Virus record (IMG/VR): IMGVR_UViG_3300024992_000010
Strand: one strand, 5' to 3'
Origin: a virus
Length of the DNA stretch: 44,773 nucleotides
Below the pieces are notes generated by a model. It saw only the letters and a list, made by a program, of their open reading frames with translations. It made no database searches and was not told where the DNA came from. Both the position numbers and the translations under genes were made by a program. This document shows positions 1 through 44,773 of this stretch, in pieces (the stretch's first letter is position 1; the number at the start of each line of letters is the position of its first letter).

Positions 1-127
1 ATCACGGCAAGCCAGAAACAGGGAGGATTGCGGCGTTCAATCGTTACGCCGCGCGCTTTAGAAAGCGGGATGGAAACTCAATTTCGAGATAAATGGTTCG
101 TAGTGAGACCTGGTCGGGGAGCCATCC
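1..127. repeat. Terminal overlap: nt 1-127 are identical to nt 44647-44773 (circular closure of the contig, or a short terminal repeat)
   Basis: Read directly. Both copies run ATCACGGCAAGCCAGAAACAGGGAGG...GGTCGGGGAGCCATCC. The integrase ORF tail and intergenic motif A lie inside it. Confidence 0.95.
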
Positions 128-1663
128 TGCCTTACTACGAACCGTATCAAATCCGGTACGATTCACGAGCTTTTCAGCTCGATATTCGATCCTAAGTCCT
201 TTATCGTTCACGACAATCTGGTCGATGAACGAAGAAAAGAATAATCTTAATTTCTTTTCATCAGCCGTGGTCATTACGATATCGCGCAAAAGGGAAGCCA
301 TCTCCAGTACATCGTCTTCATCAATCGAGACCTCAGGCACCTCCTCTTCCTCGAGCGCCACCAGCTGCAGATCAAGGTCGTTCCGCATTTCCTTAAGTTC
401 GCGCAGGCGTTGTGTGAGATCTGCCATATTTGGCGCATTTTTTCCGTGTAGCTCGAGCACATTAAACAGATTTTTTAACCTTCCTTCAGTCTCACGCAAT
501 CGGTCTACCAGTTCCTTACGTCGGCGAGCACGATCTTTCACCCATTTGCCAGTCAGCTCGTGTATTTCATTGATCGTTTCAACCAATCTGTCCCGGGTGA
601 GTATCTTGTCCAGAATGACATTTATCAGCCATTGATCAAGATCGGGGGCGGGAATACGCCTGTTTTCACACCCAGCGCCTTTTTGGGCTGTCGAGCAGTT
701 GTAATAATAGTAACGCTTATTGCGTCCCGTCCCATTTTCGGAGCGCATGGTAAGGCCGCATTTCCCGCACTTTAATAGTCCCGTAAAAACGAAATTGCTG
801 TGAGGAGAACCGCCGCCTTCCCCTGGTAGACGCCCCGCAAAGATTTCTTGTACTCCCATAAAAACATGCTCCTCAATTATTGCCACGTGGCTTTGGGTGA
901 TGATCCATTCATCTCTGGATCTCGCACGATTGGTGTGGCTGTTAGTTTTATTAAAGATCACCTTCCCGGTATAAACTTCATTTTTCAGGGTGGCAGTGAC
1001 CACATTTTTATTCCACTTCGTACCGCGTTTCAGCCTCATCTGCTCATTCATGAGCATCGCGATAGCCTTGCATCCTAATCCCTTAATATAAAGCCCGAAT
1101 ATATCCCTGATAATCTGCGCTTCGGGCTCAACTATAATCAGCCGCTTCCGCTTGCCATCCGGTACCGCTGTGTAGCCAAAAGGTATCCGGCCGCCATTAA
1201 AAAACCCGTCCCGCGCATTCTTCACCATGCTGCGAAGCGTATCCGCGCTAACTTGCCGGCTGTAATGCTCGTCGAATATCTCGAGCATTGATTCCATCAT
1301 CCAGCCTGAATCCGTGCGGTTATCCAGATCCACGCTGACATACACTACCCGGGTGCCGCTTTTCTCCAGATCACGTTTATATAAGGCGGCATCGAGCTTA
1401 TTTCTGGCAAATCGTGATGTGCTCCAGCAGATGAAATATTCCACGCTGTAAGCCTTGCAATACCTTACGGCTTCACGGAAGGAAGGGCGCTCATCAGTTC
1501 GGCCGGATATGCCGGCATCGGTAAATACCCGAACCACGTCCGCGTCCAGCGCTGCCGCTTTTTTATACCCCTGCTCGATCTGGCTCTCTATCGGCAGCCC
1601 GTCATCCGCCTGCCGAGCAGTCGACACACGGGTATAAATAATTGCAGTCGGATTGCGCGGCAT
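44..1663 (-). CDS. Large serine recombinase (phage integrase type)
   Basis: 539 aa. N-terminal resolvase-type catalytic motif IIYTRVSTARQ. Central recombinase domain. Cys cluster CGKCG...YYYYNC (zinc ribbon). Long charged coiled-coil C-terminus. Confidence 0.9.
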   Translation of the reverse strand: MPRNPTAIIYTRVSTARQADDGLPIESQIEQGYKKAAALDADVVRVFTDAGISGRTDERPSFREAVRYCKAYSVEYFICWSTSRFARNKLDAALYKRDLEKSGTRVVYVSVDLDNRTDSGWMMESMLEIFDEHYSRQVSADTLRSMVKNARDGFFNGGRIPFGYTAVPDGKRKRLIIVEPEAQIIRDIFGLYIKGLGCKAIAMLMNEQMRLKRGTKWNKNVVTATLKNEVYTGKVIFNKTNSHTNRARSRDEWIITQSHVAIIEEHVFMGVQEIFAGRLPGEGGGSPHSNFVFTGLLKCGKCGLTMRSENGTGRNKRYYYYNCSTAQKGAGCENRRIPAPDLDQWLINVILDKILTRDRLVETINEIHELTGKWVKDRARRRKELVDRLRETEGRLKNLFNVLELHGKNAPNMADLTQRLRELKEMRNDLDLQLVALEEEEVPEVSIDEDDVLEMASLLRDIVMTTADEKKLRLFFSSFIDQIVVNDKGLRIEYRAEKLVNRTGFDTVRSKAGWLPDQVSLRTIYLEIEFPSRFLKRAA

Positions 1664-1673
1664 ATGGCTCAGT

Positions 1674-2027
1674 CTATCCCTTCCTCGCTATACGCAATAT
1701 GTTACGTATGCTGACTTTTTCACATAACTGCCGCTCCAATTTTTCCTTGATTTCGCGCGGCGAAAAATTCATCTCGATCAGCGTCTCGATATACCGATTC
1801 CGCTGATATCTCACATATGTTCTGAACCGCCTGATGGGTATTAGCAGGCGCCCGTCATCCGCAAGACTGATCTGGTCTGAATCCAGCATGCGCCACATGA
1901 TGATCAGGTTATCCACCCCTATTTTTTCGCCAATATCGATCCAGATACGTTGCAGGCCCATCGCCTGCAACTCGTCCAGCCGCGGGTCGCGTTTTTTTTC
2001 CGGGGCCGGTTCAAAGTTCAAAACCAT
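1674..2027 (-). CDS. Small HTH regulator, Mor-like (late-gene activator candidate); alternative upstream start at 2177
   Basis: C-terminal LLIPIRRF...RNRYIETLIEMNFSPREI...VSIRNILRIARKG resembles the Mu Mor C-terminal HTH region. The first 50 codons of the 167-aa ORF are low-complexity Gly/Arg-rich. The ATG at 2027 gives 117 aa, close to Mor at 129 aa. Confidence 0.4.
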   Translation of the reverse strand: MVLNFEPAPEKKRDPRLDELQAMGLQRIWIDIGEKIGVDNLIIMWRMLDSDQISLADDGRLLIPIRRFRTYVRYQRNRYIETLIEMNFSPREIKEKLERQLCEKVSIRNILRIARKG

Positions 2028-2401
2028 GCAGTTATCCTGGTACCCTCCCCCCCTGGCAGACTGATGACCCCGCTCCTGCCGACCCCCCACCCCACCGTCA
2101 TCCCGGCAGGCAGACGATACCGACACGCCAATTCCCAGTTCTGAACTTCGCTTTTCCTTATCCATTACCACTCTCAAACCCTCATGCCACCGTTGACCAA
2201 CTGCGCTTTATGGAGATAAGGCGCATTAACCTAGTTGCGGGAACCAAGATGATTTAGCCCGATATTTGTCAAAGTTACCGACACTCCGACAACCCCCAGC
2301 TTCGCCTACTCCCACCTTATATCTCTCTTCGAACATGGTCCCCCGTATATGGGTTGCGCGCACCAGAAACCCCGCGAGCGCCCCTCGATGCAGCCCTGCT
2401 T

Positions 2402-3403
2402 TTACCCCGGCTTGTTCAGCCTCTTCAAAAGGTCGCTGACTGGCGTTTTTATTTTTGCCAGGGGATTCGCACGATCGGCTTCCCGGGTCAGCTTTCTCAT
2501 GGCGAGATGATCATAGATGGCAGTGCTCTTGGCATCTTCATGTCCCATCAACCTCTGCCTGGCAATAAGGTCAACTCCTTCCTCTGCCAACTCGGTACCG
2601 AACAGGTGACGCATTGCGTGGGGATGGATCTGATCCTCCGAGATACCGCAGCGCTTGCCGTACTTCTTGATCATCTGGAGCACGGCCTTTCGGCTAAGCC
2701 GGCGCTGTTCTCCGTGGTAGTTATCGGGACTGATTCTGCGGTTCATCAGGCTTACGAAAAGCACCTGGTCTCCGTTTGGAAGGCGGCGATCGATCTGCTT
2801 CAGATCCGCATGATCTAGGTAAAGGCGGAGCAGCAGATCGGCTTCCGCGGGGATGGGCAGCTTGCGCTGCTTGTCCCCTTTCTCTACCACTTTGATCAGG
2901 AGGCGGGCTTTTCCGTCGATCTCGTCCTGGATGATATTGCTGTCGTTTAAACGTATCAGGCCTGTTACACGTAGCCCGCACCCTGCCAGCAATGCCAGAA
3001 TGGCGCCATCACGCACGCCCTCGAAGGTATTGAAATCAGGTTCCCACATCAGTTTGGCTGCGCTGGCCAGCGTCATGACTCGGGGGATTCTCCGGTTCTT
3101 CTTCGGGTACGGCAGATTTTCAGCAGGATTGCCACGGATGCGTTTTGAGGACGCCAGCCAGCTGTAAAACCCGCGAACCGCAGCCACATGAGGGCGCCTA
3201 CTTACGGGGTCACGCAACCCGATCTTATGCAGGTAGGGCCCCGTAAAGGCCAGCAGCTCATCCTGCGAGATTTCACGAAGGTCGGCGGTACCGAAATATT
3301 CAGCCATGCGCGTTAACGCCAGGCGGTAAACATGGATAGTCCGGTCGGACCTTCCGGCGTTGAGGCGCTTGAACTCGAGGAAGGATTCAATCAGCTCAAC
3401 CAT
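2402..3403 (-). CDS. Tyrosine recombinase/integrase, XerC/D-like
   Basis: 333 aa. N-terminal SAM-like core-binding region. Catalytic HPHAMRHLFGT...LMGHEDAKSTAIYDHL (H-x-x-R ... H ... Y). Confidence 0.88.
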   Translation of the reverse strand: MVELIESFLEFKRLNAGRSDRTIHVYRLALTRMAEYFGTADLREISQDELLAFTGPYLHKIGLRDPVSRRPHVAAVRGFYSWLASSKRIRGNPAENLPYPKKNRRIPRVMTLASAAKLMWEPDFNTFEGVRDGAILALLAGCGLRVTGLIRLNDSNIIQDEIDGKARLLIKVVEKGDKQRKLPIPAEADLLLRLYLDHADLKQIDRRLPNGDQVLFVSLMNRRISPDNYHGEQRRLSRKAVLQMIKKYGKRCGISEDQIHPHAMRHLFGTELAEEGVDLIARQRLMGHEDAKSTAIYDHLAMRKLTREADRANPLAKIKTPVSDLLKRLNKPG

Positions 3404-4268
3404 GCCAAGGTGCCAGCAATCCGTTAACAGGAAAGGCCAGCGCCTGACCGCAACGCGGGTTAATCCAAACCACTTCAGTACGACTTACGGTTCCTCGAGC
3501 AGCAGAAATCCGCGCCGAGGTTTCGTACCGATCCCAGGCCGCAAGCATCGAGTTATAGAGGGGGTTCGGATACCCGGATAACACAACAAAACCTTCCAGC
3601 TCGAGCAAAACTTCCAGCAGCTCAACATGGGCAGCATCGTCCATTTCGTGACGATAGGTTCGTCCCACTCCGGTTCCGCGCATCACCCGGGTTGAATGTA
3701 CATATGGTGGATCCACAAAATGGAGCGTTTCCGGTCCATCATGCTGTCTCAGTACCTTGATAGCTGATGCATTTTCTATGAGCACTCCCGATAAGCGCTT
3801 GCCGGCGCGTTCTATCGCTTCCGGATAGTAAGCCCATAGGTGCTGCGCCGTTCCATATTCGCGCCTCGTGTCGATTCGAAAACCTGTCCGGCCCTTTGTC
3901 GCTCCCGCGCTGCCGAAACCACACTGGGCCCGGACGGCCACGCGCCTGGCGCGTTCGACTGGGTCATCGGTTTCCTCATGAGCACGGATAAATTCATCAC
4001 GTGCGTAAGGAGTAAAGGCAACTTGCCTGATCAACTCTTCCCGCAAATGCTCGTTTTGCAGCACCCGGAAGAAATTAACCACGTCACCGTCCAGATCGTT
4101 ATATACCTCGGCATAGCAGCGCTCCTTTTGAAGCAGCACACCAGCTGCACCACCAAAAACCTCGGTATATATCCTATGTTCCGGAAAGAAACTCATGATC
4201 CAGTTCGCGAGGCGGAATTTGCCGCCGTGATATCTCAATGCGGGCTGAGTTACTTGTTCAGCGTTCAT
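3396..4268 (-). CDS. N6-adenine DNA methyltransferase (D12/Dam class), orphan
   Basis: LRYHGGKFRLANWI, EVFGGAAGV (AdoMet site) and the DPPY motif (HFVDPPYVHS). The start at 4268 overlaps the stop of the upstream ORF. The stop overlaps the recombinase start. Confidence 0.85.
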   Translation of the reverse strand: MNAEQVTQPALRYHGGKFRLANWIMSFFPEHRIYTEVFGGAAGVLLQKERCYAEVYNDLDGDVVNFFRVLQNEHLREELIRQVAFTPYARDEFIRAHEETDDPVERARRVAVRAQCGFGSAGATKGRTGFRIDTRREYGTAQHLWAYYPEAIERAGKRLSGVLIENASAIKVLRQHDGPETLHFVDPPYVHSTRVMRGTGVGRTYRHEMDDAAHVELLEVLLELEGFVVLSGYPNPLYNSMLAAWDRYETSARISAARGTVSRTEVVWINPRCGQALAFPVNGLLAPWHG

Positions 4269-4485
4269 GGCCGAGACAACCCTCTCCCGAATAATCGAAG
4301 TTGTCACACTTCCCACACGGAATAACCTCGTGCCCCTTGGATAGCTCATCCAGCAACATGGATTTCGCCTCTCTCGGCGTCAGCTCGCGCCCGTCGTCAT
4401 CCGTAAACACTCCCCTGAAATTTCTATCACTCCAGTTCATCAAGGCGCCCCTGACATCGAGGCACAGGTGATAACTCTTTCCCAT
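4258..4485 (-). CDS. Hypothetical small Cys-containing protein
   Basis: 75-aa ORF directly downstream of the origin region. C-terminal CGKCDNF...GCLGH. No recognised family. Confidence 0.5.
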   Translation of the reverse strand: MGKSYHLCLDVRGALMNWSDRNFRGVFTDDDGRELTPREAKSMLLDELSKGHEVIPCGKCDNFDYSGEGCLGHER

Positions 4486-4697
4486 TTCTTACCCTCAAAA
4501 GTGAAATCCAAAATGACCACACGCATTTCTTTCCGTGGATGCGTGGATAGCCCTCAAACAGATCATAAGGCATTGATTATTCGTAAAACATGATCCACGG
4601 GATTCCACTGAAAACCCGTGGATGGGGGTAAAAACCCGTGGATGCATTTTTAAGCAGCTTTTCTAACCCGTGGATTGCTGCTTTTCCTTCCACGGTA

Positions 4698-4745
4698 TCT
4701 TCTTTTCTTCTTTCTTCTTTTAAAAGAGATAGATAGATAGAGATA
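4698..4745. repeat. AT-rich pyrimidine tract plus (GATA)n micro-repeat; candidate DNA-unwinding element
   Basis: TCTTCTTTTCTTCTTTCTTCTTTTAAAAGAGATAGATAGATAGAGATA lies between the two iteron clusters. Confidence 0.6.
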
Positions 4746-4767
4746 CGAGCCGCAGGTCCGAAAAATG

Positions 4768-4851
4768 AACCCGTGGATAAATCGCCTGAACCCGTGTAAT
4801 AAAATAGACAACCCGTGGAAAAACAGCACAAACCCGCGAGGGACTTCCTCT
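4768..4851 (+). repeat. Four tandem 21-bp iteron units (two helical turns each)
   Basis: gAACCCGTGGAtaaatcgcct / gAACCCGTGtaataaaataga / cAACCCGTGGAaaaacagcac / aAACCCGCGagggacttcctc. Confidence 0.85.
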
Positions 4852-4986
4852 CCACGATCAGGCACTTATATAACTTTCTGATATAAATCCACGGATCAGC
4901 GCGCCTACGCCCCCTTACCTTTAAGAAAAAAGCGCGAAGCGCGACAAAAAGCGGCTGCATTTCTATTTGGGGGGTGCGGGGGGACA

Positions 4987-7704
4987 TCAGAAACCGGAAT
5001 CGACGTGTGGGGTTGCGTGCAAGCCGTATTGATCCAGCTTGGAAAGGCTGAGGGCTGAGAGGTGCGATACACGGGCTGAGCCGATGGTGCGCTCAACGGT
5101 GTCAGAAAGGATTACACCGGCGCTTTGCAATTGCTTCTTGAATACCCGATCCGATTTGACTGGCAAACCGTTCCATTTCTCGCGCAGTGCCGGTGTATGA
5201 GCAAGATGCTCCATGACATGGCTGGTACGCACCAGCAGACAATTCTCGCCGTCTACGGAATCCCATTTGTATGGATACTTGAATTCATGTCGGGCGATCT
5301 CCGACAGCACCGTTTCCATAATCCACACCCATGGCTGACGGTCGGAGCTGGTATCGGTAATGTGGGCGTTCATCTCCGCTATCAGATCGTCGCCAAAGTC
5401 ACCCTGCTTGATGTCGATCTCAGCAAATTCGCAGAGATAGCGCCAGGCGGTAAGCAGCGCCGCATAATTGCCAGCCATGCGCACGGCGCCATCATCCGCT
5501 CTGCTGGCGCGAGAATTACGCAGACAATGAGCCTTAATGCTCTCATAGACGGCCAGGACCTGGCTCCGGCTTAGGGCGGCAAGGAATTCAATCCACTGCT
5601 TCACCGGGAAGCGCGGCAGATCTTCGGGCATGAGCGGACCCTTCTTGCCGGTCAGTTGAGTACGCACGATCTTGCCAATTAGGCTGCGCACCGGGACATC
5701 CTCGCCGGCGAGTAAAACCGGTGCGGAAAGTAGAAATTCCGTCATTTCTGAAGAACCGAATGTGAGAGTGTATTGATAGCTTTCCTGGAGTATTCCCACC
5801 GCTATATTGATGATGTCCTCTTTTCTGGCCGATAACTCTTCCCATCCGACGGGGTGAGAGGTGTGCGAAATCGATGTCTTCAACCGGAACTGAGTTTGTA
5901 TCGATTGCCCGGACAGCATAGTGAAACCGATTGTCCGCTCGAGGCGCTTGATCAGCGTCGATTTTCCATGTCCCTTGTCCGCTTGCATCATTAGATGCGG
6001 CCAGAAGCCAAGCAATACTTTCAAATGCCCGCCAAGTCCCCACACAAGTGGCAGGGCGGCGGCATTGCGTTTGAAGGTGCTTTGGTATTGCTCAATGACC
6101 TTTCGTGCATCCTGGCGCGTCCCTGAGGGGAAGGTCAGATTGTGATAGGGGCATTGCTGCTGCGGATTCGTGAAATAGCAGTCCGGCCCCTCGTTTATTA
6201 CCAGCTTTCCGTCCCGATAGCATAGGCCAACGAAATTGGCTGCGTTGCGCGCTCCTATATGCGCGCCGCGTTCCAGGATATTGACCATGCGGAGGAAAGC
6301 GGATTGATTCCAGACCGGACCGATCTTTTTCCAGGTATCCACATTGTGCAGGCGCTCATCCTCTACCACCCGACGCACCAGGTGCACGCCATGCCGCGGG
6401 GTCTGCACGCTGATCGCGAAAAGGGTACGCGGCTGAATATCAGTTTCACCAGTCATGGTTGCCGTGGCTCCGGCGATCGTCACGCGCGACAGCCCAGCAA
6501 TCCGAAATCCGGCCAGATCGGTAAATGTCAGTTTTTCGTTGCCGTCCTCATCCTTTTTAACCTCTGAGATGAAACTGGTAAAATCCTCCCGGACGCGATA
6601 TCGCCAGTATTTGGTATCATCGTGGTAAGGCAGATACACCCGGCGCTTGCCGAAATCCTCTTCCACACTTCCAGGCTGGCCCTGAATGATCCAGGGCTCC
6701 AGCCTCCACAGTGCGCGCTTCAGCGCATCGATGCCGTGGATTTGAAGATAATCATTCAAGTCATTGATGGGCTTATCATCCGAATCTTTCCATTCCGACT
6801 GATCAACCATCATTGCCGCCACATCGAGGGCGGTGAGACGCTCATGAAGTTCCCAGGCGGCAGCACGGCCCGGACTGTGCCCCTTATTGTCCGGAGTGTC
6901 GTTATCCATCGCGATGACGACACGCTTGCCCTTCACCCAGGCGAGATCGATATTGGGTACGTTTCCGCAGCCCCGGATGGCAAACGCAGCGCTTTGCGGC
7001 ATATCCGCACACTCAACCGATAAGGCATTGATCGGCGATTCCACGAAATAGACCGTCTGGGCTTTAAGAAGCCGGCGGATATCGCTGGTCCAGCCGTAGC
7101 CTGATTTTTCACCCTGACACTGGGTTTTGATGTTGCCGTTGATCGCGGGGTCTAGATAGCGCAGATCCACCGCCATTACGTGCCCGGGATTCAAACTGCG
7201 TACGATGAACGCAGCTGCTGGACCACCGAAACCTGGCTCACCTTCCGCAACCTTGCTAGATTTCCAGTCATTGAAGCCGACGGCACCCTTCTTGATGGCA
7301 CGCTCCACCACTTCCCTGGTGATCCCGCGCCCAGTGAGATACTCAATCGCACGCTCCGGTTGTCCCAGGCAGCGATCGGCAATATATTCTGCACGAGTTT
7401 TTTCGCGCGGCTCGCCGCTGCGTTCCGGCTTGTCCAAGGGGAGTCCGAGATACTCATGCAGCATCACAATCGCTTCGCTCACCTCAACGCCACGGACAGC
7501 GCAAACGAGATCTATGCAGGTGCCACCGTCGCGCGTCGAGTGATCCTTATACTTGCGGCCGCCATCGTAAATCGATAGCGAGGGCGCCTTGTCCGCGTGA
7601 TGCGGGCTCTTGTAATTTCCCCGACCACCCGGCCTTTCCAGACCCAGCCACTCCGCCAGATCATGGAGATCAATGCGCTGCTTGAGCTCGTCAATCGTCG
7701 CCAT
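4987..7704 (-). CDS. Bifunctional DNA primase (Toprim) / P-loop helicase replication protein
   Basis: 905 aa. N-terminal primase-like region (KSPHHADKAPSLSIY). Toprim signature VYFVESPINALS...VIAMDNDTPD. Walker A QADKGHGKSTL in the central domain. The overall architecture resembles P4 alpha. Confidence 0.85.
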   Translation of the reverse strand: MATIDELKQRIDLHDLAEWLGLERPGGRGNYKSPHHADKAPSLSIYDGGRKYKDHSTRDGGTCIDLVCAVRGVEVSEAIVMLHEYLGLPLDKPERSGEPREKTRAEYIADRCLGQPERAIEYLTGRGITREVVERAIKKGAVGFNDWKSSKVAEGEPGFGGPAAAFIVRSLNPGHVMAVDLRYLDPAINGNIKTQCQGEKSGYGWTSDIRRLLKAQTVYFVESPINALSVECADMPQSAAFAIRGCGNVPNIDLAWVKGKRVVIAMDNDTPDNKGHSPGRAAAWELHERLTALDVAAMMVDQSEWKDSDDKPINDLNDYLQIHGIDALKRALWRLEPWIIQGQPGSVEEDFGKRRVYLPYHDDTKYWRYRVREDFTSFISEVKKDEDGNEKLTFTDLAGFRIAGLSRVTIAGATATMTGETDIQPRTLFAISVQTPRHGVHLVRRVVEDERLHNVDTWKKIGPVWNQSAFLRMVNILERGAHIGARNAANFVGLCYRDGKLVINEGPDCYFTNPQQQCPYHNLTFPSGTRQDARKVIEQYQSTFKRNAAALPLVWGLGGHLKVLLGFWPHLMMQADKGHGKSTLIKRLERTIGFTMLSGQSIQTQFRLKTSISHTSHPVGWEELSARKEDIINIAVGILQESYQYTLTFGSSEMTEFLLSAPVLLAGEDVPVRSLIGKIVRTQLTGKKGPLMPEDLPRFPVKQWIEFLAALSRSQVLAVYESIKAHCLRNSRASRADDGAVRMAGNYAALLTAWRYLCEFAEIDIKQGDFGDDLIAEMNAHITDTSSDRQPWVWIMETVLSEIARHEFKYPYKWDSVDGENCLLVRTSHVMEHLAHTPALREKWNGLPVKSDRVFKKQLQSAGVILSDTVERTIGSARVSHLSALSLSKLDQYGLHATPHVDSGF

Positions 7705-7713
7705 ATGAAACTC

Positions 7714-8049
7714 TCATGCTGGTACGTCATCTCCGAATTTGGAGGCGACAAAGCAACGCATGGCTGCTTCAAGAGCGGTTTTGCCAACGTATACGTAGTT
7801 TCTGTGATTCGCGTAAATGTGCCCCACCCAATTCTCAGCAGGTTCAAGCATTATTCTTTCACGTTCGATAATCGGGCCACCCTGTAACCAATCCTCGGAC
7901 GGGTTCCAGCGCGAGACGTGACAGCGATAGCGGTTCTCGCTTTTTGGGTCATACCATATGGGGATAGAGCCCCATAGACGTTGTTCCCAACCGAGCGCCT
8001 TGGCCACCAAATGATTGAGCCGATGCCCTGTGAGTTCAGCAGTTTTCAT
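7714..8049 (-). CDS. DUF2591-like phage protein
   Basis: 111 aa. The N-terminal LTGHRLNHLVAKALGWE pattern is typical of DUF2591 phage proteins. ATGA overlap with the upstream ORF. Confidence 0.5.
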   Translation of the reverse strand: MKTAELTGHRLNHLVAKALGWEQRLWGSIPIWYDPKSENRYRCHVSRWNPSEDWLQGGPIIERERIMLEPAENWVGHIYANHRNYVYVGKTALEAAMRCFVASKFGDDVPA

Positions 8050-8357
8050 TGATTCATCATCTTTACGTGATACCTGAGCTCAACCCGGGTAGCGGCTTCT
8101 CTCAGTCTACTGGCGCTGCAAAGCTTCATTGCTTCCAGGCCGATAGCCATCATCGTTTCCAACTCGGCACGTTCTTCGTCGCCCCAGGCGATCAATTCAG
8201 CAATGCAGGCTTTCAGGCGTTCGTCTTTCAGCTTGGCTGCTACGGTTGCGAGGTATTCCAGTTCAGATCGTGGCAAATTGCCACGCCCTTGCAGGAGCTC
8301 CTTCGCCCGGGCCGTGCAGTGATTGATCACGGCTTGTTGATATGCTGGGGCGCTCAT
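8046..8357 (-). CDS. Hypothetical early protein
   Basis: 103-aa ORF with ATGA overlaps on both sides. Helical composition. Confidence 0.55.
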   Translation of the reverse strand: MSAPAYQQAVINHCTARAKELLQGRGNLPRSELEYLATVAAKLKDERLKACIAELIAWGDEERAELETMMAIGLEAMKLCSASRLREAATRVELRYHVKMMNQ

Positions 8358-8875
8358 TCGATGGCTTCCTCCGCCGTTTTCCGTAATTTCTCCGGTCGGA
8401 TGTAGAGCTTGGTTCCGACAGGAAAGTTACCTATCCAACCTATAAAATTGACCGCTACCCCGCACCCAAACGCCACTACCTCGGCAGCTGGCTGATCTTC
8501 CTGCGCTTTCAGCTTTTCAGGTGCATTATGCTCAAGCCACATCATTCCAAGCTTTACCATGAGCTCGGCCTCATCTGAGTTGGTTGGCATTTTTACTACC
8601 CGCTCCGGCTTTGCTGCATAAAGCGGCTCATTCGAGTCATGGATGAGCATTCCTCCCGGATCGCTTGTCACGTCTCGCGGATCACGAGGTGAGCCGTCAG
8701 AACGGTGAGTAACTAAACTCTCAATCGCATGATTGCCGGAGCGCATCTGGTCTATTTCATCCTTGAGCGCATCAACCTGCGCTTCCAAACTTGCGCGATA
8801 CGCGAAATCGCCTTTCGGGTCAGTGTCCATATTGTCGAGTCCTGTGTATGCCGATGTGTCGCGGTATGCTGTCAT
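8354..8875 (-). CDS. Hypothetical early protein
   Basis: The ATG at 8875 forms an ATGA overlap with the stop of the DUF4326 gene. 173 aa. Confidence 0.5.
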   Translation of the reverse strand: MTAYRDTSAYTGLDNMDTDPKGDFAYRASLEAQVDALKDEIDQMRSGNHAIESLVTHRSDGSPRDPRDVTSDPGGMLIHDSNEPLYAAKPERVVKMPTNSDEAELMVKLGMMWLEHNAPEKLKAQEDQPAAEVVAFGCGVAVNFIGWIGNFPVGTKLYIRPEKLRKTAEEAIE

Positions 8876-9129
8876 CCAAACCTCTCTGCCAGTTCTGCCA
8901 ACACATCCCCATGGCAAGGTTCTGGTGAGCACCAGCAGGCCAGGGTTTTCCCTTTAAGCTCATGCAGGGACTCAAGAAGCGCAACCTGCGTCACAACCCA
9001 CTCCCTGTATTTCTCGATCACTTCTTCACGAGTGCCGTCACGGCCCATCACGAACGGATTACCCCATTTGCTCGGCCTGCCGATATAAATGTCGTATGGG
9101 GATTTCTTGCAATGGACGACCTTTGTCAT
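8872..9129 (-). CDS. DUF4326 family protein
   Basis: KSPYDIYIGRPSKWGNPF...REEVIEKYREWV...LKGKTLACWCSPEPCHGDVL is the DUF4326 pattern. The start at 9129 forms an ATGA overlap. Confidence 0.7.
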   Translation of the reverse strand: MTKVVHCKKSPYDIYIGRPSKWGNPFVMGRDGTREEVIEKYREWVVTQVALLESLHELKGKTLACWCSPEPCHGDVLAELAERFG

Positions 9130-9374
9130 TTGGTCGGCCTCAACAGTCGAGCAATATGCCCCGCATAAACCGCAACCGCTTTCCAATATGCGGCCATTGG
9201 TGCCTTGTGGGATCGCCATGATTTCTCGGCGCGGGCTTGAGCATCCTGCCGGATGTCAAGCAGCAAAGAGCGAAGCGCGCTGCGGGCATCCGGCGAGAGA
9301 TCGGCAAGACGCCCCGCAGCTGGAAGAGATAAAAGTGGATTACGAACCTGTGCCGAAGTGCTACGTTCGCTCAT
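9126..9374 (-). CDS. Hypothetical early protein
   Basis: 82-aa ORF in the tightly overlapped operon. Confidence 0.5.
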   Translation of the reverse strand: MSERSTSAQVRNPLLSLPAAGRLADLSPDARSALRSLLLDIRQDAQARAEKSWRSHKAPMAAYWKAVAVYAGHIARLLRPTK

Positions 9375-9649
9375 GCATCCTCCTTGCCCACTCCAGATAT
9401 GCGCAGTGATCGGATCCGTTCATGCACCCACATGCTGGATATGATTCCAAATGGGCCGCCAGCCAAAAACGCTGCGATCTGCATACCGCCGGCATCCGGC
9501 GCAAGTTTGAACAGCACCAGGTTGCTGATCCCTATGCCGAAGCTCGTGAGGAACGCCGCAAGGTAACGGCCATGGTTGACGTTGAGGCTTTGCAGTCCCA
9601 GAAAAAACACCAGCGCGAATGTACTGGCGAATAGGGCAAGCTCATTCAT
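9371..9649 (-). CDS. Small membrane protein with three predicted TM helices (holin or exclusion candidate)
   Basis: 92 aa. Hydrophobic segments LALFASTFALVFFLGLQSL, YLAAFLTSFGIGISNLVLF and MQIAAFLAGGPFGIISSMWV. Confidence 0.55.
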   Translation of the reverse strand: MNELALFASTFALVFFLGLQSLNVNHGRYLAAFLTSFGIGISNLVLFKLAPDAGGMQIAAFLAGGPFGIISSMWVHERIRSLRISGVGKEDA

Positions 9650-9658
9650 GTTGAAAAA

Positions 9659-9976
9659 TCATGACGACCTGCCCGGCTCTACCCCGATGGCACGCAATGG
9701 GCGGTCGTAGATAGGCTCATCGGAATAGACGCATTGCAGCTCCCAGCGATCTTTCACGTTTGGCTTGAGTCTCGTGGCGATCAGTTTTTCACCGGCCTGC
9801 GAATCTGCACACATGGTAGACAGGCGGTTAATTTCTATTTTCTGTTCGCGATTCTGATTGCTGAGCCAGGAGATGAAGCCAATGACAGAAGCGACACCGA
9901 TGACGACTATCACTCCCATCACTCCGATAACCTGTCCCGGGTGATTCGGATCCGGCGGCTGATACCACGCAGTCAT
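9659..9976 (-). CDS. Membrane-anchored small protein
   Basis: The ATG at 9976 forms an ATGA overlap with the upstream stop. 105 aa with one TM (VIGVMGVIVVIGVASVIGFISWL). Confidence 0.5.
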   Translation of the reverse strand: MTAWYQPPDPNHPGQVIGVMGVIVVIGVASVIGFISWLSNQNREQKIEINRLSTMCADSQAGEKLIATRLKPNVKDRWELQCVYSDEPIYDRPLRAIGVEPGRSS

Positions 9977-10401
9977 AGCGGCCTCCGGATTGTCCATTCC
10001 ACCTTTACGTCGTGAATTTCTACGGACAGGATTCGATCGATGTATTCCGTGGTGACGATGCGCTGGGTTTCGATACCGCCCAGTTCGTCGCATTTTGCGA
10101 CGCCCTTGATAACGATGCGAGGAGCACGCCAGGCCAAATTGACCGACAGTACGACAAAACCACGATGCATCAGAATCAGGGCGACTCGCCGCATTGCCGT
10201 TATGGCATCCATGATCCCTTGATTTTCGATGCCTCCAATGCTTGAGGGGCCAGCGTGGGTGATCAACGCGTCATGATTCGCTTGGCCATGCTCCATGCCT
10301 TCAACCAGGTGTAACAAAGTCCTGGATCTCGCCACAGGTAATATGCGAGGAATAATCTGCTCACTTCTAGCCTCCATTTTTGTTATCCTCCGAATCGTCA
10401 A
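9973..10401 (-). CDS. Hypothetical early protein
   Basis: 142-aa ORF (an internal ATG at 10377 is also possible). No recognised motif. Confidence 0.45.
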   Translation of the reverse strand: MTIRRITKMEARSEQIIPRILPVARSRTLLHLVEGMEHGQANHDALITHAGPSSIGGIENQGIMDAITAMRRVALILMHRGFVVLSVNLAWRAPRIVIKGVAKCDELGGIETQRIVTTEYIDRILSVEIHDVKVEWTIRRPL

Positions 10402-10663
10402 TGCTCTCGCCTGCCAGCGCCATGTACGCCGCGCCGTTCAGGTAATCGTCGATGATGGGACGCCCATTCTGCGATCTGGAAAGTTTCAGAACGACCATGA
10501 ATACCCAGCCGTCGCGCTGGCTAAGAGAGTGCCCGGTAAGGGCATTGAATGTGGTCACCGCGCGAGCCATGCTGCGTTCTCCGTTCTCGCGGTCAAGCTG
10601 GTCTGCCCGCGCGGCAATTTCATCGGCGGCCGAAATGAGAATGTCTACCGCGGCATGTTTCAT
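10367..10663 (-). CDS. DUF6378-like phage protein
   Basis: 98 aa. ...RENGERSMARAVTTFNALTGHSLSQRDGWVFMVVLKLSR...DDYLNGAAYMAL is the pattern I associate with DUF6378. Confidence 0.45.
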   Translation of the reverse strand: MKHAAVDILISAADEIAARADQLDRENGERSMARAVTTFNALTGHSLSQRDGWVFMVVLKLSRSQNGRPIIDDYLNGAAYMALAGESIDDSEDNKNGG

Positions 10664-11337
10664 GCTGCCACCCTCCCCTCGTAAGCCTTACGGAGTGCCG
10701 CTCCACGCACGCGGCGGCGGGACGGGAAAATACGTTCGATTTCAGCACCTACGTCCTTCCGGCTCATGGTCAGGTATTCCATGCACGAGGCGATGCTGGT
10801 ATGGCCCAGCAGGTTTTTGAGGCGCACGAGTGCAGCCTGTGGGCTTCCCTCGCTGTTCTCGAGGAAGGTTACGGCGAACGTGTGCCGCAACCAGTGCGGC
10901 GATATCGCGGGGTCGATACCGGCCTCGATAGCAATCTCTTTCATGCGTTGCTGGTATGCGCGTTCCGACATGGCTTCGCCATTGCGCGACAGGACAAGTG
11001 GGTAAAGTTCCGGCAACTTGGAGATCGCCATACCTGCCATCTCCGCACATATACCCAGCAGGTCGCGCAGCGCATCCTGCACTTCCCCCTTCGCATGCAC
11101 CGAGAGATCACACGCCTTCTTTTTGCGGTGCTCTTTCGGGACAAATAGATATCCCGAGTTCAGCGCCGCCTGCGCATCGCCGACGGTCAACATGCTGAAC
11201 TCCTTTAGCCGCATGCCTGTCGTCAATAATAGACGCACCCAGGCATAATCCCGTCGTCCTAAGAGATCGCCCCTGCGCCGCATTGCACGGCGCAATTTCG
11301 ATTCTTCCTCATTGGTCAAACATCTGTTTCGTTTCAT
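10660..11337 (-). CDS. Small tyrosine recombinase (catalytic domain only)
   Basis: 225 aa. TGMRLKE (Arg), HWLRHTFAVTF (H-x-x-R), LLGHTSIASCMEYL (His...Tyr). No separate N-terminal core-binding or arm-binding domain. AGGAGGG Shine-Dalgarno 7 nt upstream. Confidence 0.8.
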   Translation of the reverse strand: MKRNRCLTNEEESKLRRAMRRRGDLLGRRDYAWVRLLLTTGMRLKEFSMLTVGDAQAALNSGYLFVPKEHRKKKACDLSVHAKGEVQDALRDLLGICAEMAGMAISKLPELYPLVLSRNGEAMSERAYQQRMKEIAIEAGIDPAISPHWLRHTFAVTFLENSEGSPQAALVRLKNLLGHTSIASCMEYLTMSRKDVGAEIERIFPSRRRVRGAALRKAYEGRVAA

Positions 11338-11406
11338 CGCTCGCCCTCCTGTTTAGTCCATGCTGCCTTTGTGCCCCACCCGCGCCGGCAGCTTGCGCGG
11401 ATAGTT

Positions 11407-11634
11407 TTAACCTTCCTGCGCAGCCTCAAGTTCTCCCATCCAAATCGCATTGCCTTCATCCATACCGGAACAAAAAGCATCGAATGCTGCAGTGCCTATC
11501 CGATGGACATGAACGATTGCTGCATCGTTGATACGAAGCTCCAGCAACGCTCTCACCCCAGCCTTATATTCCTGACTGCGTGCAACTCGGCCAGCGTGAA
11601 ATGCTTCGTTCATCAGTTCATCTACAGTTTTCAC
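11407..11634 (-). CDS. Hypothetical early protein
   Basis: 75-aa ORF with consistent strand and codon pattern. Confidence 0.45.
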   Translation of the reverse strand: MKTVDELMNEAFHAGRVARSQEYKAGVRALLELRINDAAIVHVHRIGTAAFDAFCSGMDEGNAIWMGELEAAQEG

Positions 11635-11815
11635 TTGCTATCCCCTTTAAGGCCGCTTGATGTTTTGGATTTGGTAAAAATTCGCGCCTCCAGTTCGCTG
11701 CGGAAAATGAGGCAAAACATGCGGTGGAAGCTGACCTCCTGCCCAGGCGAAAGATTGTCATCGATGGTCAAAAGGCCGCGCTTGGCAAGGCAGGCCGGAG
11801 CAGGATTCGTCCTCA

Positions 11816-12280
11816 CTAGACCATCTCCTTCATCCGTGCCAGGCCTTCGAGAATCGAAGCGATCCATTCGTATGATGCGCGCTCGATCTGCAGATACTCT
11901 TCTGCATCGATGCGATCATCGGTCGCGAGCGCGCAATGTATGGCGCGGTAAAAATCCCCGCCTTCCAGTCCAATCTTGGTGATATGCGCGATGAGCGCGG
12001 TAGTGGTGAGGTTGGAGAGGTCGGGCAATGAATAACACACCTCTCCCACGGTTGCGGCAAAGGCATGGAGAACGCGTTTATCGCCGCTCATGATGGTGAG
12101 AACCACTGCGTCGGCTAGGGTCGGTATGTGATGGCTTCTCTCGGTCGCGTTGGCCTTGTTGTACAACGTGCCCGTAGCGACAACCATCTTCCCCGCCAGC
12201 TCTTCTACTCCTCCCGGATATTCATGAACAACATCATGAAACGCTTGCTGGACGTTCTTCTGAATCGGTGCTCGCCCCAT
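11816..12280 (-). CDS. CII-like phage regulatory protein (CP76-type)
   Basis: 154 aa. Sits directly after the cro-like gene. ...GTLYNKANATERSHHIPTLADAVVLTIMSGDKRVLHAFA resembles the phage CII/CP76 family. GGAGGAGGG Shine-Dalgarno. Confidence 0.5.
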   Translation of the reverse strand: MGRAPIQKNVQQAFHDVVHEYPGGVEELAGKMVVATGTLYNKANATERSHHIPTLADAVVLTIMSGDKRVLHAFAATVGEVCYSLPDLSNLTTTALIAHITKIGLEGGDFYRAIHCALATDDRIDAEEYLQIERASYEWIASILEGLARMKEMV

Positions 12281-12367
12281 GTGTTAGCCCTCCTCCACAA
12301 TTAACCTATTACTTATCATCTTTTGCGGAGACACTAGGCTTGCAACAGCTGTATCACCGCATCAAAT

Positions 12368-12394
12368 CCGCCTCCGTGCTGCAACACGGAAGCG
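12368..12394 (-). terminator. Stem-loop 10 nt after the cro-like stop (tR1-like terminator/attenuator candidate)
   Basis: Minus strand reads CCGCTTCCGTG-ttgcag-CACGGAGGCGG followed by ATTTGAT. The U-tract is weak. Confidence 0.4.
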
Positions 12395-12403
12395 GATAAA
12401 TAT

Positions 12404-12622
12404 TTATGCCGTTTTCTTGATTACGAAACGATCTGGATAAAGCACTTGCTCTTCCGTAAGACCTCCATCGAAGAACCTGACTAGGCGTTCGGCGAGATTG
12501 GGCGAAACACCATGGTTTCCGCTTTCCACACGCGATATGGTCCCTGGAGAGCACTGAACCCCAGCTGCTACGTCGTAGATCGTGAGCCGGCGTTGAGTTC
12601 TGATTTGTTTAAGTGGCGTCAT
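12404..12622 (-). CDS. Cro-like XRE-family HTH repressor
   Basis: 72 aa. RLTIYDVAAGVQCSPGTISRVESG HTH. Divergent from the CI-like gene. Confidence 0.8.
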   Translation of the reverse strand: MTPLKQIRTQRRLTIYDVAAGVQCSPGTISRVESGNHGVSPNLAERLVRFFDGGLTEEQVLYPDRFVIKKTA

Positions 12623-12735
12623 GTTTCGTCTCTCGCAACATTATAGGCACATGTTGCGTGAAACGTAACAAGTTGTCAAGGAAAAGTTGCGCCCCACGTG
12701 TTGCGCGTTACGCAACATTAGATAAGAATGCCCCC
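12623..12735. promoter_or_regulatory. Divergent immunity switch with operators and PR-like/PRM-like promoters
   Basis: Palindromes CGCAACAT-N9-ATGTTGCG (12634-12658) and TGTTGCG-N5-CGCAACA (12699-12717), plus half-site AGTTGCG (12685-12691). Minus-strand TTACGT-17-TATAAT (-10 at 12645..12640). Plus-strand TTGCGC-17-AAGAAT (12701-12729). Confidence 0.7.
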
Positions 12736-13068
12736 ATGAAAATTGGGGGTGTTATCGAGGCTTGCCGCAACGATCTGGGATGGTCGCAAGATGAACTGGC
12801 TGACAAAACCGGTACAACGAAATCCAACTTATCCCGGATCGAAAAAGATAAACAATGGCCTCGCCCAGAACTATTGGAAGCCATTGCGGCCGCACTCGGC
12901 CTGAAGGTCTATCAAATATTCGCAGCGGCTGAAGGGATTGAATTGCCTATTGCGCCCCAAAAGCTTCCAAGGGGGGAAGACGAAATGTTGAATGCCTATC
13001 GAGGAATGGACAACAATGCCAGGTTACATTTCAAGGCAATCGCTTTGATGTTGGCGGCGAAACGATGA
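12736..13068 (+). CDS. CI-like XRE-family HTH repressor
   Basis: 110 aa from the ATG at 12736. WSQDELADKTGTTKSNLSRIEKDKQ HTH. No Shine-Dalgarno before the ATG. Confidence 0.8.
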   Translation: MKIGGVIEACRNDLGWSQDELADKTGTTKSNLSRIEKDKQWPRPELLEAIAAALGLKVYQIFAAAEGIELPIAPQKLPRGEDEMLNAYRGMDNNARLHFKAIALMLAAKR

Positions 13069-13108
13069 GGGTGGTAAATTCAGAGTGTTTTTGTCAATGA
13101 GATGAGAG

Positions 13109-13483
13109 ATGCGAAACTTCTTCGTCGTTGCTATCTGTTTTTTGCTGGCCTCCTGCATCACCATGTCGGTGACAAGGAAGCCCGAGAATATGACGAGGTT
13201 CTCGGTAAATGCCAATTACCAGGCTGCGTTCCGCATCATTGATGAAAATCTCAAAAAATGCTTTCCCGTAGGCTATGTGAATAGCACCATTTATCCTGAT
13301 CAGCAACGCGCAAATATTACCGTCGCCAGTAACCTAAGTAATACGGTATGGTTCTCGACCGATATTAAAGGCGACGGTAGCAATGCCGCTACTGGAGATT
13401 TTTATACCGTATACGCGAAACAGAGAGAGCAGATAAACAAGTTCAAGGAATGGGTAAATGAGGGAAAATCGGGCTGCAGTTAA
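13109..13483 (+). CDS. Lipoprotein co-oriented with the repressor (lysogenic-conversion or exclusion candidate)
   Basis: 124 aa. Signal peptide MRNFFVVAICFLLASC with lipobox LLAS-C. Composition looks lower in GC than the flanks. Confidence 0.7.
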   Translation: MRNFFVVAICFLLASCITMSVTRKPENMTRFSVNANYQAAFRIIDENLKKCFPVGYVNSTIYPDQQRANITVASNLSNTVWFSTDIKGDGSNAATGDFYTVYAKQREQINKFKEWVNEGKSGCS

Positions 13484-13707
13484 CCCATAAAGCTCTTCGC
13501 CGCCCAACCCATCACTCCACCTACCGCCAGCATCACAATCGCGATTCCGAACACAATTTGCGTCGTGTAAGGGGATTTCTCGATCGCGTCCAGACCTTTG
13601 TCCATCACGCCATCGGCCTGCTGATTCAGGCCTTTTGCCTCATCCAGCGCCTTTGAAAGTACGTCCTGAAGCGCGTTTATCTGGTTTTTTACTTCGTCAG
13701 CATTCAT
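13480..13707 (-). CDS. Tail-anchored small membrane protein
   Basis: The ATG at 13707 is preceded by GAGGAG. 75 aa with an amphipathic N-terminus and a C-terminal TM (IVFGIAIVMLAVGGVMGWAA). Confidence 0.55.
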   Translation of the reverse strand: MNADEVKNQINALQDVLSKALDEAKGLNQQADGVMDKGLDAIEKSPYTTQIVFGIAIVMLAVGGVMGWAAKSFMG

Positions 13708-13720
13708 GTCTAATCTCCTC

Positions 13721-13999
13721 TCAAAGATAATACGCAACCGTGAATAATCCTACCCCTACCAGCCAATCCAGAAGATAGTAGGCCAGCAGAAACAATGCGC
13801 AGCCTACCGACCAGAATATAAGGTCCAATTTGCCAACCGCCTGCCAGTCATGCTGAATCAATTCCCTGACTATCCCGATTCCCATTGCCAATACAGCGGC
13901 GGCCAGCACCGGAAAATATACGAATAGCGAAGTGAGCACGATGGCTATGACAACGTGCAGAACCTGATCCCGTATCTCGGCCCAGAGCGGCTTTACCAT
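13721..13999 (-). CDS. Small multi-TM membrane protein (holin-like candidate)
   Basis: 92 aa with about 3 hydrophobic helices. Confidence 0.5.
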   Translation of the reverse strand: MVKPLWAEIRDQVLHVVIAIVLTSLFVYFPVLAAAVLAMGIGIVRELIQHDWQAVGKLDLIFWSVGCALFLLAYYLLDWLVGVGLFTVAYYL

Positions 14000-14595
14000 G
14001 CGATCGCTTCCACCTCTACAATCGTGGTTGCTACATCGATCTCTGCCTTGCGGTCTTTCGCGCGGGTGTGCAGCTCGAGCGCGTAACCCGCGAGTGCTGC
14101 CGGCATGGCAATCATGGCTTCTCCATCCAGCGTCACCACGCTATTGTCCTGCGCCGTCCAGTCGATGGAGAACGGCTCCGCAGCTGCGATGGCTGCCTGT
14201 GCGGCAAGACAGGAAACGCTGATGCGCTGCACGCTGCGGGGGTCGGAATCGAAAATTTTTCCCAAATAGGTAAACCCTGACGCCTCGAGCGTATCGCGCC
14301 GTGAATTGATCTGGGCGTGCGCATCGGCCTTGGCCTGGTCTAGTGTCCGCGTCGGCTCGGCGCCCGCGGCTTTCCAACGGGTGATGTACTTCTGATAAGG
14401 ACGGAAAGCGGTGACGCCGATGGGCCGGTTGGGTTTGCGCTCCTGCGCCCCCGGATCGTATTCGATATGTCCAGCGCCGCTTCCGGTGTCGAACTGGACC
14501 GCGTGTATATCAGGATCCAGATCGGCCATGCCGACGGCACGGAATACGCCGTCAACACCGACAAATCCGTCATCCTGGATGATGGTGATTTTCAT
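13993..14595 (-). CDS. DUF4376-like tail-fibre-associated protein
   Basis: 200 aa. The C-terminal ...GFTYLGKIFDSDPRSVQRIS...WTAQDNSVVTLDGEAM... pattern is typical of DUF4376. Lies downstream of the tail fibre. Confidence 0.5.
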   Translation of the reverse strand: MKITIIQDDGFVGVDGVFRAVGMADLDPDIHAVQFDTGSGAGHIEYDPGAQERKPNRPIGVTAFRPYQKYITRWKAAGAEPTRTLDQAKADAHAQINSRRDTLEASGFTYLGKIFDSDPRSVQRISVSCLAAQAAIAAAEPFSIDWTAQDNSVVTLDGEAMIAMPAALAGYALELHTRAKDRKAEIDVATTIVEVEAIAW

Positions 14596-14894
14596 GACTT
14601 GTTCTCCAGTCGGTTATGGGTTTCTGCGAGGTGCAAAATCGCGTTTGCCATCTGCTGCGATGCAGTGACGGATTCATTCCGCAAGCTTTCCACTGCCGCG
14701 GCAGCCTGGCGCGTTTCCTTACTGGTCTCGATCATCAGCACCGGCAACCATTTGATGGCGCAATCGTGCATGTCGATATCGACTCCGGTCTGGGGATGCT
14801 TGCCACGTATTTGCACCCACCACTGGCAGCGATTCTCCACGCAGGCTCCCTTGAGCAGGGGACAAATGACTTCAGATTTACTGCTGCCGAACAT
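14592..14894 (-). CDS. Hypothetical Cys-rich small protein
   Basis: 100 aa. CPLLKGACVENRCQWW...HDCAIKW. ATGA overlap with the next gene. Confidence 0.5.
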   Translation of the reverse strand: MFGSSKSEVICPLLKGACVENRCQWWVQIRGKHPQTGVDIDMHDCAIKWLPVLMIETSKETRQAAAAVESLRNESVTASQQMANAILHLAETHNRLENKS

Positions 14895-14902
14895 GCTTAC
14901 TC

Positions 14903-15658
14903 CTAATTCTTGGTAGCGATGATCACATCGCTGTATTTGAGATTGAAATTGCTGATGGTGTGGGAGTGAGAACCGTTGCCACCGATATCTTCCCCGTTAT
15001 CACTCCATAAACTTCCTACGGCATCCATGAGATACATCCTGTTATCTCCATTAACCGTTACAGCCGTTGAGGTGTGCAAGGTCTTGTTCCTGTGCCGGTG
15101 CCACGGCATGTGAGCGATGCCAAGGGTAAAACCATCGGTTGCCTTGCTCCCCGTGAATGTGCCACTGAAGGGAGTTGTTCCGCCCGCGCCGACAGAGCTC
15201 GTAACCACCCGCAATGCGATATCGTTGTACGCGGAGTTGGTTTCCTTGTTCCATCCCGAGGGGGCGAATGTCTGCTGGAAGATCATCCGCGTGCCGGTGG
15301 GGAAAGCGCCATCAGGCTGCCATGATGGCGCGGCGCCGGGACCATTGGATCGCAGGACGGAACCGGCACTACCCGCGGCAAGCCGCACTAGTGTGCTGAC
15401 GCTACTCGCATAGAGCAGATCCCCGACGGCATAGGCCGTCTGCCCGGTCCCACCCTGGTTCCCCGGCACCGTGGGGATTTGCCCGGTCGGCACTTTGCCC
15501 CCGGCATCCAGTTCGGCAATTCCCGATGCCGCACCCTTGGAATCCTTCATCGCGTTGACGTTATCCGCCATCTGCTTGATCTGGGGACGCGCCACGGCGG
15601 GCGAATCCGTGCCGGCGTCCATGCTGGTGACATCGATTGTGACTGTAGGCCAGGCCAT
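14903..15658 (-). CDS. Tail fibre protein
   Basis: 251 aa. N-terminal ...GIAELDAGGKVPTGQIP...GGTGQTAYAVGDLLYASS fibre motif. The C-terminal region with HMPWHRH resembles a tail-collar domain. Confidence 0.75.
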   Translation of the reverse strand: MAWPTVTIDVTSMDAGTDSPAVARPQIKQMADNVNAMKDSKGAASGIAELDAGGKVPTGQIPTVPGNQGGTGQTAYAVGDLLYASSVSTLVRLAAGSAGSVLRSNGPGAAPSWQPDGAFPTGTRMIFQQTFAPSGWNKETNSAYNDIALRVVTSSVGAGGTTPFSGTFTGSKATDGFTLGIAHMPWHRHRNKTLHTSTAVTVNGDNRMYLMDAVGSLWSDNGEDIGGNGSHSHTISNFNLKYSDVIIATKN

Positions 15659-15670
15659 GATGGTTTTCCC

Positions 15671-18600
15671 CTATGAGCCCTGGATGCGCGCATCGATCAC
15701 CGCGTCCGCCAGGGCATTGCTTGCGTTGTAAATCTTGATGCGCGGACCCACGCTGTTATCTTTGTCGATCAGCACCCAGCTCCATCCCGCGCCCACGTTC
15801 TGCAGCGCGCTCACCGCCGCCTGGCGGATCACGCTATACGATTTGGTGATGGGAAGCCGAACATCGCCCACACCGAGGCGATACGCTCCGGTGAGCGTGG
15901 CGGTGTTCAGATCGTTGATATCTTCCGTGATGGGTTCTCCGGAGAGCTTGATATCCATCTGTGTCAGGCGCGGGGAACTCCCGGTGAGCGTGGCGCGAAT
16001 CTTGATGTAGCGGGCGGTAACGAGCGGCCCGACCGTAGCCCAGGCGCTGTAACTCACGTTATCGTCGCTATGAGCCTCTTCTATCGTCTGCGTGCCATCC
16101 CCGACTGCAGAAACCAGCGGAGTGAATGGCAGCGACACACCCAGGTCGATGACTGGATGCTCATAGGTGATGCTGCCTGCCGGGGTCAGCACCCATGCCG
16201 TATAGGCATCCCAGCTCGTGAGATCGGCCCAGGTAGTGGTATCCATCGCCGACAAGGCGCCGCTTTCCGGTTCGACCAGGCAGTTCGTTTTGGTGCCCGG
16301 CCATCCGAGCATATGCGGATAGACGCTGTAGAGTATCCCCGCCATGCGCGGATCCGGCAGGTCAGCCGTGATAAATACGGCATTCTCAGACTCGTTGCCC
16401 GAATCGTCGAATCCCTTGACCGCAAAGGTGTAGGTGCCTGCGGAGAGCAGGTTCGTTTCATAGGGGGACGCGGTCAGCAGGCCATTATGGAGGGGAGACA
16501 GGTCTGCCCAGTAATCGGTCCATCCGGTTCCCAGTCGGTACCGGATGGCATATCCTGCGAAATCAGGCGGGGATATGCCCGGCATTGCCATGTCGAACTG
16601 GCGCGTCCCGTCCGGCTGCGCCGAGATCAGGAAGGTCTGCACATCCGGGGGTGGCGCCGCGAACGGGTCTCCAACCCACTCGGACCATTGCCCCACGCCA
16701 AGGCCCACCCCCGCCACGCGCACCCGCACCGGCCCGCGCTGCGCCGGGATTGACGCATTGGTGGCTGATGCGATTCCCGCCCGCTGCCAGCTGCTGCCAT
16801 CGTTGTACGACCATTCGACATAGTAATGATCGGCTCCCGCCGCAGGCACCCAGGAGATAAGCAGCAACGGTGTGCCGGCGGTGCCTCCCAGCGTGACATT
16901 CACGCCGCTAACATGCGGACGCGTGATTTGCGCCGGCAGATTCCATGCGGTGGAAGGCGGCGGGGCTGTGCCGGTGTCGGCTGTATGGACGGCGGGATCC
17001 TCTACGACGAACGAGAGTTCGACGCGTTCCATCGAGCGGGGGCGAGGCGAGATGACCCGCACTTGCTGATAGAAGCTGGTAGCGGGACCGAATACGTAGG
17101 ATGTGCGCTCCCGGTCGCGGCCGGTATCAGGAGTGAAATCCAGCGCCGTGCTCAGCACGGCATGGTGATCATCCACGCCTGCCGTGGCGCTCCACGGACT
17201 GGACAGGCTGCCGTCACGCTTGCGGAACCCGAAATAATGCGTGCCGGTCGCCCATGCCAGCGGCTCGGAAAGCGTCAGGGTTTTCGTCGCGGCATCATAG
17301 GCCACCACATCACCCGATTGTCCCCAGCCTGGGCGATCACGCTGCAGCGCCACCAGGTCTCCAGGCAAGGGGATAAATCCCTCCATCTCGGTCGTCAGCG
17401 ATGGCAGGATGCGCCGGTAGCGGTTGCTGGCCGCCTCGTACATCCCCTCGCGCCAGGCCTGGTTATGGCTGGTTACGCCAAAGAGGGTCAGCTTTGCCGG
17501 CTGGTCAGCGCTGTATCCGGGCAACTGGCATAGCACCTCTTTTTGCGTCCAGGTGGTCTCATCGAAATACTCGACGATCACGGAATCAGCGGTTTCATCC
17601 CCGCTCATGACGTAGTCAGTTTTGAACGAGCCGCGCACGGTGTTGCGCATGTTGAATAGCGCCACCGGCATGGTGGCCGGCTCATCCCGAAAGAAGCGGA
17701 TCACCATGCCGTGCTGGAACCATTTCGCCCTGCCGGCGCGTGCCGTTGCGGTCAATGCCTCGCCGAATGTCATCTGCGAATCGAATATGGCATCGAACCT
17801 GTCCCCGCGCGCAGTCCAGGCGGCATCCTTCGCCAGCAGCCATGCGAGGTCGTAGCGGCTGTCCGGCAAACGCGTCTTGCAGATATACGCCAATGCCCAG
17901 GCGATCGAGCGCGTATGCGTAGGTTGGCTCCAGGTTGTCCCGTTCCAGACGGGCAAACGGCGCTTGGCGATGAGATTGATCTTGCGCGAGGATTCCTGCG
18001 AAAGGCTGTTGGTCGCGCGCATGCGCACCGCCAGCATGGTCACATCCGGATAAGCCTGTGAAGAAGGAATATATCCGCGCAAACCAGTCCACATCACGTC
18101 ATGCCCTACGCGTGTGGATTCATCCTTGGTATCTTTCCGGGTCAGGCGCGCTTCGTAGCGACCGGGGCCCACGCTGAATTTATAGGTGCGGCGTATCGGC
18201 GTGGCGGTCGCATCCGTGATCTGGATCGGCTGGACGGTCGCGACATAGCTGCGTGGCGGATGCGGGTCCGAACCAAAAGGCATCCAGCGCCAATTTTCCT
18301 GGTACACGATTCCACCCACGAAGATCGTGCCTATGAGCTCACCGGAATAATGGTCCGCGGGATTGGTGCTTCCGTATCCGGTCTGCGTCCATGGAGCGGT
18401 TGTGCCGAATATAAAAGTCGAGGCGTAACCTCTGGACCAGTAGCCGGAATAATAGTAGGTGTTGGTCTCCTCAATCGCCTGCCAGTTGCCGATCGGCGCG
18501 CCGATATCATCCACGGTGCGTATCTCGAGGGAGACCAGCACGCTCATTTGCGTCAGACCGCCATTGTCCGTGGCGTAGTACAGGCCACGCGGACAAACCA

Positions 18601-19444
18601 CATCGACCGCAATGGTGTTGATCTGCGAGCCGGGGGGATTGATAACGAAAGGTCCAACGGTGGTATTCGTCAGCAGCTCCTGCCCGGCCACCTCCCCTGC
18701 CGTCACCACGTTGACGGGAAAGAGCGTCACCGGCTGGCCGGGGCCGAGCCATTCATAGGTCACTTCCGGGAAACTCGCGATCGGCGTGTCCTCGATGCTC
18801 AGCGATTCGAAATCGTAGTAGCCGCGCCCGATCACGAAGAGCTGGTAGAGATACTGTTCGTTTCCCGCGAATTCTGTATACGGTTCTGCGCCGAAATCCG
18901 GGTAGATCAGGTGCCTGCCGAATATTTCCGGGACTGCCTCGCCTATGCGAGCACGATTGCCCTGCGCTCCCAGGCTATAGGTCGGAGAGGGAGAAGCCTG
19001 CGCCTGAAACTGCAGGGGGCTCGGTTTTCTCGGCGAGCCCATGAGTGCATTCAGCATATTCGAGCCGACGGCGAACACGATACCGGAAACGATCATCTCG
19101 CCAGTAATACTCCCGATCAATGGCCCGGATATTCCCAGAAGCGGCGCCAACGCTCCACCAGTTGCTACCGCAGCGACCGCCATCGCCAGCATCAGAACAA
19201 TCTTGAGAATGAGCGATCCGCCGCCTTTTCCCAGCGGCCGGATGACGAAGCTGACGATATCGCCATCCTCTATGCAGCGATCCCATCCTCTTTTCTCACG
19301 CAGAACCGGCACGCCATTGACGATGCAGATCATCGGCAAGTCGCTCTTCGGAGCCAGAGCGCGGATACGCCGGCGGCGCGTAATCTGGAAAGTCTCCCGT
19401 TCCCCGGAAAGCTCGCTCCTGACGATGACGACATTAGCCCGCAC
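15671..19444 (-). CDS. Tail tip/host-specificity protein (lambda J-like) fused in frame to an N-terminal lambda I-like tail assembly domain
   Basis: The GTG at 19444 is preceded by GGGAGGGGGAG. The N-terminal ~130 aa carry an I-like ubiquitin-fold motif plus a hydrophobic segment. Then comes the J-like ...NRARIGEAVPEIFGRHLIYPD... region, and the size fits J. The upstream 88 codons of the 1345-aa ORF overlap the K-like gene. Confidence 0.8.
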   Translation of the reverse strand: MRANVVIVRSELSGERETFQITRRRRIRALAPKSDLPMICIVNGVPVLREKRGWDRCIEDGDIVSFVIRPLGKGGGSLILKIVLMLAMAVAAVATGGALAPLLGISGPLIGSITGEMIVSGIVFAVGSNMLNALMGSPRKPSPLQFQAQASPSPTYSLGAQGNRARIGEAVPEIFGRHLIYPDFGAEPYTEFAGNEQYLYQLFVIGRGYYDFESLSIEDTPIASFPEVTYEWLGPGQPVTLFPVNVVTAGEVAGQELLTNTTVGPFVINPPGSQINTIAVDVVCPRGLYYATDNGGLTQMSVLVSLEIRTVDDIGAPIGNWQAIEETNTYYYSGYWSRGYASTFIFGTTAPWTQTGYGSTNPADHYSGELIGTIFVGGIVYQENWRWMPFGSDPHPPRSYVATVQPIQITDATATPIRRTYKFSVGPGRYEARLTRKDTKDESTRVGHDVMWTGLRGYIPSSQAYPDVTMLAVRMRATNSLSQESSRKINLIAKRRLPVWNGTTWSQPTHTRSIAWALAYICKTRLPDSRYDLAWLLAKDAAWTARGDRFDAIFDSQMTFGEALTATARAGRAKWFQHGMVIRFFRDEPATMPVALFNMRNTVRGSFKTDYVMSGDETADSVIVEYFDETTWTQKEVLCQLPGYSADQPAKLTLFGVTSHNQAWREGMYEAASNRYRRILPSLTTEMEGFIPLPGDLVALQRDRPGWGQSGDVVAYDAATKTLTLSEPLAWATGTHYFGFRKRDGSLSSPWSATAGVDDHHAVLSTALDFTPDTGRDRERTSYVFGPATSFYQQVRVISPRPRSMERVELSFVVEDPAVHTADTGTAPPPSTAWNLPAQITRPHVSGVNVTLGGTAGTPLLLISWVPAAGADHYYVEWSYNDGSSWQRAGIASATNASIPAQRGPVRVRVAGVGLGVGQWSEWVGDPFAAPPPDVQTFLISAQPDGTRQFDMAMPGISPPDFAGYAIRYRLGTGWTDYWADLSPLHNGLLTASPYETNLLSAGTYTFAVKGFDDSGNESENAVFITADLPDPRMAGILYSVYPHMLGWPGTKTNCLVEPESGALSAMDTTTWADLTSWDAYTAWVLTPAGSITYEHPVIDLGVSLPFTPLVSAVGDGTQTIEEAHSDDNVSYSAWATVGPLVTARYIKIRATLTGSSPRLTQMDIKLSGEPITEDINDLNTATLTGAYRLGVGDVRLPITKSYSVIRQAAVSALQNVGAGWSWVLIDKDNSVGPRIKIYNASNALADAVIDARIQGS

Positions 19445-19841
19445 GGCACTCCCCCTCCCACCGCCAGAATCTGAGGAGCGGCCATTCCGACCGCACCACG
19501 AACCGGTTGGAGAACACCACGCCCGCTCCCTGCAGGCAATGCAGCACCCCGCCATGGTCCGTATCCACCCATACGCCGATGTGCGTGATGGATTTTCCGG
19601 TGCCCATCTCGACGCAATCCCCCTCGGAAGGCGTTGTGGTTTCCTGCCAGTTCCGGCGCGCGGGATGGCGATGCAGCAGGCGCACCCACCCCATGGGCCG
19701 GTCTTCATTCATCATGACTTGCGGCAAGTCCCGCCCGAAATGCTCGAGCTGGATGTGCCGCACGAAATTCCAGCAGTTATAGGCATGCGGCCCGGCAGCA
19801 CCACGCTCCCATGGAATGCCCACGTATTCGTTCCACTTCAT
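19434..19841 (-). CDS. NlpC/P60-domain tail protein (lambda K-like)
   Basis: 135 aa. Catalytic Cys context YNCWNFV and His context ITHIGVW. Sits between the L-like and I/J-like genes. Confidence 0.75.
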   Translation of the reverse strand: MKWNEYVGIPWERGAAGPHAYNCWNFVRHIQLEHFGRDLPQVMMNEDRPMGWVRLLHRHPARRNWQETTTPSEGDCVEMGTGKSITHIGVWVDTDHGGVLHCLQGAGVVFSNRFVVRSEWPLLRFWRWEGECRAG

Positions 19842-20380
19842 CGTGCCAGCCCCGGGTAGGCAGTGGTCGTATAAGTTGCATCCGGAAATTTGAGATTTGC
19901 CGGATCTCCGAAATTCGCCCGGGCTTCAACCTGCTGATCGGTTGCCGAGGCACCGGCCAGCGTCATGGTCAAAGGGGGAATGTTTTGTGGCGTGGTCAGG
20001 TCGCTGGCCAGATAGGCGCGATACGTAACTTCAATCTTGTAAGGGGAGGCGGTGCCCAATGCCAGATTAGCCTCGATTTCCGTACTGACGTTGTCCATCG
20101 TGATCACCAGCTCAGGGGAACTGGCGATGCGTGTTTCCGGCAGCGTCATGCCGAAACTGAATGCGATGAATGTCACGAATTCGCCCGGATTGAGCGGCGC
20201 ACCAACCTCCAGTTTTGCTTCCAGATCAGCGTGGCCGAGCACCACGCGAATAGCGGTCGGTTGGCCGACCTCATCAATGAAATTGGGGTGGCGGAATTCG
20301 AGCGTATGCAGCATCACTTCGCCGGCGGGCGCGGTGGCCGCCGCTTCCTTCCATGCTTGTGAAATCGTCGGATCAGGCAT
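19838..20380 (-). CDS. Minor tail protein (DUF1833 / lambda L position)
   Basis: 180 aa. ...VMLHTLEFRHPNF... pattern. Synteny with lambda H-M-L-K-I-J. Confidence 0.6.
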   Translation of the reverse strand: MPDPTISQAWKEAAATAPAGEVMLHTLEFRHPNFIDEVGQPTAIRVVLGHADLEAKLEVGAPLNPGEFVTFIAFSFGMTLPETRIASSPELVITMDNVSTEIEANLALGTASPYKIEVTYRAYLASDLTTPQNIPPLTMTLAGASATDQQVEARANFGDPANLKFPDATYTTTAYPGLAR

Positions 20381-20729
20381 CGCTCACCTCGATATCCCCC
20401 GATACCTGCCAATTCATGCCGGGCAGCGCCTGGTATTTGTACGGCTTGGTGAAACGCACGTCGTACGCGGCCATGCCGCTGCCCAGGTCCAGTGTAAGGG
20501 TCAGCCAGTCCGTGCCATAGTTCAGATCCTGGATCCAGAACAAGCGGAAAATTCCCATTTCCGTCGCCGTAAATTTCCAGGTAATGGTCAACTCTTCCGG
20601 CACATCGGTAAAGCGGCGCCGCTGGCGCGCAGTGCCCGCATCCATGTCCGTGCGCACGAACGCCTGGACGGGTGAGCCGCCGTATCCGGAAAGCGTTGGC
20701 GGCGGCAGGGGGGCGGGCCACGTGGCCAT
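20373..20729 (-). CDS. Minor tail protein (lambda M position)
   Basis: The ATG at 20729 shares one nucleotide with the tape-measure TGA (TGATG). 118 aa. The longer 246-aa ORF overlaps the tape-measure C-terminus. Confidence 0.6.
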   Translation of the reverse strand: MATWPAPLPPPTLSGYGGSPVQAFVRTDMDAGTARQRRRFTDVPEELTITWKFTATEMGIFRLFWIQDLNYGTDWLTLTLDLGSGMAAYDVRFTKPYKYQALPGMNWQVSGDIEVSDA

Positions 20730-22921
20730 CAGCGCATCACCCCTGCCGCGGGATTGAGGCCATACTTGCCTTCCAGGATGGGGGCCAGTCCATTGCCGCG
20801 CATGATGTTGCGCCCCATCTTGCCCTCTATCTGCTCGACCATGACGTCCAAGGTCAGATTTCCATTTTCGTCCTGGCGCTGCTGGGCCTGACCGCCATTG
20901 CCGGGGGATTCGATCAGATTCAGCTGCACACTGACGCTGGCGCCGGTTCCCTGCACGCCGAGCTGACCGTTGGCGCCGCGCTTGAGGGGGAATATGCCTT
21001 CCGGACCAGCTTCGCCCGCCACGCCGAGGCGCCCGCCATTGCCGAAGAGGAAAGGGGTGATTCGATCGATGATGCCGCCGTCGGCAAAATAGCTCATGGC
21101 ACCATCGAACCACGCACCTTTCGCGGCGAAACCAGTGAGGCCGCCACCGGATACGCCCGTCTTGCCGCCAGCACCCCCGCCAAACAGGCCATTCAGAAAG
21201 CTTCCGAGGAAACCATCCGTTACTTTCTCAAGCATGCCGAGAATCGGCTTTGTGACCAGCTGCCGCGCCAGCATCCTCTCCACGTCGCGCTCGAGTCCCA
21301 GCAGCACGTCAGTGAATTTCTGGCCACTGGAGATGGCATTCTCGAATGCGCTGGTGAATTGCAGCCCCAGGCTCTTGACCAGGTCGGAAGTTTTCTCGGT
21401 CCCCTGTTGCACCGATTGCTGCGCTTTCTTCATGCGCAGCTCGTAATTCTGCGTTTCCTGGTCGATCAGGGCCTGCACCTGGTCGCTTTCCAGCTTCATG
21501 CCACTGATCCGGTCCAGTGAGCGCTGGTGTTCCAGCGCCAGCTGCGCCAGCACCCGCTCTTTATCGGACTGGATCAGTCCCACGTTGAGGCTCTGGTTTT
21601 CCTCGAGGAGTTTTCTTGACGAATCCTCGAATGCCTTGGCCCGCTCCACCTGGTTAGCCTGATCGATCGTGGTTTGCAGATAAGTTTTTACTGCGGGATC
21701 AAGATGGGAATAAGCATCGACCTTGTCCTGGAGTACCTGCAGATGGGATTTCTCGCCTTCTGTAAGCTCACTTACTTCTTTTATCAACTGGGCAATGTCC
21801 CGGATTTCATCCAGGTAAACCGAATCTCCTACACTGCTCGATGAAGTTTTTTTGGTGGAAGTTTTTCTGCCAGGCTTGAGGATGCTCTCAAGTACGGCAT
21901 CACTCGGGGGAGCCTTCGGGATATTAGCGGAAGGTGCAGGATTCAGCCTCGACTCCAGGCCCGCTTTCTCGATACCCAGCGCTTTGAGGCGCGGAATTAG
22001 CGCCTGCGTATGCGCTGCCGTCGCCATATCCCCGGACAGGAATACATTGATTTCGGTCAGCTCGCGCTTGACCTCTTCCAGGCGATCCCGTGCCTTGGAA
22101 ATGTCATCAATCCCAAATGCATGTGCTGCCAAGCCCTTCATTCCTGCCCATACGGCACTCAGCAGTCCACTTTCCCGCGCTGCGGCGCGCATCGATGCCA
22201 ATATGTCATTGAGATGCGGTAAAAGAGTGGTTGCAAGGGATGCTCCAAGTCCGCTGGCGGAAAGTCTTAGTTCTGCCAGTTGGCTATTGAACAGGTTTGA
22301 TTGCTTCGCCAGATCGGAAGTAATCGGATTCAGCTCCCGGCCGCGCTCGAGGAGTTTCCGTAACCCTTCCTCGCCCTCCGCGAGCAATGGCATCAAATCC
22401 TGATAAGACCCCTTCAGAACTTCATTGGCCAAAGCCATCTTGCGCGGATCGTCATCTGACATGCGGGATAGCACGCCGGCGAGCTGGATCAACACGTCCT
22501 CGGAGGTTTTGCCCGTTATGCCCAGCTTCTCCAGGTTGTCGTTATGCTCAACCATGTACTTGGAGACATTCTTGAGTCCCTTTGCCAGGCCATCCAACTT
22601 GGTATCGGATTGCGTAGTGGCAAGCTCCCAGGCGCCAAGCTGCTCTGCCGATAATCCGGTTTTTTTGGAGAGAGTCTCCATGGCATCAGCAGTCGTGATA
22701 ACGTTCCTCGCAGCTCCCAATGCGCCAAGTGCGACCACCCCCATGGCTGCGGCAGTGGCCGCACCAGCTGTGGCAGCTATCCCGCCGAGACGGGACAGTA
22801 CCGCATTTGATGACGAAATCTCCTGGGTCAGGTCACGCGTAATTTTCTTGGCTTCATCCGCACCCCGGCGGTAACCGGAGGGATCGGCCGTGATATCGAT
22901 GTTGACGTCTTTGTCGGTCAA
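20729..22921 (-). CDS. Tail tape measure protein
   Basis: About 730 aa. Ala/Gly-rich hydrophobic segment followed by long coiled-coil repeats. The proposed TTG start at 22921 overlaps the stop of the DUF2829 ORF. The start is uncertain. Confidence 0.8.
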   Translation of the reverse strand: MTDKDVNIDITADPSGYRRGADEAKKITRDLTQEISSSNAVLSRLGGIAATAGAATAAAMGVVALGALGAARNVITTADAMETLSKKTGLSAEQLGAWELATTQSDTKLDGLAKGLKNVSKYMVEHNDNLEKLGITGKTSEDVLIQLAGVLSRMSDDDPRKMALANEVLKGSYQDLMPLLAEGEEGLRKLLERGRELNPITSDLAKQSNLFNSQLAELRLSASGLGASLATTLLPHLNDILASMRAAARESGLLSAVWAGMKGLAAHAFGIDDISKARDRLEEVKRELTEINVFLSGDMATAAHTQALIPRLKALGIEKAGLESRLNPAPSANIPKAPPSDAVLESILKPGRKTSTKKTSSSSVGDSVYLDEIRDIAQLIKEVSELTEGEKSHLQVLQDKVDAYSHLDPAVKTYLQTTIDQANQVERAKAFEDSSRKLLEENQSLNVGLIQSDKERVLAQLALEHQRSLDRISGMKLESDQVQALIDQETQNYELRMKKAQQSVQQGTEKTSDLVKSLGLQFTSAFENAISSGQKFTDVLLGLERDVERMLARQLVTKPILGMLEKVTDGFLGSFLNGLFGGGAGGKTGVSGGGLTGFAAKGAWFDGAMSYFADGGIIDRITPFLFGNGGRLGVAGEAGPEGIFPLKRGANGQLGVQGTGASVSVQLNLIESPGNGGQAQQRQDENGNLTLDVMVEQIEGKMGRNIMRGNGLAPILEGKYGLNPAAGVMR

Positions 22922-23196
22922 GAGACTATGCCCCAGTCGTTCGCCAGCATGTCGGTCTGACTGCAAAGCCACGGAACGATCTCTCCGGTCGCCGTCTTCA
23001 TATCCACGTGCGCGTGATACTTGATATCCGTGCCTTCTGGGTAGATACCGAGCAATGGTGGACGATTCACTTTGAAGATACTTCCAGGAACCAGGAAGAG
23101 AAACATTCCCTTTCCATTCCAACCATCACGGGAGACTTTCTTTCCCAGTTTCAGTGCTTCAAGTGCTTGCCCAAAATCCATATCATTTGCCTTCAT
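22918..23196 (-). CDS. DUF2829 (Tad2-family) small protein; anti-Thoeris sponge candidate
   Basis: 92 aa. MDFGQALEALKLGKKVSRDGWNGKGMFLFL...VPWLCSQTDMLANDWGIV matches the DUF2829 hallmark. Confidence 0.7.
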   Translation of the reverse strand: MKANDMDFGQALEALKLGKKVSRDGWNGKGMFLFLVPGSIFKVNRPPLLGIYPEGTDIKYHAHVDMKTATGEIVPWLCSQTDMLANDWGIVS

Positions 23197-23470
23197 ACAT
23201 GCACTCCAGCGCGGCGCGCTCCATCAAACGAAAATCGGGGAATATGTCTCGCCTCTCTTTGCGCTTCACGCCGAGCACGGAATACACGCTCGACAGTGAG
23301 CCGTAATTCAGGCCGACCGGGCCGCTGAAAGCCATGATCCATTGCGTCATCATGTGCTTGAAGACCATGACAACGGCCCAGTTTTCCGGCCAGACCGCGA
23401 AATCCCCATCATGCACTTCGCCTTCCCATCGCAGCCCGAGCGCGGCAAGCTCTTCACTATCGCATGGCAC
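23183..23470 (-). CDS. T segment of the tail assembly chaperone (DUF1799-like), reached by a -1 frameshift from the G ORF
   Basis: VWPENWAVVMVFKHMMTQW...GLNYGSL...LMERAAL pattern. This frame is open continuously from the slippery site. Confidence 0.7.
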   Translation of the reverse strand: MPCDSEELAALGLRWEGEVHDGDFAVWPENWAVVMVFKHMMTQWIMAFSGPVGLNYGSLSSVYSVLGVKRKERRDIFPDFRLMERAALECMYEGK

Positions 23471-23511
23471 CTGGCTGTCCGGTCCACGGACCAGCCAGCG
23501 GGCGGCCTCAA

Positions 23512-23859
23512 TCAGTTTTTTTCCCGGGCCTTCATGAGATGATCGCTCCAGGCCGTCACGATGTCGGCAAAGGGAGCGGGATAGTTCTCCATGAGGTCGG
23601 TGAAAATTTGTGCCGATGCTTCGACTTTGACGTCAGCCTCGTCCTGTACGCTGGCGACGATATCGAGCAACGTTTCAGCGGCCGGGCGCTGGCTATCCTT
23701 AAGTCCTTCAAGCCACGCGCGAGCTGCTGACTTTCCCATATGCCTGTATTCCAGTTTCAGCATGAGCGAAGGCGCATCGCCGTGCGCGCGAATCTCCTGA
23801 TCCCCCATGAAGGTCGGCGCCGGCGCGATTTTCAGCTTGGGTTCTTTCATCGGCTTCAT
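23512..23859 (-). CDS. Tail assembly chaperone (lambda G-like)
   Basis: 115 aa. Sits between the major tail gene and the tape measure. Ends ...GAA AAA AAC TGA with a slippery heptamer. Confidence 0.7.
   Translation of the reverse strand: MKPMKEPKLKIAPAPTFMGDQEIRAHGDAPSLMLKLEYRHMGKSAARAWLEGLKDSQRPAAETLLDIVASVQDEADVKVEASAQIFTDLMENYPAPFADIVTAWSDHLMKAREKN
23515..23521 (-). other. Programmed -1 ribosomal frameshift site A_AAA_AAC
   Basis: The heptamer is in the zero frame and its last codon is immediately followed by the G-ORF stop codon. The -1 frame reads LIEAARWLVRGPDSQVPCDSEE... into the 23183..23470 ORF. Confidence 0.7.
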
Positions 23860-24818
23860 ATGGCCACGATCCTGAGTTCATCATTGCCGCTCGCTCCAGG
23901 GACCACCCGCAGGTTATATTTGGATAGCGCGCGACCGTTCAGATCCGACTCTGCGGGGGTGATGAACTGTACCGCTGGCATGTAAAGCAGCACCTTGTTG
24001 CCTGCCACTGTGCCATGTACCAGGCCCAGGCTCTGGGTGCTGTTTGCCTTCACGCTCGTCATGAATGCCACTTCCTGTGCGGCGGTCAGATCGAGCTCCA
24101 ATGTGCCGCCGATCTGCCTGTTGGTGACATCGATGCTCTCCCCGCCGAGCAAGGGCGTATGAACCACATCATTGGCAAATGGCAGCTCAAGGCCACGTGA
24201 GGGGTAGCTAGTTCCGCCGGACAATGCGCCCGCTGCATAGGTGCAACCGAATGTCAGGTCACCGGTATTTGCGTCGCTGACGGACAAAGGCGTTTTCCAT
24301 GCCGAGAGCGTGAGGCTGGGATTGGCCGCCGCAGTCATGTTTCCGTCCAGGCCCATGAACTTGAAAGAAAACACCGGGCGGGTGCCGATACCGGCTTTGA
24401 GCGTGCAATCGCCGCGCGCGCCGAGGAGCTTGTGTAGGACGCCTGAGCGGTAATAATAAATCGTCAGTGATTCCTGTGAATCGGTAATGGGCGTGTAATC
24501 CGCACTTACCCCGGCGTTGAGCGTTTCAGCGAAAGCACAGGCACGCAGCAGCACTCCCCATGCTGGCGCCGTGCCGGCGGTGCCGCTGCCTGCAAGCTCC
24601 ACATCGAAACTGATTTCCTTGTAAACCGTACCGATCAGCTGCTCGGAAGAACCGAAAAAGGGACGGATAAGATCCCGATCGATATTGTTTGAATTCAGCG
24701 GGTTCACAGAAAGATTGGAAATCAATACCGCATTGGCGGAGCCTGTGGGCGCCGCATCCGTAGCGTAGGTCGTTTCTATCTTTGCCAGGACGGCCGAATT
24801 GCGTGTATAGCGTGCCAT
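23856..24818 (-). CDS. Major tail (tube) protein
   Basis: 320 aa. Sits upstream of G/G-T. Beta-rich composition. AGGAGA Shine-Dalgarno. Confidence 0.65.
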   Translation of the reverse strand: MARYTRNSAVLAKIETTYATDAAPTGSANAVLISNLSVNPLNSNNIDRDLIRPFFGSSEQLIGTVYKEISFDVELAGSGTAGTAPAWGVLLRACAFAETLNAGVSADYTPITDSQESLTIYYYRSGVLHKLLGARGDCTLKAGIGTRPVFSFKFMGLDGNMTAAANPSLTLSAWKTPLSVSDANTGDLTFGCTYAAGALSGGTSYPSRGLELPFANDVVHTPLLGGESIDVTNRQIGGTLELDLTAAQEVAFMTSVKANSTQSLGLVHGTVAGNKVLLYMPAVQFITPAESDLNGRALSKYNLRVVPGASGNDELRIVAI

Positions 24819-24844
24819 GCGAGTCTCCTATGGTTGCGCCGCGA

Positions 24845-24994
24845 TCATTGCTGCGGCTGTTCTTCCGTTCCTTCCTCCACCTGTTCTTCGGTCTCGTCCT
24901 TCGTCCATTCGCGCCGCGTGAGCGTTCCGTCTGGGTTACGAACATATGAGCCACCATTTTGCGGCTCATCCTGGCTGGGTATTTCGTTCTCCAT
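24845..24994 (-). CDS. Unlisted 49-aa acidic ORF (MENEIPSQDEPQNGGSYVRNPDGTLTRREWTKDETEEQVEEGTEEQPQQ)
   Basis: Translated by hand. GGAGAG lies 7 nt upstream of the ATG. It fills the gap between the spanin and major tail genes. Confidence 0.45.
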   Translation of the reverse strand: MENEIPSQDEPQNGGSYVRNPDGTLTRREWTKDETEEQVEEGTEEQPQQ

Positions 24995-24996
24995 GA

Positions 24997-25566
24997 TTAC
25001 TCTCCTGTCGATCTGACACGGGTGGGCTCCCGCTCCTGCAATAGGTTGATCAGTTCTCGCTGCCGCTTCCTATCCTGAGCACAGGACTGGGCATTGGCTT
25101 GGAGGTTGGCGAGCGCTTCCCGGGGTGTAGCGGAACCGGATCCGACGGCATTTGCATCAGTTCTGGCGGAAGCATCAGGGGTGCCGTCCGGGAACCAGGA
25201 AGCGTTGTACAGCCTGACCCAATCATCACTGAGCAGGCAGCCAGCAACAGCAGCTGGCTTCTCCTTTTCCTTGACTGTGACGCATTCTGACAGTTGGCCA
25301 TCATTGACATCGTCGAACTCCTCCCGCCATTTGCGGTAATAGTTTTCTGCCTTACGTTTCCAGTCGATTGCCGCAACGGCATGTGTGGTCGCAGCCTGAG
25401 CCGCAGCCTCATAATCTTTGTCCGCCTGCTTTTTATCCTTGAGTTCTTGAGCATCGCGCCGGTCTGATTCCCTGGATACGCCCTCCCGGTAACTCCATCC
25501 GCAAAGGCCCGCAATAATCAGGACCGGTATAAGCACACGCAACGCAACGGAGATAATGGCGTCCAC
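24997..25566 (-). CDS. i-spanin (Rz-like)
   Basis: 189 aa. GTG start with an AGGAAGG Shine-Dalgarno. N-terminal TM (AIISVALRVLIPVLIIAGL), charged coiled coil and C-terminal ...CLLSDDWVRLYNAS, which is Rz-like. Confidence 0.65.
   Translation of the reverse strand: MDAIISVALRVLIPVLIIAGLCGWSYREGVSRESDRRDAQELKDKKQADKDYEAAAQAATTHAVAAIDWKRKAENYYRKWREEFDDVNDGQLSECVTVKEKEKPAAVAGCLLSDDWVRLYNASWFPDGTPDASARTDANAVGSGSATPREALANLQANAQSCAQDRKRQRELINLLQEREPTRVRSTGE
25050..25310 (-). CDS. o-spanin (Rz1-like lipoprotein) embedded in the +1 frame of the i-spanin gene
   Basis: ATG at 25310 with GGGAGGAG 7 nt upstream. RKRRSQLLLLAAC lipobox. The mature part is Pro-rich (TTLPGSRTAPLMLPPELMQMPSDPVPLHPGKRSPTSKPMPSP). 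Confidence 0.6.
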   Translation of the reverse strand: MSMMANCQNASQSRKRRSQLLLLAACSVMIGSGCTTLPGSRTAPLMLPPELMQMPSDPVPLHPGKRSPTSKPMPSPVLRIGSGSEN

Positions 25567-25568
25567 GA

Positions 25569-25985
25569 TCAGCCTTCCTTCAGCGTCATATCAAACGCCA
25601 CCCAGCCATAGGGGTGATCAAGCTGCTGGCTCTGGCGCCAGCTTGTCAGCGTGAGAGAACCTAGTTCCGGAGGCAAATTTCGGGTAAACGCCTTTATTTC
25701 GTCGATCATGACGCCCTCCGCGTCTTCAGTCTCGGAAGGGAGCGCTGTTTCCGCAACGGCGAGCTGCGCCACTACCAATACCCGATGCTCTCCATCCCGC
25801 GTCATGCCCCCAAGGTAGTGGCTGTAATTTCCCTCGCTGGCTGATAGAACCGTATAGATACCGCGCTTGAGCTCCAGCAGAGGACGTGCGGCAAAATCCT
25901 TCAGGTCGCGGGTGACAATACGGGACGGATACATCCCGGCCAGCGTGGATTTGATGGCATTCATGCGGATGGAGAGTGCGCTCAC
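25569..25985 (-). CDS. Neck/tail-terminator candidate (assigned by position)
   Basis: 138 aa. GTGA overlap with the gp10-like gene. No motif recognised. Confidence 0.35.
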   Translation of the reverse strand: MSALSIRMNAIKSTLAGMYPSRIVTRDLKDFAARPLLELKRGIYTVLSASEGNYSHYLGGMTRDGEHRVLVVAQLAVAETALPSETEDAEGVMIDEIKAFTRNLPPELGSLTLTSWRQSQQLDHPYGWVAFDMTLKEG

Positions 25986-26461
25986 TTGCCGAATACCTCA
26001 CGCAGGCCAGCGTCGACGCCCTCATTCAGAAGTGCGAATACCCGGCTTCTCATCTGCTCCGCGGCGGGGCGCATGAATGGCTGCGCCCGGGTACCGCGAC
26101 GGCTGATCGCACGGGCGATGAGAAAGGCTCTATGTCGTGCTTCCGCACCGCTTAACCCCAGCACACGCTCCACCCAGGGTTGCAGATTTGCGGACGGAAC
26201 AAAATGCGGACTGGTGCCTCCTTCAACGTAGGGCGCGTAGTTGACACCAGGTGATACCCGCCAGTGCAGGGGAGCTATGCGGGAAGCAAGAATAGAATTC
26301 GTCAGGGTACTGAATGCTTTGGGTGCGAAGGATTTGGCAGCCCGGGCGACTTCCTGCGCGCCACGTGACAGGAACCGCTCCAAGTTGCGCTCCATCACAT
26401 CCGGAGCGGTTTCGAATGCCTGCTGCGCTTCCTTGCTGTCGACTCGAAATCGGATATCCAT
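25982..26461 (-). CDS. HK97 gp10-like head-tail joining protein
   Basis: 159 aa from the ATG at 26461. ...VNYAPYVEGGT...RAQPFMRPA is the gp10-family pattern. Confidence 0.7.
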   Translation of the reverse strand: MDIRFRVDSKEAQQAFETAPDVMERNLERFLSRGAQEVARAAKSFAPKAFSTLTNSILASRIAPLHWRVSPGVNYAPYVEGGTSPHFVPSANLQPWVERVLGLSGAEARHRAFLIARAISRRGTRAQPFMRPAAEQMRSRVFALLNEGVDAGLREVFGK

Positions 26462-26486
26462 GGCGCGCCAATTTACGCAGATCAGC

Positions 26487-26513
26487 AAGCCAGAAACAGG
26501 GAGGATTGCGGCG
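26487..26513 (-). promoter_or_regulatory. Conserved intergenic element, copy B (candidate late promoter/activator site)
   Basis: The 27 nt AAGCCAGAAACAGGGAGGATTGCGGCG are identical to nt 9-35 (= 44655-44681). They lie between the methyltransferase stop and the gp10-like ATG. Confidence 0.55.
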
Positions 26514-26520
26514 GGATGAA

Positions 26521-27285
26521 CTACCAGTTACAGATGATCAATTCAGCTCGATTGGCGCGTCCCTGCACACCACCGACGGTATATTTGATATGGGCTGATT
26601 CAGTCCTGAATTTCCCAAATGCCTGGCGCATCTCGGGAATATCGTTGACGCTGATGATTGCCTTTCCCTTGATTGACCGGGCCATCTCTGCCATACGGCC
26701 GTATTGATCGAGCTCGAATTGAACCCCGTATCCTTCGGTTCCCCAATAGGGAGGATCAAGATAAAAAAGAGTATGGGGACGATCGTACCGCTCGATGCAT
26801 TCGGTCCAGTTCAAGCGCTCGATAGTGACGCGAGCGAGCCGTAAATGTGCCGCGCTGAGATCCTCTTCCAAACGCAGCAGGTTGAGCCGAGGTGGCGAGG
26901 TGGTTGCTGTACCAAGTGATTGATTTTCGATGCGAGCCCCAAAGCATAGTTTTTGCAGGTAATAAAAACGTGCCGCCCTCTGAATATCAGTGAGGGTTTC
27001 AATAGGGGTAATTTGTTGCCATCGAAATATTTCCCGGCTTGACAGTGCCCATTTGAACTGACGTATAAATTCTTCCAGGTGGCGCTGTATCACTCTGTAA
27101 AGATTAATCAACTCCCCATTGATATCGTTCAATACTTCAGCTTTGGACGGCTCCTTCATGAAGAACAGCGCAGCTGCGCCGGAGAATGGCTCGACGTAGC
27201 AGGTATGGGATGGAAATAACGGCAGGATTCGTGCAGCCAAGCGCCTTTTGCCGCCAATCCACGGGATGATGGGCAAGGATGTCAT
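26521..27285 (-). CDS. N6-adenine DNA methyltransferase (D12/Dam class), second copy, orphan
   Basis: 254 aa. IIPWIGGKRRLA, EPFSGAAALFF, and DPPY in LFYLDPPYWGTEGY. Confidence 0.85.
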   Translation of the reverse strand: MTSLPIIPWIGGKRRLAARILPLFPSHTCYVEPFSGAAALFFMKEPSKAEVLNDINGELINLYRVIQRHLEEFIRQFKWALSSREIFRWQQITPIETLTDIQRAARFYYLQKLCFGARIENQSLGTATTSPPRLNLLRLEEDLSAAHLRLARVTIERLNWTECIERYDRPHTLFYLDPPYWGTEGYGVQFELDQYGRMAEMARSIKGKAIISVNDIPEMRQAFGKFRTESAHIKYTVGGVQGRANRAELIICNW

Positions 27286-27382
27286 TGCGAGCCTCTTTCA
27301 TGGTTATGCTAGACTCCCGCTGCCGTGTCGACAGGCGGAAAGCCTTGGCTATGGCTCACAGCTATATCCTGTGGGTTATTGT

Positions 27383-27414
27383 GGCCGGATTCATGCGTCA
27401 ACATGGATCCGGCC
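27383..27414. other. Strong 12-bp-stem hairpin between the 93-aa ORF and the methyltransferase gene
   Basis: GGCCGGATtCATG-cgtcaa-CATGgATCCGGCC. There is no clear U-tract on the minus strand. Confidence 0.5.
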
Positions 27415-27426
27415 GCTTTCTAAACT

Positions 27427-27708
27427 CTACCGCCTCCTGACTCTCAATGTCGCAGGAACAACTGGCTTATTGATGCCGGACTCGACTATGCACCGAAAAT
27501 GATAGTCCGCGCCATCCACCCCACCCACTATCTGCTGCAGCACCTTGGCTCCCGATATTTGCGGATCCCCCGAGCGCATAGTGTCGGGATCGGAATCTGC
27601 ACCCGAGATCACATCAACAGTGATTTCCGGATTCGCGATCGTCTGCGCGATGGCTGAAAAATCGAACGTCAGGACAATGCTTTCTTCTGGATCCTTGGAT
27701 GCGAGCAC
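27427..27708 (-). CDS. Small beta-rich virion-associated candidate
   Basis: GTG at 27708 with an AGAGAGGA Shine-Dalgarno. 93 aa. The KDPEESIVLTFDFS...VGGVDGADYHFRCIVESG... pattern is seen next to fibre genes in other phages. Confidence 0.5.
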   Translation of the reverse strand: MLASKDPEESIVLTFDFSAIAQTIANPEITVDVISGADSDPDTMRSGDPQISGAKVLQQIVGGVDGADYHFRCIVESGINKPVVPATLRVRRR

Positions 27709-27719
27709 GCGATCCTCTC

Positions 27720-30326
27720 TTAGTGAACAATGCCGGCTATATAACCGCGAGGCCTGGCAGCCGAAATAAAGCGCGAGTCGCTGGCAAAAGTAATCGATGT
27801 GCTTATTTCGCCAGTGCTGCAATCATTCGCTTGGCTCGACATCGAAACCTCCAAAATAATAGGGTCGCCCACGCCGATTGATGCGCTGCTACCTGCATTA
27901 GACTGACTTGATGACGCAGCAGCGAGAATATGAGCCTGAACAATTGCAGAAGCCGCTGCCACGTTGTCTTGAACGCTGGGGGCCGCAATGAGGGACCCGC
28001 TTATCGATATTGCCCTGCCGGTTCCTTCATTTGCTTGAGCCGCGTTTGCAGGGGTTAAGGTAATGCCTGAGCTGATCGAGATCGCCCCAGCAGAGGCTAC
28101 GTTGCTTTGACTGCAATTCTCTCCCAGTACCAAGCTGGCCTGGCTTATCGCTCCTGGGCTGCTTGTGTTGCCCTGGATGCTTGAATCCCCGACCAGATTT
28201 GCCGGAGCTTCAGAAGTCTTGAAGAACCACACGCCCGGCTCATTAACGTGTGTTGCTTCCGTGCTGTCCAGCACAACGAACGCGCCCAGAGTCGGCACAA
28301 ACTTCATCTTGCCGAGGACGCCATTGATATGACCGCCCCTCGGCGTCAACCCTGCCGGGTCTATCTGATAGGCTGTCCAGGTGGTCGACGCCCATCCGGT
28401 ACCGGGGTCGTAAGCTGGCAGCGGGATATAGAAAACCGTGCCGGGATTCGTTCCGTTCGAATCCCACAGCCAGATGCGGTCGTTTGCATCATCGTATACC
28501 GCCCCGTACCGTGTGGCATACACAGTCGGTGTGAGAACCATCGGGAAAGGGTTGCCAAGCTCATCGATCACCTGGATCGGCGTATCGGCGGTTGACCCGG
28601 TCGCAGTTACCGGCATTACCGCGATTTCAGAGGTCTTCCCAGAGAGAGTTGCACCTTGTCGATACAGCATTCCCCGCTTGGAGTCGTGAACCATGAATCC
28701 ATCGAATATGACGCTATTCGATGTGACGCCTATCTTGGTGCAAGTGTCACGTGCGGTTCCGCCTCGGATATCACCGAAGGTGTACTTGTACCAATTGGGG
28801 AAGCCAGACGCCCCGCCCATGGTGAAGTAGCACACATCAGTACCACCCTCATTCACATAGGCCGATGCACCTTGCTTATGATCGAGCGTGTCTATCGGGT
28901 AGCCGTCGACCAGATCCCGCCGGTTATGCCACCCGCCTGAACCGAGCCTCGCAACGTTATATCCAGTGCCGTTGCCCCCGCCCACCTTATTGGGGTCAGC
29001 AACATGCATGTCGAAAGCGAAAGGCCCCACATGCCGGGTTACCCGAGGATCCGCAGTCACAAGCTCGGTGAATGCGTCTCCACTGTTCGCCGCGGCGCCG
29101 CCGAACGTAACGAACACATCCTGGTTATAGAGATATTGGTTGTTGGCGTATGTGTGGCTGGATTGGGGTGCATCCTTCGAAGGAAGCAGCAGATCCGGGT
29201 CAGCTGCATCGATCTTTGTCGGAAGGCAGGCCCTGTCCCACAAGCCCGTATCTCCATTCCAGACGTAAAGCTCATCGCCAGTATAATTCGCGTGGCCACC
29301 ACCCCAGAGCAGCAGGCGCGCTTTCTTCTCATCCCACCCAAAACTGGACCAGGCATAAACCACAGAGGCCTGATTGCCCGGATCTACAGCCCTATCACCC
29401 GGGAGAACGGCCGCGTCATAAAAGGAGTTCAGGTTGGCCTGAACCCATTGGTTCAGGGGTGTTGACCGGAGCAGTCCCTTGAGGCGCGAATAAGGATCGG
29501 TGGACCCAGTACCGCCCAAATTCGCTTGAACGCAATTCGCAACCGTGAGGGTTTGTACTTGTGTAATTGCACCGGCTGAACCGGCATTTCCCTGCATGCA
29601 ATTCGCGCCGTGAAACGCAGTGTCTACGGTAACCGCCCCGGTCCCGCCGGCGTTTCCCTGATTGCAGCTCGATCCGGTAAGAGTTACCGGAGGCGCAGCG
29701 ATCCGGAATGTAACCAGGTTCATAGACCACGGGACAGATATCCCTTGCATGTTCCAGGTCGCGGTTACCGATCCAGCCGCCCCAAGGTCCAGTAGATAAG
29801 CTTCTGCGGCATACCAGTATGGCGTGTAAGCTCCGCCGGATGGAACCGCGAATCCGCCGAGAGGACCGCGCAATGCGTCATCCGGCTGCGAGTTTGCCGT
29901 ATTGATCATCACGATGCCGGTCTCGTTATTCGTCTCGGTCGTGAGGCTTCCACTCGACGGCGAGGATGATGTCCCGCTATTGCTTACCGCCGAACCGAAT
30001 TCCAGTGTTCCTGAGCTGTCGCGAAGCTCGAATACGGCAATGCTCCGGGCAGAACCGCTCGACATATTTGCCGTTACGGTTAAAGAACCCGAGTTCTTCG
30101 CTATACACCACGCCTGCTGGATAGTCTCAGTAATGTCAGCATTCGTTACCTTTGAGCCCGCTATTACAAACCAGGTATTACCATCCGAGTCGGTAACGCT
30201 GCTTAGGTTGGCGCCAGTATTCCAATGAATCTCCGCATCAAGTAGATCCCCAGCAGTTGCGGTAAAGGTTACCGATCCGCTGGGGATTGATGACGGCGGG
30301 ACGTACTGTACGAGCGAACGCGACAT
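27720..30326 (-). CDS. Large repeat-containing protein with a central beta-propeller-like region (fibre or receptor-binding candidate)
   Basis: 868 aa. About 9 copies of a ~20-aa unit (C/S)xQ(G/A/S)Nxx(G/S)xGAI(T/S) lie at aa ~215-275 and ~700-850. The centre has Kelch-like strings (LLLWGGGHANYTGDELYVWN). Confidence 0.55.
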   Translation of the reverse strand: MSRSLVQYVPPSSIPSGSVTFTATAGDLLDAEIHWNTGANLSSVTDSDGNTWFVIAGSKVTNADITETIQQAWCIAKNSGSLTVTANMSSGSARSIAVFELRDSSGTLEFGSAVSNSGTSSSPSSGSLTTETNNETGIVMINTANSQPDDALRGPLGGFAVPSGGAYTPYWYAAEAYLLDLGAAGSVTATWNMQGISVPWSMNLVTFRIAAPPVTLTGSSCNQGNAGGTGAVTVDTAFHGANCMQGNAGSAGAITQVQTLTVANCVQANLGGTGSTDPYSRLKGLLRSTPLNQWVQANLNSFYDAAVLPGDRAVDPGNQASVVYAWSSFGWDEKKARLLLWGGGHANYTGDELYVWNGDTGLWDRACLPTKIDAADPDLLLPSKDAPQSSHTYANNQYLYNQDVFVTFGGAAANSGDAFTELVTADPRVTRHVGPFAFDMHVADPNKVGGGNGTGYNVARLGSGGWHNRRDLVDGYPIDTLDHKQGASAYVNEGGTDVCYFTMGGASGFPNWYKYTFGDIRGGTARDTCTKIGVTSNSVIFDGFMVHDSKRGMLYRQGATLSGKTSEIAVMPVTATGSTADTPIQVIDELGNPFPMVLTPTVYATRYGAVYDDANDRIWLWDSNGTNPGTVFYIPLPAYDPGTGWASTTWTAYQIDPAGLTPRGGHINGVLGKMKFVPTLGAFVVLDSTEATHVNEPGVWFFKTSEAPANLVGDSSIQGNTSSPGAISQASLVLGENCSQSNVASAGAISISSGITLTPANAAQANEGTGRAISISGSLIAAPSVQDNVAAASAIVQAHILAAASSSQSNAGSSASIGVGDPIILEVSMSSQANDCSTGEISTSITFASDSRFISAARPRGYIAGIVH

Positions 30327-30333
30327 CTAGAAT

Positions 30334-30717
30334 TTAAGTCGGCTGGCCGCTGGTGTAAGTCAGGGACGGGAAATTGATCGTGTTTCCACTGGTAACGACC
30401 TGGTCGCTCGTTTCATCCGTAACCCACAATACTTTTCCTACGTTATCGGTAAAAGCGATATGCAGGTTTGGAGTCGCACCAGATCCGGCAGATGCCGTTC
30501 CGCTCTTAGCGGTGGTCGTTAGGACTCGCGGCGCGTTGTCGGCCCCAGAAAGAGTGAAATCTCCCGATGCCATGACGACTGAGCAAATTGCATTGCCAGT
30601 CACCGTCGCGTAGCTGTCACCTGCTGCGTATGCCTTGAGCAACAGCATACGAAGTACATTGTTCTTAATCGCATTGAGGCCGCCGTCCAGGACGTCGGCG
30701 TGAGCATATTTGGCCAT
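30334..30717 (-). CDS. Hypothetical beta-rich protein
   Basis: 127 aa. CAGGAG Shine-Dalgarno. First gene after a hairpin terminator. Confidence 0.5.
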   Translation of the reverse strand: MAKYAHADVLDGGLNAIKNNVLRMLLLKAYAAGDSYATVTGNAICSVVMASGDFTLSGADNAPRVLTTTAKSGTASAGSGATPNLHIAFTDNVGKVLWVTDETSDQVVTSGNTINFPSLTYTSGQPT

Positions 30718-30741
30718 TTATAGCTCCTGGTAAAGGAAAAG

Positions 30742-30761
30742 GAGCGCCATGGCTGGCGCTC
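30742..30761 (-). terminator. Intrinsic terminator candidate
   Basis: Minus strand reads GAGCGCCA-gcca-TGGCGCTC followed by CTTTTCCTTT. Confidence 0.55.
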
Positions 30762-30782
30762 TTTATATGACCTGCCTTGGAC

Positions 30783-31448
30783 TTAGGCTGCGGCTTGATC
30801 GGCTGCTGCCTTGGCTTGGGCCGCAAGTCTCTCATCCCGAATCTTCTTCAGATCGGCGATGGTGCCCCCATCCAGACTATCCTGAAGCCAGGCGAACTGT
30901 GCCTCGGTCATGTTGAACTTATGCCCATGAACGGCAAAAACCGTGCCATCCGCGTTGTGAGCGGTCAACGATACCCCGACCAGCAAACGACCTTCTTGAA
31001 CTTTATCTTCCTGCTGCATTTTCATTTCTCCACAGTTAAGTTTTTGGGCACCATTGCCCCCTACAACGGCGGCACCTTTATTTCTCCATCGGTACCGCTT
31101 TACAACTATCCGCCCCCCTGATTTTTGCCTGAGAGCGAATCCTTCCATCCCCCAGCCCTTCTTCGGATCTGGGTTCGTAAGATGATCCTTGATGTCCTCG
31201 TGCTCTTCGCGGAAGGGACGGTCGCCCTTGCGCCAGAAGCAGGCCCCTTTGAATTCGAACACCCAATTTTTGATTGCTATCGTCGTCACACCGCGATAAG
31301 GCAAATTGTCTGGAAAGTGCCTATAGTTGAGGTAGCGTATGAGGCCAGATCCAAGACCAGTTTTCCTGTCCGGCAATACAATCCACTCAATCGTTGAGGT
31401 CCCGCTTTGCCAGTGAAAATCGATGGGAGGAACACCAACAGGGGTCAT
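30783..31448 (-). CDS. Hypothetical 221-aa protein translationally coupled to the endolysin
   Basis: ATGA overlap with the endolysin stop. No TM and no motif recognised. The C-terminus is an Ala/Gln-rich helix. Confidence 0.5.
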   Translation of the reverse strand: MTPVGVPPIDFHWQSGTSTIEWIVLPDRKTGLGSGLIRYLNYRHFPDNLPYRGVTTIAIKNWVFEFKGACFWRKGDRPFREEHEDIKDHLTNPDPKKGWGMEGFALRQKSGGRIVVKRYRWRNKGAAVVGGNGAQKLNCGEMKMQQEDKVQEGRLLVGVSLTAHNADGTVFAVHGHKFNMTEAQFAWLQDSLDGGTIADLKKIRDERLAAQAKAAADQAAA

Positions 31449-31957
31449 CCCGCCTTTTTCCCTTCACATATTGCCCGCTCCTCTGCCCGTCTTTTCACCA
31501 GGCCTGGAAGTACCTTTCTGCTGGGCCCATATTTGAATGCCTCGATTCGTGCGCATGCTTCGGCATACCGCTCGGAGTTGATGAGATCGATCAGGTTGGG
31601 CGGCTTTCCCGGTGCAGCTTTGCGGCAGAATGTGGGAACGCCAACGTTGTACGCCAGGCGCACGTAGGCTTCATATTCATACTGGTACAGCGGCACGGTA
31701 ACGCAACGCCTGACTCCGGCGGCATAGACTCCCTCGATCTCATCCAGCAGCCTTACCAGTGAGCGCGCGGGCGTGGTTTTGTCGCCCATCCTGACGCCGG
31801 CGGTGGAGCCGAATCCGATAGTTGGCACGTCGCCGGGCACGGGAATGTAGGCCTCCTCCCGGTAGTCCTCGTGGACCGCAATTCCTACCAAGGTGGAGGC
31901 GGCCAGCACCATCATGGCAACAGTGGCGCGGGCCTGGGTCGGAGTCGGCTTGATCAT
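31445..31957 (-). CDS. SAR endolysin (GH24 lysozyme, P21 R-like)
   Basis: 170 aa. Weakly hydrophobic N-terminal segment ATVAMMVLAASTLVGIAV. Then EEAYIPVPGDVPTIGFGST, carrying the Glu/Asp/Thr catalytic pattern. Confidence 0.8.
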   Translation of the reverse strand: MIKPTPTQARATVAMMVLAASTLVGIAVHEDYREEAYIPVPGDVPTIGFGSTAGVRMGDKTTPARSLVRLLDEIEGVYAAGVRRCVTVPLYQYEYEAYVRLAYNVGVPTFCRKAAPGKPPNLIDLINSERYAEACARIEAFKYGPSRKVLPGLVKRRAEERAICEGKKAG

Positions 31958-31992
31958 CTCAACAGCGCCTCATGCTGTGCAGCACGATCCAA

Positions 31993-32277
31993 TTATCCAT
32001 GCTCCTCCAGGCACTCCAGCTGTGCCTTCACGTCACTCTTTGGATCATCGCTTTTTATACCAACGCAAGGATGGTCGGATTGCGCGGGAGCCGGAGTCAT
32101 CTTTTGAATCTGCTGTTTCAGCTTCGGATGATTCTCTTGCGGAGCTGCAATATCGACGGGCGGGGAAACCGGTATGGGCTTTTGCTCACTCGGTGGGGCG
32201 GACATGGGTTTTTGCTCACTCAGTGGAACAGTACAAGCCGCCAGAATGATGGCGGCGATCAAAAATGCGTATCGCAT
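31993..32277 (-). CDS. Pro-rich lipoprotein (o-spanin-like)
   Basis: MRYAFLIAAIILAAC lipobox. Tandem PSEQKP repeats. Two further Cys residues. The start overlaps the stop of the upstream TM/coiled-coil gene. Confidence 0.6.
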   Translation of the reverse strand: MRYAFLIAAIILAACTVPLSEQKPMSAPPSEQKPIPVSPPVDIAAPQENHPKLKQQIQKMTPAPAQSDHPCVGIKSDDPKSDVKAQLECLEEHG

Positions 32278-32594
32278 CACCTTCTCCTTAGTAATTGATG
32301 AGCAATCCGGTCCAACTTTTCATTGAACTCGCGCATCGTTTCGCGATTTTCCTGACTCGTCTCCCTCTGATCTTGCCGGAGAGATTTGATATCATCTTCC
32401 AGCCGCTTATTCGTCTGTTCCTGATAAACCTCACCGCGCTTGATGCCTGTGAGGTCATTCTGGATCGTGTTGTATGTGGCTATCCCAGACGCCAACAATC
32501 CGCTGATGCTCAGGATGCCGCTGAGCGTAAGTGTGAAGTTGGAAGCGCCCTTGCGATGCGGCTTTTCATCTTCCACTTTTTCTCCATTTACCAT
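32277..32594 (-). CDS. Single-TM, coiled-coil membrane protein (i-spanin-like or class III holin-like)
   Basis: 105 aa. Charged N-terminus, TM FTLTLSGILSISGLLASGIATY, highly charged helical C-terminus. Confidence 0.55.
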   Translation of the reverse strand: MVNGEKVEDEKPHRKGASNFTLTLSGILSISGLLASGIATYNTIQNDLTGIKRGEVYQEQTNKRLEDDIKSLRQDQRETSQENRETMREFNEKLDRIAHQLLRRR

Positions 32595-32609
32595 TTGTCA
32601 TCGCCTTTT

Positions 32610-33233
32610 TTATTGCACCCTGGAATCGAATTCCCGCATCAGGGCCTCGAATAAGTACGTCGGCGTGCCGTTTCGAGTTCCGCCCGAGATCCCATCCCGC
32701 ATGGAAACCGGCTTGCTTGCATTCCGCGTGGCTAATTCCCGCATGGCTTCTGCCTGCGCCCGCAACAACAGTAGGCCACGATCACCCTGCGCAACCGTCG
32801 TTTCGGCTGCATCGGCGGATATGATGTGAGCCGCGAAATAATAAAATTTGTAGATCGATCCCAACATGGCAATCTGGTGTGAGGTAGGAGCCGGCAACAA
32901 ATACAATTCGCGTACGCCGCCATTCACTGCCAGGCGCACGTTCGGCAAATACCCTGTCCAGGAACGTTCCCAGGGACGCGAGGTGCGGCCCACTCCCCAC
33001 AATGCCGATTTGAACATCAGGATATCCACCGGGGCCGCATAAGCCTGCTGATCAGCCACCAGGGCAAGCGTCCCGAGCAGCGTGCGCGGGCGCACCCGTC
33101 CCATATCCTGCGCGGCTGCATCCAGCAGACGGCGAAAATCTCCGCCATCCTCAGCCGTGAATATCTCGGATGCATCGTGCAGGCTCTCGGATAGATCCGA
33201 GATCAGCTCCGCGCGCGACATGAGCTCAGGCAT
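32610..33233 (-). CDS. Head-completion/adaptor candidate (assigned by position)
   Basis: 207-aa ORF downstream of the capsid gene. Confidence 0.35.
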   Translation of the reverse strand: MPELMSRAELISDLSESLHDASEIFTAEDGGDFRRLLDAAAQDMGRVRPRTLLGTLALVADQQAYAAPVDILMFKSALWGVGRTSRPWERSWTGYLPNVRLAVNGGVRELYLLPAPTSHQIAMLGSIYKFYYFAAHIISADAAETTVAQGDRGLLLLRAQAEAMRELATRNASKPVSMRDGISGGTRNGTPTYLFEALMREFDSRVQ

Positions 33234-33235
33234 GA

Positions 33236-33580
33236 CTAGGATTTAACTTCGGCGCGTTTGAGTATTTCTTCTGAAACGGCGCTCAGAACACCCTTGCGAG
33301 GAGAACTTGAAAGCTGCTCGAGTTCGCCGAGCCGCTCCAGATCGGTATCGGATAATCCCGGCAGAGCTGATGCCACGTCAGACACATTCGATTTCAGAAG
33401 GTCTGCCAGGGGATCGGCAGGCGGTTCTTCAGGCGACTCGACTGAAGGCGCCGGCCGCAGATTATGCGGGACCTCATGCTCGTGAAAATGCCGGGTCTCA
33501 CCCGGCAGAATCATCGAAGTACCGACATAGATGGGCATGCGGGTGTTGTTGTGAACGGGGGTTTTCATGGGATACCTCAT
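33236..33580 (-). CDS. Hypothetical small protein after the capsid gene
   Basis: 114 aa. Acidic and Pro-rich in the middle. Helical C-terminus. Confidence 0.45.
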   Translation of the reverse strand: MRYPMKTPVHNNTRMPIYVGTSMILPGETRHFHEHEVPHNLRPAPSVESPEEPPADPLADLLKSNVSDVASALPGLSDTDLERLGELEQLSSSPRKGVLSAVSEEILKRAEVKS

Positions 33581-33596
33581 ATGCTATATGACTGAA

Positions 33597-33618
33597 GAAC
33601 CCGGCAGCTTCCGGGTTC
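33597..33618 (-). terminator. Hairpin 19 nt after the capsid stop (attenuator/terminator candidate)
   Basis: GAACCCGG-6 nt-CCGGGTTC is a perfect 8-bp stem. The T-tract is weak. Confidence 0.45.
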
Positions 33619-33636
33619 ATGCTGTTTGCATTACGA

Positions 33637-36222
33637 TCAACGGGAGACGCGCGCGGTAGTGCTGAACAGGGCGATGGAGGTGTAAGCCCCCTTCAACTGT
33701 GTCGGCGTATGCAGCACAATAAACTGATCGCCGTACGCCTCTTTCTTGCCGGTGAAGCGGCCATTACTGTCGCGCTGATCCTGCAGCTGTCCCATGGCCC
33801 AGGGCTTCATCATCCGGTAGCGCGTCTGGCCCCGTTCGCCGATGATGATGCGCTGGTCACCCATCGCCAGGCCTGGCGCAGTGGTGCGGAAATTGGGAAC
33901 ATCCTTGACCCGTCCGAGATTGCCTGAACCGTCCAGATCGGTACCGTTGCGTTGGCCTATCTCGACAAAGCTGCGTGCCTGTTCGATCTGTGTGCGAACC
34001 GTGCCGGACATGAGGCCGAAATTGGCCATGTAGTAGCGGTCGGACTCGATCACATTCTTGCGCAGGCCGTAGCGGTACAGGAAACTGTCCCAGAACAGAT
34101 CGGTGGCCACGGACCCTTGATCGGTATCGAATTTGTACACGTTGGTGGTGTAGCTATAGGTCGCCACGATCGCATGGGTACTGGTGTTCGGGGAAGGCAC
34201 GCCGAGCTGGTTGACGAAGTGGATCTCGCCCAGGTTGTAATCCATCCAGTAATAGAGGCCGGCTGATTGTGTATTGGTACCGTCATACTCGGTTATCGTC
34301 ACAGCGTTGCTCTTTACCGTGATCGGATACAGCGTGGTGCCTACCTGGTTGCCCTGCAGGTCATAAATCTTTTTCGGGCGCACAACGGGAAATTGCGCCA
34401 GAGGCCAGATGCTCTTGGTACCGTTGCCGGTGCCTGCAGCCTCATTGACCACATCGCTGGTTGCATACTGATCCGACGCATTGAGTATCTCGTTGAAGAT
34501 AAAGCGTTCACCGTCCTCTCCGATAATGCGGGATGCATTCCGTGCGTTTTCCGATACGGCGTCCCAATCGAGCTGTCCGTTGCTGGTCAGGTAGCGCAAC
34601 TCGTCACTCACCTCGAACGCTATTTTTTGAGGGAGCGGATAAGCGGTTTCGCTGGTTTGCTTTACCCCGGCACGCGGAATCGATCCACCTTCGTAAACCC
34701 GGGTGCTGTTGATGCCGGCGGCGCTGGTATCGCGATAGCTGTAAGGAATCAAGGCCGAGGCAGAAAAAGGCAATGTGCCGGCATTCACGAATTGCAGTCC
34801 GATCATGTTATAGAGCGCCTCGCGTATCACCGTGCGCTCGAAAATTGCCGGAACCGCGACGTCGGAAACGACTCCATCCCCGGCCGCCAGCAATTTATGC
34901 TCCGCATGCAATTGCGCGCCGTTTGCGACGTCGAACTCCGCCAGAACCTTTTCGGCAAAATCCTTGTTCACCGCCTGCAGCTGACCACCGGTATTGGAGA
35001 ACCGCCGCGCGGCCGGCATGCCTGACAGGCCGAGACGCTTGTCTGCCGACTCCTGCAGGGCCTTGACCTCATTGCCGGAATCCACAGCGATATGCACTCT
35101 GCCGGCGGGCCACTGGAAACCCATGCCAGCCAGCTTTTTGGCTGCGGCAATATGATTTCCTTGGGAGATCTGCAATTCAGCCAGCTTCTTCACCTGATCC
35201 GCTGTCATTTCCGCGGTAATCAGGTCCATCGCAGTTTCTGCCAGCTCTTTCCTCGTGCCCTCATCCAAGGACGTGGCGGCGTTGATCGTATCGGTCAGCA
35301 GCTTGACGTTGCAGGCGCGTTTCTCGGAAAACTTCCTGGATTCTTCCGCCTGGCGCGCAGTCTCATCCGCCATGAGTTTTCTCACATCATCGGCGATCAA
35401 TCCTCCCGCAAGATTCGGAACTTCGATCGATAGCTTGATATCCTTCTCCCCGGCTGCGCGGGCGGCGTCGATCTGCTCGCCGAGCTTCTTGCCCGATTCC
35501 GCGAAGGCATCCATCAACAGCTTCGCCTTGACCTCATCGGTCACGGGCTGCACGGCTGTCTCGAATGCGGTGAGCAACTGAACGCGCATCGGCTCGGAAA
35601 GCGCCACGATGGCGGCGAGCGCCGCACTCAGAATTTCGGATAATTTCTTATGCATGACTTGAATCTCCTGTAATAAAGTGGATTGCAATTCGGGATGAAT
35701 CAGCGTGGGAACATCCCCATCGCTGGCTTCGGATAGTTGGATAGGATCGAGCCGCTTGACCACCGGGCGCGTCACCAGTCCGGCACCCATCATCACGGCG
35801 CCGTGCTTTTGTCCGCTCTCGTTGTCCTGGAAATTTTCGTTGTACTCGATCGAGCTGTAGGCGTAGCCCTTGTTCTTGATGGCATCGATGCCATAGGGAG
35901 TCCATTCCACCTGGGCACGCAATCTGTCGCCTTCCAGCTTCAGCTGCAATACCTTGCCCGCAGCGCCATTGTCGGGTTTGTGGGAAACATCGTAGAAGAT
36001 GTCCTGCCCATATACGCGCTTATCGAAGTTCTCGACAATCTGCCCGAGCATATGGCGGCTGATCTCGAACTGGCCATAGCGGGAGTCGCTGAATGTGCCG
36101 GTGCGAGTCACAGTCACCCAGCTCGTCTTTTTCCCTTCCTCCAGCGTCACATGGAGTCCGGACAGGAATCTCACTGTCCCGGTTTGGTTTTCCGACAATC
36201 GGATGATTCGCAGCGATAGCAT
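33637..36222 (-). CDS. Prohead protease (Mu gpI-like) / scaffold-like coiled coil / major capsid protein in one ORF
   Basis: 861 aa. The N-terminal ~170 aa resemble the Mu-like prophage I protein. Aa ~190-400 are Ala/Glu/Lys-rich coiled coil. The C-terminal ~450 aa are capsid-like. GGAGG Shine-Dalgarno. Confidence 0.65.
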   Translation of the reverse strand: MLSLRIIRLSENQTGTVRFLSGLHVTLEEGKKTSWVTVTRTGTFSDSRYGQFEISRHMLGQIVENFDKRVYGQDIFYDVSHKPDNGAAGKVLQLKLEGDRLRAQVEWTPYGIDAIKNKGYAYSSIEYNENFQDNESGQKHGAVMMGAGLVTRPVVKRLDPIQLSEASDGDVPTLIHPELQSTLLQEIQVMHKKLSEILSAALAAIVALSEPMRVQLLTAFETAVQPVTDEVKAKLLMDAFAESGKKLGEQIDAARAAGEKDIKLSIEVPNLAGGLIADDVRKLMADETARQAEESRKFSEKRACNVKLLTDTINAATSLDEGTRKELAETAMDLITAEMTADQVKKLAELQISQGNHIAAAKKLAGMGFQWPAGRVHIAVDSGNEVKALQESADKRLGLSGMPAARRFSNTGGQLQAVNKDFAEKVLAEFDVANGAQLHAEHKLLAAGDGVVSDVAVPAIFERTVIREALYNMIGLQFVNAGTLPFSASALIPYSYRDTSAAGINSTRVYEGGSIPRAGVKQTSETAYPLPQKIAFEVSDELRYLTSNGQLDWDAVSENARNASRIIGEDGERFIFNEILNASDQYATSDVVNEAAGTGNGTKSIWPLAQFPVVRPKKIYDLQGNQVGTTLYPITVKSNAVTITEYDGTNTQSAGLYYWMDYNLGEIHFVNQLGVPSPNTSTHAIVATYSYTTNVYKFDTDQGSVATDLFWDSFLYRYGLRKNVIESDRYYMANFGLMSGTVRTQIEQARSFVEIGQRNGTDLDGSGNLGRVKDVPNFRTTAPGLAMGDQRIIIGERGQTRYRMMKPWAMGQLQDQRDSNGRFTGKKEAYGDQFIVLHTPTQLKGAYTSIALFSTTARVSR

Positions 36223-36333
36223 GATGACCTCCGTTGGGGTCCGTGCCGCGGGCGATCAGAGGAAGGGCGAGCGAGCCAGCTGCTGATTACCCGCGGTGGA
36301 CTGATCGGGATAATCGGGTAAAGCTCAAGACAT

Positions 36334-36352
36334 AAACAGGGAGGATCACGGC
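36334..36352 (-). promoter_or_regulatory. Conserved intergenic element, copy C (diverged)
   Basis: AAACAGGGAGGATCACGGC shares the 13-nt core plus CGGC with copies A and B. It lies between a terminator and the capsid gene. Confidence 0.5.
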
Positions 36353-36429
36353 ACGTAAATGCACCAATGCCTGCTATAGCTGAAGCAGCAAGGAGATAGA
36401 GATGGCGCTAACAGGGCGTTCACAGGGTT

Positions 36430-36448
36430 ATCCACAGAAAATGTGGAT
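36430..36448. promoter_or_regulatory. Inverted repeat containing a consensus DnaA-box sequence
   Basis: TTATCCACA (36428-36436) and ATCCACA-gaaaa-TGTGGAT. The half-site resembles the origin iteron core CGTGGAT. Confidence 0.4.
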
Positions 36449-36460
36449 GGTATGGGCAAT

Positions 36461-36489
36461 AAAAAAGCCCGCCTCGAGCGGGCTTTTTG
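36461..36489. terminator. Bidirectional rho-independent terminator
   Basis: AAAAAAGCCCGC-ctcga-GCGGGCTTTTT, 16 nt after the stop at 36505. Confidence 0.85.
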
Positions 36490-36504
36490 GCGATTGAAGT
36501 GGGA

Positions 36505-37011
36505 TCAGGCGGGTTCGTGAAGGAGCGCCTTGCGCACGCCGAAGGGGTCGCCTGTATCGAATCCCTCCAATTCGATTTCGGCAAGCGGCACCTTGAGTGC
36601 CTTAGCCTGTGATATCGCGGCAGCCAGCACCTGGTGGCAGGCGAGTGCGTAGCCGCTTCCCGGCTTCCCCAGGCCGCGCTCCTTCGCGACATAGACCATG
36701 TTGTAGATGATCGACCAGTAATGTTGCCAATCAGCCGTTACGCGGGGTGCCGTGGGGGAAAGCTTGCCGCTGGTCGCCTGGTGCCCAGGTTTCTTGCGGC
36801 TCAGCAGGACATTCGTGTCGAATCCTTCCAATCCAATTTCCGCAAGCGGCACGTCCCACACGTCCGCCTCCGAAATTGCTGTCTCAAGTAACTGATAGCA
36901 GGCAAGGCCGTGATCTCCTCCCCGGTCTTCCAGCCCGCGCGTCTTCGCCACCCGGATCATGGCGTTCGCTATCGAGGCATAGTCATGTGCCAGCCTGGAC
37001 TCTTCACTCAT
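36505..37011 (-). CDS. Internally duplicated small protein (two ~85-aa repeats)
   Basis: ATG at 37011 with a GGAGGAG Shine-Dalgarno. 168 aa. Both halves contain ...ACYQLLETAISEA..VPLAEIGLEGFDT / ...ACHQVLAAAISQA..VPLAEIELEGFDT. DNA segments 36557-36591 and 36818-36852 are about 85% identical, 261 nt apart. Confidence 0.6.
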   Translation of the reverse strand: MSEESRLAHDYASIANAMIRVAKTRGLEDRGGDHGLACYQLLETAISEADVWDVPLAEIGLEGFDTNVLLSRKKPGHQATSGKLSPTAPRVTADWQHYWSIIYNMVYVAKERGLGKPGSGYALACHQVLAAAISQAKALKVPLAEIELEGFDTGDPFGVRKALLHEPA

Positions 37012-38341
37012 TCTTTCGCTCCTCCAGAATACCACGCAGGATATCGATGTGTTCCCGCTGACGCCGGATATCTTCCCTCCATCCTTCTATCAGCCCGTCC
37101 CGCTCACGCGGATCCATATCATTGTAATTCTGTGCCTTGGACAGTGGATTTGCAATCCAGTTTTCATGGGCTGAAATCTGTTTTTCGATTTTGCGTATCC
37201 CCTTCAGCAGTTGCCTCTCGCCTTGCTGGCGATAGCTTTTATACCATCCGTTATGCCTGCCTCCAGCTTTTGCGGTCTCGTACGCGGCGGCAATGACTGC
37301 TCCCTGCTTGGCACGCCCTCGAATTCCAGCCTCGAATGCCTTGGCCTTGTTGGCGCCCAATACCCCCTTGCGCTGCTCGGGGGTCAGCCGTGCCAGCGCC
37401 TGCTCCATCGTTTCCTTGCCTGCCCGGTCCGCCTCCGTGATTTCATCCTTGAATACGATTTCCACGTAGGAGAGCGTATTTGGATGGGCTGGCCATGGGC
37501 ATTTTTCCCGGCTCGGATAAACCCCCGGTCCCAGTCCGTACAGATTGGCGGTGGCATGCAAGTCGCAGATATCAGGTTCAGGATGTGCTGGGGATAACAG
37601 GAAGCGCACCCCGGCAGTGTCGGGATGATCTAATGCTCCGGCGATGTAGGCTTCGCCGTGGGCCCGGTTGATCTCGGTGCGCATCAAGCGCATGGCGTTA
37701 TCCATCGGGCTGCCGGTGCCGGTCAGCACGCTCGCAACCGTTTTACCGATGCGGGCGCCCTCGGCGGCCTTCATTTTATCGGCGAGTTCCATCGGCACCG
37801 ACTGTCCCCGCATCAGCAGCTCACGTGCGGCCTGCACTGCACCATGGCCCTCGATGACTGCCATTTCAATTGCGTTGATCACTACGTCGCGCGCATGGCG
37901 ATCGAGCCTCCATATCCGATCGGACAACTGCAGGCCATCCTCGGCTATGAAAGTGCGCACGAAACGCAGCGCCTCGTCTGATATTCGCATTGCCGCGGCT
38001 GAACTCAACATCGCCTCCGACTGCACCCCGGCGCCGGCAGCGGTCAATGGCGCGGTACCGAAGCGCGCCGCATTCTCAAGCCCATTATCAAGCAACGCAT
38101 GGCGCGCGGATGCCAAAGACCTCAGCCGTTCATTCACCTGCGTCAACACGTCCTGCAGCTGGGCCAGGGCAATGTTTCCATCTCCTCCACCAGCTGCTGC
38201 AATGCGCGTGCGCAGATCGGCGGCAGCCTGCTGATAGAGTTGCTGAAGTTCCCGCAGCGCATCAGCATCGAGCCTGTCCATGGAGCGTTGCGCGGTAACG
38301 GTGGCGCGCTTGATGGCGGCTTGAACCTGCCTATCGGCCAT
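37004..38341 (-). CDS. Head morphogenesis protein (Mu F / SPP1 gp7 family) with a ~130-aa C-terminal extension
   Basis: 445 aa. MRLMRTEINRAHGEAY and CDLHATANLYGLGPGVYP are Mu-F-like. The C-terminus ...HNGWYKSYRQQGERQLLKGIRKIEKQISAHENWIANP...WREDIRRQREHIDIL lies beyond the domain. Confidence 0.75.
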   Translation of the reverse strand: MADRQVQAAIKRATVTAQRSMDRLDADALRELQQLYQQAAADLRTRIAAAGGGDGNIALAQLQDVLTQVNERLRSLASARHALLDNGLENAARFGTAPLTAAGAGVQSEAMLSSAAAMRISDEALRFVRTFIAEDGLQLSDRIWRLDRHARDVVINAIEMAVIEGHGAVQAARELLMRGQSVPMELADKMKAAEGARIGKTVASVLTGTGSPMDNAMRLMRTEINRAHGEAYIAGALDHPDTAGVRFLLSPAHPEPDICDLHATANLYGLGPGVYPSREKCPWPAHPNTLSYVEIVFKDEITEADRAGKETMEQALARLTPEQRKGVLGANKAKAFEAGIRGRAKQGAVIAAAYETAKAGGRHNGWYKSYRQQGERQLLKGIRKIEKQISAHENWIANPLSKAQNYNDMDPRERDGLIEGWREDIRRQREHIDILRGILEERKNE

Positions 38342-39908
38342 TGTATGTCATCAAATAGCGCGGCATTGGCGTCACGTCATCCACCGCCCCGATATTCGGG
38401 GGGTTGTAGAATCGCTTGCCGTTGAAGTCTTTTCTTCCAAGATGTCTTCCGGAGCGAATAAGGCGGGGGGAGCGCGGCCGGAAATTCGAATCTAGCAGCG
38501 GATCAGCGATTATCGTGTTGGTCAAGATGGACGCACGATCCGCACTGTCATATCCATGAATGCAGTTCGTATCTCCGGTAAAGCCTGTGACGTCTGGGAA
38601 AATGTCCACTCCATATTGCCCGCGTCCTTTAAGAATATTGTTCGTTACTTCCCCGTTCTTGCAATTCGGGAAGGCAGTTATCTCTCCATTGTTGCGAATC
38701 CCTGATGGTCCCAGATTATTATTTGTCAGGGTGTTGTGGTACACCAAGATGCCGTGCGCGGAAGCCATGACGACTCCGGAAGCCTGATTTTCGTACGCAA
38801 TATTTGCCTCTAAAAGATTTCTGTCTCCCAGATTGCAAGAGATCCCCGCGCCGCCGTTCCGCCAGCATTTATTCCTGCGCACGGTCGAATCGTCCGCACA
38901 ATTATCCAGAGCAATGCCATGCCCTTCGACAAAAGGCGAGATAGGATCATTGATGTTTTCCCAGGCCTCGTTATCTTCAATCAAAAGGTTATAACAGCGA
39001 CCCCAGAAATACCGCACATTTTGCGTTGCCGGGTTAGTGACTGAGTTCAGATTGACGTACAGATTTCCACCCGCGACCCCAAACTCTCCCGCCGCTGGGG
39101 TGGCAGGGGTGACGGTATTCTTCACCAGGCGGCCGTAGCCATTCACCCCGCTAATCACGTAATAAACGTCCGTTTGGTAGGCCGCGAGTGCGCGATACCA
39201 GACAAGCCCGGATTGCGTCCAGCCTGAGGTTGTAAATTCTTGCAGTCGATACTTCGAAGAAAGGCCGTGACCGCCTGCGGGCGCATTGAATCCATTACCC
39301 CAGAATTTGCACCTGCGAACGGTCACGTCATGAGCGCCGGCGATCAGCATCCCATGGACGGGGTTATTTCCGTACCCGCAATCCTCAAAAAGATAATCGC
39401 CAGTATCGCCAGTTGAGGTGTCCGTTCCACCAAAATGTAGGCCGGTGCCCCCGGCCCCGGGCGCCGCGTTCATAAAAAAACAACGACGAAAAGCGTGCCC
39501 CGAGTTCGGAGTTGCCCCGCTCGCGAAAAGATATAGGGTGTACGTCGCACGGTTCAGCGCGTCGAAATATTGGTCCTCCATGTCCACATAGCTCCTGCCG
39601 GACATGTTCAGGATGTAGGCGTTGTTCATCGGCCCGGAGGGCGGCGGCGTCCATATTGCGTATGGCACCTGTGAAACTCCATAGACGCCCCATTTTGTAC
39701 GGTTCGTCGTGCTCGCCCCGGACCCTACCGCAACGTTCGCGCTTGAGGCGACCTGTTGCTTCCCGCGTCTAAAAAGGTATAGATCTCCCTGCGCAGCGCC
39801 CGGAAAACCGGAATTCGCAAAGGTATCGTAACTCTGCTTCGGTTTGTCCTGGCTCTTTCCTGTGTTCCCGTCGGAGCCTAAATCCGAATCGAAATACCAT
39901 GTCGTCAT
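38331..39908 (-). CDS. Right-handed parallel beta-helix protein (polysaccharide lyase/depolymerase-like)
   Basis: 525 aa. N-terminal WYFDSDLGSDGNTGKSQDKPKQSY. Repeated N-x-x-x-N/G-I turns (IEDNEAWEN..., VRRNKCWRNGGAGIS, ANIAYENQASGVV, VYHNTLTNNN). Confidence 0.65.
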   Translation of the reverse strand: MTTWYFDSDLGSDGNTGKSQDKPKQSYDTFANSGFPGAAQGDLYLFRRGKQQVASSANVAVGSGASTTNRTKWGVYGVSQVPYAIWTPPPSGPMNNAYILNMSGRSYVDMEDQYFDALNRATYTLYLFASGATPNSGHAFRRCFFMNAAPGAGGTGLHFGGTDTSTGDTGDYLFEDCGYGNNPVHGMLIAGAHDVTVRRCKFWGNGFNAPAGGHGLSSKYRLQEFTTSGWTQSGLVWYRALAAYQTDVYYVISGVNGYGRLVKNTVTPATPAAGEFGVAGGNLYVNLNSVTNPATQNVRYFWGRCYNLLIEDNEAWENINDPISPFVEGHGIALDNCADDSTVRRNKCWRNGGAGISCNLGDRNLLEANIAYENQASGVVMASAHGILVYHNTLTNNNLGPSGIRNNGEITAFPNCKNGEVTNNILKGRGQYGVDIFPDVTGFTGDTNCIHGYDSADRASILTNTIIADPLLDSNFRPRSPRLIRSGRHLGRKDFNGKRFYNPPNIGAVDDVTPMPRYLMTYNGR

Positions 39909-39910
39909 TC

Positions 39911-40411
39911 TTAATCACTCACGAAGTGAAGAACTCGAAAGTATTCCAGTGTCAACACTTCGCCCGCATTCGCCCTCTGTCCTATTATCTCGACAGTAAC
40001 GTTGACTGAAAAATCTATGGTGAAGGTCTGTGGGGTGCCCGATCCGGCAACGGCGTAACCGCTGTCATACGGCTGAATCTGTGATTTGAGTGAGTTGCGA
40101 TTTGACAGTACAAAGAGCGGAGCCTCTCTCGTCGATGTGGTACGAGTCGCTGCGTAGACCGTGACACCGGCTATTTTGATCTTTAGAGTTTTGCTGTTCG
40201 CACTCGACGGAAACGTCCATAGCGGTTCGATCTGAAGGATAGAATTTTCACCTAGGACGCCCGCTGCGATGGTAAATGACGCCAGCGTTTCGTCAACGCT
40301 AGTAGAAGCGCAGGATAAGGGAACGGACGACCCGGCCAAAATCTCAATTGGCCGGGTAACAAACGGAATATATTTCGACGGAACCTGCTCGAGTTGCATG
40401 GCGTTACTCAT
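39911..40411 (-). CDS. Hypothetical beta-rich protein
   Basis: 166 aa. GAGGAG Shine-Dalgarno. Looks lower in GC than the flanks. Confidence 0.5.
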   Translation of the reverse strand: MSNAMQLEQVPSKYIPFVTRPIEILAGSSVPLSCASTSVDETLASFTIAAGVLGENSILQIEPLWTFPSSANSKTLKIKIAGVTVYAATRTTSTREAPLFVLSNRNSLKSQIQPYDSGYAVAGSGTPQTFTIDFSVNVTVEIIGQRANAGEVLTLEYFRVLHFVSD

Positions 40412-40420
40412 AAAATCTCC

Positions 40421-41779
40421 TCATCTGTTTGTTATATCCGTCGCGCTCTCACCCTTGCGCCCATTGCCTGGCGTGATGCTCATCCGCGGGGGATTGGCAC
40501 CACCCCCCGCGTCGGGGTATGGATCATAGTTTTTGGCTTCCGACTTCCGGCGCTGCTCTACATATGCGGGGTCATACCCGAGTTCTTCCCACACCATTCC
40601 TTGAGGCAATCCCAGGGCTTTCAGTTTCAGGCCGCGATCTGTCGTCTGAGTGGCCGTCTCTGTACGCCGCTCGGCGAAGGTGATGGTGAAATCCTCAGCA
40701 TCGGGATTGATGCCTTTCAGCAGCAGGTGCAGCCGGAAGCCGGCCTCGTATCCGAAAGAAAGGGTATCCTGGAGAACATCCACCTCATCATAGTAATCTC
40801 GCTTCAGATCCTCGAGGATGTCGCGGGCAAGACCATCGGTATAACCCATCATGCCCTTGGGCAACGGCGATCCGGAAAAAAATGTATCCAGGAGATGCAC
40901 TATGTCGCGGATATGGTCCAGATTCACGTCCCCTTGCACAGCCGATACGCCGCCTTCCTTGTTCATGTAATAGTCGGTCGTGATCTCGTGCTGATCCTTT
41001 TCCACCTGGGCGCGGTACTTCTCGATATCCTCCTCGGTCGCACCTTTCAGCACATGCGCCAGCCGTAGCGGGGCGCGGGTGCGGCGCCGTATGACCAGGT
41101 CTTCTTCGGTCATGGTGAGTTTGCGCCAGGTGGTGCGCGTCGCATCCATGAAGGGGCGACCAAGACTACCCAGGTCGTCGAAATTATCGGGATCGAAACG
41201 CGCGTGGAACAATTGCCAAAGCGGAAAGGTTGCCAGCTCCGTTCCGGTCATGACGTCGAACTGGATATAGGCTTTGGTCACATCCTTGAACCGTCCGGAT
41301 TCATTGATATTCGGCAAGATAGTTTCGGAAGGCATGCGCACACCCGATACCACATTAAATCCTGAGTCCAGGACCCACTGAATCGGCAGATTTCCTTCCA
41401 TTACCAGGCCGCGCGCGTCGGACTTGAGCTTTTCCACGCGATCCAGCTGCAGGCGGCGCTGGAAATCATCCCATTGCCGAGACAAGATATCGCTTGATTG
41501 CGCCTGCTGCATGATGAGCCCGCCCTTGATGGTGTCGCGGGCAATGCGGCTGTGTATCCGCTTGACCCGCCCATCCAGGCGGTCCATCTCCCGCACGTCC
41601 AGGATAGCCTGGCGCAGATCTGGATCCACCCACATGAGGCGGTAAAGGTATTTGATCTGATCTTCCGGAGTTGGCCTCCGCCCTATCTCGGATGTCGCTC
41701 CGGATTGAGCCGCATTTTCTTGCGGTAATCCTGGATCCTGCTTCACCAGTTTCGGAAACCACCGCTGCAGCAGATTCAT
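40421..41779 (-). CDS. Portal protein
   Basis: 452 aa. Sits after TerL. Size and composition fit a portal. ATGA overlap upstream. Confidence 0.7.
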   Translation of the reverse strand: MNLLQRWFPKLVKQDPGLPQENAAQSGATSEIGRRPTPEDQIKYLYRLMWVDPDLRQAILDVREMDRLDGRVKRIHSRIARDTIKGGLIMQQAQSSDILSRQWDDFQRRLQLDRVEKLKSDARGLVMEGNLPIQWVLDSGFNVVSGVRMPSETILPNINESGRFKDVTKAYIQFDVMTGTELATFPLWQLFHARFDPDNFDDLGSLGRPFMDATRTTWRKLTMTEEDLVIRRRTRAPLRLAHVLKGATEEDIEKYRAQVEKDQHEITTDYYMNKEGGVSAVQGDVNLDHIRDIVHLLDTFFSGSPLPKGMMGYTDGLARDILEDLKRDYYDEVDVLQDTLSFGYEAGFRLHLLLKGINPDAEDFTITFAERRTETATQTTDRGLKLKALGLPQGMVWEELGYDPAYVEQRRKSEAKNYDPYPDAGGGANPPRMSITPGNGRKGESATDITNR

Positions 41780-42033
41780 GGCAAATCCTTTTTAAATATT
41801 TTCACGGTTCTGACATTCCGCCAACCATCTATCAGGCCCAGTTCCACCAGTTCCTTTATTTCGGGCACCAGCTCCGGCATATGCGTCATCACCAGCTGCC
41901 TTTTTTCTGCGACGCGCGCCTGATCGATGTCGCTCAGCGGCTGTAATACGCGTGGTGCAGGTGTATTGCTTTCAACTGGTACAGGATTTTTTATGCGTGA
42001 TTCCCTGCCGGTTGCTCGAGCATATTCATTCAT
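41776..42033 (-). CDS. Hypothetical small protein between TerL and the portal
   Basis: The ATG at 42033 forms an ATGA overlap with the TerL stop. 85 aa. Confidence 0.45.
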   Translation of the reverse strand: MNEYARATGRESRIKNPVPVESNTPAPRVLQPLSDIDQARVAEKRQLVMTHMPELVPEIKELVELGLIDGWRNVRTVKIFKKDLP

Positions 42034-43682
42034 ACCGATGCCTCCATCATGTTGCCGGGCTCGGGAACACGATCGCCCAACAGTTGCCCCCGAGATTGGG
42101 TGCGGTACCCGATTACCGCCGGCACATCTTCCGCGCCATGAGTCACCAGTGCCCACACGCTGGCGCAGGCCGCGTCGAACAGGTCATCTCCCAGTTTGGC
42201 GTTCGCCATTTTGTAACTGGCATAACTCGCCTTAGTGGCCACAGCCTTGATATTCCCCAGTTGCCGCACGAACGCCACCCAATCTGGTGATCCAGATACC
42301 GCGGCTGCGGGGGGTAGCCAAGTAGTGTTAGCGGCCTCTTTGGCTTCCGCGATATCGCGGCTATCATCGAAATAGGGGATTGCCGCCTGGCCGTTGTGGA
42401 ACGTGGCCCGCAGCGCCGTAGCCATGCCATGCTTGATCATGCCTTCGAAGCGAATGGGGGAGAACGGCCATCCGGTCCAGGCGGTTGCAGTACTCTGCCC
42501 ATCGCTGATCGTGCGGCGATCGATATCCGTAAGTCCGCGGGAGAATAAGCGATCGTTCAAGCTGGTAAGCATTCCCAGGCCATATGCATCTCCCATGGCG
42601 TAATCCGGACGGAAATAGTCCCATAGCCCCAGGAGGTCCATTTCTACCACCTTGTCATCCGCGCCGGCTGGCCAGCTTTTTACGAATGGGAACGTCACGT
42701 AGTTGCCGATCTGTTCGGAAACCACCAACGCCGATTTCGAGGCCGTGAGGCTCTCTCCATGCCCGCTGTGATCGTAGCCAAACGCCAGTAACCCGCGCTT
42801 CTTGTAGCGCCCGCCTGGCATAGGCTCGGCGATTTGCATACGCGCCTGCAGGCCAACGGAAATAGCCTTGCGAATGAATTTTTCCCAGATGTGGTTTTGC
42901 GCTGAGACGTTCTTGCACAGGAATTGGCGGATGAACTCTCCCTCCGGCAGCTGGGCGCGCATTTCCAGCATGAATGCCTGGTTGAGTATTCCCATTTCCA
43001 TGCCCAGGTAGACATTAACGATCGGCAACAGGTGATATTGCTTGGAGTCGATCAACTGCTGGAGCACGTCGGCTCCCTTGAAAACGCCTGTTACCCGGAT
43101 CTGCGGCTTGAATGAGATGGCTTTATCGGCTCCCATCCGCCGGGCGCCGCCCAGCATTGGCAGGAACCGGGAAAGCAGCCTGTCTGCCGGCATGTCGTCG
43201 ATCTCCTCGATAGAGGCGTAGCTGATCGCATCGCCGTCAATCTGGCTCATGATCCCGTAGGCACTGGCCTTGCTGCCGTTTACAAACTGATATTTTGTGT
43301 CGGAGAGCTGCTCGCGGCCGCTTTTGTGGACGATATAACCTCGCAGCATCGGCGATCGCCGGATGGCGTCAGTGTGGTAATTCAGGTTGGCCTGCGCCTG
43401 CTGCAGCCGCGGCGCCACAATGCCTAGCTCCTGGGATGCCATGGTCGCGTTATGTTTGAGCGCGTGAAGCTCTTTTACTGCAGTTTTTCCGGTGCGCCGG
43501 CAGGAAACGTCGATGGTGTTGGGATTTGCATCCATCTCCAGGCATTTCAGAACCTGCACCGGGTCGAGTTCGACGTTATGCACATGCTTGTGCCATAACG
43601 CGTGATCATCCTTGTAGCGCAATAGCTCCTGCTCAGCGCGGTATGCGACGCGCGCTCGTTCGCTGGAACTGACGCGAATCAC
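42030..43682 (-). CDS. terL: Terminase large subunit
   Basis: 550 aa. Walker-A-like SCRRTGKTAV. Position and size fit TerL. The GTG start overlaps the upstream stop (GTGA). Confidence 0.75.
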   Translation of the reverse strand: MIRVSSSERARVAYRAEQELLRYKDDHALWHKHVHNVELDPVQVLKCLEMDANPNTIDVSCRRTGKTAVKELHALKHNATMASQELGIVAPRLQQAQANLNYHTDAIRRSPMLRGYIVHKSGREQLSDTKYQFVNGSKASAYGIMSQIDGDAISYASIEEIDDMPADRLLSRFLPMLGGARRMGADKAISFKPQIRVTGVFKGADVLQQLIDSKQYHLLPIVNVYLGMEMGILNQAFMLEMRAQLPEGEFIRQFLCKNVSAQNHIWEKFIRKAISVGLQARMQIAEPMPGGRYKKRGLLAFGYDHSGHGESLTASKSALVVSEQIGNYVTFPFVKSWPAGADDKVVEMDLLGLWDYFRPDYAMGDAYGLGMLTSLNDRLFSRGLTDIDRRTISDGQSTATAWTGWPFSPIRFEGMIKHGMATALRATFHNGQAAIPYFDDSRDIAEAKEAANTTWLPPAAAVSGSPDWVAFVRQLGNIKAVATKASYASYKMANAKLGDDLFDAACASVWALVTHGAEDVPAVIGYRTQSRGQLLGDRVPEPGNMMEASV

Positions 43683-44629
43683 CGTTGGCCGCCGCTTTCC
43701 TGCTGATACTCGACCAGGATAGGATCGGTATCGGTCTGTTTATTGGCTCGCATGACTTTTTCGGCCATCGACTCGAGTATCTGCATGGTGCGTTGCCGGT
43801 AAGCATCCACACCCTCCCGGGATTCCTGTTCATGGGCAAGGCGGCCTACCTCCTGGTCTTCAGACTCGATAACTTTCTGGGTCATCCCCATATCAGCCAG
43901 GGACAGATTGGCGCGGGTGAGCAACTCGCCGAGAGGCCGAAATAAAGGGTGAGCGGATATATCCTTGATGATTTTGCGATCGCCATGCTCATCAATGTAT
44001 TCCGCGATCACTAATCTCTGGCTTTCCTTATCTATGTACCATTGCGGGGCCTCGATCTTTACGCCATCCCCTACAATCGTTTGGATAATCTGCTGCACCA
44101 CGGCCAGGACCGACGCCTGAAGATCGGAATAAATACCCATCAAATGCTTGGGATTGCGCTGCTCGAAGGCGGCGTGATGCAGCATGAACAATTCAGTTTT
44201 TTTAACGCAAGCAGGCTGCGAGGCACAAAAAATGCGATTGACATCGCACGTCACGCAAAAGGCGTAACCATCAGGCTTGGCAGGGAAATAAGTTGCGGTG
44301 CGGGCCGATAGCCCATGTTTCATCGCGTTGAAGCGCGTGCGCTGTGATTCTTCTTTGGTAGGATGCCCTTCCAGGTTAGCGGCTGTTGCCGCCTTCCCTT
44401 CTTCCGTACGTGGGCCGGTGGCATTCGCCCAGGCCTTCATCAGGCCCTTTTCCCAACCCACCTGCTCGCATTCCGTGCCGCAATGCGGGCACTCGCCGTG
44501 ATAGGTGAAAGGGTGATGTGTCAGATCAGGAGTATCTTCAATACGTGACGGCTCAGCCTTGAACGTGCGATAGCACGGCGAGCAGTAAAAGGTAATCTCT
44601 GAAAGGGGCTTGGAGCGGTCTATAGCCAT
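43679..44629 (-). CDS. Zinc-ribbon protein at the head of the packaging module (small terminase candidate by position)
   Basis: 316 aa. CSPC...CPHC, and further CVTC...C. NAMKHGLSA motif. Acidic coiled-coil C-terminus. No Shine-Dalgarno. Confidence 0.35.
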   Translation of the reverse strand: MAIDRSKPLSEITFYCSPCYRTFKAEPSRIEDTPDLTHHPFTYHGECPHCGTECEQVGWEKGLMKAWANATGPRTEEGKAATAANLEGHPTKEESQRTRFNAMKHGLSARTATYFPAKPDGYAFCVTCDVNRIFCASQPACVKKTELFMLHHAAFEQRNPKHLMGIYSDLQASVLAVVQQIIQTIVGDGVKIEAPQWYIDKESQRLVIAEYIDEHGDRKIIKDISAHPLFRPLGELLTRANLSLADMGMTQKVIESEDQEVGRLAHEQESREGVDAYRQRTMQILESMAEKVMRANKQTDTDPILVEYQQESGGQR

Positions 44630-44646
44630 GGTGCGCAGTATTGCGT

Positions 44647-44773
44647 ATCACGGCAAGCCAGAAACAGGGAGGATTGCGGCGTTCAATCGTTACGCCGCGC
44701 GCTTTAGAAAGCGGGATGGAAACTCAATTTCGAGATAAATGGTTCGTAGTGAGACCTGGTCGGGGAGCCATCC
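44647..44773. repeat. Second copy of the 127-nt terminal overlap
   Basis: Identical to nt 1-127 by direct comparison. Confidence 0.95.
44655..44681 (-). promoter_or_regulatory. Conserved intergenic element, copy A (also present as nt 9-35)
   Basis: Identical 27-mer to copy B. It lies in the 60-nt gap between the serine recombinase stop and the ATG at 44629. Confidence 0.55.

Follow-up and report, generated by a model that had tools for sequence, protein, structure and literature searches.

A phage large serine recombinase with a candidate attP inside its own gene, matching the 3' end of tRNA-Asn, alongside two further tyrosine recombinases

The clustering of recombinase genes at this locus raised a question: which enzyme integrates the phage, and what are the others for? 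The stretch of DNA analyzed here (44,773 nt; hereafter, the window) carries the gene of a large serine recombinase (LSR) only 738 nt from that of a 333-aa Xer-like tyrosine recombinase (TyrRec), and a small tyrosine recombinase is encoded farther along. A first-pass annotation of the window had entertained two alternative integration systems, a single integrase accompanied by a multimer-resolution system for an extrachromosomal, iteron-replicating prophage, or a DNA switch. From the comparisons described below, we consider it very probable that the LSR is the integrase, that its attP lies in its own gene and targets tRNA-Asn, and that TyrRec belongs to a separate unit, with neither tyrosine enzyme serving as an integrase.

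A circular phage genome with three intact recombinase genes

The window represents a circular phage genome of 44,646 bp whose ends overlap exactly by 127 nt (positions 1-127 duplicate 44647-44773, an assembly overlap). Its closest relatives are prophages in Nitrosospira and Nitrosovibrio, and the phage group, a common one, occurs in betaproteobacteria, including the ammonia oxidizers of wastewater reactors. We read it as the excised or virion-derived form of a temperate siphophage with a betaproteobacterial host, probably a member of the Nitrosomonadaceae. The excised form is also present in public sequencing runs, which were searched as contigs only; no host junction occurred among the contigs placed on positions 1-4000. 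The three recombinase genes and a gene for a helix-turn-helix (HTH) protein are all on the minus strand, 3' of the primase and methyltransferase genes. Because the genome is circular, these genes have the packaging and late genes immediately downstream of them.

All three recombinase genes reported by the first-pass annotation are real, and each retains its catalytic residues. The 539-aa LSR (44-1663, minus strand, given here in its excised "phage form") has the Pfam domains Resolvase (PF00239, E = 5e-25), Recombinase (PF07508, 6e-19) and Zn_ribbon_recom (PF13408, 7e-16), and PHROG domain matches and its position at prophage ends in relatives agree with a phage integrase. Across 19-20 homologues, the nucleophile Ser14 (within YTRVSTARQ), R12 and Y10 are invariant, as are the zinc-binding cysteines C299, C302, C323 and C332; the serine-integrase assignment thus held. 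Its nearest solved relatives in profile comparisons are SPbeta SprA, A118 and TP901-1, with the matches to SprA and A118 spanning residues 148-493. No recombination directionality factor was identified.

TyrRec (2402-3403, minus strand) contains Phage_integrase (4e-25) and SAM_1 domains. R145, K175, H262, R265 and Y297 are invariant among 13 homologues and H288 is nearly so (Q in relative L042), bearing out its description as a full-length tyrosine recombinase. Although its best PDB profile match is XerD (1a0p, E = 2e-48), it scores far below the NCBIfam equivalog cut-offs (175 bits vs. 329.6 for XerD; 159 vs. 335 for XerC). The enzyme is restricted to the lineage of the window's phage, and a search of plasmids found no close homologue. 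The third enzyme, of 225 aa (10660-11337, minus strand), comprises a catalytic domain only, as judged from Pfam and conservation. This gene call, too, was correct: all 11 homologues share R43, K72, H148, R151, H179 and Y188.

The attachment site within the LSR gene

The attP identified here occupies 49 bp inside the 3' end of the LSR gene (95-143, minus strand; partly duplicated at 44741-44773). A check of the sequence bears it out, and an identical geometry was reconstructed from attL/attR pairs. Outer inverted arms, GGTTCGTAGT (134-143) and ACTACGAACC (95-104), flank a core that corresponds to tRNA-Asn's 3' end in antisense. This common core, delimited by aligning the window with the Nitrosovibrio attR, is TGGCTCCCCGACCAGG (109-124, minus strand), which equals the host tRNA-Asn's 3' end including its CCA. 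In Nitrosovibrio Nv6, the LSR ORF terminates within the antisense tRNA-Asn, and identity to the window breaks off after TGGCTCCCCGACCAGG. Scans of genomes and viral contigs showed that the arrangement recurs: of 104 loci, no fewer than 42 have an LSR gene whose 3' end overlaps a tRNA (38 with tRNA-Asn, 2 with Glu and one each with His and Arg). At the sequence level, these comparisons establish the location of the site. Two fragments had been put forward earlier as candidate attP sites, and both proved wrong: 2028-2401 is never split in relatives, and 44630-44689 adjoins the real site within the LSR ORF.

The attL/attR pairs were informative about the crossover. The Propionivibrio pair, 48.3 kb apart, shares a core of 13-14 nt; that of Eikenella (tRNA-Glu) shares 9 nt, and that of a Burkholderiales metagenome-assembled genome (tRNA-His) shares 7 nt. 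A single T/C mismatch between attL and attR in Nv6 and Nsp1 confines the crossover to TGGCTCCCCGA. The cores of 7, 9 and 13-16 nt have TGG plus four nucleotides in common, including the center of symmetry, and we infer that the crossover falls within the first seven core nucleotides, TGGCTCC (118-124). With an odd number of base pairs (49) in the pseudo-palindrome, symmetry alone does not reveal the central dinucleotide; the sequence narrows down the crossover without fixing its exact dinucleotide.

The geometry of the site is that of a serine integrase. All reconstructed attP sites (Asn, Glu and His targets) measure 49 bp and have 10-nt inverted arms 15-24 bp from the center, and a CGAACC motif is consistently 5 bp nearer the core in attB than in attP (8 vs. 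3 for Asn, 15 vs. 10 for Glu, 17 vs. 12 for His). The arm positions and the 5-bp shift agree with the published rule for the ZD motif of serine integrases, which occupies positions 16-24 in attP and is moved 5 bp toward the center in attB (PMC3783163); the arms of the window's attP are at the same distance as the ZD motif in the attP of LI integrase. A recognizable arm motif is found only in the tRNA-side half of attB, with none in the left half, downstream of the tRNA. It should also be borne in mind that the arms cover conserved codons (V-R/H-S and L-R-T), such that their conservation could partly operate at the protein level.

Exchange of the LSR tail upon integration

The following model of integration accommodates these observations. 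The attP core, which repeats the final 13-16 nt of tRNA-Asn(GTT) in antisense and lies within the terminal 100 nt of the LSR gene, would recombine with the 3' end of tRNA-Asn, rebuilding the tRNA. The LSR gene would come to lie at the right end of the prophage, reading antisense into the tRNA, and its conserved tail of about 22 residues (...LRT...LP.RF..KAA) would be exchanged for about nine tRNA-antisense codons (GSNLGPAD). The displaced codons would land at attL, at a distance of some 44-48 kb, to be brought back by excision. The outer attP arms (GGTTCG.../...CGAACC) copy the universal T-loop motif, and the shift of that motif toward the center of attB would be the means by which the enzyme, like other serine integrases, distinguishes attP from attB.

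The signature of such a swap is visible in relatives. LSR homologues fall into two size classes: one of about 538-540 aa, on contigs of about 40-45 kb, with the tail WLP[DE]...LRT...LP.RF..AA, and one of about 523-529 aa, chromosomal, with the C-terminus WLPD.GSN.GP.D. The Propionivibrio attL bears the displaced tail ORF; from that site and from the length and tail classes, the mobile codons of the window are 44-111 (minus strand), encoding ...VSLRTIYLEIEFPSRFLKRAA. The swap is thereby documented in sequence, and catalysis by the LSR itself is its presumed cause. The phage form ends in ...FLKRAA, and an -AA terminus is found on 43 of 52 cleanly classified phage-form tails; by analogy, it may act as a degron.

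TyrRec, the non-coding gap and the HTH gene form a separate unit

As first noted, a single ORF and a non-coding stretch lie between the LSR and TyrRec genes. The ORF (1674-2165, minus strand; best start 2165) encodes a putative DNA-binding protein of 163 aa. In its AlphaFold model, a disordered N-terminal part precedes a helical domain of about 100 aa, with the HTH last (pLDDT > 85 for residues 61-163). The ORF had been labeled "Mor-like", and this label is weakly supported. The only fold matches spanning the whole folded domain are Mu Mor (1rr7; Z = 5.3, 77 residues, rmsd 5.2) and Mu C (9l0x; Z = 5.2, 87 residues, rmsd 6.1), Z values that are within the range of chance helical matches. The protein has no Pfam match, and the Mor family profile (PF08765) matched none of 12 members of its family at E ≤ 5. 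In relatives that lack the LSR, the gene lies directly upstream of the packaging operon. Alignment, model and fold matches together suggest that the protein is possibly a late activator of the Mor/C type.

The stretch between this ORF and TyrRec (about 235 nt; 2166-2401, minus strand) is a putative regulatory region, conserved in an alignment of 24 loci. Its blocks, of the GTTKC-N8-GCAAC-like and ACGGGCTAA types (at about 2351-2359 and 2254-2262), look promoter- or operator-like. It also has an imperfect inverted repeat (2199-2228) whose 3' arm motif, AAGCGMAGTT, reappears at 2143-2153; these are the only two occurrences of that motif type in the window. Among 53 unique homologous repeats, mismatches at the inner seven pairs are of the G.U type in 30 cases and of the A.C type in 1. 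Such a bias, with C-G / U.G / U-A intermediates, points to a stem in the sense-strand RNA rather than to a protein-bound palindrome, and the repeat is probably an RNA hairpin.

How do these elements behave when the phage is integrated? The block of TyrRec, gap, HTH gene and LSR is present in about 21 of 46 genome loci; in these it is contiguous, and the junction falls without exception at the 3' end of the LSR gene. In prophages of the window's type, that junction is 2.3 kb from TyrRec. In the prophages of Eikenella and Burkholderiales, TyrRec and the HTH gene are together at the opposite end, and hence just across attP in the circle. Three proviruses (G008-G010) are devoid of serine recombinases, yet TyrRec, the HTH gene and the small recombinase are all retained. 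In G010, a different tyrosine integrase occupies the LSR slot at the provirus end, and additional Phage_integrase matches lie at the ends of the G008 and G009 records. Because TyrRec remains joined to the HTH gene in integrated prophages and is kept alongside a tyrosine integrase, it is, in our reading, not the integrase. We conclude from these gene contexts that TyrRec, the gap and the HTH gene form a unit that the lineage retains whichever integrase is present. The small recombinase, conserved in the lineage's early operon and found also in phage yong1 and many viral contigs, is likewise retained whatever the integrase type and is, on the same grounds, unlikely to be an integrase.

Several earlier proposals can be judged by these results. 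Two alternative integration systems are not borne out, given the contiguity of the block and the junction's sole position; nor is an extrachromosomal prophage, given the chromosomal integration of the relatives. The notion of one integrase plus something else fared better: the LSR integrates and TyrRec is separate, albeit with details that differ from those proposed. A nested or chimeric element, which the first-pass annotation had named as an outcome that would tell against its reading, was half borne out, in that the comparisons reveal the integrase slot to be a swappable cassette, filled by the LSR here and by a tyrosine integrase in G010.

Possible roles of the tyrosine recombinases

Our best guess is that the tyrosine recombinases act in the monomerization or cyclization of replicating phage DNA. 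In its most explicit form, TyrRec would be a resolvase of the Cre/Xer/TnpI type, performing this housekeeping task on replicating or injected DNA, independently of the integrase, at a site within the gap or close to it. The conservation of its catalytic residues over more than 100 loci, its usual location just upstream of the packaging genes and its retention with either integrase type all speak for such a role. So does the conserved gap that always follows the gene: in 46 of 116 loci, it has a 34-bp inverted repeat of 13-8-13 geometry 135-220 nt past the TyrRec stop codon, with an extra direct copy of one arm about 55 nt further on, an arrangement reminiscent of loxP and of the IRS of Tn4430, which has accessory repeats. 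This is the only palindrome near TyrRec (13-8-13-like, as opposed to the dif-type 11-6-11). However, its mismatch spectrum fits an RNA stem, and in the clade of the window itself the left arm is degenerate. A second site is absent from the genome, and plasmids are without close TyrRec homologues. On balance, we regard a resolvase acting at such a site as rather unlikely.

Less probable still, and in our estimation improbable, is that one or both tyrosine recombinases operate a switch that inverts or deletes DNA (in the manner of FimB/E, Rci or Cre) or serve as a back-up for integration at a secondary site. The 225-aa enzyme is of FimB/FimE size and aligns end to end, if weakly, to models of tyrosine-type DNA invertases (E = 6e-7); a tail-fiber-like gene contains a perfect 18-bp inverted repeat; and an LSR-less variant persists across several metagenomes. 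Yet in silico inversion of 17153-17716 gave stop codons and no protein-like sequence, the contigs placed on 1-4000 harbored neither orientation variants nor host junctions, the window has no repeated candidate site, and every integrated relative is at the LSR site. Multimer resolution and a DNA switch, both raised at the outset for TyrRec, survive as candidates, with no site found for either and a gap palindrome that resembles an RNA hairpin.

Finally, TyrRec is most improbable as the true tRNA-Asn integrase (with the LSR reserved for excision, inversion or resolution), even though tRNA 3' ends are the usual targets of tyrosine integrases (PMC8092301) and, in every arrangement seen, no more than 2.4 kb separates its gene from attP on the circle. 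The outer arms of attP are 15-24 bp from the center, inverted core-type sites flanking an overlap of 6-8 bp are lacking, and the arm shift of 5 bp is a hallmark of serine integrases only. Cores can be just 7 nt long, where tyrosine integrases (Int-Y) at tRNAs have cores of 25-76 bp and short cores typify serine integrases (Int-S) (PMC8092301). The tRNA target (Asn, His, Glu or Arg) follows the LSR clade, with the site always within the LSR ORF. LSR-less relatives have an additional tyrosine integrase at the end of the provirus and keep TyrRec as well, and the LSR of E. longinqua is fused to tRNA-Glu without a close TyrRec (best match, 33%).

Implications

More tentatively, the LSR may represent a widespread family of tRNA-targeting serine integrases in which the zinc ribbons read a copy of the T-loop, a change of tRNA requires only a new acceptor-stem core, and loss of the tail with its ssrA-like -AA switches the enzyme's stability or activity, accompanied by two tyrosine recombinases that have an undescribed function in the life cycle. 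Serine integrases are valued for genome engineering, and their choice of site is hard to reprogram. The LSR family has one site geometry across at least four tRNA targets and one arm motif anchored on the invariant T-loop; because it keeps this geometry while changing tRNA, it offers a comparative series for learning how specificity changes. An attP inside the integrase gene couples the form of the enzyme to the state of integration, a simple regulatory device that has until now been described in tyrosine enzymes and repressors; our search found no published description of a serine integrase spanning its own attP at tRNA-Asn. Prophage induction in ammonia-oxidizing hosts can, moreover, affect nitrification. 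Why over 100 relatives conserve two further recombinases, whichever type of integrase they carry, is a question that cultured lysogens make tractable, namely those of Nitrosospira sp. Nsp1, Paucimonas lemoignei DSM 7445, Pseudogulbenkiania ferrooxidans 2002 and Andreprevotia chitinilytica DSM 18519.

Comparison with known systems

The LSR shares its domain order (resolvase-recombinase-zinc ribbon) with the phage large serine integrases of Listeria A118/LI, SPbeta (SprA), TP901-1, phiC31 and Bxb1, along with an attP of about 50 bp with distal arms, a 5-bp inward shift in attB and a short common core. Characterized serine integrases cut in ORFs or intergenic DNA (PMC8092301), whereas the LSR targets the 3' tip of a tRNA, which is rebuilt. 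Also unlike those enzymes, it has its attP in its own coding sequence, such that its tail depends on the integration state, and an arm motif that mimics the universal T-loop.

For an attP inside a gene, the closest parallels come from systems with tyrosine recombinases. Myxophage Mx8 IntP/IntX and the Sulfolobus SSV1 integrase have attP in their own genes; as with the LSR, their integrase genes are rewritten or split when integration occurs, so that the protein has distinct excised and integrated forms. The difference is that the window's enzyme is a serine recombinase and that only about 22 C-terminal residues are exchanged. In mycobacteriophages of the BPs/Brujita type, attP is within a phage gene, and integration removes an -AA tail that is an ssrA-like degradation tag, found also on integrases (PMC8092301). 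The LSR resembles these phages in both the intragenic attP and the removal of a C-terminal -AA tail; there, however, a repressor is split by a tyrosine integrase, and here the split gene is that of the serine integrase itself.

TyrRec, with its SAM-like N-terminal domain, RKHRH-Y catalytic domain and adjoining conserved non-coding region, is comparable to XerC/XerD, XerS, XerH, XerA and Cre/loxP. It differs from XerC/XerD in being phage-borne, lineage-restricted and far under the equivalog cut-offs, and no dif- or lox-type site was confirmed for it in the window.

The only isolated phage in our collection with the LSR/HTH/TyrRec trio (41%, 37% and 38% identity) and the small recombinase is Microcystis phage vB_MaeS-yong1 (MT855965.1), in which the trio lies between lysis and repressor-side genes rather than before the packaging genes. 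The yong1 LSR tail starts with WRPE, as it does in the tRNA-Arg-fused relative L042. Serine and tyrosine recombinases also occur together in other temperate phages (Psychrobacillus phage Perkons, some Gordonia phages, Geobacillus E3 and Tsamsa). In Perkons, the serine enzyme integrates, and the roles of the tyrosine enzymes were left open (PMC13245101). The window's lineage is unrelated to these phages and has other hosts, and its extra tyrosine recombinases, in contrast, show conservation in over 100 related genomes, whatever the type of integrase.

Genome organization and recombinase genes

The 127 nt at the start of the window are identical to the 127 nt at its end, so it is a circular genome of 44,646 bp. 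Nearly all of its long ORFs lie on the minus strand. In the order of transcription, the early region, which is of Cro/CII type and has a CI-like HTH gene on the opposite (plus) strand, is followed by a 225-aa tyrosine recombinase (the small recombinase; 10660-11337, minus strand), a P4-type primase with 60% identity to its counterparts in P2-like phages of Burkholderia and Ralstonia, a D12 methyltransferase (3396-4349), a 333-aa tyrosine recombinase (TyrRec; 2402-3403, minus strand), a non-coding gap of 235 nt (2166-2401), a 163-aa ORF (the HTH gene; 1674-2165, minus strand) and a 539-aa large serine recombinase (LSR; 44-1663, minus strand). Over the circular junction, downstream of the LSR, come the genes for packaging, a Mu-like head and a siphovirus tail. 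The first-pass annotation had pointed to the presence of one serine and two tyrosine recombinases, and it was right as written: the catalytic residues of all three are intact in the window, as they are in the homologues aligned with them. Among isolated phages, no megablast match to window positions 1-12000 was found.

A second D12-class adenine methyltransferase gene (26521-27285) is located among those for head and tail; the Nitrosovibrio prophage has a PAPS-reductase-family gene in place of the first one. The 1345-aa J-like tail gene contains a perfect 18-bp inverted repeat (17153-17170 and 17699-17716, 528 nt apart), both arms of which are in frame. An invertible tail-fibre segment was considered here and rejected: the inverted frame has stops and is not protein-like, so the repeat is not a coding switch.

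The attachment site and its tRNA targets

A protein search with the LSR returned homologues from betaproteobacteria by the hundred, and these fall into two classes by length. Those of about 538-540 aa come from contigs of about 40-45 kb and have the tail WLP[DE]...LRT...LP.RF..AA; those of about 523-529 aa are chromosomal and have the C-terminus WLPD.GSN.GP.D. In the prophage of Nitrosovibrio sp. Nv6, the order is primase ... TyrRec, gap, 165-aa ORF, LSR and host genes, and the LSR ORF terminates within an antisense tRNA-Asn(GTT) gene. Nucleotide identity between Nv6 and the window ends after TGGCTCCCCGACCAGG, which is the antisense tRNA 3' end including CCA. Of 104 related loci, at least 42 have such an LSR-tRNA fusion (38 with tRNA-Asn, 2 with tRNA-Glu and 1 each with tRNA-His and tRNA-Arg), and trimmed proviruses have a tRNA-type LSR tail in many more cases.

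Prophage ends in host genomes, which the first-pass annotation had proposed as the means of defining the attachment sites, were indeed recovered as attL/attR pairs (Propionivibrio, Nv6 and Nitrosospira Nsp1). The ends of the Propionivibrio prophage lie 48.3 kb apart and have the sequence (T)TGGCTCCCCGACC in common; its attL, at the far end, bears the displaced tail codons ...LLRTASITLFMPKRFCLAA. In Nv6 and Nsp1, attL reads GATCAGG where attR reads GACCAGG, a difference that places the crossover within TGGCTCCCCGA.

After integration, the LSR C-terminus reads ...GSNLGPAD, with the stop codon supplied by the antisense anticodon loop. Among cleanly classified phage-form tails, 43 of 52 end in -AA and 5 of 52 in -VA; loosely classified ones mostly have one or the other. 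In the integration-dependent immunity of mycobacteriophages, -AA ends of viral repressors and integrases are interpreted as degradation tags of the ssrA kind, and integration strips the tag from the repressor (PMC8092301). By analogy, it is an attractive hypothesis that the stability of the LSR would be switched by its integration state.

Site geometry and the integrating enzyme

For each of three tRNA targets (Asn, Glu and His), pairs of attL and attR allowed both attP (95-143, minus strand, in the window) and attB, the host tRNA 3' region, to be reconstructed, and one geometry is common to all three. The reconstructed attP is 49 bp long, with 10-nt inverted arms (GGTTCRYAGY / RCTRCGAACY) located 15-24 bp from the centre. 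In every case, identity with the host begins at the TGG complementary to CCA and extends for 13-16 nt (Asn), 9 nt (Glu) or 7 nt (His); the symmetry centre falls in the 7 nt common to the three cores. In the tRNA-side half of attB, the antisense T-loop supplies the arm motif CGAACC, which lies exactly 5 bp nearer the core there than in attP (3 vs. 8, 10 vs. 15 and 12 vs. 17). The sites also serve as coding sequence: the attP arms act as codons (left V-R/H-S, right L-R-T), and the W-L-P of the LSR tail is the antisense acceptor end.

The 5-bp shift agrees with the rule for the Listeria LI/A118 integrase, whose zinc-ribbon motif is found at positions 16-24 of attP and sits 5 bp centre-ward in attB; the same rule has been proposed for other serine integrases (PMC3783163). 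The cores of tyrosine integrases at tRNA genes are typically 25-76 bp and those of serine integrases 5-8 bp (PMC8092301). In attP, we found no core-type inverted repeats beside a 6-8-bp overlap. From the site geometry, the 5-bp shift, the short core and the lack of such repeats, we strongly infer that the serine recombinase is the integrase.

Roles of the tyrosine recombinases

The TyrRec-gap-HTH gene-LSR block is intact wherever these three genes sit together in an integrated prophage. The LSR is reversed in Eikenella glucosivorans and a Burkholderiales MAG, and the TyrRec-HTH unit is at the opposite prophage end, which puts it just across attP in the circular form. Three loci (L025, L034 and L040) that seemed to have an LSR without TyrRec were dropped as proof that the LSR works without TyrRec because whole-genome searches located the TyrRec-HTH unit at the other prophage end. 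Of the loci at first taken as LSR-only, a close TyrRec is missing only in E. longinqua.

Three proviruses (G008-G010), one of them 44 kb with a completeness rated at 100%, have no serine recombinase yet keep TyrRec, the HTH gene and the small recombinase. G010 carries an additional tyrosine integrase exactly in the LSR slot, and G008 and G009 have additional Phage_integrase matches at their record ends; in other relatives, the packaging operon directly follows the HTH gene. Because these proviruses lack the LSR yet keep TyrRec, and because a tyrosine integrase fills the LSR slot of G010, the integrase is an exchangeable cassette. Both tyrosine recombinases, by contrast, belong to the "housekeeping" genes of the lineage, and TyrRec, judging by gene order and content, is not the integrase.

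What these enzymes do instead can be ranked. Foremost, if still doubtful, is that they monomerise or cyclise phage DNA. Less probable is an inversion/deletion switch or a secondary integration route. That a tyrosine recombinase is the integrase at the tRNA is highly improbable. TyrRec is Xer-like (XerD 1a0p, E 2e-48), with a score far under the XerC/XerD thresholds, and no plasmid homologue nearer than 30% identity was found. No target site of TyrRec or the small recombinase was found, and the predicted complex of the two scored 0.18 against a mark of 0.32.

Among isolated phages, a close relative of TyrRec occurs only in Microcystis phage vB_MaeS-yong1, which has all three genes plus the small recombinase at another genome position. 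This phage, deposited under a Microcystis host name (L001, MT855965.1, 24304-27754), has these genes, the primase and the CII-like gene in common with the betaproteobacterial phages. Its LSR tail starts WRPE, as in a relative fused to tRNA-Arg(CCT). In the window, the C-terminus of the small recombinase (10660-10680) likewise ends in -AA (..EGRVAA), and some of its homologues end alike (..RAAA, ..RVGA).

The gap and the 163-aa protein

Blocks of the gap are conserved as far as vB_MaeS-yong1. It contains an inverted repeat (2199-2228) whose left arm is degenerate in the window and whose arms reach up to 10 bp in relatives. In the seven inner pairs of 53 unique repeats, 30 mismatches are of G.U type vs. 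1 of A.C type, forming C-G / U.G / U-A series; this spectrum speaks for a stem formed by the RNA of the sense transcript. A lox/dif-like site was rejected and is kept as a rival only: the 34-bp inverted repeat is loxP-like (13-8-13) only superficially, and the mismatches fit an RNA hairpin better. The 3' arm has a second copy (2143-2153) overlapping codons 5-9 (EKRSS) of the 163-aa ORF, close to its start, an overlap that hints at alternative pairing and at control of HTH-gene translation; the window genome has no further copy of this motif. We do not regard the gap as a recombination site but treat it as the 5' leader and regulatory region of the HTH-LSR operon. In relatives, the stem-loop has a conserved loop (..CTG.CA.AAA) and covariation of G.U type.

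Three contig ends lying 300-400 nt after TyrRec in related loci (L071, L090 and L104) were rejected as junctions. Those of the metagenome contigs L071 and L090 fall in or right after a conserved G-rich motif, and that of L104 falls shortly ahead of the G-rich region, right after the second arm-motif copy. The motif, GGGGTGGGGGGTCGGCA (about 2075-2095; codons GVGGRQ), is conserved at the nucleotide level, has homologous places in L071 and L090, and lies within a predicted-disordered part of the 163-aa protein.

This protein has a confidently folded helical domain of about 100 residues with an HTH at its end. It has no Pfam match and no Foldseek match in the PDB at E <= 0.001; the sole matches to cover the entire domain are weak ones, at fold level, to Mu Mor and C. 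An element of 27 nt (minus strand GCCGCAATCCTCCCTGTTTCTGGCTTG) occurs at 8-34 (= 44654-44680), 26486-26512 and 36326-36352. Its copies, two identical and one 85% identical, lie just upstream of three late transcription units, the first beginning directly after the LSR stop codon, and are candidate late promoters or activator sites. Our conjecture that the 163-aa protein is a late activator fits the position of its gene ahead of the late genes and that of the element before three late units.

Environmental contigs

The window sequence is present in bioreactor and wastewater metagenomes, represented by Logan contigs, in which starts, ends and rare host junctions are not visible. In one run, contigs with an intact attP span the circular junction. 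Run X16 has a contig of 43,324 nt, at a depth of 42x, in which position 66 is joined to 1419 with 1 nt of microhomology; through this deletion (67-1418), LSR residues ~82-532 and the attP core are lost and the reading frame is shifted. Between 0.56 and 0.72 of sampled sequence words were present in runs X14-X20 vs. ~0.66 expected for this variant, which would be an integrase-less and presumably non-integrating lineage.

Comparison with known systems

In a literature search of incomplete coverage, we found no account of serine integrases that use tRNA genes or whose gene spans its own attP. The present analysis adds arms that mimic the T-loop, a 5-bp shift that holds for three tRNA targets, the statistics of -AA tails and the exchange of the integrase cassette with a tyrosine integrase. 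Phages with multiple integrases are known yet rare. In one of them, phage Perkons, the serine enzyme is the active one (PMC13245101); the window phage would resemble it in that the serine enzyme is the integrating one in both.

Follow-up and report, generated by a model that had tools for sequence, protein, structure and literature searches.

A conserved 30-nt element heading three virion gene blocks of a temperate siphovirus-like phage: candidate -35-less late promoters

Results

Gene organisation around the element

The window is the whole stretch of DNA analysed here, the 44,773 nucleotides of IMG/VR virus record IMGVR_UViG_3300024992_000010. Bases 1-127 are identical to 44647-44773, so that the window is a circular assembly. 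The minus strand carries almost all of its genes. The early region resembles that of lambda: it encodes regulators of the CI, Cro and CII types and has an early-control region at ~12.3-13.1 kb. The features of interest are the following.

44652..44681 (= 6-35), minus strand: copy 1, putative upstream promoter element CGCCGCAATCCTCCCTGTTTCTGGCTTGCC, weight-matrix score 45.6 bits; heads the packaging/head operon
44637..44643, minus strand: CAATAC (AATACT when read one base further on), the -10-like hexamer of copy 1; followed after 7 nt by the ATG of the 316-aa gene
43679..44629, minus strand: first late gene, encoding 316 aa at a small-terminase position; ATG start, no Shine-Dalgarno sequence, predicted leaderless
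26484..26513, minus strand: copy 2, weight-matrix score 41.1 bits; heads the tail block
26470..26475, minus strand: -10-like hexamer of copy 2, TAAATT; 8 nt before the ATG at 26461
25982-26461, minus strand: tail-completion/Neck1 gene (phrog_5), no Shine-Dalgarno sequence
36324..36353, minus strand: copy 3, TGCCGTGATCCTCCCTGTTTATGTCTTGAG, weight-matrix score 38.2 bits; heads the protease-capsid gene
36310..36315, minus strand: -10-like hexamer of copy 3, GATTAT; predicted start ~36303
36461..36489, minus strand: intrinsic terminator closing the packaging/head-accessory operon, upstream of copy 3
1674..2165, minus strand: candidate trans-acting late regulator, 163 aa; disordered conserved N-terminus, helical C-terminal half, weak helix-turn-helix signals

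Copy 1 is preceded by a large serine recombinase gene (44-1663; Resolvase, Recombinase and Zn ribbon domains), whose stop codon is 8 nt away, and is followed by the 316-aa gene and then by genes for a 550-aa putative TerL, a portal-like protein and a head-morphogenesis protein. Upstream of copy 2, also at 8 nt, is the stop codon of a D12/Dam methyltransferase gene (26521-27285); downstream are the tail-completion/Neck1 gene and further tail genes. Copy 3 has the strong intrinsic terminator (36489-36461) ~110 nt on its 5′ side and a Mu-like-protease/capsid fusion gene on its 3′ side. The original prediction, made from the sequence of the window, had put an accessory gene or terminator before each copy and a structural block after it, and this arrangement was found at all three sites. 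PDB sequence searches with the 550-aa and 316-aa proteins gave nothing useful, and neither did PHROGs and Pfam searches for most of the early genes.

The element occurs three times in the window

A repeat search identified a 29-nt exact direct repeat, at 7-35 and 26485-26513, as the top direct repeat of the genome; the identity first reported between 9-35 and 26487-26513 is therefore slightly longer than had been described. The third copy, at 36325-36353, is 79% identical to the 29-nt repeat, and extends the match predicted at 36334-36352, where a diverged copy does lie. As a consequence of the terminal overlap, 9-35 and 44655-44681 are one physical copy, and the number of distinct copies is three, as originally counted. 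On the coding strand, copies 1 and 2 read CGCCGCAATCCTCCCTGTTTCTGGCTTGC and copy 3 reads as given above. All three are intergenic and lie on the coding (minus) strand, in agreement with the common orientation ascribed to them.

Exact occurrences of the 13-mer AAACAGGGAGGAT in the window were confined to the three sites. Allowing up to two mismatches gave five listed matches, including one counted a second time in the terminal overlap; chance alone would give 0.96. We also scored the window with a 30-nt weight matrix whose training sites came only from related genomes, with none from the window itself. Apart from the three copies, with the scores listed above, the rest of the window reached at most 12 bits, and no site in 30 random genomes scored above 15.5 bits. 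The repeated element is real and beyond chance, and it holds across the whole phage group.

Conservation of the element in related prophages

The sole phage relative in GenBank was Microcystis phage vB_MaeS-yong1 (yong1), with a capsid identity of 38%. IMG/VR and GTDB contained further relatives, namely prophages of Nitrosovibrio sp. Nv6 and Nv17 and of Nitrosospira sp. Nsp1, and sequences in MAGs of Gallionella, Sulfuricella and Hydrogenophilales. The hosts of these relatives place the host clade among Betaproteobacteria of the Nitrosomonadales type.

The element was present at the same places in ~25 related prophages (Nitrosospira, Nitrosovibrio, Gallionella) and in yong1, so that a scan of equivalent module boundaries, suggested along with the original prediction, did recover it. 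In these relatives it lies 5′ of the orthologue of the 316-aa gene and 5′ of the capsid gene, with its orientation kept. Position, orientation and register to the hexamer and start codons are maintained at only 40-60% protein identity. Both the architecture of the element and its conservation are directly visible in these genomes.

The copy heading the tail block was found only in the window, Nv6 and Nsp1 among the genomes compared. Extra genes part the head and tail modules in these genomes; those of the window include an endolysin gene, Dam and an 868-aa ORF. Nv6 and Nsp1 have a terminator there as well. In other relatives the tail-completion gene adjoins the preceding gene without an intergenic gap. 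Some relatives have an extra copy deeper in the tail region (L008, at ~20000; L011, at ~8300). Many relatives have a hairpin with a T-run immediately 5′ of the element, as in ggggttttttattgCGCC. In the prophages, no other feature separates copy 1 from attL, and read-through from the early operon therefore cannot supply it; such read-through was rejected as an explanation for transcription of the first late gene.

A -10-like hexamer at a fixed distance, and no -35

Each of the three copies in the window is followed by a -10-like hexamer, 18 nt from TGTTT or 17 nt from TGTTTN, which bears out the fixed distance of 17 nt from TGTTT(C/A) in the original prediction. The absence of a TTGACA-like -35 was also borne out: no sigma-70 consensus promoter (a TTGACA-like -35 at 16-18 bp from a TATAAT-like -10) was called at any copy. 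The -10-like hexamers themselves are weak.

Alignment of 23 distinct sites separated the region after TGTTT into three parts. Positions 2-8, (T)G(G/T)CTTG, are nearly invariant, the spacer at positions 9-18 is variable, and positions 19-24 follow the pattern nAnnnT, with A at the second position in 20 sites, T at the sixth in 18, and both together in 18. The remaining five sites (CAATAC, CGATAC, GGATAC) become AATACT or GATACT with a shift of one base downstream. In the adjoining registers, A and T occurred together at these positions in just 0, 6 and 2 of the 23 sites. This register pattern is the signature of a putative -10 element whose distance from an upstream site does not vary.

The conserved core, TCC(T/G)(C/T)CCTGTTT, is asymmetric. 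The outer arms, GCC(A)...(T)GGC, are inverted over 3-4 bp and are absent from the copies upstream of capsid genes. If +1 is the A of the ATG, the centre of the element falls near -40. Within the spacer, a conserved CTTG(A/C)C lies 7 nt from the hexamer and could indicate a different promoter architecture. Its pairing as a -35 with CA(C/G)CAT as the -10 was rejected, since the start would then fall within the conserved coding sequence of the first late gene, and the transcript would begin downstream of the only possible start codon of that gene.

The first late gene is predicted to be translated from a leaderless transcript

The first late gene starts with ATG and has no Shine-Dalgarno sequence in all ~15 orthologues examined, that of yong1 included, over a range of 83% to 40% amino-acid identity. 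In most orthologues the ATG is 6-8 nt after the -10-like hexamer (AATACTgcgcaccATG, TATTGTgcggcacATG, TACTGTgcggcaATG, GATAATcggcagcATG and TAGTGTgcggtaATG are examples), and in the most divergent, L058, it is 9 nt after it. The N-terminus of the 316-aa protein is conserved as MA(I/K)DR, and there is no in-frame start further 5′ of its ATG. Between the window and relative L005 the substitutions are synonymous from codon 2 on, which, together with the lack of an upstream in-frame start, indicates that this ATG is the true start. The simplest reading of this layout predicts that transcription starts on the A of the ATG or on its neighbour, so that the mRNA would be leaderless. A conserved, predicted leaderless first gene would be unusual for a late operon.

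The tail-block copy of the window has the same layout, TAAATTggcgcgccATG. The corresponding copies of Nv6 and Nsp1 are followed by a ~28-nt leader without a Shine-Dalgarno sequence, so that the leaderless rule is not universal for the tail class. For the capsid class a leader of ~81 nt is predicted, ending in a GGAGG Shine-Dalgarno sequence before the ATG at 36222. Literature searches on this phage group and on leaderless late operons returned nothing useful.

The element differs between clades

The sequence of the element varies from clade to clade. In the clade of the window it reads ATCCTCCCTGTTT..GGCTTGC, and in four relatives (L011, L019, L023 and L027) TTTCGTCCCTGTTT..GGCTTG(A/C)C. The other forms are CCAGCCTGTTT in L008 and L013, CCCCGTGAAACSGCTTGC in L009 and L010, CCGCCCTGCAAATGGCTTGA in L012, AAACCCTKCCGTTTTTTTGTC in L022, GCCATTCCCCTAGTAGTG in L029 and L030, and CTTCCCGTWKYCCTGC in yong1. 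The distance from the end of GTTT to the ATG in yong1 (-33) equals that in the window.

When the element upstream of the first late gene was compared with the capsid-upstream regions of all genomes in a cross-genome matrix, the best match was in its own genome or clade. The capsid-upstream region of the same genome matched at 20-27 of 32 positions and those of other clades at 13-22, with up to 28 of 32 inside the clade shared by the window, Nv6, L023 and L027. An element that is common within a genome and differs between clades suggests a co-evolving, genome-specific phage DNA-binding factor. The natural variants of the motif, paired with variants of the regulator (ATCCTCCCTGTTT, CCAGCCTGTTT, CCCCGTGAAAC, CCGCCCTGCAAA and CCCCTAGTAGTG), would allow specificity swaps.

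A 163-aa protein is the leading candidate for the regulator

The original prediction had pointed to an ORF at 1674-2027 as a Mor-like activator. The ORF is real, and since members of its family are ~165 aa long, its start is probably at 2165 and not at 2027, giving a protein of 163 aa. It was present in nine of nine compared genomes, yong1 included, and was the only small non-structural protein found in all nine within the available DNA, which covers the early regions of several relatives only in part. A CII-like protein (11816-12280), also common to yong1, is another conserved candidate for a regulator. The usual cassette consists of a tyrosine integrase, the ORF of the 163-aa family and the serine recombinase, just 5′ of the promoter of the first late gene. 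Where the recombinase is lacking, in L020 and L022, the ORF directly adjoins that promoter.

AlphaFold predicted an N-terminus that is disordered yet carries conserved motifs (GVGGRQ, GGGGYQ and KKRDPRLDEL), and a C-terminal half of six confident helices. A few family members gave weak matches to HTH_33 and HTH_32, and no significant match to any DNA-binding family was obtained for the 163-aa protein. Foldseek returned only non-significant matches, to proteins with two helix-turn-helix motifs. The one significant viral match was to an unnamed 179-aa protein that is presumably the yong1 homologue. The family comprises 417 representative clusters at 50% identity, with a sharp drop-off in score, and none of 80 homologues has a precomputed Pfam domain. 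The last helix reads SERHISNL in the clade with the GTGAAAC motif (the L009 type) and SIRNILRI (the form of the window) or SLRHISRL elsewhere; this pairing with the motif is suggestive only, because any gene of the same genome would co-vary with it. Judged by conservation and synteny, the product of 1674-2165 is the most likely factor to bind the element.

The yong1 homologue is labelled 'middle operon regulator' by its depositors. Membership of the Mor family was nevertheless not supported for the 163-aa protein, as none of five tests (by Pfam, PDB profile, Foldseek and hhalign) was significant. The Pfam Mor model (PF08765) matched none of 50 close and none of 50 distant family members, even at E values up to 1-10; as a positive control, true Mor homologues all carried PF08765. 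Mor was found neither by a search of PDB sequences with the family profile nor by Foldseek against the PDB. With hhalign, the probability was below 1% against single sequences of Mu Mor or C, and 1.2% (E 0.042) for the family profile against an alignment of Mor and C. The latter aligned only DGRLLIPIR..QRNRYI..HTH with GGQVYIPRG..RD.RI..HTH, and includes a topologically equivalent strand ('vYIP') and a C-terminal helix-turn-helix. The system plausibly works like a class-II activator of the Mor/C type, but these tests do not place the protein in the Mor/C family.

Tentatively, then, the 163-aa protein would found an undescribed family of phage late-transcription factors that bind an asymmetric ~30-bp element in place of a -35, drive leaderless late operons and co-evolve with their site; we hold this reading to be possible, with somewhat less than even confidence. 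Within it, the protein could be either a very remote relative of Mor/C with changed DNA recognition or an independent invention. A family so defined would lack a Pfam model and would be marked by a disordered, Gly/Arg-rich conserved N-terminus and a double three-helix domain at the C-terminus. Its range would take in prophages of ammonia- and iron-oxidising Betaproteobacteria and phage yong1.

Discussion

A model for late transcription

We consider it probable, from the arrangement of the DNA sequence, that the three copies are the upstream halves of -35-less, phage-factor-dependent late promoters of a temperate siphovirus-like phage of Nitrosomonadales. Each promoter would have two parts: the ~30-bp asymmetric element cGCC-N5-TCCTCCCTGTTT-N2-G(G/T)CTTG, from ~-52 to -23, standing in place of a -35 hexamer, and, at exactly 18 bp from TGTTT, a weak nAnnnT hexamer of the -10 type. 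Host sigma-70 RNA polymerase would be unable to use such a promoter alone. A phage DNA-binding protein from the early or middle operon would bind the element and recruit or stabilise the polymerase in the style of a class-II activator, as Mu Mor and C do, and transcription would begin 6-8 nt beyond the hexamer. This would place +1 on or beside the A of the ATG in both the packaging/head operon and the tail block, whose mRNAs would be leaderless, and the capsid gene would have a leader of ~81 nt with a normal Shine-Dalgarno sequence. As terminators or inserted accessory genes part the virion modules, each module would need a promoter copy of its own. We infer where transcription starts, that an activator is needed and which protein acts as the factor. 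Of the activator-dependent late promoters originally proposed, the -35-less, factor-dependent part is upheld by the relatives, the register, the terminators and the start codons without Shine-Dalgarno sequences, and the assignment to the Mor family is not.

If the model is correct, these phages contain a complete and testable late-gene switch: the cis element is defined, the start point is predicted, and the candidate regulator is a single protein. It would serve a large group of temperate phages, as yet uncharacterised, whose hosts are nitrifiers and iron oxidisers; phage regulation in these hosts has hardly been studied. The motif can be used for annotating late operons and locating prophage module boundaries in these genomes.

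Alternative readings of the element

The asymmetry of the core would suit recognition of the sigma region-4 type better than a dimeric activator. An alternative or phage sigma-like factor, or a sigma appropriator, could then use CCCTGTTT as a non-canonical -35, with no classical activator acting on sigma-70, and the strict 18-bp spacing to the -10-like hexamer and an element identical or near-identical within a genome would agree with this. We regard it as unlikely, however: no protein of the window matches models of sigma-70 region 2 or 4, Foldseek gave no significant sigma match for the 163-aa candidate, and by eye the element fits none of the general consensus sequences of sigma-54, sigma-32, sigma-28 or ECF promoters, all of which were rejected as candidates on inspection. 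Still less probable is an operator through which a repressor silences the late promoters in the lysogen, host polymerase being otherwise sufficient. The element does overlap the -35 region and is common to all the late promoters of a phage that has CI-, Cro- and CII-like regulators. Against this, promoters with no -35 and a weak -10 should have very low unaided activity, the weight matrix found no similar site in the early control region at ~12.3-13.1 kb or elsewhere in the genome, and the missing -35 is left unexplained. Three further ideas about transcription or translation at the element were discarded. Repeats of the lambda CII type, TTGC-N6-TTGC, are absent. A promoter for a phage RNA polymerase was rejected because the only large proteins common to the relatives are primase, putative TerL, portal and capsid; no relative has the 868-aa ORF of the window, for which searches gave no match. 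Small plus-strand ORFs following GGGAGGA (28-195 and 26516-26707) differ between copies in spacing and start codon, and both are antisense to genes.

An effect at the RNA level, through a CCUCC core that mimics the anti-Shine-Dalgarno sequence, had been offered with the original prediction as its alternative. On a reading of this kind CCUCC would mask ribosome-binding sites, or the element would be a processing site in read-through transcripts. CCUCC is present in all three copies of the window, and in the circular form no terminator lies ahead of copies 1 and 2. Relatives, however, have TCGTC, CCAGC, TCATC or CCCCC in place of CCTCC and keep CCTGTTT and GCTTG, and the genes after copies 1 and 2 are without a Shine-Dalgarno sequence to pair with. 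Predicted folds were not significant (z = -1.6, -0.3 and +0.7), with the core unpaired in copies 1 and 2, and there was no Rfam match at gathering thresholds; the alignment of capsid leaders was too heterogeneous for a consensus fold. Moreover, copy 1 of a prophage lies at attL with no phage transcript upstream. With CCTCC not conserved, two of the three genes free of a Shine-Dalgarno sequence and no significant fold, we rejected this alternative as highly improbable. We give almost no credence to readings without a role in transcription, whether as a mobile or recombinational repeat, as a packaging site or as duplicates arisen by chance. Copy 1 is ~75 nt from the attP core and adjoins recombinase and terminase-region genes, as such a repeat might. 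The attP core is nevertheless a separate 16-nt tRNA-Asn sequence, on which ground an att or pac site was rejected; recombination between three direct repeats would delete virion modules; and positions, orientation and register to hexamer and start codons are conserved.

Comparison with known late-gene switches

The cis element and the candidate regulator family have not been described previously, and the kind of regulation that we propose for them is well known. In lambdoid phages, Q acts by antitermination from a single late promoter, and terminators are read through. The present phage resembles the lambdoid phages in being temperate and in its CI/Cro/CII-like early region. Unlike in the Q system, a separate promoter copy heads every module that follows a terminator or insertion, an arrangement that speaks against processive antitermination. 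Lambda PRM is an activator-dependent promoter whose transcript starts at the A of the cI AUG; its gene belongs to lysogeny, and its activator is the repressor itself. The predicted spacing of 6-8 nt between -10-like hexamer and ATG, with no Shine-Dalgarno sequence, is like that of PRM and cI, but the predicted leaderless gene here is the first of a late packaging operon. The late promoters of P2 and P4 are activated by the zinc-finger proteins Ogr and Delta at TGT-N12-ACA dyads near -55. They share with the promoters proposed here the presence of several late operons, each with a conserved site and no good -35, and their activator is a small phage protein. Neither the TGT-N12-ACA dyad nor a zinc-finger activator is seen here.

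The Mor- and C-activated promoters of Mu, Pm (middle) and Plys, PI, PP and Pmom (late), have a -10 but no -35 (PMC2582627, PMC4390567, bioRxiv 10.1101/2025.05.02.651988). In Mu the activator site overlaps the -35, sigma-70 holoenzyme is used, one site is common to several late promoters, and the activator gene ends the preceding transcription unit (PMC2582627, PMC4390567, bioRxiv 10.1101/2025.05.02.651988). The late promoters proposed here would resemble those of Mu in these respects. The Mor and C sites are 16-bp imperfect dyads centred at -43.5 (PMC2582627, PMC4390567), whereas the element here is ~30 bp long, asymmetric save for its weak outer arms, and centred near -40. This phage, unlike Mu, is not transposable, and its candidate protein gave no match to Mor by Pfam, PDB profile or Foldseek. 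The promoters proposed here are like those activated by Mor and C in having a -10 without a -35, and in an element at ~-52 to -23 held at a fixed 18-bp spacing from the -10.

Conserved sequences at the predicted late promoters

Downstream of the TGTTT core of the predicted late promoters, the sequence G(G/T)CTTG(A/C)C is conserved at positions 3–10 after TGTTT at all sites. In the window it falls within the expected promoter spacer of each copy:

44659–44652, G(G/T)CTTG(A/C)C
26491–26484, G(G/T)CTTG(A/C)C
36331–36324, G(G/T)CTTG(A/C)C

The motif resembles a displaced TTGAC −35 sequence, and its distance to the −10-like hexamer is just 7 nt. It may belong to the site of the proposed factor or serve as a polymerase contact.

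Two further features flank the capsid-class promoter:

36428–36449, inverted pair of DnaA-box-like 9-mers, TTATCCACA-N5-TGTGGATAA, with the capsid-class element approximately 100 nt downstream
~36223–36303, minus strand, capsid 5′ leader

The 9-mer pair is also found upstream of the capsid promoter in five related genomes or contigs (L004, L006, L007, L019 and L027). Both boxes are perfect in the relatives, whereas in the window only the first is, and this is the single perfect DnaA box in the window, which shows no overall enrichment for such boxes. In the capsid leader, two blocks are kept across divergent relatives, one reading CAGTCCACCGCGGG or CCAACCTGAAAAGG and the other (CA)GCTCGCTCGCYC. 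The leader hairpins are clade-specific, and no consensus fold was obtained, as the clades align poorly. The leader may be structured and control capsid translation.

A conserved non-coding region precedes the 163-aa ORF, the candidate late regulator:

2166–2401, minus strand, between the tyrosine integrase gene and the 163-aa ORF

Among relatives with 42–73% protein identity, conservation of this region exceeds that of the flanking genes. It contains the conserved blocks GGCGCAAC(Y)CA and CGCAACTA and a near-invariant block, GCAACT-N7-ATATCGGGCTAAATC. A further conserved block, AATGCGY-N14-AAAGCGCAATT, is a palindrome or hairpin that shows a few compensatory changes. The region has no match in Rfam; it may be the regulated promoter or the leader of the 163-aa ORF.

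Attachment site and possible assembly break point

The 16-nt attP core matches the 3′ end of tRNA-Asn(GTT) and sits in the 3′-terminal part of the gene for the large serine recombinase:

109–124, plus strand, attP core, cctggtcggggagcca, within the serine recombinase ORF 44–1663

The observation also covers 12034–12109 in L035, ~2690 in L024 and ~4186 in L025. In the Nitrosovibrio (Nv6) and Nitrosospira (Nsp1) prophages, attR consists of an intact tRNA-Asn adjoining a truncated recombinase gene, and at attL the last ~26 recombinase codons are retained beside a class-1 (packaging/head) promoter. Recombinase residue ~517–520 is also where many independent provirus contigs stop. Integration therefore alters the C-terminus of the recombinase.

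A terminal overlap of 127 nt (1–127 = 44647–44773) marks the assembly as circular. Since the inner boundary of this overlap (127) and the position where the attP core ends (124) are just 3 nt apart, we suggest that the contig was broken at a branch in the assembly graph between the integrated and excised forms.

Accessory genes

Three site-specific recombinases, one large serine enzyme and two tyrosine enzymes, are encoded in the genome, as are two adenine methyltransferases of the D12 class; together these five genes occupy 44–1663, 2402–3403, 10660–11337, 3396–4349 and 26521–27285. Between the head-adaptor and tail-completion genes lies a block with homologues absent from most relatives:

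26521–32594, inserted gene block
31445–31957, endolysin, in the lysis-like cassette of the block
32277–32594, DivIC-like coiled-coil protein, in the same cassette

The block also encodes a Gp77-like adaptor, a Dam methyltransferase and an 868-aa ORF with no match in Pfam, PHROGs or PADLOC. The third promoter copy is placed after it.

Comparison with a cultured phage

The sole cultured relative is Microcystis phage vB_MaeS-yong1 (L061, MT855965), in which gene order is rearranged, with the cassette of integrase, 163-aa ORF and recombinase on the opposite side of the CI region. Yong1 was deposited as a cyanophage; the genome-resolved relatives found are all Betaproteobacteria prophages or contigs. 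The cyanophage host assignment may be worth checking.
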